A program made the translations under genes and the position numbers. Shown here one piece after another: positions 1-64,000 of a stretch of DNA of 64,000 nucleotides (position 1 is the first letter of the stretch; every line of letters begins with the position of its first letter). Source of the stretch: an uncultured Verrucomicrobiae bacterium (GTDB taxonomy: Bacteria; Chlamydiota; Chlamydiia; Chlamydiales; Rhabdochlamydiaceae); contig CAWFUG010000009.1 of NCBI GenBank assembly GCA_963818965.1, positions 64,001-128,000 of the forward strand, written 5' to 3'. The notes beneath the pieces were generated by a model. That model was not told the origin of the DNA. It saw nothing but the letters and a program-made list of their open reading frames with translations, and did not search any database.

Positions 1-2
1 GT

Positions 3-1289
3 AAAGAACTCTTTGAAGAGATCCGCCTGACCCTTTTGCGACTGAGTACCGTCATGCAAGCACTCATGGCAGAGGCCCTCTTTTCCCATAAGCTTCTACC
101 CAATCTCCTCGCTAATATCAAACGCTGGCCAGGCTCTTTTTTTGCAGAAGGATTAAGAGGTAAATTCAAAAATATCCCGGCGATCATCTGCGGCGCAGGC
201 CCCTCTTTGGAGCACAGCTTTTCTCTCTTAAAGAACTCAAGCGATCGAGCGCTCATCATCGCGGGGGGATCGACCATCGCCGCTTTGAGCAACCATGGCA
301 TCACTCCCCATCTCGGCCTCGCACTCGACCCCAATCGAGAAGAATTCGATCGCCTTAAAATGGCCTCCTCCTATGAAATGCCACTCCTCTTTGCCTCTCG
401 ATTACAATCGGAAGTTTTACTCACGACAAATGCGGAGCGTGGGTATCTGCACTCGGCGACCGGCGGACCCTTTGAGAATGAGTTGGAACGAGCTCTCGGC
501 ATCGAACGAGAAGCCATCGGACCAGAACTTGGCAGTGAAGCCTTATCCGTTACGACCCTCGCGCTCGCGCTCGCTGTCGAAATGGGATGCAACCCGATTC
601 TGCTCAACGGAATCGACCTCGCTTATACAGGCATGCGTCGATACGCAGCGGGCGTCATGCCCTCTTCTTCCGTCGTAGAGACTGAGCTAGAGCAAGAGAA
701 AAAAGCAGGGGAGCGCTTGCTCGAGCGCACAGATATTTCAGGGCAGAAGACATTCACCCTCGTCAAATGGGTCATGGAATCAGAGTGCATCGCAGCCTTT
801 GCAAAAGCCCACCCCGAAGTGCAATTCTATAACGTCTCCCCAGGGGGGCTTGGATTTGAAGGCATCCCCAACCGCTCCCTTCAAGAGGTCATCGAACAAG
901 AGTGTCACGAGACTCTAGACCTCCACTCTCTTGTCCACGGCACCATCCAGTCGCTCAAAATCCCCCTCTCTAAAGAGGCGGTAGCCCATGAGCTCCAGAA
1001 AATCAAAGAGAGCTTGCAGCGTCTTCTTCAGATCGCAGAAGAGATGATCGCAGAATTGACAAGTGAAAAAAGAGCGATTTTCCCCAGTGGGAAGATGACC
1101 CTTTTAGAGCTCGACTTCGAGGAGGAAAAAGCTTACAGCTCTCTCTTCTCCCACGTCATCCCTGCCCTCGAGCGCTTGATCGACCGCAAATTTCCCTCTC
1201 TCCAAGGGGACCTCTTAGAACAAAAGAGCCTCGCCAAATGGCAACAACTCCAGGAAATGATCGCCTACGAGCTCAATTTATTCTCATAG
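3..1289 (+). CDS. DUF115 / MptE-like (Maf-type) domain protein, 5' end beyond the window
   Basis: PAIICGAGPSL, ALIIAGGST, LALDP and LAVEMGCNPILLNGIDLAY motifs are typical of the DUF115/Maf family. The frame is open back to the window edge. Confidence 0.75.
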   Translation, partial: KELFEEIRLTLLRLSTVMQALMAEALFSHKLLPNLLANIKRWPGSFFAEGLRGKFKNIPAIICGAGPSLEHSFSLLKNSSDRALIIAGGSTIAALSNHGITPHLGLALDPNREEFDRLKMASSYEMPLLFASRLQSEVLLTTNAERGYLHSATGGPFENELERALGIEREAIGPELGSEALSVTTLALALAVEMGCNPILLNGIDLAYTGMRRYAAGVMPSSSVVETELEQEKKAGERLLERTDISGQKTFTLVKWVMESECIAAFAKAHPEVQFYNVSPGGLGFEGIPNRSLQEVIEQECHETLDLHSLVHGTIQSLKIPLSKEAVAHELQKIKESLQRLLQIAEEMIAELTSEKRAIFPSGKMTLLELDFEEEKAYSSLFSHVIPALERLIDRKFPSLQGDLLEQKSLAKWQQLQEMIAYELNLFS

Positions 1290-2242
1290 AGAGCGAGTTT
1301 GTTGCGCAGCGTGCGGACACTGATGCCGAGCATCTGTGCTGTTTTGGTGCGATTGTTGTTTTCTTTCTGCAGTGTTTGTAAAATGAGCCTCTTTTCTACT
1401 TCCTCAAGGGTCATCCCTTGGGGATGCATTTCAGCGCCTTCTTTCTGCTTCCTTTCGATCTTCAAATCACTCGAGTCGATGCATTCCGATCGAACCATGA
1501 CGACAGAGCGTTCGATCACGTTAGAGAGCTCTCTGATATTTCCCGGCCAAAGGTAGTGGATCAAATGCTGCTCAGCCTGAGGGGAAAAACGTTTGAGCGT
1601 CCTTTGATTTTCTTGGCAAAATTTTTTCAGAAAAAACTCTGCTAAGGGGAGGATGTCTTCTCTACGCTCTCTTAAAGGGGGCAGATGAATAGGGATGACA
1701 TTGAGGCGATAGTAGAGATCTTCGCGGAAGAGATTTTTTTCCAACGCCTCTTGCATTAAGCGATTGGAGGTGGCGATCAGGCGGATGTCGACGCGTACGG
1801 GTTGGATCCCTCCGACGCGCTCGAACTCTCTCTCTTGGATGACGCGCAGCAATTTTGGCTGTAGATCGAGAGAGATCTCAGACACTTCATCGAGCAATAG
1901 AGTGCCCCGATGGGCGAGTTCAAATCTACCCGGTTTTCTCGCCAAAGCACCGGTAAAAGCCCCCTTTTCATGGCCGAAAAACTCCGACTCCAAAAGAGTG
2001 GAAGAGAGCGCAGCGCAATTGACTTTGATGAAGGGATTTCCCCTACGCAGAGATTGCCAGTGGATCTCTTGCGCGATCATCTCCTTACCCGTACCCGATT
2101 CTCCTGAGATGAAGACAGAAGCGGAGCTCTTTGCGATCAGAGCGATCTCTTCGAGAATTTTAAGCATAGAGGGACTGTAGGCGATCAAAATGTGGCTTTT
2201 CTTATCGCAATCGGGTATCTTCCATTCAGGTCTGTCTTCCAT
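1265..2242 (-). CDS. Sigma-54-dependent enhancer-binding activator (AAA+ plus Fis HTH, no receiver domain)
   Basis: Walker A GESGTGKE, GAFTGA loop, LLLDEV, FREDLYYRLNV, WPGNIREL and a C-terminal NRTKTAQMLGISVRTLRNKL HTH. Confidence 0.92.
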   Translation of the reverse strand: MEDRPEWKIPDCDKKSHILIAYSPSMLKILEEIALIAKSSASVFISGESGTGKEMIAQEIHWQSLRRGNPFIKVNCAALSSTLLESEFFGHEKGAFTGALARKPGRFELAHRGTLLLDEVSEISLDLQPKLLRVIQEREFERVGGIQPVRVDIRLIATSNRLMQEALEKNLFREDLYYRLNVIPIHLPPLRERREDILPLAEFFLKKFCQENQRTLKRFSPQAEQHLIHYLWPGNIRELSNVIERSVVMVRSECIDSSDLKIERKQKEGAEMHPQGMTLEEVEKRLILQTLQKENNNRTKTAQMLGISVRTLRNKLALYENKLSS

Positions 2243-2272
2243 GATACTGTCCCCCTTTGCGGATTATAGAAT

Positions 2273-3094
2273 ATGCGCAGTTTAAGAAAAGCCTTATCTC
2301 TCTTCCTCTTTTTTCTGGCCGCTTGCTCTTCGATGGAGCAATCGGAACAGAAGAAATTGCGTCGGCAAAACGTGCAAAAAGAAAAGATCTACCGTCACCA
2401 CGGAGAGACACGCTACCTGACCTTTGGGTTGCAGCCCAAAGAGCGTGCGAAATATCCCTGGGAGATGACCCATAGCGGCAAACACCTCAAAATTTCGAAG
2501 GAATTTTTCCGTTGCAAAGGCTCGAGCTTAAACCCTCCCCACACCGATGCAAAAGATCCCGCTCACTCTTTCGATTGTGTCGGCTCTCAGAGGCATTCGC
2601 TTCCGATGCGCGAGAACCGAGAATTCATCTATCCCATCTTGATCGATTTGCTCAACTACGTGCAGGCAAAGACGGAGTGCAAAGTAATCGTCACCTGTGG
2701 CCATCGCTGTCCTGCACACAACAACTATTCCGATAGTAGCTCCTATAATCGCGATTCGAAACACATGATCGGAGCGGAGGTGGATTTTTACGTGCAGGGG
2801 ATGGAACATCGCCCTGAAGAGATCGTGCGTCTCATCATGGACTATTACCGAGAGGATAAAGACAAGAACTACGTCGAATTTCGACGGTTCGAAAGAGACA
2901 CAATGAACATCTCCACGCCTCCTTGGTACAATAAGGAGATCTTCGTGAAACTCTATAAGAAAAATGAAGGGCGGGATTTCGATAATCGCCACCCTTATCC
3001 CTATTTGTCCATACAGGTGCGGCACGACCGGGAACGGAACGAATCTGTCACCTGCGACTGGCAAAAGGCCTTTAACGGCTACTGCCGTTATTAA
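2273..3094 (+). CDS. Lipoprotein with peptidase M15-like (Zn D-Ala-D-Ala peptidase-type) domain
   Basis: Lipobox FLAAC. VTCGHRCPAHN...SKHMIGAEVDF matches the M15 SxHxxGxAxD pattern. Confidence 0.6.
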   Translation: MRSLRKALSLFLFFLAACSSMEQSEQKKLRRQNVQKEKIYRHHGETRYLTFGLQPKERAKYPWEMTHSGKHLKISKEFFRCKGSSLNPPHTDAKDPAHSFDCVGSQRHSLPMRENREFIYPILIDLLNYVQAKTECKVIVTCGHRCPAHNNYSDSSSYNRDSKHMIGAEVDFYVQGMEHRPEEIVRLIMDYYREDKDKNYVEFRRFERDTMNISTPPWYNKEIFVKLYKKNEGRDFDNRHPYPYLSIQVRHDRERNESVTCDWQKAFNGYCRY

Positions 3095-3151
3095 CCACAG
3101 AAAGGGGAAACCACAGAGAGAAAATTCATATTTAAATTTCTTCTCTGTGGT
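3094..3151. repeat. Family E (ACCACAGAG) palindromic repeat, copy E1
   Basis: accacagaaaggggaaaccacagagag...ttctctgtggt, filling the gap between two convergent stop codons. Confidence 0.85.
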
Positions 3152-3159
3152 AAAACCTA

Positions 3160-3576
3160 TTAATGTCCGCCGCAGCAGCCGCCGGTGTGCATCTTCTGTT
3201 GGACTACCTCGACGAGTTGGAGTTGGTTTCCATCGATGTCAGAGACTGTCTGCATGCGTACATGTCCTGGGACCGTTACAATTTCGCCGCACAGTTTTGC
3301 CCCTTTTTCCATGAGACCCTGTACTGCTTTGTCGAGATCTTTGACGGTGAAGGTCATCACAGCATTAGGTCCAATGTAAGGACAGCTAGGATCTTCCTGA
3401 GCTTGTTTCTGCCCAATCCCTAAGCGCGCGCCTCCCTTTTGTCCAGAAAGCTCAGCCCATCCATATTGCTCATTAAATTCGACGAGTTTGAGACCGATCA
3501 CATCGGTGTAAAACGCGATCGCTTTTTTGATGTCTTCGACCATGATCCATGCTAAATCAAAAGATTCTGCGCTCAT
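3160..3576 (-). CDS. VOC/glyoxalase family protein
   Basis: VEDIKKAIAFYTDVIGL, FTVKDLD and DIDGNQLQL motifs. Start taken at MSAESFD. Confidence 0.85.
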   Translation of the reverse strand: MSAESFDLAWIMVEDIKKAIAFYTDVIGLKLVEFNEQYGWAELSGQKGGARLGIGQKQAQEDPSCPYIGPNAVMTFTVKDLDKAVQGLMEKGAKLCGEIVTVPGHVRMQTVSDIDGNQLQLVEVVQQKMHTGGCCGGH

Positions 3577-3680
3577 CTTAAATCCTGTATAAAAAATTTT
3601 CCAGAAGATCATGTTTGCACAAAACCCCTTTCTTTTAAAAGAAGAAAAAATTACTTTCACCTCCAAGAAAGGAGCTCATT

Positions 3681-6518
3681 ATGTCGTGGAACACCTTGAA
3701 ATCGTTGGGAAAAGAGAAAAAATATTCCTACTATTCCCTTCCGGCTCTCCAGGAAGCACTAGGAGTTAAGATCGATAGGCTACCCATTTCGATCCGGATC
3801 ATGCTCGAATCCCTCTTGCGCAACTGCGACGGCAAGCGCGTGCGCGAAGAAGATGTCAAGCGGCTAGCGCACTGGAATCCCCAAAAACCCGACAGCGGAG
3901 ATGTGCCCTTCGTCGTCTCGCGTGTCATCCTTCAAGACTTTACAGGAGTGCCCCTTCTCGTCGACCTCGCGGCGATGCGCGATGGCGCAGCTTCTCAAAA
4001 GGCCAATCCCAAAAAAGTGGAGCCGGTCGTCCCCGTCGATCTCATCATCGACCATTCCGTCCAGGTCGATCGCTCCGGGACCAAAGACGCCTTTTTATTC
4101 AATTTAGAGATCGAATTTCAAAGGAATAAGGAGCGCTATGAGTTCCTCAATTGGGGAGAAAAGGCGTTTGAGACCTTCAAAGTAGTCCCTCCGGGAATCG
4201 GCATCTGCCATCAGGTCAATTTAGAATACTTGGGAGAGGTTGTCACAGAATCCAAAGAAACAGCGCTTCTCTATTTCGATACGCTCGTCGGTACCGATTC
4301 ACATACGACGATGATCAATGGCCTTGGGATCTTGGGTTGGGGCGTCGGAGGGATCGAGGCGGAATCGGCGATGCTCGGGCAGCCCTATTTTTTCCAGACG
4401 CCAGAAGTGATCGGTGTCCATCTGACGGGAAAGCTCAATGAAGGAGTGACGGCAACAGATCTCACGTTGCGCATCACAGAGCTCTTGCGCAAAGAAAAAG
4501 TCGTCGGAAAATTCGTCGAATTCTTCGGAGAGGGAGCCGAGACTTTAAGCGTCGCTGATCGCGCGACCATTGGAAACATGGCTCCGGAATACGGCGCGAC
4601 GATCGGCTTTTTCCCGGCCGACGAAAAGACTTTACAGTACCTCGCGATGACAGGACGTTCTTCTGAGCACATCGCTTTAGTTAAGGAGTATCTAGAAGCG
4701 CAAAAGATGTTCGGCATCCCCAAAAAAGGAAGCGTCGACTTTACTAAAGAGGTCTCACTCGATTTAAAGACGATCCAGCCTTGTGTCTCTGGCCCCAAAC
4801 GCCCACAAGATCGAGTCGATCTGCGTCAATTAAAAGAGCGATTCGACCACCTCTTTAATGCCCCTGTACCTGAAGGCGGCTACGGAAAAACCCACCAAGA
4901 GCGGAAACGACCTGTCGTCGTCCATTCAGAAGGGACATTTCATCCCTCGCAATCCCACATCAACGGAGGAACAAAGACCCTCCCTCCTGACACAGCAGCG
5001 CTCTGGAGCGAAGATGAGATGGTCAACAATCGCCCGATGACAGATGAAGTGATCAATCCCGGTTATACGCAGCACCATTCCAGCGATTTCGTTCTCGATC
5101 ACGGCTCCGTCGTCATTGCCGCAATCACCAGTTGTACCAATACGAGTAACCCCAGCGTCATGCTCGCAGCGGGACTTTTGGCCAAAAAGGCAGTGGAAAA
5201 GGGGCTATCGATCCATCCGCGGATCAAGACGAGTCTCGCACCAGGATCCCGCGTCGTGACCGATTATCTCAACCAGACGGGGTTGCAAAAATACCTCGAT
5301 GCCCTCGGCTTTCAACTCGTCGCCTACGGCTGCACCACCTGTATCGGTAACAGCGGCCCTTTGGACGAGAGCATCGAAAAAGCGATTAAAGACAACGACC
5401 TCATCGTCGCAAGCGTCCTCAGCGGCAATCGGAACTTCGAAGCGCGGATTCACGGCGCTGTCAAGGCCAACTTCCTCATGTCGCCCCCACTCGTCGTTGC
5501 GTTCGCATTGGCAGGGAGAATCGACATCGACCTCGATAAAGAACCCCTTGGCTTTAATAAAGAAGGAAAACCCGTCTACCTCAAAGAGATCTGGCCGACA
5601 AATGAAGAGATTCACACCGTCGTTACTGCGGGGGTAACCCCAAAGATGTTTAAAGAGCGCTATGCCCATGTCACGACAGACAACCCCCTCTGGAGCCAGA
5701 TTGAAGTCAAAGGGGCAGAGCGTTACCAATGGGATCCGATGAGCACCTACATCCAATGCCCTCCCTTTTTCGATGACTTCTCCAAAGAGCTCCCCAAGAG
5801 AAAAGAGCTCACTAAAATGCGCCCTCTCGCTCTCTTTGGCGACTCGATCACGACGGACCACATCTCCCCTGCAGGCGCCTTTAAGGCAGATACCCCCGCT
5901 GGGAAATACTTGATCGAACTCGGCATCAAAGAACCCGATTTCAACAGCTACGGCAGCCGTAGAGGCAACCACCATGTCATGATGCGCGGCACCTTTGCCA
6001 ACGTCCGGATCCGCAACCTCATGGTTCCTGGCAAAGAAGGAGGCATCACTCGCCTCATGCCAGAAGGGAGAGAAATGCCCATCTTCGACGCCTGTGGTGT
6101 CTACGCAGAGCGAAACGTCCCTCTGATCATCTTCGCAGGAAAGGACTACGGGATGGGGAGCTCGCGCGACTGGGCTGCCAAAGGGACAGCGCTCCTCGGC
6201 GTGCGCGCTGTCGTCGCCCAGAGCTTCGAAAGGATCCACCGCAGCAACCTCGTCGGTATGGGCGTCTTGCCTCTGCAGTTCCCCAAAGAGGATCAAAGCT
6301 TCGAAACGCTTGGGATTAAGGGAGATGAGATCTTTTCTCTCAAGGGCTTAGAGGGAACCCTCAAGCCTCATCAAGAGGTTATCCTAGAAATCGACCGCGG
6401 CGGGGGTAAAATCGAGCACGTTCCCCTCATTGCCCGCCTCGACACCCCCATCGATATCGAGTACTACCTGCACGGAGGAATCCTCCCTTATGTCCTTCGG
6501 CAGCTGCTGGGAACGTAA
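3681..6518 (+). CDS. acnA: Aconitate hydratase A
   Basis: [38 protein letters not shown] and [10 protein letters not shown] motifs. Confidence 0.97.
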
Positions 6519-6606
6519 AATCTCTTTGCAGATTATTGCTCTGGCTCGCTATAATCCGCGTCACTTTCAATGCTACGCCCTTACAACCTAAGGGCAGCAC
6601 ACACAT

Positions 6607-6689
6607 GCCGGTGTGGCGGAATGGTAGACGCGGTAGATTCAAAATCTACTTCTAGCAATAGAGTGCTGGTTCGAGTCCAGTCACCGGTA
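6607..6689 (+). tRNA. tRNA-Leu(CAA)
   Basis: Acceptor GCCGGTG/CACCGGT, anticodon arm GTAGA-TTCAAAA-TCTAC, long variable arm, GGTTCGAGTCC T-arm. CCA is not encoded. Confidence 0.95.
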
Positions 6690-6922
6690 TTCTCCCTCGA
6701 TGGGATTCAAATCCCAGATTTTCATCACCTTCGTTTTCAGCTCCATAATAACCCAAGTTCTTGATAATCAAGGTTTTGTGCTTAAAATGCTGATTTTTGC
6801 AAAAAAGCAATGTTTTAAACCCCTGTTTTGTTTCTGTTTTTAATAAAGATTGTTTGATATTTAATTGCATTGTGTTAAAATTAGTATAAGATTTAATGCA
6901 TTAAGTTAATTACAGGTTATTT

Positions 6923-7837
6923 ATGTCTTGTACGTTTGGTCTCAATAAAAATGAGCAGTTTTTCTTCGTAAAGTTTCTGAATGGGGAAATGGGTCGACTA
7001 GAGCAGAAGGATTTTAGAAAATTGAGCGGTCCACAAGATCGTAAGTTTGTGTCGGAGGCTTTTGATAAAATAAACAGTATCTTGGACGACAATGTGCAGC
7101 GTTTGCTGCAGCCAGATCCAAAGCTTGGTTATGATGGTGTAGCAAAGGTGATAACGATGCTAGCTCCACAATCCGGGACTATAGCCGAAACGGTGTTTGA
7201 TCAAATGGTCAATGGTCAAGAGCAAGGCGTCGGGAATCGGATGGATAGTTTCTTTTCTAGCGGGATAGGAACTAACGCCCTGGTTACAACACGGGATGCT
7301 ATCCAGAAGAAGATCCCACTAACGCAAACCACAACTACGACGACAACGACGACGACAACAGTTCCCAAAGCTCGAAGAACAGAAGATGTGCCGTTACAAG
7401 AAGAGACCCACTTTATTATTCTCCGCGAGAATGATATGGATCAATTTAGCTTCTTGATCGAACGCTTAGGAAAACTGCACACCCACATAACAAGGGCTTG
7501 TGACGATGCGAAAGAAAGCCCACAGTTTGTGGCTTCTCAACTTCGCACCATAAAAGAATTAGATCAGCTGATTCGAAACTTGGTCAACGCACAAAGTGAC
7601 GAAAGGAAAGTAAAGCTCCCTCTTCGGCTACAAGAGTACATTAGCGCAGTGGAGGCTAATGTTAAGGAATGCGTTGAAGACCTTGACTCACGCCAAGAGT
7701 TTGAGATAGTAAGCGAGCACCCTTCGGAACTTAATACTTTATTATTACTTTTAGGCGAATCGAATGTAATTATGCAGCAAGTGATACAGCTCATAGATCT
7801 GTTGCGCAAACGAGATGAGTTAGGTGTGTCGCAATAG
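6923..7837 (+). CDS. Hypothetical protein with poly-Thr tract (candidate effector)
   Basis: 304-aa ORF with an AT-rich upstream region, a central Thr run and a helical C-terminus. No family recognised. Confidence 0.7.
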   Translation: MSCTFGLNKNEQFFFVKFLNGEMGRLEQKDFRKLSGPQDRKFVSEAFDKINSILDDNVQRLLQPDPKLGYDGVAKVITMLAPQSGTIAETVFDQMVNGQEQGVGNRMDSFFSSGIGTNALVTTRDAIQKKIPLTQTTTTTTTTTTTVPKARRTEDVPLQEETHFIILRENDMDQFSFLIERLGKLHTHITRACDDAKESPQFVASQLRTIKELDQLIRNLVNAQSDERKVKLPLRLQEYISAVEANVKECVEDLDSRQEFEIVSEHPSELNTLLLLLGESNVIMQQVIQLIDLLRKRDELGVSQ

Positions 7838-7884
7838 ATTTGTTTTGTGTTTATTTTAATTTATATTAATTAAATGGTTGTTTT

Positions 7885-9783
7885 ATGAATGGTTTGTTAG
7901 ACAGTGTATACGGCCGTGAGATGTGTTGTTTCTTGCGTCATCTCCTCGAGAATGGAAAGGATGGAATGAATGATATTCAAGTTAATCATTTCCAAATTTT
8001 AGAGCACGAGCAACGTCTTGTCGCCACCGTCGCGCTTAATAAACTGAGTTCTTTGGTAAGGGGAGCGCCTACGCTGCAGGATCTGCACGACTATTTAGCT
8101 GAGGCGGAAGTTAAGGTTTTTGGGCCCTACCAGCGAGGAATGGATACGCTGTTGTACACCCAATTAAGGCAGAGCTGTACTGATAAAGAACTTCTATTCG
8201 CTCGGGGTATTGCCTTGTTAAGCGGCGGAGTTAGTCAGGATGGCTATATAGCCGGCAAGAAGCTCATGCAGCAGTTGGATACTCTAAGAGGACAAATTGA
8301 ACAACTGAAGCTAGAACCTCAGATAGAACAGCCTAAAGCGTCATTTGAAAGAGCAAAATCACTCGGGCTGAGTGAATCGAAAGCGGATCAGCTTCAGAAA
8401 CAAATCCAATCATTAAAACAAGTGTTATGCGCTATCGAGGATCTGTGCAAATACGAGCGAAATGGTTATGCGCGATGTTGTGTGAGCTTAATCCTTGAAC
8501 AACTCGAGATTTTGGAACGAGAGCACGGTTTGCAGTTACCTCTCAGTAACGGAGGGTCACAAGAAAGGGAACTTCTCTTTGAGGCTGGACCACAGTTGCT
8601 TGAATGTGCAGAAGCGCTACTTCAAGAAATAGCGGACTTAGCTGGCTCATCAGAAAAAAATCCTCTTGTTCAGATCCGTCAATCCGCTAACTATATGATG
8701 CTCCAGCTATGTGCGCTCAGTAAAGCTGTCGGCGCTGAATTCCAGCCGGAAAGGCAATTTTTGGATGTTCCTGCTATTTCACCACAAGTTGTGGAGCAGT
8801 TTCTAGGATCAGGTTCTGAGCACACAACAACAACTACTACAACGCAGCCATCGCCACCACTATCTAGAATACCAGTACCCTCTAGAGCATCACTCCCAGC
8901 AGCGCCCCCACCGCCTTCTAGGAGAACGCAAACAACAACTACGACGACCACAACGCAGCCCGCATCCCCATTACCACCTGCTAGAGGATCACTCCCAGCA
9001 GCGCCCCCACCGCCTTCTAGGAGAACGCAAACAACAACTACGACGACCACAGCACAGCCCGCATCCCCATTGCCACCTGCTAGAGCATCTCTCTCAGCAA
9101 CGCCCCCACCGCCCCCTAAGAGATCGCAGGTACCTCCTTCTAGGCCATCCTTTCGACCACCAGCACCTCCATCCCCTGAAACACCCGCAGAACCGCTCCA
9201 GCCCCTTAGACCGTCAAAGCATACACCGCATTTTAAAAAGCGTATCGTTGAGGCACAACACATCGAGCAACTCGTCTCTTGCAAGAAGCAGCTAAAAGAG
9301 CTGTGTGAGCAAATGGATGAGATCAATCAGGTAGAGGTGGCGCAGTTGCTCAAAAAGCTGTCTGAGCAGACAGATGAGGTAAATCCGTTAGAAATTGACC
9401 AACTTCAGTGTGAAGGGAGGGCTCTTTTTACCTATGCCTCCCTGTTGTACAAGTGGCTTGATCGATTCATTCCCAGTGATGAAGTAAATGATAGAGAGAT
9501 GAGACTTCACGAGAGCGATTGGGATTATATCTCTCAATTTAATGAAGAAAAAATGTTTGCAGTGGAACAACAGATTAGGAAAGAATTTTTTGGAAGCGAA
9601 AAGAGAATGGATGCTCTTCCTGTCTATGATTATGTGGAAATAAGAAATGATGATGATGACGATTTTAGCACTATGGTCTCTGTCAAGGAATTAAAAGAAG
9701 AAACTAGAGCTGCTATAGCTAAGACATTCAATTTATTAGAAAAAGAATTCTTTTCCTTTTTGCTTCCTTCCCATCAACAATAA
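7885..9783 (+). CDS. Hypothetical Pro/Thr-rich repeat protein (candidate effector)
   Basis: 632-aa ORF with helical ends and a central Pro/Thr repeat linker. Confidence 0.75.
   Translation: MNGLLDSVYGREMCCFLRHLLENGKDGMNDIQVNHFQILEHEQRLVATVALNKLSSLVRGAPTLQDLHDYLAEAEVKVFGPYQRGMDTLLYTQLRQSCTDKELLFARGIALLSGGVSQDGYIAGKKLMQQLDTLRGQIEQLKLEPQIEQPKASFERAKSLGLSESKADQLQKQIQSLKQVLCAIEDLCKYERNGYARCCVSLILEQLEILEREHGLQLPLSNGGSQERELLFEAGPQLLECAEALLQEIADLAGSSEKNPLVQIRQSANYMMLQLCALSKAVGAEFQPERQFLDVPAISPQVVEQFLGSGSEHTTTTTTTQPSPPLSRIPVPSRASLPAAPPPPSRRTQTTTTTTTTQPASPLPPARGSLPAAPPPPSRRTQTTTTTTTAQPASPLPPARASLSATPPPPPKRSQVPPSRPSFRPPAPPSPETPAEPLQPLRPSKHTPHFKKRIVEAQHIEQLVSCKKQLKELCEQMDEINQVEVAQLLKKLSEQTDEVNPLEIDQLQCEGRALFTYASLLYKWLDRFIPSDEVNDREMRLHESDWDYISQFNEEKMFAVEQQIRKEFFGSEKRMDALPVYDYVEIRNDDDDDFSTMVSVKELKEETRAAIAKTFNLLEKEFFSFLLPSHQQ
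8882..9115 (+). repeat. In-frame 99-nt (33-aa) tandem repeat, about 2.3 copies
   Basis: ctagag(c/g)atc recurs at 8882, 8981 and 9080. The unit is SLPAAPPPPSRRTQ(T)nQPASPLPPAR. Confidence 0.9.
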
Positions 9784-9823
9784 GCCTACCTAATACCCAT
9801 GAGCTCGTGCTTAAAGCACAAGC

Positions 9824-20098: not shown

Positions 20099-20268
20099 TA
20101 TACCCCTTCCACCTCAATCGTAACCACAAGCAAACCGATTAAAAGCCTCAAATTTCGAATCAAAGGGAGGGGGTTAATATTAATTCAATATTACCCCCTC
20201 CCTTTGATTCGAAATTTGAGAACTTTTCATTCGGTTTTCTTGGGTACGATTGAGGTGGAAGGGGTATA
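20099..20268. mobile_element. Family A palindromic MITE-like element, copy A2
   Basis: Terminal inverted repeats tataccccttccacctcaatcgta / tacgattgaggtggaaggggtata, with a long central stem. Confidence 0.9.
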
Positions 20269-20430
20269 TCCACGTGGGTGTATAACCATTTCTCTCTTCA
20301 TCATTCATATCATTACATCATTCCTACCATTTCCTTGCCTTGCGTTCAAAAAAACTTACCAAGATCCTGGTTTTGTCTTGTAATCGAAGAACAAACACTT
20401 GCTTTTAGAAAAAATCCCTGGCAATTTGGA

Positions 20431-20597
20431 TATACTGCGCCCGGTCAGGAATTGCGAATTTGAGCAGCGTGAAAGCTCCCGCGATTCCACGATCGAAAAG
20501 AGGGCCTGTATTTCCTCAATACTGGCTCCCTTTTCGATCGTGGAATCCCGGGGCTTATGTACCGGTCAAATTCGCAATTCCTGACCGGGCGCAGTAT
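20431..20597. mobile_element. Family B palindromic element, copy B1 (about 167 nt)
   Basis: atactgcgcccggtcaggaattgcgaatttga / tcaaattcgcaattcctgaccgggcgcagtat inverted repeat, plus an inner gattccacgatcg/cgatcgtggaatc stem. Confidence 0.88.
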
Positions 20598-20618
20598 TGT
20601 TATCAAGGTGTAGAACAC

Positions 20619-22625
20619 ATGCTCAGAGAGACTTTGGCTCCTTTGATCGAGCGATTGAAGGGATGTACGGATAAGCAAGAGCGGATGGCATTGCTCGATC
20701 GAGAGAACGGGGCGTGGGAGCAGCTTTCTGCTCTTGGGGAGCCGTTTGATTTTGATCGGGAATGGGTTTTAAAATCACTACTCTTCATCGGGCAGGCAGA
20801 CCACTTGTTCAGATTGAACAGGGGTCAGCTGGAAGAGGTTCTCGATACACTGATCCCCGTCGACGTGTTTTATCGGCAGATAGGGGGTATTGTCGGATAC
20901 CACGCGATGATGCTCTCTCTGCTTACGAGTGAAGAGCACAGCTCTAAAAAAATCGAAGGGAATTTCTTGCGCCCTCCGGGAATTGCTATCTCTAACGAAA
21001 CAGCAGAGGTGAGGCGTTACACCATGGAGGGGCTCCGTGCTCTGCCGCAGATGGCTGAGATGTATCCTGTCGGAGGGGCTGCAGATCGATTGAGGTTTTG
21101 CGATCCTGTGACGCAAGTGCCGCTTCCCGCAGCGAAGCTTCCCTTTTGCGGGCGGACGCTTTTGGAGGGGTTGATTCGAGATGTCGTAGCGCGGGAGTAT
21201 TTGTATTACAAGTTGTTTGGTGAACAACTCATCACGCCGATTGCGATGATGACATCGCATGAAAAGGACAACCATTGTCAAATTGTCCGCCTGTGTGAAG
21301 AGCGGGCGTGGTTTTCTCGACCGAAGGACTCCTTTCGATTTTTCTCTCAGCCACTCGTTCCGACGATGGATGCATTGGGGCGATGGTGTAGGAGCGAATC
21401 GGGTGGGTTTTTAATGAAGCCAGGGGGGCATGGAGTCTTGTGGAAGGCTGCAGAAGATGCCGGGATTTTCGATTGGTTGGGGGCCCTAGGCAGAGGCAAG
21501 TTGCTCGTGCGGCAAATCAACAATCCGATCGCGGGGATCGATCATAGCCTGCTGACATTTTGTGGGGTGGGTATTTCTGAGCAGAAAGAGTTCGGCTTTG
21601 CCTCTTGTCCGCGCCAGACGCAATCGGCAGAGGGGATGAATGTCCTCATCGAGAAAAATGATTCTGAGTACTGCTTGACCAATATCGAGTACTGCGACTT
21701 CAAGCGGTTTGACATCGAAGATGTCCCAGTGAATGCAGAGAGCGCTTATTCCCGGTACCCATCTAACACCAATATCCTCTTTGCTGACATCGGGGCCATT
21801 CGGGAGAAGATCGCAGTTTGTCCGCTTCCAGGGATGCTTCTCAATTTCAAAAAGATGAGTTTTTTCGATGCCTTGGGAAACCCTCTCGAAGGGCCGGTGG
21901 CCCGTCTCGAGTCGATGATGCAGAATATCGCTGACCATTTCGTCGCTCCCAATCTCTCTCTGCTGACGACTTTTTTGACATACCAACACCGCAGAAAGAC
22001 GATTTCCACAGCGAAACGGGAATTTCAAGAGGGAGGGTCCCTATTAGAAACTCCAGAAGGGTGTTATTTCGAGCTGTTGCAAAATGCTCATGAGCTATTG
22101 ACTCAGGGGTGCCGTTTTATCCTTCCTGATTTCTATTTGGCTGAGGACTACCTAAAAAAAGGACCCAACGTTCTCTTTCACTATCATCCCGCGTTAGGGC
22201 CTCTCTACGAGATCATCGCGCAAAAACTCCAAGGAGGTTCTTTGGCAGAAGGGAGTGAATTAGAGCTTGAAATCGCAGAGATTCAGGTGCGCAATCTCTC
22301 TTTAAAAGGCTCTTTGCGCGTGGTAGCGACTCATCCGGTGCAAGATTTGGAGGGGCGTTATTCAAGCCGTGTAGGCAGATGTGAGTTGATCGATGTCGTC
22401 ATCGAAAATGAAGGGATCGATCGGAGCGCTGCGAATTGTTATTGGAAGAGAGAGGTTACCCGTAAAGAGGTCTGCTCGATTCTCATCCACGAAGATGGAG
22501 AATTCTATGCGCACGGTGTGGTGTTAAAAGGGAATTTTCAGATTGAAGTGCCTCCAAGAACGCGTGTGACGCTCTTGCCCACAGAGGGTGGAGGTTTTAC
22601 TCAACTTTTGAATCCAATTGGATAA
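20619..22625 (+). CDS. UTP--glucose-1-phosphate uridylyltransferase family (UGP3-like)
   Basis: YPVGGAADRL, KPGGHG, VRQINNP, TNIEY, PSNTN and RLESMMQNIAD motifs. Start taken at MLRETL, downstream of element B1. Confidence 0.8.
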   Translation: MLRETLAPLIERLKGCTDKQERMALLDRENGAWEQLSALGEPFDFDREWVLKSLLFIGQADHLFRLNRGQLEEVLDTLIPVDVFYRQIGGIVGYHAMMLSLLTSEEHSSKKIEGNFLRPPGIAISNETAEVRRYTMEGLRALPQMAEMYPVGGAADRLRFCDPVTQVPLPAAKLPFCGRTLLEGLIRDVVAREYLYYKLFGEQLITPIAMMTSHEKDNHCQIVRLCEERAWFSRPKDSFRFFSQPLVPTMDALGRWCRSESGGFLMKPGGHGVLWKAAEDAGIFDWLGALGRGKLLVRQINNPIAGIDHSLLTFCGVGISEQKEFGFASCPRQTQSAEGMNVLIEKNDSEYCLTNIEYCDFKRFDIEDVPVNAESAYSRYPSNTNILFADIGAIREKIAVCPLPGMLLNFKKMSFFDALGNPLEGPVARLESMMQNIADHFVAPNLSLLTTFLTYQHRRKTISTAKREFQEGGSLLETPEGCYFELLQNAHELLTQGCRFILPDFYLAEDYLKKGPNVLFHYHPALGPLYEIIAQKLQGGSLAEGSELELEIAEIQVRNLSLKGSLRVVATHPVQDLEGRYSSRVGRCELIDVVIENEGIDRSAANCYWKREVTRKEVCSILIHEDGEFYAHGVVLKGNFQIEVPPRTRVTLLPTEGGGFTQLLNPIG

Positions 22626-22653
22626 AAAGCAGCGAGCGTTGCCGCTCGCTGCT
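22624..22653 (-). terminator. Intrinsic terminator between convergent genes
   Basis: agcagcgagcg-ttgc-cgctcgctgct stem preceded by an A-run, which is a U-tract on the minus strand. Confidence 0.8.
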
Positions 22654-22662
22654 AAAGAGTCT

Positions 22663-22977
22663 CTAAGCTCTCCGAGCTCTTGCATGATCCGCTTGAGCTG
22701 CGTCTTGGCAGCACAATCTAGAAAATAGTGCTGTAAGAATGCTGCCGACTGCGGCTGCTCCTACGGCTACCATGATTGTCGAGGGATTTTCTTGAACAAA
22801 TTGCTTCGCAGACTCAAAAAATGGTTGGATCCATTCAGCGATTCTGGATGCCAATTGGCATGCGTATTGGAATCCGGCTTGGCAGGTTCTCATTCCCCAC
22901 TGCGCGGAAGCGACGCCCACTTCCTTGATTCCTTGGCAGCAATTTACTAACCCGTCTTGAATACGTTGTACTGACAT
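22663..22977 (-). CDS. Small hypothetical membrane protein
   Basis: 104-aa ORF with an AGGAGG Shine-Dalgarno, a C-terminal hydrophobic segment and its own terminator. Confidence 0.7.
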   Translation of the reverse strand: MSVQRIQDGLVNCCQGIKEVGVASAQWGMRTCQAGFQYACQLASRIAEWIQPFFESAKQFVQENPSTIMVAVGAAAVGSILTALFSRLCCQDAAQADHARARRA

Positions 22978-23194
22978 AATGACCTCCTGATAAAGAGTAA
23001 AGTTGACTTCTCAAAGAGAATGTAGGTTCTGAGCTGGCATCATAACGAAAACTGAGTTTGAGTAAAACGCTAATTTTCTGCCTCCCCAGAACCTTCCAAT
23101 AGGTGGGAATCTCTTCAAATCGCCGTCGATTATAGGATTTGCAAAATTATTGTAAAGGAACGGTTAAGGTTTTGTAAAACTGTGGGAGGGGAAT

Positions 23195-23223
23195 TTGACA
23201 ATTTTTCTCCTCTATGGGATAGT
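23195..23223 (+). promoter_or_regulatory. Putative sigma66/sigma70 promoter for prfB
   Basis: TTGACA-N17-GATAGT, about 30 nt upstream of the ATG. Confidence 0.5.
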
Positions 23224-23251
23224 GGGGGGAGATTCTAGGGGACGGAAGAAT

Positions 23252-24354
23252 ATGAACGAGCAAATTCAAGATCAGATCAAAAGCATCGAAAATCGCCTTC
23301 TTCACATGCTGAGGTATCTTTGACTTAAAAAGCAAAGACGCTCGAATTGTGGCTTTAGAAACTCAGATGGAGGATTCTAGCTTTTGGGAGGACAACGCAC
23401 TGGCTCAGAAGGTCATCGAAGAGTGCAATCAGCTCAAAGCCTGGACGATTCCGTATAATGAGCTAAGGCGCCGTTTTGAGAATGTGCGGGATTTGTTAGC
23501 TGAGGTGGATGAAGCATCCGATGCAGAGTTCCATCAAGAGCTCGTGCACGAGCTAGAGGCTGTGGACAAGGTGCTCACAGATCTCGAGGTGCGTCGGATG
23601 CTCTCTGGAGAGCTCGATGGGAAAAATTGCTTTTTGAGCATCAACGCAGGAGCAGGGGGGACAGAGGCGTGCGATTGGGCGAATATGCTCTCTCGCATGT
23701 ACCAGCGCTTTGCCGCAAGAAGAGACTGGAAAGTCGAAGTCTTAGATTTCGTCGATGGGGATGTCGCGGGGATTAAGAGTGTCACTCTCAAGATTTCTGG
23801 CTCTTTCGCCTACGGGTATTGCAAAGCGGAAAGAGGCGTCCACCGCCTGGTGCGGATCTCTCCCTTTGATAGCAATGCGCGGCGGCACACGAGTTTCGCC
23901 TCGGTCGATATGACTCCAGAGATCGATGAAGATATCCAGATCGAAATTAGGCCCGAACAGATCCGAGTGGATACCTATCGCGCTTCAGGTGCTGGCGGTC
24001 AGCACGTCAATAAGACCGATTCAGCCGTGCGGATCACCCATCTTCCGACGGGGATCGTCGTCTCTTGCCAAAGCGAGCGGAGCCAGATCCAAAACCGGGA
24101 GACCTGCATGAAGATGCTCCGCGCGAAGCTCTATGAAAAAGAGCTTGGAAGAGCGGGAGTCGAAGCTGAAGGAGGTCGCTGGAGAGAAAAAGGAGATCGC
24201 CTGGGGAAGCCAGATCCGCAATTATGTTTTTCAACCCTATACGCTTGTCAAAGATACGCGAACCAAGTATGAAGTAGGGAATATTCACGCTGTTATGGAT
24301 GGAGAGATCGATGGTTTCATCAATGCATACCTCAAGGAGTTTGGCAATACCTAA
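23252..24354 (+). CDS. prfB: Peptide chain release factor 2 (programmed +1 frameshift, plus an extra apparent frameshift at about 24147)
   Basis: ATG at 23252, 23 codons to CTT-TGA-C, SPF and GGQ motifs. The C-terminal WGSQIRNYV lies in another frame after 24147. Confidence 0.95.
23311..23324 (+). promoter_or_regulatory. prfB +1 ribosomal frameshift site
   Basis: GAGGTAT-CTT-TGA-C is an internal SD-like sequence followed by the canonical slippery site. The +1 frame joins the 23349 ORF. Confidence 0.93.
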
Positions 24355-24411
24355 TATACCCCGGGGCTTTCACGCAGCTCAAATGCACCATCCTCAAGCG
24401 CGCGGAGTATA
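24355..24411. repeat. Family D/B hybrid short element
   Basis: tatacccc...ggagtata ends. The left part is the reverse complement of the B arm (gcgtgaaagc) and the right part matches D at 28330. Confidence 0.75.
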
Positions 24412-24414
24412 TAA

Positions 24415-24906
24415 GTGAAAGAAGATCTAGACATTCGTTACACGTATGTAACTGATATCCTTATCTGCGCACGTGGCTGCATGACCCAGAGGTGCGCAAG
24501 TGGTTTCCCGTGTCGACAGAAAAAGAGATCGAAGACGCCGATACAGTGTTGGATTGGATTTAGCCGTTATAGCTCGAGTTTGACGGCGACGATCAATCAT
24601 GTACCTTGTGGAATTGGGACCCTTTTTCTCATGCCTTATCGGAAAGTCGCACACCACTGTCTCTTTAAGCTCGTTGTCGATCCCCGTTATCAGCGCCAAG
24701 GAATCGGAAGATCTCTTTTAAAAAACTTAAAGCATCTCGCAAAAACCTACTTTCATCTGGAATTCATGCATATCGAGGTGTTCGAAGGCAATCCCTTCAT
24801 CCATCTGTTGAAGGAGTTCCATTTTCAGGAATTTGCCAGACAAGATCGATTTGTAAAAGATGCCGGAAAGTATTCTGCGCGCATTTTGTATGAGAGTTTT
24901 CTATGA
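24415..24906 (+). CDS. GNAT acetyltransferase (two compensating indels at about 24458 and 24540)
   Basis: VDPRYQRQGIGRSLL acetyl-CoA motif. It is a paralog of the next gene. Confidence 0.85.
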   Translation: MKEDLDIRYTYVTDILICARGCMTQRCASGFPCRQKKRSKTPIQCWIGFSRYSSSLTATINHVPCGIGTLFLMPYRKVAHHCLFKLVVDPRYQRQGIGRSLLKNLKHLAKTYFHLEFMHIEVFEGNPFIHLLKEFHFQEFARQDRFVKDAGKYSARILYESFL

Positions 24907-25418
24907 GCAATATCGCCCCTGATGAATTAAAAATGCGCCTCATGAAATTAGAGGATGCCCCCTATTTGACAGAGTGGCTTTCCGATCCGACCGTTTTGTG
25001 TTGGTTTCCCATGTTCGATCAAAGGGAGATCGAGGACGCAGTCCGGATCTGGGTGGGGTATTCGCGGATCGAATCGGGTTTGACCGCTGAATACCGCGGA
25101 GAGCCCTGTGGCATGGCCAATCTCTACATTCAGCCCTACGAAAAGCTCCAGCACACCTGCCTCTTTTCAATCATCGTCAAAGGGGATATGCGCGGCAAAG
25201 GGATCGGGCGCTTTCTCATCGAAAATTTAATCCTGCACGCTAAAGAGAGGTTTAAAATTGAAATCCTGCACCTCGAAGTCTACGAGGGCAATCCCGCGAG
25301 GCATCTCTATGAGCGGTGCGGCTTTCGCCCCTTTGGAAGGCAATCCCATTTCATTAAAGAAGAGGGGAAATACACAGCAAAAATTTTTATGCAGAGAGAT
25401 TTGAGCCTATCCCCGTAA
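24903..25418 (+). CDS. GNAT acetyltransferase
   Basis: MRGKGIGRFL and LEVYEGNPARHLYERCGF motifs. Confidence 0.9.
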   Translation: MSNIAPDELKMRLMKLEDAPYLTEWLSDPTVLCWFPMFDQREIEDAVRIWVGYSRIESGLTAEYRGEPCGMANLYIQPYEKLQHTCLFSIIVKGDMRGKGIGRFLIENLILHAKERFKIEILHLEVYEGNPARHLYERCGFRPFGRQSHFIKEEGKYTAKIFMQRDLSLSP

Positions 25419-25532
25419 AAAGTTTTGGCCGATTTTCGATTTTTTTGGCATGCGTATATTACCCCTGCCAAAAAAATCGAAAATCGGCCAAAATAACTCC
25501 GAAAATTGACGAAAACGTTTTACTGGGATAGG
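25406..25532. repeat. Family F palindromic element
   Basis: Outer inverted repeat cctatccccgtaaaa / ttttactgggatagg, with a perfect 28-bp inner stem at 25423-25493. Confidence 0.8.
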
Positions 25533-25538
25533 TTCCTA

Positions 25539-25991
25539 ATGAGTCTCTGGCGTAAGCTCTTTTCCAAACCCACCTCTCCCACCCCTCCCGCTCGTCTCCA
25601 AAAAAAGACCCATTACGACCTTCAAGCGATCTACAAAGCCATTAACGCTGAGTATTTTGGAGGAAAGCTCTCCCTCAAGATTTCCTGGTTTGCAAACGCT
25701 TCAAAGCCAGCCTATCGGTACCGTAAATTGGGACTTTACTGTTTTGAGACTAAAGAGATCAAAATCCATCGTTTGCTCGATCATCCCGATTTTCCCCCTT
25801 ACTTTATCTCCTATGTCGTATATCATGAAATGCTCCATAGCGTTTGTCCTCCGATCCGCGTGAGAAAAAAGGGACGCTACCAGATCCATCACTCTGAGTT
25901 TAAGAGGCGGGAAATGGAATTTGCCGACTACGCTTTGGTCAAACGTTGGGAAGAAAAGAACAAACAACGGTTTTTTTATGGCAGGACATAG
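25539..25991 (+). CDS. SprT/M48-like zinc metalloprotease domain protein
   Basis: YVVYHEMLH (HExxH) followed by HHSEF. Confidence 0.75.
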   Translation: MSLWRKLFSKPTSPTPPARLQKKTHYDLQAIYKAINAEYFGGKLSLKISWFANASKPAYRYRKLGLYCFETKEIKIHRLLDHPDFPPYFISYVVYHEMLHSVCPPIRVRKKGRYQIHHSEFKRREMEFADYALVKRWEEKNKQRFFYGRT

Positions 25992-26700
25992 TAAGTGGGC
26001 GAATATCAAGCATCAAAAAGGGAAAGCTGATGCGATTCGAGGTAAAATTTTCTCTCGCCTTGTCAAAGAGATCATCAGCGCTGTGAAGCAGGGGGGACCC
26101 GATCCCAAGAGCAATACGCGCTTAAAAAGCGTGATCCAAAAGGCAAAAGCGGCGAACCTTCCGAGCGATAACATCGAACGAAATATCAAAAAAGCAACGA
26201 GTGCTGATCAAGCGGATTATACCGCAATGACCTATGAGCTCTACGGCTATGGCGGTGTTGGGATCATCGCCGAGGTGATGACCGATAACAAAAATCGGAT
26301 CTCCTCCGATATGAGAATCGCCACCAACAAAAAAGGGGGAACGGTCGCTACCCCGGGATCTGTCGCGTTTAATTTCGAACGCAAAGGGGTCATTCAAGTG
26401 CCCAAAAAAGGTCTTTCTGAAGAGGATCTATTCCTCCTTGCAACGGAGGCAGGTGCTGAGGATTTCGACTCTACAGAGGATCTGTTCATCATCACGACAG
26501 CACCCGACGCCCTTTTTCAGGTAAAAGAGCAATTGGATGCGGCTGGGATCCCTTCTGAGTCTGCGGAATTAGAGATGATCCCCAAAACCTATGTCGCATG
26601 CGATCCAGAGACCCAGAAACTGAATTTCGATCTCATCGATTATCTCGAAAACCTAGATGATGTCGACTCTGTCTCTCATAACATGAAGTTGGAAGATTAA
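25978..26700 (+). CDS. yebC: YebC/PmpR family regulator
   Basis: MAGHSKWANIKH N-terminus, TDNKNR and LDDVDSVSHN motifs. Confidence 0.95.
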   Translation: MAGHSKWANIKHQKGKADAIRGKIFSRLVKEIISAVKQGGPDPKSNTRLKSVIQKAKAANLPSDNIERNIKKATSADQADYTAMTYELYGYGGVGIIAEVMTDNKNRISSDMRIATNKKGGTVATPGSVAFNFERKGVIQVPKKGLSEEDLFLLATEAGAEDFDSTEDLFIITTAPDALFQVKEQLDAAGIPSESAELEMIPKTYVACDPETQKLNFDLIDYLENLDDVDSVSHNMKLED

Positions 26701-26715
26701 GCTCCATTAAAACCG

Positions 26716-26788
26716 CTTCCCTCTCTGTGGTTTCCCTTCTCTGTGGTAATTTTTCTACCACAGAGAGGGGAAACCACAGAGAGGGAAG
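26716..26788. repeat. Family E repeat, copy E3 (arms in swapped order)
   Basis: cttccctctctgtggtttccc...ggggaaaccacagagagggaag, between convergent genes. Confidence 0.85.
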
Positions 26789-26809
26789 GGATTGTATGCA
26801 AGGCAGGCT

Positions 26810-27634
26810 CTAACGCATATCGATAATATCGAAATGGGACTCGTCGTCCGCATCGCTGGAGATAGGGGAGGAGGAGGAATCAGAAGTCTCTTTGGAATAA
26901 AGGGGAGAGCTGGATTCCGCATCGCCGTTACTCTCACTCTCTGTGCTTAGAAGAAGAGGATCGGAAAACGTACTGTCATCTGCGTAATCGGGAGAACTCG
27001 ACCGCGCAGGGCATAGAAGAGGCTCGAAAAGCGCGTTGCCATAGGGATCTACATAACCAGTGAAATTGAACGGGCGCACCGCATCGGCATCGCTGGATGC
27101 TGAGGAGAATTCAGAGAACTCCTCTTTAGGGTTAGTTTCATCAGTTGTGTTTTGCGCGTGCTTTTTCTTGAGTTCAATAAAATGAATTGTGTCTTCGACC
27201 TTGTCTAAAAGGAATTCATTTAATTCGTTTTTGTTTAGCAGTGCTTTTTCGCTTTGTGTATTATCAGTGAATATATTGAGCACGTAATCTTGCACCTGAG
27301 TCCAAATCTCCAAATCTTCTTCTTGCACATTTTCTTTTTCTCTAGTCGGAGCGGTCAATTTGGCGTATAGCTCTGCGCCACCCACTTGATACTCAGATTC
27401 TCCTAAGTTAGGAATTGTGAATTGAGAGCCCACATAGGTATCTGTGCCAAAGGTAGCGGTCAGTTTTGCATAGTTAGGCAATACATTCATAAATGCGCAG
27501 AAGGTGCGAAGCTCAGGTTCATTTAATTGTTCCACATTTTTTAGAGAAAAATTTGGAATGCAATTTTTGCTTACATCTTCTTCCAGTAGATTGTAAAAAA
27601 CCTGACCTTGATTTAGTTCGTTGTTTATGGACAT
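26810..27634 (-). CDS. Hypothetical protein with acidic Ser-rich tail (paralog pair member)
   Basis: Shares an N-terminal domain (VFYN...EQL...EYxVGGAELYAKLT) with 27665-28204. Confidence 0.75.
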   Translation of the reverse strand: MSINNELNQGQVFYNLLEEDVSKNCIPNFSLKNVEQLNEPELRTFCAFMNVLPNYAKLTATFGTDTYVGSQFTIPNLGESEYQVGGAELYAKLTAPTREKENVQEEDLEIWTQVQDYVLNIFTDNTQSEKALLNKNELNEFLLDKVEDTIHFIELKKKHAQNTTDETNPKEEFSEFSSASSDADAVRPFNFTGYVDPYGNALFEPLLCPARSSSPDYADDSTFSDPLLLSTESESNGDAESSSPLYSKETSDSSSSPISSDADDESHFDIIDMR

Positions 27635-27664
27635 GTGATACCCTTTTGTTTTTAAGTAATTAAA

Positions 27665-28204
27665 TTATTTTTTCCCGATATTAATAAAGCTCCCTTCATA
27701 GTTTTCAACTAAGACGAAATCCTCGATTTCCTCTGATTCCACGGGAATTGTCTTTCTTGGCTGATTTGCATTCCCACCCTGAATCTCGTGGATGAGTGTG
27801 GAGAGTTCCCCTAGTAGCATTTTTTTTTGTGTATTGTCTACATGGGTGCTGGAAAAACTATAAAAGTATCCGCCCACTCGGCTGAACCATCCAGAATTTT
27901 GCACCGAGGTCTCTTGTGTAATGCGAGTGGTTAATTTGGCATAGAGCTCTGCTCCACCCACTGTATATTCGCTAAAATCAGGAGTGTCGTGTTGAAAATT
28001 TACAGGGATATTTGCAAAGGTCTTGGTCACTAGCAAGTGGGTAGGTAAGAATTTCAGAAAAGCAGACAGGGTTTGTAGCTCATTTGCATCTAACTGCTCG
28101 ATGTCTTCTGGAATAAAAATCGGCGGGGAGCCCCCATTCACATCTTCACTTAATTTATTATAAAAAACTACAGCTTGGTTTGTTGTGTTATTTATAGACG
28201 ACAT
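27665..28204 (-). CDS. Hypothetical protein (paralog pair member)
   Basis: Paralog of 26810-27634, with a very AT-rich upstream region. Confidence 0.75.
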   Translation of the reverse strand: MSSINNTTNQAVVFYNKLSEDVNGGSPPIFIPEDIEQLDANELQTLSAFLKFLPTHLLVTKTFANIPVNFQHDTPDFSEYTVGGAELYAKLTTRITQETSVQNSGWFSRVGGYFYSFSSTHVDNTQKKMLLGELSTLIHEIQGGNANQPRKTIPVESEEIEDFVLVENYEGSFINIGKK

Positions 28205-28329
28205 TGTTCTCTCGTTTGTTTTATTATAAAATCGTTAAATATAATTATAATTATACAATAAATTGTAATAAAATTTGTATATAAAAATTAACTTTCTCTA
28301 AATGTCTGATAATGAATTAGATGTGCTTC

Positions 28330-28376
28330 TATACCCCGCGCGCTTAGGAATGGTGCATTTGAGCGCGCGGGGTATA
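28330..28376. repeat. Family D short palindromic element
   Basis: tataccccgcgcgct...agcgcgcggggtata perfect 15-bp inverted repeat. Confidence 0.85.
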
Positions 28377-28377
28377 A

Positions 28378-29085
28378 TTATTTCTTCTTACGCCACCGTC
28401 GAATGGCGATGGGGATAAGGGCGCAGAGGCTGATCGCCGCGAGAGTGATCTTCAGCTGGGTATTGAAGATTTCGGAGATATGGAAAGAGGTGTGGGTATT
28501 TAGGTACTGGGAAAAGCCAGAGCCCGCTTCTGAGAAGATGATACAGAAGGGCAAGACGCCGATGAAAAGGGTCCAGAGAAAGGTCCAGAACCGCACTTCG
28601 AGGATGGCGGAGAGGAAGTTGATGAGCCAGAAGGGAAGGAGGTGGGAGAGGCGAAAGAAGAGGAGGTAATAGATCTCTTCATTGTGGATTTGATGCTCGA
28701 TCTTGTGCAAGAATTTCGATTTTTTGATGAAGCGGAAGCTTGTGCAAGCCAGGCGCACGATGCCGAAAAAGAGGGTGCCACCGAGCGTCTCTCCTATACA
28801 GGCATAGAGGATCGCGAGGGGTAAAGGGAAGAGGAGGCCTCCAATCAGGGTCAAGAGGATCGCATCGGGGATGAGGAGGGCTGCCGAGAGGGTGTAAATC
28901 AATAAAAAATAAAGAGAAGCGAGGATGGGGTGAGAGGTTGCATACGCTTTGTATTTTACCTGCTCTGTCTTTAGTGTTTCAAAATCGATCGTAGGGAAAG
29001 CGCCGCTGAAATAGAGTCCCAAAATGACGATCAGAAGGATCGCTAGTGGGATGAGTCCTAATAAGCGGCGCTTTTTTAGATTCAT
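28378..29085 (-). CDS. TVP38/TMEM64 (VTT/DedA) family membrane protein
   Basis: LTLIGGLLF and YLLFFRLSHLLPFWLIN motifs, multiple TM segments. Confidence 0.85.
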   Translation of the reverse strand: MNLKKRRLLGLIPLAILLIVILGLYFSGAFPTIDFETLKTEQVKYKAYATSHPILASLYFLLIYTLSAALLIPDAILLTLIGGLLFPLPLAILYACIGETLGGTLFFGIVRLACTSFRFIKKSKFLHKIEHQIHNEEIYYLLFFRLSHLLPFWLINFLSAILEVRFWTFLWTLFIGVLPFCIIFSEAGSGFSQYLNTHTSFHISEIFNTQLKITLAAISLCALIPIAIRRWRKKK

Positions 29086-29086
29086 C

Positions 29087-32026
29087 TCACTTTACTGTCA
29101 CAAAAGTTCCGAGATCGTGGAGGTCTTCCTTGGTGATGAGCTCATAATGGAAATCGTTCTCTGGACTCATCGCTCCCTGCATCAAGATCGCCAGGCGGCG
29201 GGGATTATCTCGGGAGAGGAGCTGATGAGCGATCTCACAAAAGCGGTCGTACTTCAGAGTCGCAAGGCTATCGATCCGCTTATCCAGCCATTGAAAATCA
29301 TCATACTCAAATGCTAATTGATTCCAGAGCGCTGCCATTAGGGGCATATTTTCTGGGGGCATTTTCAGGACGCTGATGAGGCTCGAGCGGATATTTTCAA
29401 AGCGCCCTTCAGGGATCTGTTCGGCGATATTTTTATCAAAGCTCTCGAGGAAGAGCTCGAATCTCGCGAGGAGGTCGATCGGAGCATGGGTGCTCGATTG
29501 GACGGCGAAGAATTGCAGGAGTTGTCTCTCCTCTTCTGTGCTCCATGCCTTTGCGATGTAACCGGTCTGTTGTTTCGTGCGCAATGTATCGAAGAAGGCA
29601 TCGGAAAGGGCTGCGCTTAGCACTTGTTGAATCGCTCTTTTTTCAAAAGTGAAAGAGCCCTCTTCTAAAAGCAACAGAACGCCCGATCCTTGTCGGTCGG
29701 TTGTTTGGGTCAGTTTATAGGGGCCGTATTTTTCTGAGAGGAGGAGGATTTGTTTTTTATACTGGTCAGCTTTTGCAAAGGGTGTGGATCCGATTTTCTC
29801 TTTCAATTGTTGCCACAGAGTACTCGCTGCCGATTTTGTGATATTTCCGTAGAGCATCCCTTCCGTAAAGGTCTTTTGAAATAATCCTTTGGAAAAAGCG
29901 ATGAAGTCGTCGTATTGAATCGATTGTGCCGCTTGGTATTTCGCTTTGTCTGTGGGTGTTTTGAATAGGATTCCATCGAGCTCTTCCATCGCCTGACGGA
30001 TCGGCAATTCCTTAGAGCTGTTGTCGTAATCAGATGAGAGGGAGAGACGATAGATCTCGAACTGCTCTTTGGTAGGGGTAACGTTTTTCAACGTGGAGAA
30101 GATCTCACCCAGCACGAGAGGAGCCTTGTCGCTATAGCCGTTCAACTGGATCCCCAATTCATAATCAGAAGAGTGGAAAGAGCTTAAGAGCCCCCCGCAT
30201 GCCGCCATCGATAGCGTCGGAGAGAGTTTTTCTGAGAGTGCGCGTATATACAGGTCGGAAAGGACTTGAGCTTTGGCACTGTTATCGAGTAGGGGAGATT
30301 TGAAAGTAAACAGAAAGGAAATTTCTGGGACGTGGTAACGCGCATCTTCTGCATAGAAGATTTTAGCTCCATCATCGGAAAAAAGCGCGGTGGGTGTTAC
30401 CATTTTCCCTTTGGCATCAGAAAGAGAGATGAGATTGAGATCAGCGGGAATGTAGGGGTTTTTCATCGGCAATTGGATCGCAGGAATCACTGTCGTTTTA
30501 TCCCAGGCGAGGAGTTCTTCTTTGGCGATGGGTCGGATCGCGTATTCAGCATTCATCCACTTTTCTTTGATGTCGGGGGTGACTTTTGTCTTTGCGGGAT
30601 CGCCTAGGACGAAATAGATGCAATTTTCTGCCTTGAGCGTATTCGCGAAGGCATCGATCGCTTCTGGTTGGAATTCAGTCGGAATTTGCGTCTTCAAGGG
30701 ATAGGTCGCGAGGTCTTCGTAGGGCATCTCGCTTGTGAGTTGCGAGATCGCCGCATAGGCATCTTCTCTAGACTGATATTGGTAATTGAGTTTTGCCATC
30801 GTCTGGATCTCTTGGAAGAGATGGAGGGGAAAGCCCTCTTTTTTCAGGCGTGCAATCGCCTGGAAAACGCGTTCGATCACTGTATTGATCTGAGTGATTC
30901 CCTCGTCTGTAAGCGAGATCTCGACGGTGAAAAATTGACTGTCTTTGCTGAAGCGTTCGCAGCCTGCACGGACAGATTCAGCGAGCTTTTCTTTTTTGAG
31001 CGCTTGCGCGAGGCTATTTTCCCTTTCTGCATTGAGGGCAGAAGCGACGAGATCGGGGATCCTCGTGTCTGAATCTCTAGCGAATTGTTTCGGCACTTCC
31101 CAGTTCAAAGAGAGCTCCTTAATGTCTCTTACAGGTCGAATGAAAATCATAGACCCACGCTGATTGGCAGAGGAGATCGTCGCAGGAAGCGCTCTTTCTT
31201 TGACAGTGCGTGCGGGGACTGTAGAGAAGTCTTGGACAGCGAGGGCTTTGAGTTCCTCTAAAGGCAGCGGGGAAATGATCGCGAGATGGATCCGATCGGC
31301 GCTATAGTGAGATTGGTACCAACTCTTGAGAGCTGATTGGGGAATGCCGGAGAGCGTTTGGGCATTTCCTGTGGAAAAAGAGGAGTTGGGATGTTCTGGA
31401 TTGCCTGTCTCTTTGAGGATCATGTACTGGCGCCAGCCATCGTGCTCGATGTTTTTTGCGTGCTCTTGATCGACTGCATGTAATTCCCGATTGATGCAGT
31501 TCGGAGAAAAGAGGGGATCGATGAAAAAATGAGAGAAGCGGTCAAGAGCTTCTTCAAACCTGTTATTATTGATCGAAAAGAGGTAGCAGGTGCGATCCGG
31601 TGCGGTGAAGGCGTTGACCTTCCCTCCGTGGTCGGTGATGAATTGCATGTATTCGAATTCATTCGGATAAGCTCCGGTTCCCATGAAAAGCATGTGTTCA
31701 CAAAAATGGGCCATCCCTGGGTATTGCTCGGGATCGTCCCAGGAACCCGCTTCGACAGCAACCCCTGCAGCTGACTGATCGACACCGGGATCGGAGATTA
31801 AAAGGACTTTGAGCCCGTTGTGCAAGATCAGCTTTTCGACGCTCCTTCCCTCCATCGCTGGATTGAGGATGGGAAGGGTCGCTAAATCGCGCACGACCTG
31901 GTAAGAGAGAGCTTCAGAGGTTGATGCTGAGGCGACAGCTTCTTCGGCAGAGAGAGGCGCGCTGAAGAGGGTTAGAGAGAATAGCAGGGAGGCTAGGGGG
32001 ACTAATTTGAACATCTGTCGTCTCAT
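29087..32026 (-). CDS. ptr: Insulinase/pitrilysin family (M16A) metalloprotease, exported
   Basis: Signal peptide, GMAHFCEHMLFMG (HxxEH), NAFT and LRTKQQTGY motifs. Confidence 0.92.
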   Translation of the reverse strand: MRRQMFKLVPLASLLFSLTLFSAPLSAEEAVASASTSEALSYQVVRDLATLPILNPAMEGRSVEKLILHNGLKVLLISDPGVDQSAAGVAVEAGSWDDPEQYPGMAHFCEHMLFMGTGAYPNEFEYMQFITDHGGKVNAFTAPDRTCYLFSINNNRFEEALDRFSHFFIDPLFSPNCINRELHAVDQEHAKNIEHDGWRQYMILKETGNPEHPNSSFSTGNAQTLSGIPQSALKSWYQSHYSADRIHLAIISPLPLEELKALAVQDFSTVPARTVKERALPATISSANQRGSMIFIRPVRDIKELSLNWEVPKQFARDSDTRIPDLVASALNAERENSLAQALKKEKLAESVRAGCERFSKDSQFFTVEISLTDEGITQINTVIERVFQAIARLKKEGFPLHLFQEIQTMAKLNYQYQSREDAYAAISQLTSEMPYEDLATYPLKTQIPTEFQPEAIDAFANTLKAENCIYFVLGDPAKTKVTPDIKEKWMNAEYAIRPIAKEELLAWDKTTVIPAIQLPMKNPYIPADLNLISLSDAKGKMVTPTALFSDDGAKIFYAEDARYHVPEISFLFTFKSPLLDNSAKAQVLSDLYIRALSEKLSPTLSMAACGGLLSSFHSSDYELGIQLNGYSDKAPLVLGEIFSTLKNVTPTKEQFEIYRLSLSSDYDNSSKELPIRQAMEELDGILFKTPTDKAKYQAAQSIQYDDFIAFSKGLFQKTFTEGMLYGNITKSAASTLWQQLKEKIGSTPFAKADQYKKQILLLSEKYGPYKLTQTTDRQGSGVLLLLEEGSFTFEKRAIQQVLSAALSDAFFDTLRTKQQTGYIAKAWSTEEERQLLQFFAVQSSTHAPIDLLARFELFLESFDKNIAEQIPEGRFENIRSSLISVLKMPPENMPLMAALWNQLAFEYDDFQWLDKRIDSLATLKYDRFCEIAHQLLSRDNPRRLAILMQGAMSPENDFHYELITKEDLHDLGTFVTVK

Positions 32027-32081
32027 CGCTCAATCCTTTGGTTAAAAACACTTATATAACAAAAACGTTACACCCAAACAA

Positions 32082-32116
32082 GCTCAAATTCGCAATTCCT
32101 GACCGGGCGAGGTATA
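32082..32116. repeat. Family B half-element
   Basis: gctcaaattcgcaattcctgaccgggcgaggtata matches the B1 arm. Confidence 0.75.
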
Positions 32117-32132
32117 ACCAAGAAAAATCGAG

Positions 32133-32259
32133 CATGATCTAGTTCCCCATCAGTCTGTTCTGAATATACGCAATTTCACCACAGAGGGGGAAACCACAGA
32201 GGAGAAATTTTTAAATATGAATTTCCTCTCTGTGGTGAAACTCAACTATTTATGCAACA
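32133..32259. repeat. Family E repeat, copy E4
   Basis: tttcaccacagagggggaaaccacagag...ctctgtggtgaaa, with flanks shared with E2 and E5. Confidence 0.85.
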
Positions 32260-32277
32260 GATCCTTAGCAAATTGGT

Positions 32278-33282
32278 TCAGGGGAATAGCGCGTACTGGC
32301 TACAGACCCATTCCCAGATCGAGTGGGCGCGTGCGGCCCTGCGTTCCCATTTGTCGGGAAGATCGGAGCCGGGATAGTTTTCCATATCGATTTGGGGGCC
32401 AAAGGCCATGTGGATGCGCGCGCATTTGGCCAGGCGCAGCTCTCCTAATTCCCTTTGGACGGTCTCAGGCGGAGGGACCAATTCAGAGGTCTTGAGAGCC
32501 AGCGGATAAAAGTGGGTCGGGTGGCCTGCGCGCTGTGCCATGAGGTAGAGCATCTCGATGCTCCGCGGGTCATAAGCTGAGATCTCGATAATGCCTTCTT
32601 TATTAGGGCGATCCCTTCCTCCACTCGGCGCGACGTAGATCGCTTTACCCCCTTCGCTGAGTAGTTCGCTCATCAATTCCATCGTTCGCTTGTTATGGAG
32701 CTGCTTTTTCAGTTTATCTTCGGGGGGGTGATCGATGTAGCGTTTGGAGTAGATGCAGAGTAAATTTCTCCCCATACTAAATACGATAGCAAGTGGATCG
32801 GTAATTACGCGCTCTCCTGCCACGAAAATCATCTCTTCGGCAAATTTTGGAGCGTGGTTCTCTAACAAAATGCTGATCGCATGGGGATCTGCCTCTGTTT
32901 GGTGGTTGGCCAAGAAGATCGCGTTTTCTCCGCGCCCTAAAGAGGCGATGATCTCGTCTAGCTCTTCTAATCCCTCGATGTGGCAAGCGGGGAGATCGAC
33001 GAGGGGTTTTAACATGTCGATTCCGAGTTGATAATGGTCGAGAGGAGAGCGAATCCTCTCGTGGTAGAGCTGAAAGGAAAAAGGATCTTGGCACTGCTGT
33101 TTGACGAGATCGATAAATTTCAAAAAGAGCTCTTCATGCTGAGAAAATGTCAGCGGTTGCAACACTTGCTCATATCCTGAGAAGAACGTTCTTAAAATTT
33201 CAGCGTATCTCTCAGGGATGAGTCCCTGATTTCTTAGAGAATCGATCTTCTGAAAGATGAGATGGGCGGGGCTGGTTTTCAT
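32278..33282 (-). CDS. plsB: Glycerol-3-phosphate acyltransferase, plant/chlamydial type
   Basis: NHQTEADP (HX4D), FSMGRNLLCIYSK and APSGGRDRP motifs. Confidence 0.9.
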   Translation of the reverse strand: MKTSPAHLIFQKIDSLRNQGLIPERYAEILRTFFSGYEQVLQPLTFSQHEELFLKFIDLVKQQCQDPFSFQLYHERIRSPLDHYQLGIDMLKPLVDLPACHIEGLEELDEIIASLGRGENAIFLANHQTEADPHAISILLENHAPKFAEEMIFVAGERVITDPLAIVFSMGRNLLCIYSKRYIDHPPEDKLKKQLHNKRTMELMSELLSEGGKAIYVAPSGGRDRPNKEGIIEISAYDPRSIEMLYLMAQRAGHPTHFYPLALKTSELVPPPETVQRELGELRLAKCARIHMAFGPQIDMENYPGSDLPDKWERRAARAHSIWEWVCSQYALFP

Positions 33283-34824
33283 TTATACTTCGATCTTTTT
33301 GCCGTTAATTGTCGAATAGAATTCGAACTCATTCAGATGGAGGTTATCGCTTTTACCAAAGCGCAACTCTGCATTGAGTTTATGCGCGATTTTAGAAAAG
33401 TAATCCTTATCGTGGTGGTTCAGGTAGTGGTCCAATTCAGGGTGGGAAACGAGTTCCAGACCGAAGTGACTTTGTTGTTGGATCAATTTTTTAAGAGATC
33501 TTTCGATTTCTACAGAGACGCTTTCGTGATTTTTAATGTGGCCACTTCCGCTACAATAAGGGCAAGCGACGAACATCGTCTGCATGAGCGATTCTCTGCT
33601 ACGCTGACGTGTCATCTCTACTAGGCCAAATTCACTCATGCCTAAAATCGTGCACTTCGCAGAGTCATCCTTCATCGCCTCTTTTAAGCGATCGAGCACG
33701 CGTCTTTGATTCCGCCTTGAGCGCATGTCGATGAAGTCGCAGATGACGAGCCCTCCGATATTGCGGATTTGTAACTGTCGTGCGATCTCTTCTGCTGCTT
33801 CCATATTGATTCGTACAAGTGACTCTTCGACATCTGAGTTTTTTTGCGACGAGCTGCGTCCTGAGTTGACGTCGATGGTATACATCGCCTCTGTCTTATC
33901 GAAAAATAGATAGCCTCCACTAGGGAGCCAAATCTTTCGCTTGAGTGCCCGTTCGATTTCCTTTTCGACATTGAACCGCTCGAACATCGGTGTCTTATCC
34001 CGGTAGAGCTCGATTCTAATCGGATGTTCGGTACTGTATCTCTCATAGAGTCGCTTGCACCGTTGGTACGTCGCGTAATCATCGACGAGGAGGCGATCGA
34101 ATTTCTTGTCGACAGCGGTCATGACCGCGCGTTTGATCAGGTCTGACTCCTCATAGAGACACACCGATTTGCTCGACTTGTGGAATCCCTCGACGATTCC
34201 TTGCCACGTCTTGAAGAGCTCGTTAGCCTCTTCGATCAGCATTTCTGTCGTCGCATTCATACTCGCCGTGCGGCAGATCAGCCCCATGTCTTGTGGCATT
34301 TCAAACGCGCGGATCAACTTTTTCAGCCGGTCTCGCGAAGCTGGATCTTCGATTTTACGCGAGACACCTCGGTGGAACGTATTGGGTAGCAGGACGAGAT
34401 AGCGGCCTGCAATCGAAATATTAGAAGTGAGTCGAGCTCCCTTGGTCCCGATCGGCTCTTTGACGACCTGCACCAAGACGGGTTGATCGAGTTTTAGAAT
34501 TTTGGCGATGTCGGTCTCTTTCTTTTGCTTCGCTTGGGCTTCTGCCAGATCGTAATCCCAATCGAAGTCCATTTCGAACATCTCTTGGAACTTCTGCGTG
34601 TTTTCTAAGATATCGGAGATGTGGATAAATCCGTTTTCTCCTTCGTTGATGTCGATAAAAGCCGATTGGATGTTATGGAGGATGTTCGTCACTTTGCCGC
34701 GGTAGACATTCCCTGTCATTTGGCGATTTTTTTTCCGTTCGATCACTAAATCGTAGAGAATTCCATTTTTAAGCACTGCATAGCGGATCTCTTTCGATTC
34801 GATATTGAGGAGGATTTCTTGCAT
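33283..34824 (-). CDS. rng: Ribonuclease E/G
   Basis: S1 domain, KEPIGTKGARL, IDVNSG, IGGLVICDFIDM and CPYCSGSG motifs. Confidence 0.95.
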   Translation of the reverse strand: MQEILLNIESKEIRYAVLKNGILYDLVIERKKNRQMTGNVYRGKVTNILHNIQSAFIDINEGENGFIHISDILENTQKFQEMFEMDFDWDYDLAEAQAKQKKETDIAKILKLDQPVLVQVVKEPIGTKGARLTSNISIAGRYLVLLPNTFHRGVSRKIEDPASRDRLKKLIRAFEMPQDMGLICRTASMNATTEMLIEEANELFKTWQGIVEGFHKSSKSVCLYEESDLIKRAVMTAVDKKFDRLLVDDYATYQRCKRLYERYSTEHPIRIELYRDKTPMFERFNVEKEIERALKRKIWLPSGGYLFFDKTEAMYTIDVNSGRSSSQKNSDVEESLVRINMEAAEEIARQLQIRNIGGLVICDFIDMRSRRNQRRVLDRLKEAMKDDSAKCTILGMSEFGLVEMTRQRSRESLMQTMFVACPYCSGSGHIKNHESVSVEIERSLKKLIQQQSHFGLELVSHPELDHYLNHHDKDYFSKIAHKLNAELRFGKSDNLHLNEFEFYSTINGKKIEV

Positions 34825-34843
34825 GGGATCCTTCTAGTAGGTA

Positions 34844-35005
34844 GAGCCAGTTGCAAAACTCGGGCACCCAGTAAAACCGCGCTTTTGAGCCATTTTGTCA
34901 TCCCGCTACCGAGCCCTACCCCTTGGGGTATGTGCTCGGTAGCGGGATGACAAAATGGCTCAAAATCATCGATTTTTCTGGGCACTCGAGTTTTGAAACC
35001 GGCTC
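34844..35005. repeat. Family G palindromic element (162 nt) just upstream of rng
   Basis: Perfect 32-bp stem at 34883-34914/34934-34965, with imperfect outer arms gagccagttgcaaaactcg / cgagttttgaaaccggctc. Confidence 0.85.
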
Positions 35006-35115
35006 GGTGGTCTAATTTTGTTGCAAGTCCGTTGGTTGTAAATATTTTTTAACAACACGGTTGCATGTGTCAAAGTGTAGAGGATTTTGCGTTGTTTTTC
35101 TAGAAAAAATGGGAT

Positions 35116-35511
35116 TTATTTTTTCTTCGGAGAGTGGCGTTGTTGGACTTTTCTCTGGGCTTGAGTTTGTTTCTGGAGCACTTTGGTCCAGCGGCCGCCC
35201 TCTTTGTGTGGGTAGGCAGGGGTAGAGTCGTTGGGGACCATACCGGGAGTCGTTCTTTTAGATACCCCTTTCTTCTTGGCAGGCCCCTTTTTGACAACGC
35301 CTTTTTTCATTGAGGCGCGTTGTTCTTCTTCTTTTTTGGCGACCTTTTTAGGGAGTTTTTTGAGTGTCTTCTTAGGTTTTAGCGTAGGGCTCGATTCCTT
35401 TATGGGCTTGACGGGCACGGGTTTGACGAGATAGGCTTTTTGCGCTTTGTGTACTTCTTTTTTCATTTTTTTCTGGTTCTTCTGCGTCATAGGACGTTTG
35501 CCACGGTTCAT
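35116..35511 (-). CDS. Small very basic Lys-rich protein
   Basis: 131 aa from MNRGKRP with a GAGG SD and many KK/KP motifs. No family recognised. Confidence 0.6.
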   Translation of the reverse strand: MNRGKRPMTQKNQKKMKKEVHKAQKAYLVKPVPVKPIKESSPTLKPKKTLKKLPKKVAKKEEEQRASMKKGVVKKGPAKKKGVSKRTTPGMVPNDSTPAYPHKEGGRWTKVLQKQTQAQRKVQQRHSPKKK

Positions 35512-35613
35512 AGAGCCTCGAGATGTAGTGTTTCTCGTGACTGTATCTGTTAATGATTTTTTTGAAAAGAGAGTACTTTGATTTGTCTTTTTGTTTGTGT
35601 ATAGTTTGGACGT

Positions 35614-37472
35614 ATGCGAAAAAACCCAAACTACCTCGCTTTCGTGCCGAAGCTCTTTACCTGTCTTTTTCAGGAGCCTTACAATTGGCACATGTTGAGA
35701 AAAGATCTCCTTGCGGGGGCTACAGTAGGGGTCGTAGCTCTTCCCTTGGCGATGGCATTCGCGATCGCATCGGGGGTCCCCCCAGAAAAGGGACTCTATA
35801 CAGCCATCATCGCGGGATTTTTGATCTCATTATTCGGAGGGAGTCGAGTACAGATTGGAGGGCCGACGGGCGCCTTTGTCGTCATCGTCTATAGCATTGT
35901 CCAAAGGCAGGGGTATGAGGGGCTCCTCCTGGCTACTTTGCTTGCTGGAGTGATCCTTCTCATCGCCGGATTTGCGCGCTTAGGCACGTTGATTAAATAC
36001 ATCCCCTACCCGTTAGTGACGGGGTTCACCTCCGCGATTGCCCTCATCATCTTCTCCTCTCAGGTCAAAGATTTTTTCGGACTGCGATTAACTGAAGTTC
36101 CCGCCGATTTTCTTTCGAAGTGGAAGGCTTTTTTTCAGGCGGCAGGGACGGGAGATCTGTGGACTTTAGGGGTGAGTGCTTCGACTCTTGCGCTGATTCT
36201 CTTCATCCGCCGATTTTTTCCGAAGATTCCTTGGGGAATCGTCTCCATCGGCGTAATTACTCTTCTCGTCGCTTTGTTCCACATTCCTGTCGAGACGATT
36301 CAGAAGCGCTTTGGAGAGATTCCACACATGTTGCCGACACCCGGGCTTATACCCCACTCGGTCAGAAACTTGGAATTTGGGCTGCGTGAAAGCTCCCGCG
36401 ATTCCACGATCGGGGAGGGGGCCAGTATTGAGGAAATACAGGCCCCTGCCCCGATCGTAGAATCCCGGGGGTTTGACGCGCCCAAATTCCAAGTTTCTGA
36501 CCGAGTGGGGTATACCCCTTTTTCTTGGGATTTCGCGAAGTTGCAGCAACTCTTTCCCGATGCGATGACGATCGCTTTACTCGCTGGAATAGAATCGCTC
36601 CTCTCTGCGGTGGTCGCCGATGGGATGATCGGGGGCGCCATCGATCGAACTGCGAACTCATCGCTCAGGGACTTGCTAACATCGGCTCTTGTTTTTTTGG
36701 AGGCATCCCTGCCACAGGGGCGATCGCTCGGACGGCTGTCAACATTAAGTCGGGCGGGAGAACTCCGATTGCTGGGATCGTGCATGCGGCCACGCTGCTT
36801 CTGATCATTTTGATGCTCTCTCCTGTCGTTAGCCTCATTCCCTTGGGCGGTCTGGCCGCTGTGCTCGTCATGATCTCCTGGGATATGAGTGAAATCAAAC
36901 GATTCCGCCGCCTGTTTCAGGCGCCAGCAGGAGATATCGCTGTTTTACTGACCACTTTTTTCCTGACTATTTTCATCGATTTATCGGTTGCTGTCGCCAT
37001 CGGGATGATCCTCGCAGCCTTTCTCTTCATCAGGAGAATGAGCGAATTATCCAAGGTCGTTCCGATGACCTCCCTGATGAAAGAGGATGAGGAGGAGATA
37101 GAAGACCCCGATGCGATTTCCAACAAAACAATCCCTGCCTTAGTAGAGGTGTATGAGATCGATGGGCCTTTCTTTTTCGGGGTTGCAGACAGCCTGCAAA
37201 ACCTGCTATTCCAGTTGGAAAAGCCTCCCAAAGTCTTCATTTTGCGGATGCGAAAAGTTCCCGTGATCGATGCCTCTGGACTGCATGCCTTAAATGAATT
37301 TTACGATCGCTGTATGAAACGGGATACGCAATTGATCTTATCAGGAGTACGCCGGGAACTCTACAACTCGATCCAGCAATATGGGATTGAGAAAAAAATT
37401 GGCCAGAAAAATATCGTCTCCCATATCGATGCGGCTCTAAGGCGCGCCGAAGATCTCCTCAAATCTGTTTAG
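35614..37472 (+). CDS. SulP family anion transporter with STAS domain (in-frame palindromic insertion and a 1-nt frameshift at 36631-36635)
   Basis: KDLLAGATVGVVALPLAMAFAIASG, GGPTGA, ELIAQGLAN, ATGAIART, GPFFFG and IDASG motifs, split over two frames. Confidence 0.92.
36348..36514. mobile_element. Family B palindromic element, copy B2, inserted in frame in SulP
   Basis: Perfect inverted repeat tataccccactcggtcagaaacttggaatttgggc / gcccaaattccaagtttctgaccgagtggggtata. The length is 167 nt, i.e. 165 plus a duplicated TA. Confidence 0.92.
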
Positions 37473-38345
37473 TACTTTCCTGGGTGAGATGAAGTGACGC
37501 CACTGGGTGTTCTTAAATCTCGAAGGGGGAAGCCACCACGGGGGTAGGGCGAGTTGTCCGCGCTTCCAGTCGGGGCGCCACAGACGCATCCGTTTCTCAT
37601 CGCTCGCGATTGTCACGGTGGGAAGATCTAGATTTGAGCCTAAATGTCCGAGAAGAGAATCATTTCCGATCACAAACCCCGATTCATAGACAAATGCGGC
37701 AAGTGCGCCTAAATTCGGAAAATCTATACTCTCAAATGCGTCGCATTTCCACTCCAAGCGTTCCTGAGGGCTCATACAAAAGATGGGGGAGAACCCCTTC
37801 GCGCACAGTTTCTTCGCTAGAGAAAAATAAGAAGAGAGCAGCCAGTTCTTCGCCGTCTCTCGGCTAAACGGGTGGAGGATGACCCGTTTTACGTATTTGC
37901 GATGTGTTAAATGGACGGGGGGAGCGATCCCGTTGTTTTTGGAGGGAAATTTGAGCTGTAATAGGGTACCGATCGATTTACCGATGTTTTCCGCCATCGG
38001 TAGATTAGGATCGAATACGAAATCATTGGGAGTTAAAGGGGCATGCTTGTGCGGGGAATAGGTCGGATAAAACATGCTGACGATCGGCCTCAGTTCTTTG
38101 AGGAATGTAGCGATCCGAGGAGAATTGTCATTCTCTACGACGATGAGATCAAAAGAAGAGAGGAGGGTCGTTGTCGGGTTTTGAAGAGGGGAGAGGCATT
38201 GCCCAGGAAACCAAGAGGCGAGTTCGGGCAAGGGGTCGTGGAAGGTCGTGACATGATAGCCTGCCTTTTTCAGATGATGGGAGGCGATCATCATCAAGAG
38301 ACCATCTCCAATGCCCAAAGCGGGTAACACAGCAGCTTTTTTCAC
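37437..38345 (-). CDS. Glycosyltransferase family 9 (heptosyltransferase-like)
   Basis: GIGDGLL, ILHPFS...KNW and IGNDSLLGHL motifs. Confidence 0.8.
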   Translation of the reverse strand: MKKAAVLPALGIGDGLLMMIASHHLKKAGYHVTTFHDPLPELASWFPGQCLSPLQNPTTTLLSSFDLIVVENDNSPRIATFLKELRPIVSMFYPTYSPHKHAPLTPNDFVFDPNLPMAENIGKSIGTLLQLKFPSKNNGIAPPVHLTHRKYVKRVILHPFSRETAKNWLLSSYFSLAKKLCAKGFSPIFCMSPQERLEWKCDAFESIDFPNLGALAAFVYESGFVIGNDSLLGHLGSNLDLPTVTIASDEKRMRLWRPDWKRGQLALPPWWLPPSRFKNTQWRHFISPRKVLNRFEEIFGAP

Positions 38346-38420
38346 GGGTGCTCCGTTTTGGGTATGAGTCTACAGGGAGTTGCCTTAAGATTTCGAGAAA
38401 ATTTTAGTGGGACGCATCCT

Positions 38421-38476
38421 GCGCGGCCCTACGGGCAACTTTTGAGTCTACTTGGCTATAAGCGCGCGGGGTATAT
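38421..38476. repeat. Composite of a family C half and a family D end
   Basis: gcgcggccctacgggcaacttttgagtctacttggctata joined to agcgcgcggggtata. Confidence 0.7.
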
Positions 38477-38510
38477 AAAAAAAGCCTGTTGGGGAGACCC
38501 CAACAGGCTT
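38477..38510 (-). terminator. groEL intrinsic terminator
   Basis: aagcctgttgggg-aga-ccccaacaggctt stem with an A-run, which is a U-tract on the minus strand. Confidence 0.85.
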
Positions 38511-38543
38511 AAGAAGCATTGCGAAGAAGCGCTCTTATTTGCG

Positions 38544-40127
38544 CTATTCTTGCTCAGGGGCGTTGCCGATTAGCGCCTCAGAGAGAATGACGACGCCAGC
38601 AGTAGAGGCTGCGTACCGCAGAGAGTTTTTGATCATCTTTGCGGGGTCGATGATACCTGCCAGCAAGAGATCTTCCACCTTTTCTGATACGGCATTGAAT
38701 CCGAAGGAAAGGCCTTTAGAGAGGACTTCATCCAAGATGACAAAAGCATCGAGACCTGTATTGAGGACGATCTGTTTCAGGGGCGCTTCACATGCCTTGA
38801 AGACGATCTCAGCACCGAGTGCCTCATCTCCCTTCAAATCGAGAGTGCAGTTTTTGCTTGCGCGTAAGAGTGCGACGCCGCCTCCGATGACGATCCCCTC
38901 TTCGATCGCAGCGCGCGTCGAATTGAGGCTATCTTCAAAGAGTTGCTTTTTCTGTTTGAGCTCAGGTTCTGTCGCAGCGCCGATGCGAAGGACGGCGACG
39001 CCTCCAGAGAGTTTCGCTTTCCGCTCATCGAGTTTTTCCTTATCATAAGGGCTCGTCGTGCGGGCGATTTCAGCTTCGATGTGAGCGACGCGCTCGTGGA
39101 TTTCTTTAGAACTTCCTCGGCCATTGACGATGGTCGTTTTGTCTTTAGTGATCTGGATTTTTTCAGCAGATCCTAAGGACTCTACAGTGGCATCTTTGAG
39201 AGAAAGGCCTCTTTCCTCAGAGATAACGACGGCTCCCGTCAAAATCGCGAGGTCTTCTAGGAGCGCTTTACGGCGATCGCCAAAGCCAGGCGATTTTACG
39301 GCGCAAACTTTGAGGGTTCCGCGTAGTCGGTTGACGACGAGAGTTGAGAGAGCATCCCCTTCGATCTCATCTGCGATGATGAGCAGTTCCGTCGCTGTCG
39401 AGGCGATGACTTGGAGGATGGGGAGGATCTCTTGGATAGAGGAGATCTTCTTATCTGTAATCAAGATTTTAGGGTTGTTCATCTCGACGCTTAACAGCTC
39501 TGCATTTGTGCAGAAATAGGCGCTGACGTACCCGCGATCGAACTGCATCCCTTCGACCATTTCGATGGAGGTCTCTGTGCTCTTTCCCTCTTCGATCGTA
39601 ATGACGCCCGCCTTACCGACTTTTGCAAGTGCATCAGCGATCAGCGAACCGATCTCCTCAGTTCCAGAAGCGGAGGCCACGGCGATATTGCGCACTTGGG
39701 TGTCACTTTCGATCGCAATCGCCATTTTTTCCAATTCGAGGATGATCGCATCGACCGCTTTATCCATTCCTCTCTTTAAACCAATCGGAGAAGAGCCTGA
39801 GGCGATGTTCTTAACCGCAGCTTTTACGAGCCCGCGCAAGATGACAATACTCGAAGTCGTCCCATCTCCACAATTTTCCTTCATCTTGCTCGCCGTCTCT
39901 TTTCCCAAAGCAACCCCCATATTCGCATATTGGTCTTTGAGTTCGACTTCTTTGGCGATGCTGTTGCCATCGTTTGTAATTCTGGGAGCACCCCAAGAGG
40001 CTTGCAGACCGACATTTTTGCCTTTAGGGCCGAGCGTCACGGAGACGACATCTGCCAGCATATCGATCCCTTCGCTCAACTTAGCGCGCGCTTCTTCTTC
40101 GAAAATGAGTTCTTTAGCTTGGGACAT
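38544..40127 (-). CDS. groEL: Chaperonin GroEL (secondary paralog)
   Basis: TLGPKG, GDGTT, EGMQFDRGY and PGFGDRRK motifs. It has no GGM tail and no adjacent groES. Confidence 0.93.
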   Translation of the reverse strand: MSQAKELIFEEEARAKLSEGIDMLADVVSVTLGPKGKNVGLQASWGAPRITNDGNSIAKEVELKDQYANMGVALGKETASKMKENCGDGTTSSIVILRGLVKAAVKNIASGSSPIGLKRGMDKAVDAIILELEKMAIAIESDTQVRNIAVASASGTEEIGSLIADALAKVGKAGVITIEEGKSTETSIEMVEGMQFDRGYVSAYFCTNAELLSVEMNNPKILITDKKISSIQEILPILQVIASTATELLIIADEIEGDALSTLVVNRLRGTLKVCAVKSPGFGDRRKALLEDLAILTGAVVISEERGLSLKDATVESLGSAEKIQITKDKTTIVNGRGSSKEIHERVAHIEAEIARTTSPYDKEKLDERKAKLSGGVAVLRIGAATEPELKQKKQLFEDSLNSTRAAIEEGIVIGGGVALLRASKNCTLDLKGDEALGAEIVFKACEAPLKQIVLNTGLDAFVILDEVLSKGLSFGFNAVSEKVEDLLLAGIIDPAKMIKNSLRYAASTAGVVILSEALIGNAPEQE

Positions 40128-40269
40128 GGCTTAAATCTCCTTAGGTATAGATTGATGTGTCCACGAGTATAGGAAAAATTGAGTTATCTCGCAATGGCTA
40201 TACCCTTAAGTGGGCGAAAAGGTAGAGGGTAAAAATTTTGCTTGGCCGAATAATGGTTTCAAGAAAGTT

Positions 40270-41088
40270 TTAAGCGTCATTTAAAAGTTTATTGTATACT
40301 TCTCGCTTAGGGAGGCCGACGATCTCTGCAGCGAGCTTGATGGCCTCTGTCTTGTGAAGGGAAAATTCATTTTGCAGGTAGGCGACGAATTCTTTTAACG
40401 GGAGGTCACTTGTCTCTTTTTCCTCTCCGCAACCAGAGATGAGAAGGACCATTTCTCCCCGGGCAGGATGGGTTTTAAAATGGGTAAGGAGCTCTGTCGC
40501 ATTGCCAAAAAGACACTCTTCATGCCGTTTGGTCAACTCGCGCGCCACGCAGAGCTTTCTTTGGGGAGCGAGCTCTTCTAGTCTTTCTAAAGTGTCAGAG
40601 ATTCGGTGGGGCGCCTCGTAGCTGACCGTGGTCCCTTTGTAGAGAAGGGCGTGGAGTAACGCGTGGCGCATGTCTTGGTGGGTCTTGGGCAAAAATCCTA
40701 AGAACTGAAAAGGGATGGGTGGAAATCCCGAAAGGGTGAGAGCCGTCACGAGAGCGCAAGCTCCGGGGATGGCAGAGACGGGGATCCCCCGTTCATGGCA
40801 GCGGGCGACGAGCGATTCTCCAGGGTCTGCGATGAGGGGAGTGCCGGCATCGGAGATCAGCGCGATCGTCTTTCCCATTTCGAGATCTTCGAGGATCCGC
40901 TCTTCGCTCGCTTGCTCTTTGAACTTATGAAAAGATTTAAGAGGGGTTTCGATCTGGTAATGATTGGTCAGGATACGGCTGTGCCGCGTGTCTTCGCAGA
41001 GGATGTAATCGCACCCCTTTAGGGTGCTGACCGCCCTAAACGTGAGATCTTCGAGATTTCCAATGGGTGTGGCGACGAGGTATAGCAC
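40270..41088 (-). CDS. rsmI: 16S rRNA (cytidine1402-2'-O)-methyltransferase
   Basis: LYLVATPIGNLED, CEDTR, SDAGTP and ARELTK motifs. GTG start downstream of the tRNA. Confidence 0.95.
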   Translation of the reverse strand: MLYLVATPIGNLEDLTFRAVSTLKGCDYILCEDTRHSRILTNHYQIETPLKSFHKFKEQASEERILEDLEMGKTIALISDAGTPLIADPGESLVARCHERGIPVSAIPGACALVTALTLSGFPPIPFQFLGFLPKTHQDMRHALLHALLYKGTTVSYEAPHRISDTLERLEELAPQRKLCVARELTKRHEECLFGNATELLTHFKTHPARGEMVLLISGCGEEKETSDLPLKEFVAYLQNEFSLHKTEAIKLAAEIVGLPKREVYNKLLNDA

Positions 41089-41119
41089 TTTTTTTGGACA
41101 TTTTTTTGGGGAACAAAAA

Positions 41120-41191
41120 AGGTGGCACCCAGATTCGAACTGGGGAATGGAAGCTTTGCAGGCTTCTGCCTTACCACTTGGCGATGCCACC
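41120..41191 (-). tRNA. tRNA-Cys(GCA)
   Basis: Minus strand reads GGTGGCATCGCCAAGTGGTAAGGCAGAAGC-CTGCAAA-GCTTC...GTTCGAATCTGGGTGCCACCT. Confidence 0.95.
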
Positions 41192-41274
41192 GAAAAGAAC
41201 CCAAAAATCGATTGAAATTTTTTACTGAGATGGGTTCAATAACCGTAAATTATGCGCGAGAGATGCAAAACTCG

Positions 41275-41946
41275 TCAATTGAATTCCGCTTTGCGGATCC
41301 ATTTTGTAGCAATCCACTTAGTCCCTTTGAGAACTGGAGCTCCTCCATGCAACGTCATAGGGTCTTCCACCCCTTCAGGGGTGCAATTATAAAATAAGAC
41401 GGCATTCCCTTTGACAGGCTGGACTTTGATCCCAGCTCTTGGAAAGACAGTCTCGCCGCCCTCTTCCGTATCGGCCAAATACATGATCATAGTGGCGATG
41501 CGCTGTCCACCCCGGTTGAAGCAGAGAGCACCACCCGGTGTACTGCGATCGAAGTAGTCGAAATGCGGCTTATACTCCTCTCCTATTCCATAATTTAACA
41601 CTTGAATCGCTTCTCCATTTTCTAGGGGGAGCATTGTGAATTCGGCGATTCTCTTCTCGATCTCGTGGAGAACGGGATCGTTCGATCTGGTTTGAAAGAA
41701 CATCCCCTTACTCGTGCGATCGGGGTTGACGACTCCATTCGCATCGCTCAAGGAAACGACCGTAGAGCGTTTCAACTCAGGCTTTGATTTCTCGATCAAA
41801 TAGTCGCACTCATAAGCCGAAAGAAAGTTCTCAACGAGAAAGACACGCGGAGCCCAGCTCAACACCTTCAGTTGTTGCGAAGAGTTCTCTGCGAAGACGA
41901 AAACGGGAAGCAAAAGGGCGAAGAGACAGGATAAAGCTCTAGACAT
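41275..41946 (-). CDS. Prolyl 4-hydroxylase-like 2OG-Fe(II) oxygenase with signal peptide
   Basis: LSWAPR, RTS, PHFDYF, GGQRIAT, EGGETVFP, LHGGAPV and KWIATKW motifs. AGGAGG SD before MSRALS. Confidence 0.88.
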   Translation of the reverse strand: MSRALSCLFALLLPVFVFAENSSQQLKVLSWAPRVFLVENFLSAYECDYLIEKSKPELKRSTVVSLSDANGVVNPDRTSKGMFFQTRSNDPVLHEIEKRIAEFTMLPLENGEAIQVLNYGIGEEYKPHFDYFDRSTPGGALCFNRGGQRIATMIMYLADTEEGGETVFPRAGIKVQPVKGNAVLFYNCTPEGVEDPMTLHGGAPVLKGTKWIATKWIRKAEFN

Positions 41947-41960
41947 ACAACACCTCCTAG

Positions 41961-42024
41961 TATACCCAAGTGGACTCAAAATTTGGCCGTAGGGCCGCGC
42001 CAAATTTTGAGTCCACTTGGGTAT
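41961..42024. mobile_element. Family C palindromic element
   Basis: atacccaagtggactcaaaatttggc / gccaaattttgagtccacttgggtat perfect inverted repeat. Confidence 0.85.
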
Positions 42025-42097
42025 GAAATAAAAAAACTTAAAACTTGCTCCTTTTTCTTTCAATGGGTATTTTTCTCATTTTCATAGGCGGGTAGGG

Positions 42098-43414
42098 ATG
42101 ACAGAACGTACTTTAAATCAACTCCTCGAAGGGAGATTTTCAGGATTTCAGGTCGATAGTAGACTGATCACTCCAGGAGATCTTTTTTTCGCCCTCAAGG
42201 GGGAAAAAGTAGATGGGCACGCATTCTTAGCTGCTATTAAGCAGAAAGGGGCTGCAGCAGCTGTCATCTCCAAAACTTACCGAGGGGAGCTCTACGGATT
42301 GAACTGCATCGCCGTAGACGATGTCTTAGCGACCCTCCAGAGCCTCGCTCAAAGAGTTCATGCGATCCGGTCTCCACGCGTAATCGCCGTAACGGGATCT
42401 GTAGGAAAGACCACGACCAAAGAGTTCATCGCGACGCTCTTGGAAAAAAAATACAAACTCGCCAAGACACCGGGAAACGCCAACTCCCAAACGGGCTTAC
42501 CTTTGAGCATACTCAATGCAAAAGGGGATGCAGAGCTCTGGGTTCTAGAAATGGGGATGAGCGAGCCGCAAGAGATCACACGCCTCATCGCAATAGCGCC
42601 CCCAGAAATCGCTCTTCTAACGCGGATTGCTTTGGCCCACGCGGAATCTTTTCCCGACGGACTCGAAGGGATCGCAGCTGCAAAAGCGGAAATCTTTTCC
42701 CACCCTCTTACGCGCCTAGGAATTTTGAGCGCTCAAGCCGCCTCCTATAAAGCGCCTCGGGAGAGGGGTGCCTTTCCCAAAATCTGCTATGCACTAGAAG
42801 AAGAGCACACCGACGCAGATGTCCTTCTTTTCAAAGAGGGACAATCCCTTCGCATCCGCGAAGAAGGAAAAGAGTCGCCACTTTTCACTCTGCCTTTTAT
42901 AGCCTCTCATCTCTCTGAAAATTTTCTGGGTGCCTCTATCGTCGCGCGCAAAATGGGAATGGAATGGGAAGAGATTTTCGAGCGGGCTAAAGAGTTGAAA
43001 CTGGAGAAGAACCGCTTCCAGTTCTTGGAAAAAAATGGGGTGATCTTCCTCAATGACTCCTACAACGCCAATCCCGCATCGATGCAAGCCGCGCTCTTCA
43101 ATCTCCCCACTCCCGCCAAAGGAGGAAGGAAGATCGGCGTTTTAGGCGCCATGAGGCCGCTCGGTACTTTCGCAGAGGAGAGCCACCGCCAACTCGGCAG
43201 CATGGCCCTCGAATGCGTCGATCATCTTCTCTGTCTGGGGGAAGAATGTGCCCCGATGATAGAGCTCTTCGAAAGGGCGGGACGCCCTGCAGAGCTCCAT
43301 GAGAGTGTAGAAGCCCTTAAAACACGCGTCCACGCCCTAGCGCTACCAGGGGATGTCGTCCTCATCAAGGGCTCCAATTCGAACCAGCTGTGGAAGATCC
43401 TCGAAGAGGTCTAG
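42098..43414 (+). CDS. murF: UDP-MurNAc-tripeptide--D-Ala-D-Ala ligase
   Basis: DSR, VTGSVGKTTTKE, LEMGMS, NDSYNANPASM and VLIKGS motifs. Confidence 0.95.
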   Translation: MTERTLNQLLEGRFSGFQVDSRLITPGDLFFALKGEKVDGHAFLAAIKQKGAAAAVISKTYRGELYGLNCIAVDDVLATLQSLAQRVHAIRSPRVIAVTGSVGKTTTKEFIATLLEKKYKLAKTPGNANSQTGLPLSILNAKGDAELWVLEMGMSEPQEITRLIAIAPPEIALLTRIALAHAESFPDGLEGIAAAKAEIFSHPLTRLGILSAQAASYKAPRERGAFPKICYALEEEHTDADVLLFKEGQSLRIREEGKESPLFTLPFIASHLSENFLGASIVARKMGMEWEEIFERAKELKLEKNRFQFLEKNGVIFLNDSYNANPASMQAALFNLPTPAKGGRKIGVLGAMRPLGTFAEESHRQLGSMALECVDHLLCLGEECAPMIELFERAGRPAELHESVEALKTRVHALALPGDVVLIKGSNSNQLWKILEEV

Positions 43415-44793
43415 GATCCAAATGACTCTCTCCATTTTGCCATATAAGCCAAAAGGAACCAGTACTTTATTTTGAGGTTTTCTGCGGCTGTGCGTTTCAA
43501 AGCATGCACTTCATACATTCCTTTGAGTCTTTCAGCAACGCCGGCAGGTAGCTTGTCATCCTCTATGCTAATTGCACATGAGGGGGCAAGTTCCAAGATT
43601 TCAGCAGGTACGGCTGTGAGTTGATGAAGGTAATAGAGCGTGAGCTCTGTCAATGCCGTTAAACGCCCCAGTTCAGTGGGTAGTGTGATAAAGCTGTTGT
43701 TTGAAAGGTCGAGCTCTCTCAATCCGGTTAAAGAGGTCATTTCAGTAGGGAGTACCGCGAGGTTGTTATCTGAGAGGTTGAGCTTTTGCAAGTCCGTTAA
43801 ACGCCCGATTTGGGTGGGTACGGCTGTGAATTTGTTTCCTGAGAGGTTAAGGGATTGCAATCCTGTTAGACACCCAATTTGGGTGGGTATTTCTGTGAAT
43901 TTATTTCCCCTGAGATTGAGCTGTTGTAATGCAGTTAAACACCCAATTTGAGTGGGTAGGATGAGTCCCTCATAGTGGAGATGAAATGTCTTCAATCTTT
44001 GGACGAGCGCGGAAATTTGAAATAAACGAGAGGGAAGTGGTGGAGGTGACTGGTGGGATGCATCCAAGCGTAAACGTAGTGTCTTTTCATTACGATCTTT
44101 TACGAATGTGTAAATGGCACGCTCGAATTGGTCACACTGTTCTCCTTTTTCCGGCCAGAGGGAGATGTCTTTGGACCAAGGCTTGAGAATAATGGGTAAT
44201 TTATCATCAGGGATGCAGTTAGGAGAGTAGGATTGAGCCGTTAATGCCTGCCCTCCGAAGTTATCCCTCTCTCGGGCTCCCCTGTGTTTTTGATCTCTTT
44301 GTGTGGGGACTTGAGGGCTCTGACTCTGTATTGCAAGGATTTTTAAGTTACATCTTTCTAAAATCCGATCGGGTTGTCGTTTCAGAGTCTCTTCTACTTT
44401 CGAGAAAAAACTCAATTTTTTGCGGATATTGAGATGTTGGATCTTTTGGGCGATCCTCTGTAGAGTGGCGATGTCTTCTGTAGTATTTGTTCGATAAAAT
44501 AGTTCTTCGAGCTTTGTGATATCTCGATCGATTTTTCTTTGCGCTCGTTCGATGGTGTCTTTGACTTTAGTCTCAACGCCGTAGAACTGTAATTGATCGA
44601 GCTCTTCGGGTGTGCTCTCTTGGGCGATTGTTCTCAATGTACGGCGGGCCAACTGATTGATTTCTTTGGCCATTGCATAAAAGGAGAGATCATCTTGAGG
44701 AAGGGCTGCCTGATCACAAAGCTCTTCCAAGTGTCTAAGGGCTGCAGCTCTTCTTTCTAGAGATTGAAAGGTATTTCTGAAACTAACAGACAT
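43411..44793 (-). CDS. Leucine-rich repeat protein (candidate effector)
   Basis: About five 23-aa repeats LPTQIGCLTALQQLNLRGNKFT, after a helical N-terminal region. Confidence 0.88.
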   Translation of the reverse strand: MSVSFRNTFQSLERRAAALRHLEELCDQAALPQDDLSFYAMAKEINQLARRTLRTIAQESTPEELDQLQFYGVETKVKDTIERAQRKIDRDITKLEELFYRTNTTEDIATLQRIAQKIQHLNIRKKLSFFSKVEETLKRQPDRILERCNLKILAIQSQSPQVPTQRDQKHRGARERDNFGGQALTAQSYSPNCIPDDKLPIILKPWSKDISLWPEKGEQCDQFERAIYTFVKDRNEKTLRLRLDASHQSPPPLPSRLFQISALVQRLKTFHLHYEGLILPTQIGCLTALQQLNLRGNKFTEIPTQIGCLTGLQSLNLSGNKFTAVPTQIGRLTDLQKLNLSDNNLAVLPTEMTSLTGLRELDLSNNSFITLPTELGRLTALTELTLYYLHQLTAVPAEILELAPSCAISIEDDKLPAGVAERLKGMYEVHALKRTAAENLKIKYWFLLAYMAKWRESFGS

Positions 44794-45120
44794 GAAAACC
44801 TGTTTTTATTGTATTTAAATATAAATAGATTGTACACAGATTCACGTTAAAAGTAAATTGCGCAATTAAGTTTTTAAATTACGCGTAATTTGTGGTCATT
44901 TTGAGGGTTAAAAAATTTAATTACAATTAGCTCTGGATCTCGCTTGAGTGTCGTTTGAGACCCAACGTAGGTTTTAGATTTTTTTGCGAAAAAAGCGATT
45001 TTTTGGTGTTGCAATTTTTAGCATCTCTGTAAGCTCAGGAGCAGTCTAGACTGTCTGTTTTGCATTCCTCTTTGGGAAAGATAAAACGGACGGCTCTGAA
45101 AAAAAACTCCACACATTCTT

Positions 45121-46326
45121 ATGATTTTGCTGATCAATCAACTCCTTTTTCGTCTGTTTGGGATGGCAGTCCCGACGGTTTTTACTTACTCATCGTCGCG
45201 GATGCTCTTGGCGGCGCTCACTGCTTTTTTGCTGACGCTTTTCTTGGGGCCGCGGGTGATCCGCAAGCTGTATCAGATGAAGACGGGGCAATCGAGGTGG
45301 GTCGAGCATTCTCCTCTTTTGGATCAGTTGCACGAGAAGAAAAAAGAGACGCCGACGATGGGGGGAATTCTCATCTTGTCTGCGATGCTCGTTTCGCTTT
45401 TGTTGTGGATGGATTTAAAGAGTTGCTTCACTCTCATTTTGGTCATTACTACGGTGTTTTTGGGATGTCTAGGAGGGATCGACGATTACCTCAAGTTAAA
45501 GCATAAAAATGCGAAAGGGCTGCGCGCAAAGCGTAAGTTTTTGTTGCAGAATGTGCTGGGATTTTGCGTGGCGCTCTATCTCTTCGTCCCTGCTTGTTCT
45601 GAATTCTTTCATGTGGGGGATTGGTTTGAGCCTCCTGTCGCTAAGGAGTATGTCGTTGGGGAGAAAAAAGAGAGCACACTCTCGATGCAGCAGTACATGG
45701 ATCGGTATTTTGTCCCTGGCTTTAAGGATCCTATCTTCATTTTGAAAGGAGCGGGAATTATCTTTGGGATTTTGGCAACGCTATTTATCATCACAGGGAC
45801 TTCCAATGCGGTTAATCTGACGGATGGGTTGGATGGTTTAGCGGCTGGGTGTGCGATGATGGTGGCGGGAGTATTGGCTCTTTTCGCTTTTTTATCGAAT
45901 AACAGTGAAATGGCGCGTTACTTGAATATTTTATACATCGAGCAGAGCGGAGAGATCGCGATTTATCTCTTTGCTCTGATCGGTGCGTGTCTGGGATTTC
46001 TCTGGTTCAACGGACCTCCGGCTCAAGTGTTCATGGGAGATACGGGGTCTTTGGCTCTCGGAGGCGTCTTGGGTGTTTCTGCTGTGCTGCTCCGCAGAGA
46101 AGTGTTACTCGGAGTCGTCGGGGGGATCTTCGTCGCAGAGACGCTCTCTGTGATCTTGCAAGTGGGCAGTTATAAGTTGCGCAATTGTAAGCGGATTTTC
46201 CTCTGCACCCCTTTGCACCACCATTTTGAATATAAGGGATGGCCAGAGACGAAGGTGGTCTTGCGTTTTTGGATCATCGGCTTGATTTTGGCAATTATCG
46301 GGATCGCTTCGTTGAAATTTCAGTGA
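45121..46326 (+). CDS. mraY: Phospho-MurNAc-pentapeptide transferase
   Basis: TPTMGG, DDY, SNAVNLTDGLDGL, VFMGDTGS and PLHHHFE motifs. Confidence 0.97.
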   Translation: MILLINQLLFRLFGMAVPTVFTYSSSRMLLAALTAFLLTLFLGPRVIRKLYQMKTGQSRWVEHSPLLDQLHEKKKETPTMGGILILSAMLVSLLLWMDLKSCFTLILVITTVFLGCLGGIDDYLKLKHKNAKGLRAKRKFLLQNVLGFCVALYLFVPACSEFFHVGDWFEPPVAKEYVVGEKKESTLSMQQYMDRYFVPGFKDPIFILKGAGIIFGILATLFIITGTSNAVNLTDGLDGLAAGCAMMVAGVLALFAFLSNNSEMARYLNILYIEQSGEIAIYLFALIGACLGFLWFNGPPAQVFMGDTGSLALGGVLGVSAVLLRREVLLGVVGGIFVAETLSVILQVGSYKLRNCKRIFLCTPLHHHFEYKGWPETKVVLRFWIIGLILAIIGIASLKFQ

Positions 46327-46331
46327 GAGTT

Positions 46332-47648
46332 ATGAAGACGTTTGTGTTAGGCCTTGGAGTGAGTGGAAAAGCGGCTGCAGAATTTTTGTTGCGACAAAAG
46401 AGGGCAGTGCTCGGCTGTGATGCTCAGTTGGAAGGGGTGGAGGATTTGAGAAAACAGGGGATGACGACCTGTTTGGATACAGAGGCTGTAAACTGGGCTG
46501 AGATCGAACAGTGCGTGGTCTCGCCGGGTATTTCGCCAAAACACCCTCTTTATGCTCAGGCACTCGAGCGGGGCATTCCTCTTATGGGGGAGATGGAGTT
46601 AGGGCTATCCCACCTAAAAGGGCCTCTTTTGGGCGTCACGGGCACGAACGGGAAGACGACGGTGACGCTTCTTATCGAGCATATCCTCAACGCCAATGGG
46701 ATTCGGGCTAAAGCGCTCGGGAATGTGGGAACCTCTGTGTGCGCTTATCTCAATGAGGCACGAGAAACACACGACGCTTACGTCATCGAATTGAGCTCTT
46801 ACCAACTCGAGACGCTTTCCTCAAAGGTGTTTGATGCGGCGGTTCTTCTCAATATCACGCCTGACCATCTCGATCGCTACGAGACAATGCGCGCTTACGC
46901 AGAAGCGAAGTGTAGATTAGCGCATTGTATGAAGGAAACAGAGAAACTGTTTGTCTATGAAAGGGTTTTAGCGGAGTGGAAAGATCTTCTCGCACCAGAG
47001 AGACTAGGCGTATTCGGCGAACGAGAAGGGCTCGATTTTTGGACGGATGGAGCGCGATTTTTTGGAAAGAATTCTAATGAATACTTATTGCCAGTCAGCT
47101 ATAGAGGAAAGGGGAAACATGAGATCGAAAATACTTTGGCAGCTTGGATCCTCTCTCGCTCTTTTTCGATCACTGACGAGGGGTTTTCTTCTGCCTTGCA
47201 GACATTTCAGAAGCCAGCGCATCGGATTGAATTTGTCAAAAAGGTGCGGGGAGTGTCTTATTTCGATGACAGTAAGGGAACGAACATCGATGCTGTGATC
47301 CGAGCAGTCGAAGCGATGCGGGGACAGGTGGTCTTGATCGCAGGAGGAGTGGATAAAGGTGCTTCCTATTTGCCTTGGAAGGAGCACTTCAAAGGCAAGG
47401 TCAAATCGATCGTAGCGATCGGTCAGGCAGCGCCGAAAATCGTAAGCGAGCTCAGTCCTTATTTTGAAATTAAACGGGCAGATTCGTTATCCTCATCGGT
47501 TCAGATCGCAAGCGCTCTTGCCATCGAGGGAGATTCTGTGCTTCTCTCTCCTGGGTGCTCGAGTTTTGATATGTTTTGCGATTATGCGCACCGGGGTAGG
47601 GAATTTCAAAAGTTGGTTGATACATTAGAGCAAGGGGAAAAATCATGA
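46332..47648 (+). CDS. murD: UDP-MurNAc-L-Ala--D-Glu ligase
   Basis: GLGVSG, VTGTNGKTT, ELSSYQL, DDSKGTN and LLSPGCSSFD motifs. Confidence 0.96.
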   Translation: MKTFVLGLGVSGKAAAEFLLRQKRAVLGCDAQLEGVEDLRKQGMTTCLDTEAVNWAEIEQCVVSPGISPKHPLYAQALERGIPLMGEMELGLSHLKGPLLGVTGTNGKTTVTLLIEHILNANGIRAKALGNVGTSVCAYLNEARETHDAYVIELSSYQLETLSSKVFDAAVLLNITPDHLDRYETMRAYAEAKCRLAHCMKETEKLFVYERVLAEWKDLLAPERLGVFGEREGLDFWTDGARFFGKNSNEYLLPVSYRGKGKHEIENTLAAWILSRSFSITDEGFSSALQTFQKPAHRIEFVKKVRGVSYFDDSKGTNIDAVIRAVEAMRGQVVLIAGGVDKGASYLPWKEHFKGKVKSIVAIGQAAPKIVSELSPYFEIKRADSLSSSVQIASALAIEGDSVLLSPGCSSFDMFCDYAHRGREFQKLVDTLEQGEKS

Positions 47649-48424
47649 GTCGAAGGGATACCATTATCGTCGCCGTCTTAGTCAATGCGGGATTACTGAT
47701 CGTCTTGTTCGCAAGCGCTCTTAAATCCACTATCGAGACTCCCGTGGTCTCAGTACCTGCCTCTACTTCTTTTGTAGAGCCGCAGCAGCAAGTCTTTGCT
47801 AAAAAAGAGACACCAGTCGCTCCATTTACCCAGGCCTCACCTGCTCCCTCGACTACTTTGGGAGACGAGGTAGACCACGCGCTGCAGCAGCACCTATACG
47901 CTTCTCAATCGACCCCAGCCATTCCTGCACCTGTCTCTGCTCAGAAGAGTTTTGCAGACGATTTGCGCTCTTTTTCTCTTGTAGATCCTTCATCAGTTGC
48001 CCCTGTACTTCATTCTGAGGCTCCAAAGCAAGAAGCGGTTGCAGAATTTATTGAGATCAAGGTCAAGCAAGGGGATGTCTTGGAAAAGCTCGCGCGGCAT
48101 AATCAGACGACTGTCGCTGAAATCATGCAGATCAATCACTTGAACAACACCAATTTGAAAATCGGACAGATCTTAAAAGTCGCCAATCCCGCCTTGAAAA
48201 AATCAGATATCATCTCTCAATCCCCCTCCCATGTGACAACAGTGACTCCAGAGGCGAAAAAGAATGAACCGGGTATCAAGTACTACACGGTTAAAAAAGG
48301 GGATAACCCGTGGACGATCGCTGTGAAAAATCACATGAAGGTGGAAGATTTACTCAAATTAAACAACCTCTCTGAAGACCAGGCGCGCCGGCTGAAACCG
48401 GGAGATCAATTGCGGATTCAATGA
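47645..48424 (+). CDS. LysM domain protein (chlamydial NlpD-like)
   Basis: N-terminal TM anchor and two LysM repeats (VKQGDVLEKLA, YTVKKGDNPWTIA). Confidence 0.88.
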   Translation: MSRRDTIIVAVLVNAGLLIVLFASALKSTIETPVVSVPASTSFVEPQQQVFAKKETPVAPFTQASPAPSTTLGDEVDHALQQHLYASQSTPAIPAPVSAQKSFADDLRSFSLVDPSSVAPVLHSEAPKQEAVAEFIEIKVKQGDVLEKLARHNQTTVAEIMQINHLNNTNLKIGQILKVANPALKKSDIISQSPSHVTTVTPEAKKNEPGIKYYTVKKGDNPWTIAVKNHMKVEDLLKLNNLSEDQARRLKPGDQLRIQ

Positions 48425-49539
48425 GCCGATTCTCCTGTTTGTTTCTCATTTCAGTGATTGTCTTGTTTGCGCTCGGGCTCGTCATGATTTTCAATACGAG
48501 TTCGGCGGAGGTTCTCGATCGCTTTCTCGATAAGAGCACCCATCACGCTCTGATCAAGCAGATGCTCTACTCTCTTGTAGGGGGAGTGGGGGCGATCGGA
48601 ATCTGGTTCATCGGGTATCAAAACCTCCTGAAGCTCAGCGGTCCCTTGCTCGTTTTAGGCACCCTTTTACTCATCTCAGTATTCGTTCCTGGAATCGGTC
48701 AGCAGATCAATGGGGCACATCGCTGGATCAGTCTCTTCGGCAATTCCTTACAGCCCTCAGAATTCGTGAAATTTCTCGTGCCGCTCTATTACATCCACTG
48801 CGTGACGTGCGTGCAAGGTCCTCTACCTCTAAAGTCTTTACTCAAGCTTTTAGGGAAACTCACTATCCCGCTGGGATTAATCCTCATCGAGCCCGATAAT
48901 GGGACTGTCTTTATCGTATTGATGACGATGCTCATGCTGTTCATTTTGACGCGAATGAGAATTCTCTATTGGGCGGTTCCTCTCTTTGTCCTTTGCTTAG
49001 GCGGAGGGATCGTCTCTCTGCGCATGCCGCATGTCTCTGATCGGATCCATATCTATTTGCATCCAGAGTCTGATTTAAAGGGAAAAGGACATCAACCTTA
49101 TCAGGCTAAAATTGCGACAGGTTCAGGCGGTTTATTTGGAAAAGGGTTAGGGGAGAGTTTGCAGAAGCTCGAATACCTGCCCGAGGCGCGCAGTGATTAC
49201 ATCGCCGCTATCTTTGCAGAGGAATGCGGCTTTGTAGGGATGTGCGGTTTGATCTGTCTTTACCTGTTGATCGCCTATGCGGGATTTTCGATTGCGCAGC
49301 GCGCTTCTTCTGTTGAGGGATTTTATACCGCAGCTACGGTGACTTTTTTGATCTGTTTTCAGGCATTTTTAAATCTCGGCGTCGTCTCTGGCTTATTGCC
49401 GAGTAAGGGGACGAATCTCCCTTTTTTCAGCCAAGGGGGATCTTCGTTACTCGCTAACCTCTTAGCCTGTGCTCTGATTCTCAATATTGCAAAACCTTCA
49501 TACGCACTGAAAGTTCAAGGGAAAACTTATGGAGATTAA
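48421..49539 (+). CDS. ftsW: SEDS peptidoglycan polymerase
   Basis: NGAHRWI, LQPSEFVK, YLPEARSDYI and LPFFSQGGSS motifs, in dcw context. Confidence 0.92.
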   Translation: MSRFSCLFLISVIVLFALGLVMIFNTSSAEVLDRFLDKSTHHALIKQMLYSLVGGVGAIGIWFIGYQNLLKLSGPLLVLGTLLLISVFVPGIGQQINGAHRWISLFGNSLQPSEFVKFLVPLYYIHCVTCVQGPLPLKSLLKLLGKLTIPLGLILIEPDNGTVFIVLMTMLMLFILTRMRILYWAVPLFVLCLGGGIVSLRMPHVSDRIHIYLHPESDLKGKGHQPYQAKIATGSGGLFGKGLGESLQKLEYLPEARSDYIAAIFAEECGFVGMCGLICLYLLIAYAGFSIAQRASSVEGFYTAATVTFLICFQAFLNLGVVSGLLPSKGTNLPFFSQGGSSLLANLLACALILNIAKPSYALKVQGKTYGD

Positions 49540-51991
49540 AATTCTTTTTGCCGCAGGAGGGACAGGAGGTCATCTCTTTCCCGCACAAGCGCTCGCTCAA
49601 CAGTTAGAAGAGGCGGGACTTCACGTTTTTTTTGCTGGGGTCGGACTAGATAAGACGGAGTATTTCAATCGCTTGCAGTTCTCTTACCAGGCAGTAGAGG
49701 GAGGAACACCGGCGCGTGGGAGTTTTTGGAAGAGGCTCTCTGGGATCGCTCAGTTGGTAAGAGGGGTCAGGCGGAGTCTAAAAATCCTCTCCAAAGAGCG
49801 GCCCAAACTCGTGATCGGCTTTGGGAGTTTTCACGCCTTCCCTGTCTTATGCGCCGCATTTTTCAAACGGGTCCCTATCGTCTTATTCGAATCGAATGCC
49901 GTCCCTGGCAAGGTCGTGCGCCTCTTTTCTCGATTTGCAAAAGTGACAGCTCTCTATTTTCCCGAAGCAAAGCGCTTTCTTGGAAGCAAGACCATCTCCA
50001 CGCAGATCCCCTCTACAAAGGTCTATTCTCAATTAGCAGCAGAAGCAGCGCGCCAAAAACTGGGATTACACCCTGATCCCTTTACGTTGCTCGTCTTCGG
50101 CGGCTCCCAAGGGGCTAAAGCGCTCAATGACCTGATCCTCTCCCTTTTGCCACAACTGAAACAAAAGGGATTAGAACTTCAGCTGATCCACTTTACGGGC
50201 AATGAAGAGAGGGCAGAGGAGATCCGGCTCCTGTGCCAAACTTTAGGCATTCCGGCCTATGTGAAAAAATTCGAAACGCATATGGACGTCGCCTGGAGCG
50301 CTGCAGATCTCGTCCTTTGTCGTTCAGGTGCTGCAACCCTATCAGAGATGATTCACTACGCGGTTCCGGGAATCCTCATTCCTTATCCTTACGCTGCCGA
50401 TCGACACCAGACAAAAAATGCGGAGGTCATCGCTAACCTAGTGGGTGGAGCGAAAATCGTAGAGGAGGGGACTGCGTTTACAGAGCGCGTTTTAGAAAAG
50501 ATCGAGCCGCTAGTGGCTCTCGCGTCTCTCGAGCGCAAACAGATGCAAAGAGCCCTACAGATTTATCCACTTAAAGAGAAAAGAGAAAGCCTTGCCTCTC
50601 TTGTGCTTAAATCCCTGGATCTCACTCCGCCAACGCACCTCTCTGTACCAGAGACCTATCACTTCATCGGCATTGGGGGAATCGGAATGAGCGCCCTCGC
50701 ACAGATCCTCTTGCAAAAAGGGGAACCAGTCAGCGGAACAGATCTCAATCCTTCTCCCTTGACAGAAGTGCTCAAAGCACAAGGTGCCTTGGTAGCATCG
50801 ACCCACGCTAAAGAGCACGTCCCGAGAAGAGGCTCTATCATCTACAGCACAGATATCAAGGAAGGCAACCCCGAGATCGAACAAGCAAAAGTTTACGATC
50901 TAAAAATACTCCACCGCTCAGAGCTCCTTCGAGAGCTCATGCGCGCTTATCGGCCCCTGTTGGTTTCAGGGACGCATGGGAAGACGACCACCTCTGCCCT
51001 CTTGAGTCATCTGCTCGTTGTAACGGGCAGGGAGCCTAGTTTTGCCGTCGGAGGGATCGTCAAGAGCTTGAAGAGTAACGGGGGGTATGGCAAGGGAGAT
51101 TATTTCGTCGCAGAGGCGGATGAGAGCGACGGATCTTTTCTCAACTACTCTCCCTTTGGCGCCATCGTGACCAATTGCGACGGTGATCACCTCGATCACT
51201 GGAAAACAGAGGAAGCCTTGCACCAAGGCTTTGCTCAATTCGCTCAAAAGGTCCACTCTTCAGAGCACCTCTTTTGGTGTGGCGATGACCCTGCTTTATG
51301 CGCGTTGGGGCTCAAAGGCACAGCTTATGGGTGGGGAGAAAATAACGGATTACGCATCCTCTCCGCGCGCCAGGAAGGATGGAAAAATCTCTTTTCTGTA
51401 TCGTTCGAAGGTAAATCCTATGAATCGATCGAACTTCCCCTCATCGGTGCCCACAATGTCCTCAACGGAGCCGCTGTCTTTGGGATGGGGCTACGCCTCG
51501 GGTTGTCAGAAGACTTAATCCGTGAAGCCTTCCTCACATTTCAAGGAATTGCGCGTCGGGCGGAGTACAAGGGAAATGTGGGGACTGTCCCCATCTTCGA
51601 CGATTACGCGCATCATCCTACAGAAATTGAGACGACATTAAACGGCTTGAAGCGGGCAATCGATAACCAGCGGCTCGTCGTCGTCTTTCAACCCCATCGC
51701 TACACACGCACGCGCGACTGCTTTGAAGCGTTCGGCCCAGCCTTGCAAGGAGCAGATCTCTTAGTATTAACCGATATCTACGCAGCACGCGAAGCCCCCA
51801 TCGAAAACATCACCATCGAAACGCTCATTCAAAAGATCCAAGAGCAAACGGGTAAACAGGTCCACTACGCCCCGCGCTCTTTTTTAAGTCGCTTTGTCAG
51901 CGGAAAATTGACCCCAGAAGATGTCGTCGTCACTCTCGGGGCCGGAGACATCACAAAATTGGGCAGTGAGCTGCAAAATGAAGAGATCTAA
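49529..51991 (+). CDS. murG-murC: MurG-MurC fusion protein
   Basis: N-half has AGGTGGHLFP, FGGSQGA and CRSGA (MurG). C-half has FIGIGGIGMS, GTHGKTTT, EADESD, DDYAHHP and FQPHRY (MurC). Single 820-aa ORF. Confidence 0.9.
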   Translation: MEIKILFAAGGTGGHLFPAQALAQQLEEAGLHVFFAGVGLDKTEYFNRLQFSYQAVEGGTPARGSFWKRLSGIAQLVRGVRRSLKILSKERPKLVIGFGSFHAFPVLCAAFFKRVPIVLFESNAVPGKVVRLFSRFAKVTALYFPEAKRFLGSKTISTQIPSTKVYSQLAAEAARQKLGLHPDPFTLLVFGGSQGAKALNDLILSLLPQLKQKGLELQLIHFTGNEERAEEIRLLCQTLGIPAYVKKFETHMDVAWSAADLVLCRSGAATLSEMIHYAVPGILIPYPYAADRHQTKNAEVIANLVGGAKIVEEGTAFTERVLEKIEPLVALASLERKQMQRALQIYPLKEKRESLASLVLKSLDLTPPTHLSVPETYHFIGIGGIGMSALAQILLQKGEPVSGTDLNPSPLTEVLKAQGALVASTHAKEHVPRRGSIIYSTDIKEGNPEIEQAKVYDLKILHRSELLRELMRAYRPLLVSGTHGKTTTSALLSHLLVVTGREPSFAVGGIVKSLKSNGGYGKGDYFVAEADESDGSFLNYSPFGAIVTNCDGDHLDHWKTEEALHQGFAQFAQKVHSSEHLFWCGDDPALCALGLKGTAYGWGENNGLRILSARQEGWKNLFSVSFEGKSYESIELPLIGAHNVLNGAAVFGMGLRLGLSEDLIREAFLTFQGIARRAEYKGNVGTVPIFDDYAHHPTEIETTLNGLKRAIDNQRLVVVFQPHRYTRTRDCFEAFGPALQGADLLVLTDIYAAREAPIENITIETLIQKIQEQTGKQVHYAPRSFLSRFVSGKLTPEDVVVTLGAGDITKLGSELQNEEI

Positions 51992-52883
51992 ATCCCCCCT
52001 ATTGCCCCTGTGGCAATCCCTTGCGTGGATCATCGCCTCGATCTTCTTCGTGACAGGGCCGAGTTATTTAGGATTCAAATGGACCCTTGAAAAGAGAAGA
52101 GAGGCCTTGCGCAACCCTCAATTTGCGATCCGCTGGATCATCCAAACAGGTCCCCAGAGACAGGCCTTAACGACAGAGTGCCTCGCAGAAATCCTCCAGC
52201 TCTCAGCAGACCATCCTGAAAGCTCGAAAAACTTCGATCTCAAACGCGCAGAGCAGCGCTTAGAAACCTGCCCTCTCATCGCCTCCTCTCAATGCAAAGT
52301 CGTCGCACCCGATGCGGTTTTCGTCGACTACACCGTGCGCCAACCGATCGCCTTCTTAGAGGATTTTGAAAATGTCGCCATCGATAAGGAGGGGTATCCC
52401 TTTCCCTTTGCCCCATTTTTTTCTCCCAAAAATCTCCCCTCGCTCTACTTGGGAGTCCACGATGCAGCGGTTGAAGGAGAGCGCCCCCAAGTACAGTGGA
52501 ATACCCCCCTCTTTGGGAAATCGTTCGCCCTAGGCGATGCCCTTCTCAAGATCGTCACCGCACCAGAATATAGGGACCAATTCCACGTCCGCCGCATCGA
52601 TGTCTCGAATGCCTTTGCAGAGAGCTATGGGACGCGCGCCATCGTGCTTCTCACCGAGGATTTTCTCATCCAAGGGCAAACTCACTACATTTTACCGCGG
52701 ATTTTGCGTTTGAGCACCAAGAACTACGCCCAAGAGCTCGCCAACTACCTACAATTGCGCACAGAGTGGCTCGAACGGGAGCGCCAGAGCCTTCCCCGTT
52801 CTTCATTAGAGAAGGGAGAGATCACTCTCAAAGAAAAAATCATCGACCTGCGCATCGAGCAGCTCGCCTTCGTCGAAGGATGA
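51978..52883 (+). CDS. FtsQ-like POTRA domain membrane protein
   Basis: N-terminal TM segment, a POTRA-like AEQRLETCPLI...VDYTVRQPIA stretch, terminal IDLR, and dcw position. Confidence 0.65.
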   Translation: MKRSKSPLLPLWQSLAWIIASIFFVTGPSYLGFKWTLEKRREALRNPQFAIRWIIQTGPQRQALTTECLAEILQLSADHPESSKNFDLKRAEQRLETCPLIASSQCKVVAPDAVFVDYTVRQPIAFLEDFENVAIDKEGYPFPFAPFFSPKNLPSLYLGVHDAAVEGERPQVQWNTPLFGKSFALGDALLKIVTAPEYRDQFHVRRIDVSNAFAESYGTRAIVLLTEDFLIQGQTHYILPRILRLSTKNYAQELANYLQLRTEWLERERQSLPRSSLEKGEITLKEKIIDLRIEQLAFVEG

Positions 52884-53049
52884 GAGGCTAGCTCATTGGA
52901 AGGGTCATCTCATTGCGATACTTTTTGGGTCGCCCAACTGATATTTGTAATGCTGTCCCGTAACGAGATCTTGTAAGGTCGTATCCGTTATTGAACCGCA
53001 CGCTGAACGTAGGTAGTGAATGCAGATATCATCTCCGTAAACTTGCCAT

Positions 53050-53162
53050 TGCAATTTCACCACAGAGATGGAAAACCACAGAGAGGAAATTCATATTAAA
53101 AAATTTCCTCTCTGTGGTTTTCCATCTCTGTGGTGAAATTCAGCTATTTATGCAACAACGCC
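53050..53162. repeat. Family E repeat, copy E5 (most complete)
   Basis: Perfect 39-bp inverted repeat at 53053-53091/53102-53140. Confidence 0.92.
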
Positions 53163-53171
53163 TGTTGCTAG

Positions 53172-56100
53172 TCAAAAGAGGGCGATTTCTAAATTCACCT
53201 TTGGGTAATCTTTATTCTCAACTTTATCTGATTTTATATGAAAAGAGCGCTCTTCAGCCAATTTTTCATTGGTGCCTTTCATTCTGAGGGATAAAGTGGG
53301 ATTTCCGTATCTAATTTCCTGGAATTGTTTTACGAAATTCGGGCTTTCCTTTTTTAATTCAAAACAACTTAGGTCAATAGAGATGTTACAATTTTTTAGG
53401 TGTCGAGATCCGAGAAGGAGCGTCTCTAAGAGCCTGATTGAAGGGAGGTATTCGTAGTAAGAAAGATTTAAAGTTTTTAACTGATCCATTTCAGAGATCG
53501 TGCTTATCAATTCACCCATACAATCGCACTTCAGTAGCCGGATGCTAAGTTCTGTACACTGTCTCAGGCGAGGAAAACGGATCTTTGTAGGATGCATCTC
53601 TACAGGAGCTTCTAGAAGATTCTGTGAAAAATGGCGCCTTGGAGGTTGTTGCGGAGTACTGCGCTTTAATTCTAGCGTGACGCCTGTAGGGGGTAATCGA
53701 TCGAAAAATTCATAGGGGGTGGTTCTCTCAATGTGAGTCATGTCAGTAAGTATGCAGATTTTAGATAGCGTTGGGGGGATCTTCAAGGAGCGTACCGCCT
53801 CCCAGCTTTCCATGTCTTTTAGAGCAATCAGTAAATGCTGCAATTCTGGGAGCTCAGATAAAGCAAAAGTCTCAAGAGGAGGAGCCTTTCCTGAGATGTA
53901 GAGAGAAAGAAAGTGAAGGCGTGGACAGGCTTGGACTATTTTTGACCAGGCTCCCTCTGCAACGTGGGGATCTGTCTGAGTGAAGAGAGTGAGGTAACGA
54001 ATATTTTGTCCGATTGCTTTCAGAAACTCTAGGGGTTTTGATTGTATAGAAAAGAGCTCGATTTCATTGAATCCTTTGAATTTTTTCAGTTTGCCTTCTT
54101 TACAGTAGACAGAAGAGCATTCATTCAGGAGAGGATGACAATTGATGGAGGCTGCCCATCGGGCAGCGGCGAGAAGGGTATCTTCCTGTAATAGCGACAT
54201 TAGAAAAGCGATTCTTGCAGCCTGGGTTCTAAGGGGGGTTAAGTCAGAGCCAAATACTCCTTTTTGAATTTCTTCCAGTGCCAGAAAGAAAGAGGGGGAC
54301 AGCCTTCCCGCCTCTTGAAGCCGAATCAAAGGGACCTCGTTCTCACGGATGACATTTTCTAGGAACTCGACAGCTCTTTTAGCACTTCTAAAGGGAATCC
54401 CTTCAAAGGCTCTTCCCATTTTGCCCTCTTTGAAGATTTGAGGAGAGATTTCCATCCGTAGGAGCAATTGTAGAGATAGGGGTATAGATTGCGCCTGAGG
54501 GTACTCAATTCCGATTTCCAGAGTGTTTACGAAATCTGCATGTTCAGGATAGAACGTTTGGCAATCTTGCAGTGCTTTTTTAAGGACTTCAAAATCCAGG
54601 CTCCCTTCTTTGATCTGTCTGCCGATTGTCAGAGCGAGGTTGCTTAGAAAAAGCGTTGGTTCTTCTAAGGGCGTTTCGTTTTCTCTTTGCACAAGAAAGT
54701 AAAGAAACCGGGGGAGTTGTGCTGCGGATAACGCATGAGTCAGGGTACCACTTTTATCGGATGCGATCTTTTCAAAATATGCAGTTTCTCCTTTTAACGG
54801 CGCAGCACCTTGAGAGAGCACTGAGGCTTGAACGGATTTCCAGAAGCTCTCACATACCTCCTCTTTTCTAAGCGTGTTAAGGAAATGAGAGGCAGCTTCT
54901 TCTTTTACAGTTCCAAGGATAAAAAAAACATCAGAAGGACTCCAGGAATTAAGCGATTCTTTATTAACGGAATACGCTATGAAGTAGAGGTCCTCTATCT
55001 TTTTTTCTAGGAGCTTTTTTTCTGCTATGAGTCCTAATTCATGGCAACAATAGACATCGCAAAGAAGAAGGAGTGTTTTCTGCTGCGGCCTTGAGTAGTT
55101 GATTTGTTTCCAGTGAATCGTCGATAAAGATCGGTTGTTTTGCAAGCTTTTCAACACTCGAGTGGCGTATTTCAAAGTGGCAAATGAGGGAAGAGTGGTG
55201 ATTGCAATCGTAACTGCGTATTTATTTCCTTTTTTTTGAATTAAAAAAAGGGAGCTTTTTTCTAACCAGAGCAGCACATATTCTTGTAATTCGGGACAGG
55301 GGATTGCTCCTAGGTTATCCGCAAGTGCAGCTATGTTTTCCATGGAATCGCCGCTTTTTCTAATGATCTCTTGTGCGATTAGGCTTCTTTCTGTCTCGAA
55401 GTCACTGAGGGCAAAGAACTGGATTCCCTCTAAAATTGCCCACAATTGCTCGAGAGTTTGGGCGTTGATCTTCTGTTCTCTAAACAGGTTATGGAAAAAG
55501 CCTTTCCTCTTCGCCTTGAGCAGGTCATAGAGAAAATAGAAACTTTTTGCCACATCGCCGGTTAAAACGATTTGGCTCAGTGGCTTCATGCCAGGTTTCA
55601 AGAGAGTTTGAAAATACTCGCTCTGAGAGAACATATTCCACGGGCAGATCGATAACGTTCCGATCTCTTCTAGAACGACGATCAAATGATCTTCTTTTAA
55701 GCGTTTCTGCAAATCGAAGGAATTTTCTGCGGCTTTTATAAGCTCGTTGCAATATTTGGGGTCGAGTTTCCCAATTTTAAGAAGGGTGAGTAGGTGATCG
55801 AAGAGCTCATTGCGCAGGCGAGAACTTTTCGCATCGCCATGGACAAAATGAAAGAGGCGGTACAAAGCTTCGGGAGAAAGTGCTTGCCATTCTTCGTCTA
55901 TACCCTTTGCAGCAATTTTGCTGAAAAGAGCGCACTCAGCAGCGACCGTTTCAAGTGTTACTAGGTGTGGCGAGGATTCCTGTAAAGTGGGGGGCAGTGT
56001 CGCAAATAGCTGTAAAAAATCTTTTTCCTCTGAGGATGGCCAAACGGAAGCCAGGCAATAAATTGTCCTCATGCTCAATTTAGGTGACCTTCGATTTATT

Positions 56101-56630
56101 CTGGGAAGTTGATATTCGAGAGACTGGGTGTAGAATTCTTCCAGATCGGGAATTTCAACAAGGGAGGTGAAGCATTTGAGTTCCACGAGCGTTTCGAGAG
56201 AGGCAGAGTTTATGATTTTTGGGTCGATCAAAAGCGCAAAGGCTTCGTTGCTCAGCGATTCTATGAGATGAGATTCATAAGGGTGGGACTCTGGATGAAA
56301 GAGGAATTGCCAAAGTTTTGGTGAGATGAACAGAATCGATGTAGGTTTGATTCGCAAAGAGCGGAATCGTGGATCTTTCAAGATTGTTCGGAAGTTGTTT
56401 TTAGATAAAACTTCTAAAATCCGCATTCGAAATTCCAGAGGAATTTCCCCTTTCTTGGCGTAATCTTTCAAAACCTTTTTGCTCTCTTTGTAGGCCAGGG
56501 CGCCTTCAAGGTTTGTGCGGTATGTTGAATAATACGCATCTTGATTTGAAGTGAGAATTGCCAACTTATCTTCCAAAATCTGAAAAAAAGAAGGGGCGGA
56601 TATGCTTGTTGTGGTTGTGGCTGAGCTCAT
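53172..56630 (-). CDS. Large hypothetical protein with BTB/BACK-like and LRR-like regions (candidate effector)
   Basis: SQSEYFQTLL...GMK, LEGIQFF and ENIAAL...CPELQEYV resemble BTB-BACK. C-terminal LxxLxL repeats. Start taken at MSSATTTT. Confidence 0.6.
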   Translation of the reverse strand: MSSATTTTSISAPSFFQILEDKLAILTSNQDAYYSTYRTNLEGALAYKESKKVLKDYAKKGEIPLEFRMRILEVLSKNNFRTILKDPRFRSLRIKPTSILFISPKLWQFLFHPESHPYESHLIESLSNEAFALLIDPKIINSASLETLVELKCFTSLVEIPDLEEFYTQSLEYQLPRINRRSPKLSMRTIYCLASVWPSSEEKDFLQLFATLPPTLQESSPHLVTLETVAAECALFSKIAAKGIDEEWQALSPEALYRLFHFVHGDAKSSRLRNELFDHLLTLLKIGKLDPKYCNELIKAAENSFDLQKRLKEDHLIVVLEEIGTLSICPWNMFSQSEYFQTLLKPGMKPLSQIVLTGDVAKSFYFLYDLLKAKRKGFFHNLFREQKINAQTLEQLWAILEGIQFFALSDFETERSLIAQEIIRKSGDSMENIAALADNLGAIPCPELQEYVLLWLEKSSLFLIQKKGNKYAVTIAITTLPSFATLKYATRVLKSLQNNRSLSTIHWKQINYSRPQQKTLLLLCDVYCCHELGLIAEKKLLEKKIEDLYFIAYSVNKESLNSWSPSDVFFILGTVKEEAASHFLNTLRKEEVCESFWKSVQASVLSQGAAPLKGETAYFEKIASDKSGTLTHALSAAQLPRFLYFLVQRENETPLEEPTLFLSNLALTIGRQIKEGSLDFEVLKKALQDCQTFYPEHADFVNTLEIGIEYPQAQSIPLSLQLLLRMEISPQIFKEGKMGRAFEGIPFRSAKRAVEFLENVIRENEVPLIRLQEAGRLSPSFFLALEEIQKGVFGSDLTPLRTQAARIAFLMSLLQEDTLLAAARWAASINCHPLLNECSSVYCKEGKLKKFKGFNEIELFSIQSKPLEFLKAIGQNIRYLTLFTQTDPHVAEGAWSKIVQACPRLHFLSLYISGKAPPLETFALSELPELQHLLIALKDMESWEAVRSLKIPPTLSKICILTDMTHIERTTPYEFFDRLPPTGVTLELKRSTPQQPPRRHFSQNLLEAPVEMHPTKIRFPRLRQCTELSIRLLKCDCMGELISTISEMDQLKTLNLSYYEYLPSIRLLETLLLGSRHLKNCNISIDLSCFELKKESPNFVKQFQEIRYGNPTLSLRMKGTNEKLAEERSFHIKSDKVENKDYPKVNLEIALF

Positions 56631-56664
56631 GAGAAAATCCTTAAAAGATAAAATACGGTGGGTA

Positions 56665-56834
56665 TATAGCCCTTCCACCTCAATCGTAACCACAAGCAAA
56701 CCGATTAAAAGCCTCAAAATTCGAATCAAAGGTCGGGGTCAATATTGAATTTAATATTGACCCCGACCTTTGATTCGAATTTTGAGAACTTTTCATTCGG
56801 TTTTCTTGGGTACGATTGAGGTGGAAGGGGTATA
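56665..56834. mobile_element. Family A palindromic element, copy A3
   Basis: Same arms as A2, with a perfect 34-bp central stem carrying compensatory changes. Confidence 0.9.
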
Positions 56835-56892
56835 TGCCCAAGTGGACTCAAAAGTTGGCCCTACGGCCCACTTTTGAGTCCACTTGAGTATA
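56833..56892. mobile_element. Family C palindromic element abutting A3
   Basis: tatgcccaagtggactcaaaag...cttttgagtccacttgagtata. Confidence 0.85.
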
Positions 56893-56981
56893 GACTCAAA
56901 TTCTCGGTAGATGCTATACCAGAGTCGTTTTTGACATTTAGGAATTGTCCCAGGATCAACTCTAAACTTAAATTTTGAACT

Positions 56982-57212
56982 ATGAAAGACTTTATCGCTT
57001 ATCTGATTAAAAATCTCGTGGATCAGCCTGACTCTGTCGATGTACAGATCATCGATGGGAACCAAGGGACTATTGTGGAAGTGCGCGTCTCTGCAGAGGA
57101 CGTCGCCAAGGTCGTGGGAAAACAGGGAAGAACCATCAAGTCGTTGCGCACGATTGCAATGACAGTCGGCGCTAGGTTTGGTCGGCGCGTCCGCTTAGAG
57201 CTCGTCCATTAA
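56982..57212 (+). CDS. khpA: KH domain RNA-binding protein
   Basis: LVDQPDSV...DVAKVVGKQGRTIKSLR, 76 aa. Confidence 0.9.
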   Translation: MKDFIAYLIKNLVDQPDSVDVQIIDGNQGTIVEVRVSAEDVAKVVGKQGRTIKSLRTIAMTVGARFGRRVRLELVH

Positions 57213-57228
57213 CAACCCTCTTCTTTTT

Positions 57229-57307
57229 CCTTCCCCTCTGTGGTTTCCCATCTCTGTGGTAAACACATTATCACCACAGAGGTGGGAAACCACAGAGGGG
57301 AGGGAAG
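57229..57307. repeat. Family E repeat, copy E6 (arms in swapped order)
   Basis: cccctctgtggtttccca...tgggaaaccacagagggg, between khpA and miaA. Confidence 0.85.
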
Positions 57308-57326
57308 CTCAGGTTAAGGAGTACGC

Positions 57327-64000: not shown

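What the first reader, a model, noticed from the sequence alone, without database searches (positions are those of the whole stretch)
36348..36514. Palindromic element inserted in frame (55 codons) into a SulP transporter
Seen: the 167-nt element is bounded by TATA. Removing 165 nt leaves one TA and gives ...LPTPGL-TPFSWDFAK... in the same frame. The insert translates without stops (IPHSVRNLEFGLRESSRDSTIGEGASIEEIQAPAPIVESRGFDAPKFQVSDRVGY), sits in a hydrophilic loop, and is also crossed by ORFs in all three minus-strand frames of the ORF track. Known: Rickettsia palindromic elements create new protein segments this way. Inference: an RPE-like coding palindrome in a chlamydial genome, with a TA target duplication.
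Basis: partly seen in the sequence, partly recalled or inferred. Interest (0 to 1): 0.9.

Follow-up and report, generated by a model that had tools for sequence, protein, structure and literature searches.

The report
Coding-compatible mobile hairpin inside chlamydial sulP
A 163-base hairpin-forming jumping element has landed in frame inside a sulfate-transporter gene of an environmental chlamydia, adding 55 amino acids to a loop, and sister copies sit in frame inside other, intact genes, much as the palindromic elements of Rickettsia do.

Summary
Window 36348-36514 is a 167-nt near-perfect hairpin bounded by TATA (fold z -17). It is one of 97 places, 31 of them full length, of a repeat family in this 2.24-Mb Rhabdochlamydiaceae-like genome.

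All 11 SulP orthologs aligned from sister genera, plus the same-genus relative, lack exactly these 55 residues. A paralogous empty site differs from its filled twin by 165 nt and has a TA at the junction. This fits a 163-nt element plus a TA duplication, which adds 55 codons.

Copies have 2.7 stop-free frames on average, against 0.6 for shuffles. Five copies sit in frame in genes with homology on both sides (SulP, AroA, RumA-like methyltransferase, MenC, RecC), and about eight more are candidates. Relatives lack the AroA and RumA inserts.

The arms co-vary by Watson-Crick changes almost without G-U, so the constraint is on DNA rather than RNA. I found no cognate transposase.

One caveat stays open. 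sulP has a 1-nt loss in a G5 run 117 nt downstream, and no reads could be obtained, so I cannot tell a sequencing error from a pseudogene.

The kind is known (RPE-like coding MITE). It seems unreported in Chlamydiota in four literature searches. The scan had already flagged this family in this genome and similar elements in other chlamydiae.

The parts
36348..36514 (.). Family-A palindromic element including both flanking TA (167 nt). The element proper is 36350-36512 (163 nt).
   Evidence: (I16)
36348..36382 (.). Left terminal arm, 35 nt, perfectly complementary to 36480-36514. It starts with the TATAC motif that family-A copies share.
   Evidence: I16
36480..36514 (.). Right terminal arm, 35 nt.
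   Evidence: I16
36430..36434 (.). Apex loop GAGGA of the hairpin, closed by the stem GTATT/AATAC. Read in the host frame, this central part gives ...SIEEIQ...
36349..36513 (+). The 55 codons added to SulP (IPHSVRN...SDRVGY), in the sulP frame.
35614..36635 (+). sulP, N-terminal part, from the ATG to the G5 run. Pfam Sulfate_transp profile positions 1-236 are matched before the insert.
36631..36635 (+). G5 run where one base is missing relative to all orthologs. The frame shifts here.
36636..37472 (+). sulP, C-terminal part, in the shifted frame. It holds Sulfate_transp profile positions 273-378 and the STAS domain, with no further stops.
20431..20597 (.). Second full-length family-A copy in the window, just upstream of the probable start of a UGP3-like gene (intergenic or 5' region).
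   Evidence: (D5, I19)
24358..24411 (.). Short (about 57-nt) deletion derivative of family A.
32081..32116 (.). Family-A terminal fragment.
   Evidence: (D8, I12)

Best explanation
Window 36348-36514 is one copy of a non-autonomous, gene-less palindromic mobile element: a MITE that behaves like the Rickettsia palindromic elements.

Shown:
- The element proper is 163 nt. With the TA it adds 165 nt, which is 55 codons.
- It is a near-perfect DNA palindrome.
- It is unusually poor in stop codons.
- It landed in sulP between two predicted transmembrane helices.
- Sister copies sit in frame in other genes that are intact.

Inferred:
- Insertion happens at TA dinucleotides, with duplication of the TA.
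- Because the length is a multiple of three and 2-4 of the 6 frames are open, roughly half of random genic insertions leave the host frame open. Selection then keeps those that fall in tolerant surface or loop regions, read in the hydrophilic sense (...RESSRDSTIEKGASIEEIQAP...).
- The strict Watson-Crick co-variation of the two arms means the constraint acts on DNA. The hairpin or cruciform form may be recognised by the unknown mobilising enzyme, or one arm may be corrected against the other. It does not look like an RNA structure.
- Whether this sulP copy is translated depends on the G-run frameshift 117 nt downstream, which is either a sequencing error or a recent inactivation.
For: Insertion:
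- 11 of 11 aligned SulP orthologs show a clean 55-column gap.
- The same-genus G001 also lacks the segment.

Repeat family:
- nhmmer finds 97 places. 31 are at least 160 nt, and 21 of those are exactly 167 nt.
- Two copies at different loci are 99% identical.

Target site:
- C12:76253-76419 is filled and its C5 paralog is empty. They differ by 165 nt, with a TA at the site.

Coding compatibility:
- Copies have on average 2.68 open frames. Shuffled copies have 0.57, random palindromes 0.56, and random genomic windows 1.32.
- 18 of 41 copies of at least 140 nt are spanned by an open frame of at least 200 aa.
- Pfam domains lie on both sides of the insert in AroA, the RumA-like methyltransferase, MenC and RecC.
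- 16 relatives match AroA on both sides of its insert and none across it. The same holds for 9 close RumA orthologs.
- A gene caller's proteins in the public collection carry the peptide: 5 from this genome and 2 from other metagenomes.

DNA-level palindrome:
- Over 23 copies and 70 pairs, 98.7% of cells are paired. 33 pairs have changes on both sides, in 151 cells, against 33.7 +/- 4.5 in shuffles (0 of 500 reach the observed value).
- My tally of the per-pair table gives 12 G-U cells of 1608.

Loop position:
- In the AlphaFold model of the N-terminal 343 aa, helix 207-222 and helix 307-335 flank the insert, and residues 239-300 are mostly below pLDDT 50.
Against: - No cognate transposase was found. 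This genome, which is 87.85% complete, has no DDE_3 (IS630), Y1_Tnp or DDE_Tnp_1_4. Its two IS types (IS4/5-like DDE_Tnp_1 and IS110-like) have unrelated ends. Mobility is therefore inferred from copy distribution, not shown.
- The TA duplication rests on one paralogous empty site, which has three nearby substitutions, plus the 55-codon arithmetic.
- sulP is frameshifted downstream, so translation of this copy is unproven.
- I have no transcript or peptide data.
- The AlphaFold model is mediocre (mean pLDDT 67, 13-row alignment, truncated protein).
- An 80-bp perfect hairpin in an mRNA might be cut by RNase III, which the genome encodes. If so, in-frame does not guarantee expressed.
Confidence: 0.88

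Rival explanations
1. The frameshift is real. sulP is a recently dead gene and the element sits neutrally in a pseudogene, or helped to kill it. Its in-frame state is then an accident of its 3n length. This overlaps with the best explanation on what the element is and differs only on whether this copy is translated.
For: - One base is missing at G5 (36631-36635) relative to all 12 orthologs.
- Among 86 window ORFs scanned with Pfam, no other gene was split, so the assembly is not riddled with indels.
- SulP is dispensable in this family: it was found in 13 of 18 family genomes searched.
- G000 has no second SulP copy with this query.
Against: - Both halves are otherwise intact. There is no stop in the 278 codons after the shift, the Sulfate_transp and STAS domains are complete, and identity to orthologs is 54-64%.
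- The break is a single-base homopolymer indel, the commonest assembly error.
- Completeness is 87.85% in only 12 contigs, lower than most few-contig relatives listed. That would fit some indel errors.
- Other copies sit in intact genes, so a pseudogene is not needed to explain the in-frame state.
Confidence: 0.45
2. The 55 residues are an ancestral or lineage-specific SulP loop, or an acquired protein domain, and not mobile DNA.
For: The segment is hydrophilic and lies in a loop.
Against: - It is absent from 11 of 11 orthologs and from the same-genus relative.
- The same DNA occurs at 97 places, including intergenic ones.
- It is a perfect palindrome.
- Pfam matches nothing within it: the Sulfate_transp match covers residues 28-248 only.
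Confidence: 0.01
3. Assembly artefact: a repeat copy was wrongly joined into sulP.
For: Repeats are hard to assemble, and no reads could be laid.
Against: - The insert is exactly 165 nt and lies at a TA.
- It is flanked on both sides by unique sulP sequence, which continues in frame.
- This copy is only 86% identical to its nearest sister, so it is not a collapsed consensus.
- About a dozen other genes show the same clean geometry.
Confidence: 0.03
4. The element is primarily a functional structured RNA or regulatory signal (terminator, attenuator, sRNA or processing site), and its coding compatibility is incidental.
For: - The hairpin is very stable.
- Many copies lie just upstream of gene starts, for example lon, a UGP3-like gene, a NamZ-like gene and a MiaB-like gene.
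- The core (positions 28-140) is conserved across 22 of 40 genera sampled.
- RNase III is present.
Against: - Co-variation is almost purely Watson-Crick: by my tally 12 G-U cells of 1608, with many CG-to-GC transversions. This is the signature of a DNA palindrome, not of RNA pairing.
- No Rfam family reaches its gathering score.
- The simple scan finds no terminator-like site.
- Copies occur in both orientations.
Confidence: 0.07

Closest known systems
Rickettsia palindromic elements (RPE-1 to RPE-10). Ogata et al. 2000 and 2002, seen only as summarised in passages of the review PMC10969869 and in the table of PMC3184786.
   Same: - Short palindromic repeats with no transposase.
- Many copies inserted in frame into unrelated metabolic genes.
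- A conserved encoded peptide.
- Hosts are obligate intracellular bacteria.
- Insert positions appear compatible with the host protein's fold.
   Different: - Different phylum (Chlamydiota).
- No sequence relationship was tested or is expected.
- Longer than RPEs: 163 nt against about 105-150 bp in the reviews.
- An almost perfect full-length hairpin.
- A length fixed at 3n including a TA duplication.
- The terminal motif TATACCC is shared with two other hairpin families in the same genome.
TA-flanked bacterial MITEs: Correia/CREE of Neisseria, ERIC, and the ~168-bp Yersinia YPAL/RU-2. Sizes and the TA flanks of ERIC-type repeats come from passages of PMC3184786. The TA duplication of Correia elements is from my own recall.
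   Same: - Size class of 100-170 bp.
- Terminal inverted repeats.
- TA at both ends.
- Fold into long hairpins.
- Occasional intragenic copies carrying open frames.
   Different: - Those elements are mainly intergenic.
- They are not reported to be perfect full-length palindromes with stop-free frames.
- No sequence similarity was tested.
REP/BIME elements with RAYT (Y1) transposases
   Same: - Palindromic.
- Structure-dependent recognition is plausible.
   Different: - REPs are 20-40 nt and extragenic (abstract of PMC3733652).
- No Y1_Tnp gene was found in this genome.
Coding palindromes in mitochondrial genes of Nematomorpha (PMC6649704; abstract seen in the search listing)
   Same: Long perfect inverted repeats embedded in frame in protein-coding genes, with both arms translated.
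   Different: - Organellar and eukaryotic.
- Not shown there to be a dispersed TA-flanked family. I saw only the abstract.

Membership tests
MITE (miniature inverted-repeat transposable element) | Small (below about 400 bp) and without a transposase gene | tested here: met
   163 nt. Its only open frames are read-through frames.
MITE | Terminal inverted repeats | tested here: met
   35-nt perfect arms in this copy. In 23 aligned copies, 34 pairs of the terminal helix are 99.2% paired.
MITE | Target-site duplication flanking the element | tested here: met
   Every full copy shown is bounded by TATA...TATA or a near variant. One paralogous empty site carries a single TA and is 165 nt shorter. 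The SulP gap is exactly 55 codons. This rests on a single empty site.
MITE | Multiple dispersed copies with evidence of recent spread | tested here: met
   97 places on 10 of the 12 contigs. Copies C10:15225 and C9:363390 are 99% identical.
MITE | A cognate autonomous IS with matching ends | tested here: not met
   - The genome (87.85% complete) has no DDE_3, Y1_Tnp or DDE_Tnp_1_4.
- The resident IS4/5-like and IS110-like elements have unrelated ends.
- The 'solo ends' are deletion derivatives, not IS termini.
- Seven IS1380-like loci from relatives carry no element-like sequence.
Rickettsia palindromic elements (RPE) | Palindromic repeat inserted in frame in several unrelated protein genes | tested here: met
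   SulP, AroA, the RumA-like methyltransferase, MenC and RecC have homology on both sides of the insert.
Rickettsia palindromic elements (RPE) | A conserved peptide is encoded in the frame that is used | tested here: met
   By my tally of the translations, 13 of 14 candidate genic copies read the centre as ...SI(E/D)EIQ... The same frame is open in most copies.
Rickettsia palindromic elements (RPE) | Sequence homology to RPE-1 to RPE-10, or occurrence in Rickettsiales | not tested
   I held no RPE sequence. The host is a chlamydia, so this is filed as RPE-like in behaviour and not as an RPE family member.
REP/RAYT system | 20-40-nt extragenic palindromes with a Y1 (RAYT) transposase in the genome | tested here: not met
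   The element is 163 nt and often intragenic. There is no PF01797 match.
SulP/SLC26 transporter (host gene) | Sulfate_transp domain followed by a C-terminal STAS domain in one reading frame | tested here: inconclusive
   Both domains are present and complete, but they are split over two frames by the G-run indel.

The most novel reading that the evidence does not exclude
Environmental chlamydiae may carry a superfamily of hairpin elements that share only the ends TATACCC...GGGTATA. Families A, B and C are seen in this genome, and the family-A core is found in 22 of 40 genera sampled.

In this reading the elements are recognised and kept as perfect DNA palindromes by a structure-specific mechanism that is not a known transposase. 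One arm may be corrected or re-synthesised from the other.

Their 3n length and stop-free, hydrophilic reading sense would be an evolved adaptation that lets them colonise essential genes. The result would be a steady supply of new 55-residue surface loops in chlamydial proteins.
Probability: 0.25. Interest if true: 0.75.

Novelty: new member of a known kind. Interest (0 to 1): 0.55.

Why it matters
It extends the 'selfish DNA inside protein-coding genes' phenomenon from Rickettsia to a second, unrelated lineage of obligate intracellular bacteria. That suggests convergent evolution of coding-compatible mobile hairpins wherever intergenic space is scarce.

Practical consequences:
- Such inserts inflate and distort gene models in chlamydial MAGs. 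Proteins gain 55-aa low-confidence loops and Pfam domains are split.
- The inserts can serve as strain markers.

The Watson-Crick-only co-variation, and the end motif shared by three families, point to an unidentified structure-dependent mobilisation mechanism that could be looked for.

Tried and rejected
- Sequencing runs: none was listed for window 36100-36900. The G-run frameshift, presence/absence polymorphism and transcription could therefore not be examined, and no RNA holder was listed.
- Rfam: only microRNA-like chance hits far below gathering scores.
- Terminator scan around the element: no site found.
- Transposase hunt in the own genome: PF13358, PF01797 and PF13701 gave no match.
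- Self-BLAST of the genome: it gave an IS4/5-like element (3 copies) and an IS110-like element (2 copies), both with ends unlike the element.
- C4:10236-12633, which looked like a 2.4-kb element with matching ends, is part of a fold-back contig. It carries toxin-antitoxin-like ORFs and no transposase.
- C1:65973-66536 is two half-elements around 460 nt with no transposase-sized ORF.
- The IS1380 lead from an earlier scan note was not borne out. Six of 121 family genomes have such a transposase, but none of the 7 loci fetched holds element-like sequence at nhmmer E <= 10.
- Exact 25-nt terminal motif in JGI metagenome contigs: 0 matches.
- A degenerate core motif in the same collection gave 8 contigs with other termini and no autonomous element.
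- The 55-aa peptide against 120 other family genomes at E <= 1e-6: 0 matches. This subfamily's reading is so far specific to this genome, plus two metagenome proteins.
- A flank-based script search for further paralogous empty sites found none.
- Literature: four full-text searches returned no paper describing in-frame palindromic elements in Chlamydiota. PMC1590033 only lists two Chlamydia genomes in a table.

Full report
**1. The observation**

Window 36348-36514 reads TATACCCCACTCGG...CCGAGTGGGGTATA.
- Its outer 35 nt on each side are perfectly complementary (pair I16).
- The 183-nt stretch around it folds into one hairpin of -143.8 kcal/mol. The 200 dinucleotide shuffles give -64.0 +/- 4.6 (z = -17.2), and none folds as well.
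- Two of the three minus-strand frames also cross it completely. The third stops about 15 nt inside, so 3 of 6 frames are open in this copy.

**2. It is an insertion**

Pfam places Sulfate_transp profile positions 1-236 before the element. Positions 273-378 and a STAS domain lie after it, in another frame.

I searched 30 relatives with the N-terminal 343 residues. Every ortholog matched up to about residue 245 and again from about residue 303, and none matched between. In a MAFFT alignment of the 11 fetched orthologs, each from a different genus of the same family, all 11 have a clean 55-column gap between LPTPGL and TPFSWDF. The same-genus relative G001 also lacks the segment.

**3. The downstream frameshift**

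After ADGMIGG the orthologs continue RH(R/K)SNCEL. In the window this continuation is in the frame of ORF 36525-37472. The DNA alignment with G001 places a 1-nt gap at the G5 run 36631-36635.

Points that bear on whether it is real:
- No sequencing run could be listed, so I cannot tell an error from a real lesion.
- A Pfam scan of 86 window ORFs of at least 120 aa showed no other split gene, so the assembly is not riddled with indels.
- A single homopolymer indel in an otherwise intact gene, with both domains complete and no further stops, is what an assembly error looks like.
- SulP was found in only 13 of 18 family genomes, so its loss would be tolerable.

I put the odds near even.

**4. The family**

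An nhmmer profile built from 15 full copies finds 97 places in the 2.24-Mb genome.
- 31 places are at least 160 nt. Of these, 21 are exactly 167 nt; the others are 165-169 nt.
- Shorter members are internal-deletion derivatives that keep both TATA ends.
- Copies range from about 72% to 99% identity. C10:15225 and C9:363390 are 99% identical, which argues for recent spread.
- All full copies shown are bounded by TATA...TATA or a near variant, with no further flank preference that I could see.
- One paralogous pair gives an empty site. C12:76253-76419 is filled, and its 94%-identical paralog on C5 has a single TA there and is 165 nt shorter.

Together with the 55-codon gaps, this fits a 163-nt element plus a duplicated TA. 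It rests on one empty site only.

**5. Coding compatibility**

Full-length copies have on average 2.68 stop-free frames out of 6. Shuffled copies have 0.57, random perfect palindromes of the same composition 0.56, and random genomic windows 1.32.

Of 41 copies of at least 140 nt, 18 are spanned by an open frame of at least 200 aa. These fall into three groups.
- Homology on both sides of the insert, with an otherwise intact gene: sulP, aroA (EPSP_synthase in two stretches, 365 bits), a RumA-type methyltransferase (TRAM domain before, methyltransferase domain after), menC (MenC_N split) and recC.
- Candidates with weaker support: an LRR protein, PepF, a cupin-like protein, two hypothetical proteins also present as called proteins in the public collection (P0001, P0003), a 300-aa ORF, and two N-terminal cases.
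- Probably just upstream of the true start codon: the UGP3-like, NamZ-like, lon and MiaB-like genes.

I saw no case of a gene clearly broken by a copy among those inspected.

The inserts are specific to this genome. Sixteen relatives match AroA on both sides of its insert and none across it; in G021 the two blocks are 3 nt apart while the query gap is 56 residues. Nine close RumA orthologs behave the same way.

By my own tally of the translations, 13 of 14 candidate genic copies read the centre of the element in the same sense (...SI(E/D)EIQ..., hydrophilic). This holds although reverse-sense frames are open in many copies; the -2 frame is open in 23 of 31. It suggests selection on what the insert encodes.

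**6. Where it sits in SulP**

I ran an AlphaFold2 model of the 343 N-terminal residues with a 13-row alignment. It is mediocre (mean pLDDT 67, pTM 0.53). It shows helices 207-222 and 307-335 flanking the insert, and residues 239-300 are mostly below pLDDT 50. The insert therefore lies in a loop between two predicted membrane helices and has no confident fold.

**7. Nature of the palindrome**

I aligned 23 copies and counted 70 pairs.
- 98.7% of cells are paired.
- 33 pairs carry changes on both sides, in 151 cells. Shuffles give 33.7 +/- 4.5 cells, and 0 of 500 reach the observed value.
- Sliding the 3' partners by 1-3 columns drops pairing to 29-48%.
- By my tally of the per-pair table, only 12 of 1608 cells are G-U, and many changes are CG-to-GC transversions.

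An RNA structure would tolerate G-U. A DNA palindrome, symmetric on both strands, would not. I therefore infer a DNA-level constraint. Either the mobilising activity needs the hairpin or cruciform form, or one arm is corrected against the other.

The apex loop occurs in both orientations relative to the arms (16 against 5 of 23 aligned copies, my reading). That fits recombination or hairpin processing within the element.

The extreme ends (TATAC), the AATTTG box and the central core are nearly invariant. The rest of the terminal helix varies but stays paired.

**8. Distribution**

The nearest RNase G loci are titled Rhabdochlamydiaceae, Candidatus Rhabdochlamydia or Chlamydiae MAGs.
- DNA matches to the element occur in 50 of 121 genomes of the same family, in 22 of 40 genera. 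They mostly cover the core, positions 28-140.
- Eight JGI metagenome contigs hold the core with other termini.
- The specific 55-aa reading was not found in the 120 other family genomes at E <= 1e-6.
- It does occur in two proteins from other metagenomes.
- Two further hairpin families in this genome share the end motif TATACCC/GGGTATA: B is about 171 nt with 37 places, and C is about 69 nt with 44 places.

**9. What moves it**

This is unknown.
- DDE_3 (IS630, the classic TA-duplicating family), Y1_Tnp and DDE_Tnp_1_4 were not found in the genome, which is 87.85% complete.
- The resident IS4/5-like and IS110-like elements have unrelated ends.
- An earlier scan note derived a 163-bp chlamydial element from an IS1380-like IS. 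I found IS1380-like genes in 6 of 121 family genomes, but no element-like sequence in the 7 loci fetched.

**10. Comparison with what is known**

Passages of the MITE review PMC10969869 describe RPEs of about 150 bp in ten families. They were integrated 44 times in Rickettsia conorii genes, each encoding a conserved peptide, and nearly half were in frame with host ORFs. The table in PMC3184786 lists RPE at about 105-146 bp and YPAL/RU-2 at about 168 bp, and its text notes TA flanks on ERIC-type MITEs.

The present element works like an RPE and has the anatomy of a TA-flanked MITE. It is not a member of the RPE families: the phylum differs and homology was not tested.

Four full-text searches found no account of such elements in Chlamydiota. 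Most subscription-journal papers are outside that library.

The scan itself has already reported this family in the cupin gene of this same genome, and similar coding hairpins in other chlamydial genomes.

**11. Verdict**

This is a real and well-supported example of a known kind of element in a new lineage. The element and its family behaviour are solid. Translation of this particular copy hinges on one unverified base.

Noticed in passing
window 20097-20269, 12669-12841, 56663-56835: Family B: a second hairpin element of about 171 nt (fold about -119 to -132 kcal/mol), bounded by TATACCCCTTCC...GGAAGGGGTATA. It has 37 places in the genome and shares the TATACCC end motif with family A.
   Followed up: partly
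window 41961-42033, 38421-38460, 56833-56900: Family C: a hairpin of about 69 nt, TATACCCAAGTGGACTCAAAA..., with 44 places in the genome and the same end motif.
   Followed up: partly
window 3094-3153, 16488-16547, 26757-26816, 32177-32236, 53059-53140, 57227-57306: A repeat built of ACCACAGAGAG units arranged as double hairpins. One copy lies next to an IS110-like element on contig C2.
   Followed up: no
G000 contig C4 (22 kb) against the end of C12: C4 is a fold-back. Positions 1-8042 and 14818-22227 match the last 8 kb of C12 in opposite orientations at 99.5% identity. It could be an assembly artefact or a hairpin-ended or duplicated replicon end.
   Followed up: no
window 49511-51988: One 826-aa open frame holds MurG-type (Glyco_transf_28 N and C) and MurC-type Mur ligase domains, an apparent murG-murC fusion.
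   Followed up: no
window 8877-9173: Three 99-nt tandem repeats (94% and 65% identical to the reference copy) inside the 637-aa ORF 7870-9780, which has no Pfam match.
   Followed up: no
G000 C12:76440-76525 against the C5 paralog; window 25423-25493: Another small palindromic insertion (about 84 nt, TTTTGGCCGATTTTCG-type) is present in C12 and absent from its C5 paralog. A similar hairpin lies in the window.
   Followed up: no
alignment A1 (23 family-A copies), apex columns 79-95: The apex loop exists in both orientations (GTATTGAGGAAATAC in 16 copies, the reverse-complement type in 5). It looks like a flip/flop, as if the loop is inverted by recombination between the arms.
   Followed up: partly
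G000 C1:260607-261808, C2:149485-150685, C9:457884-459084: Three copies, 99.9% identical, of a 1.2-kb IS with a DDE_Tnp_1 transposase. It looks like a recently active IS4/5-like element, and its ends are unlike the hairpin families.
   Followed up: partly
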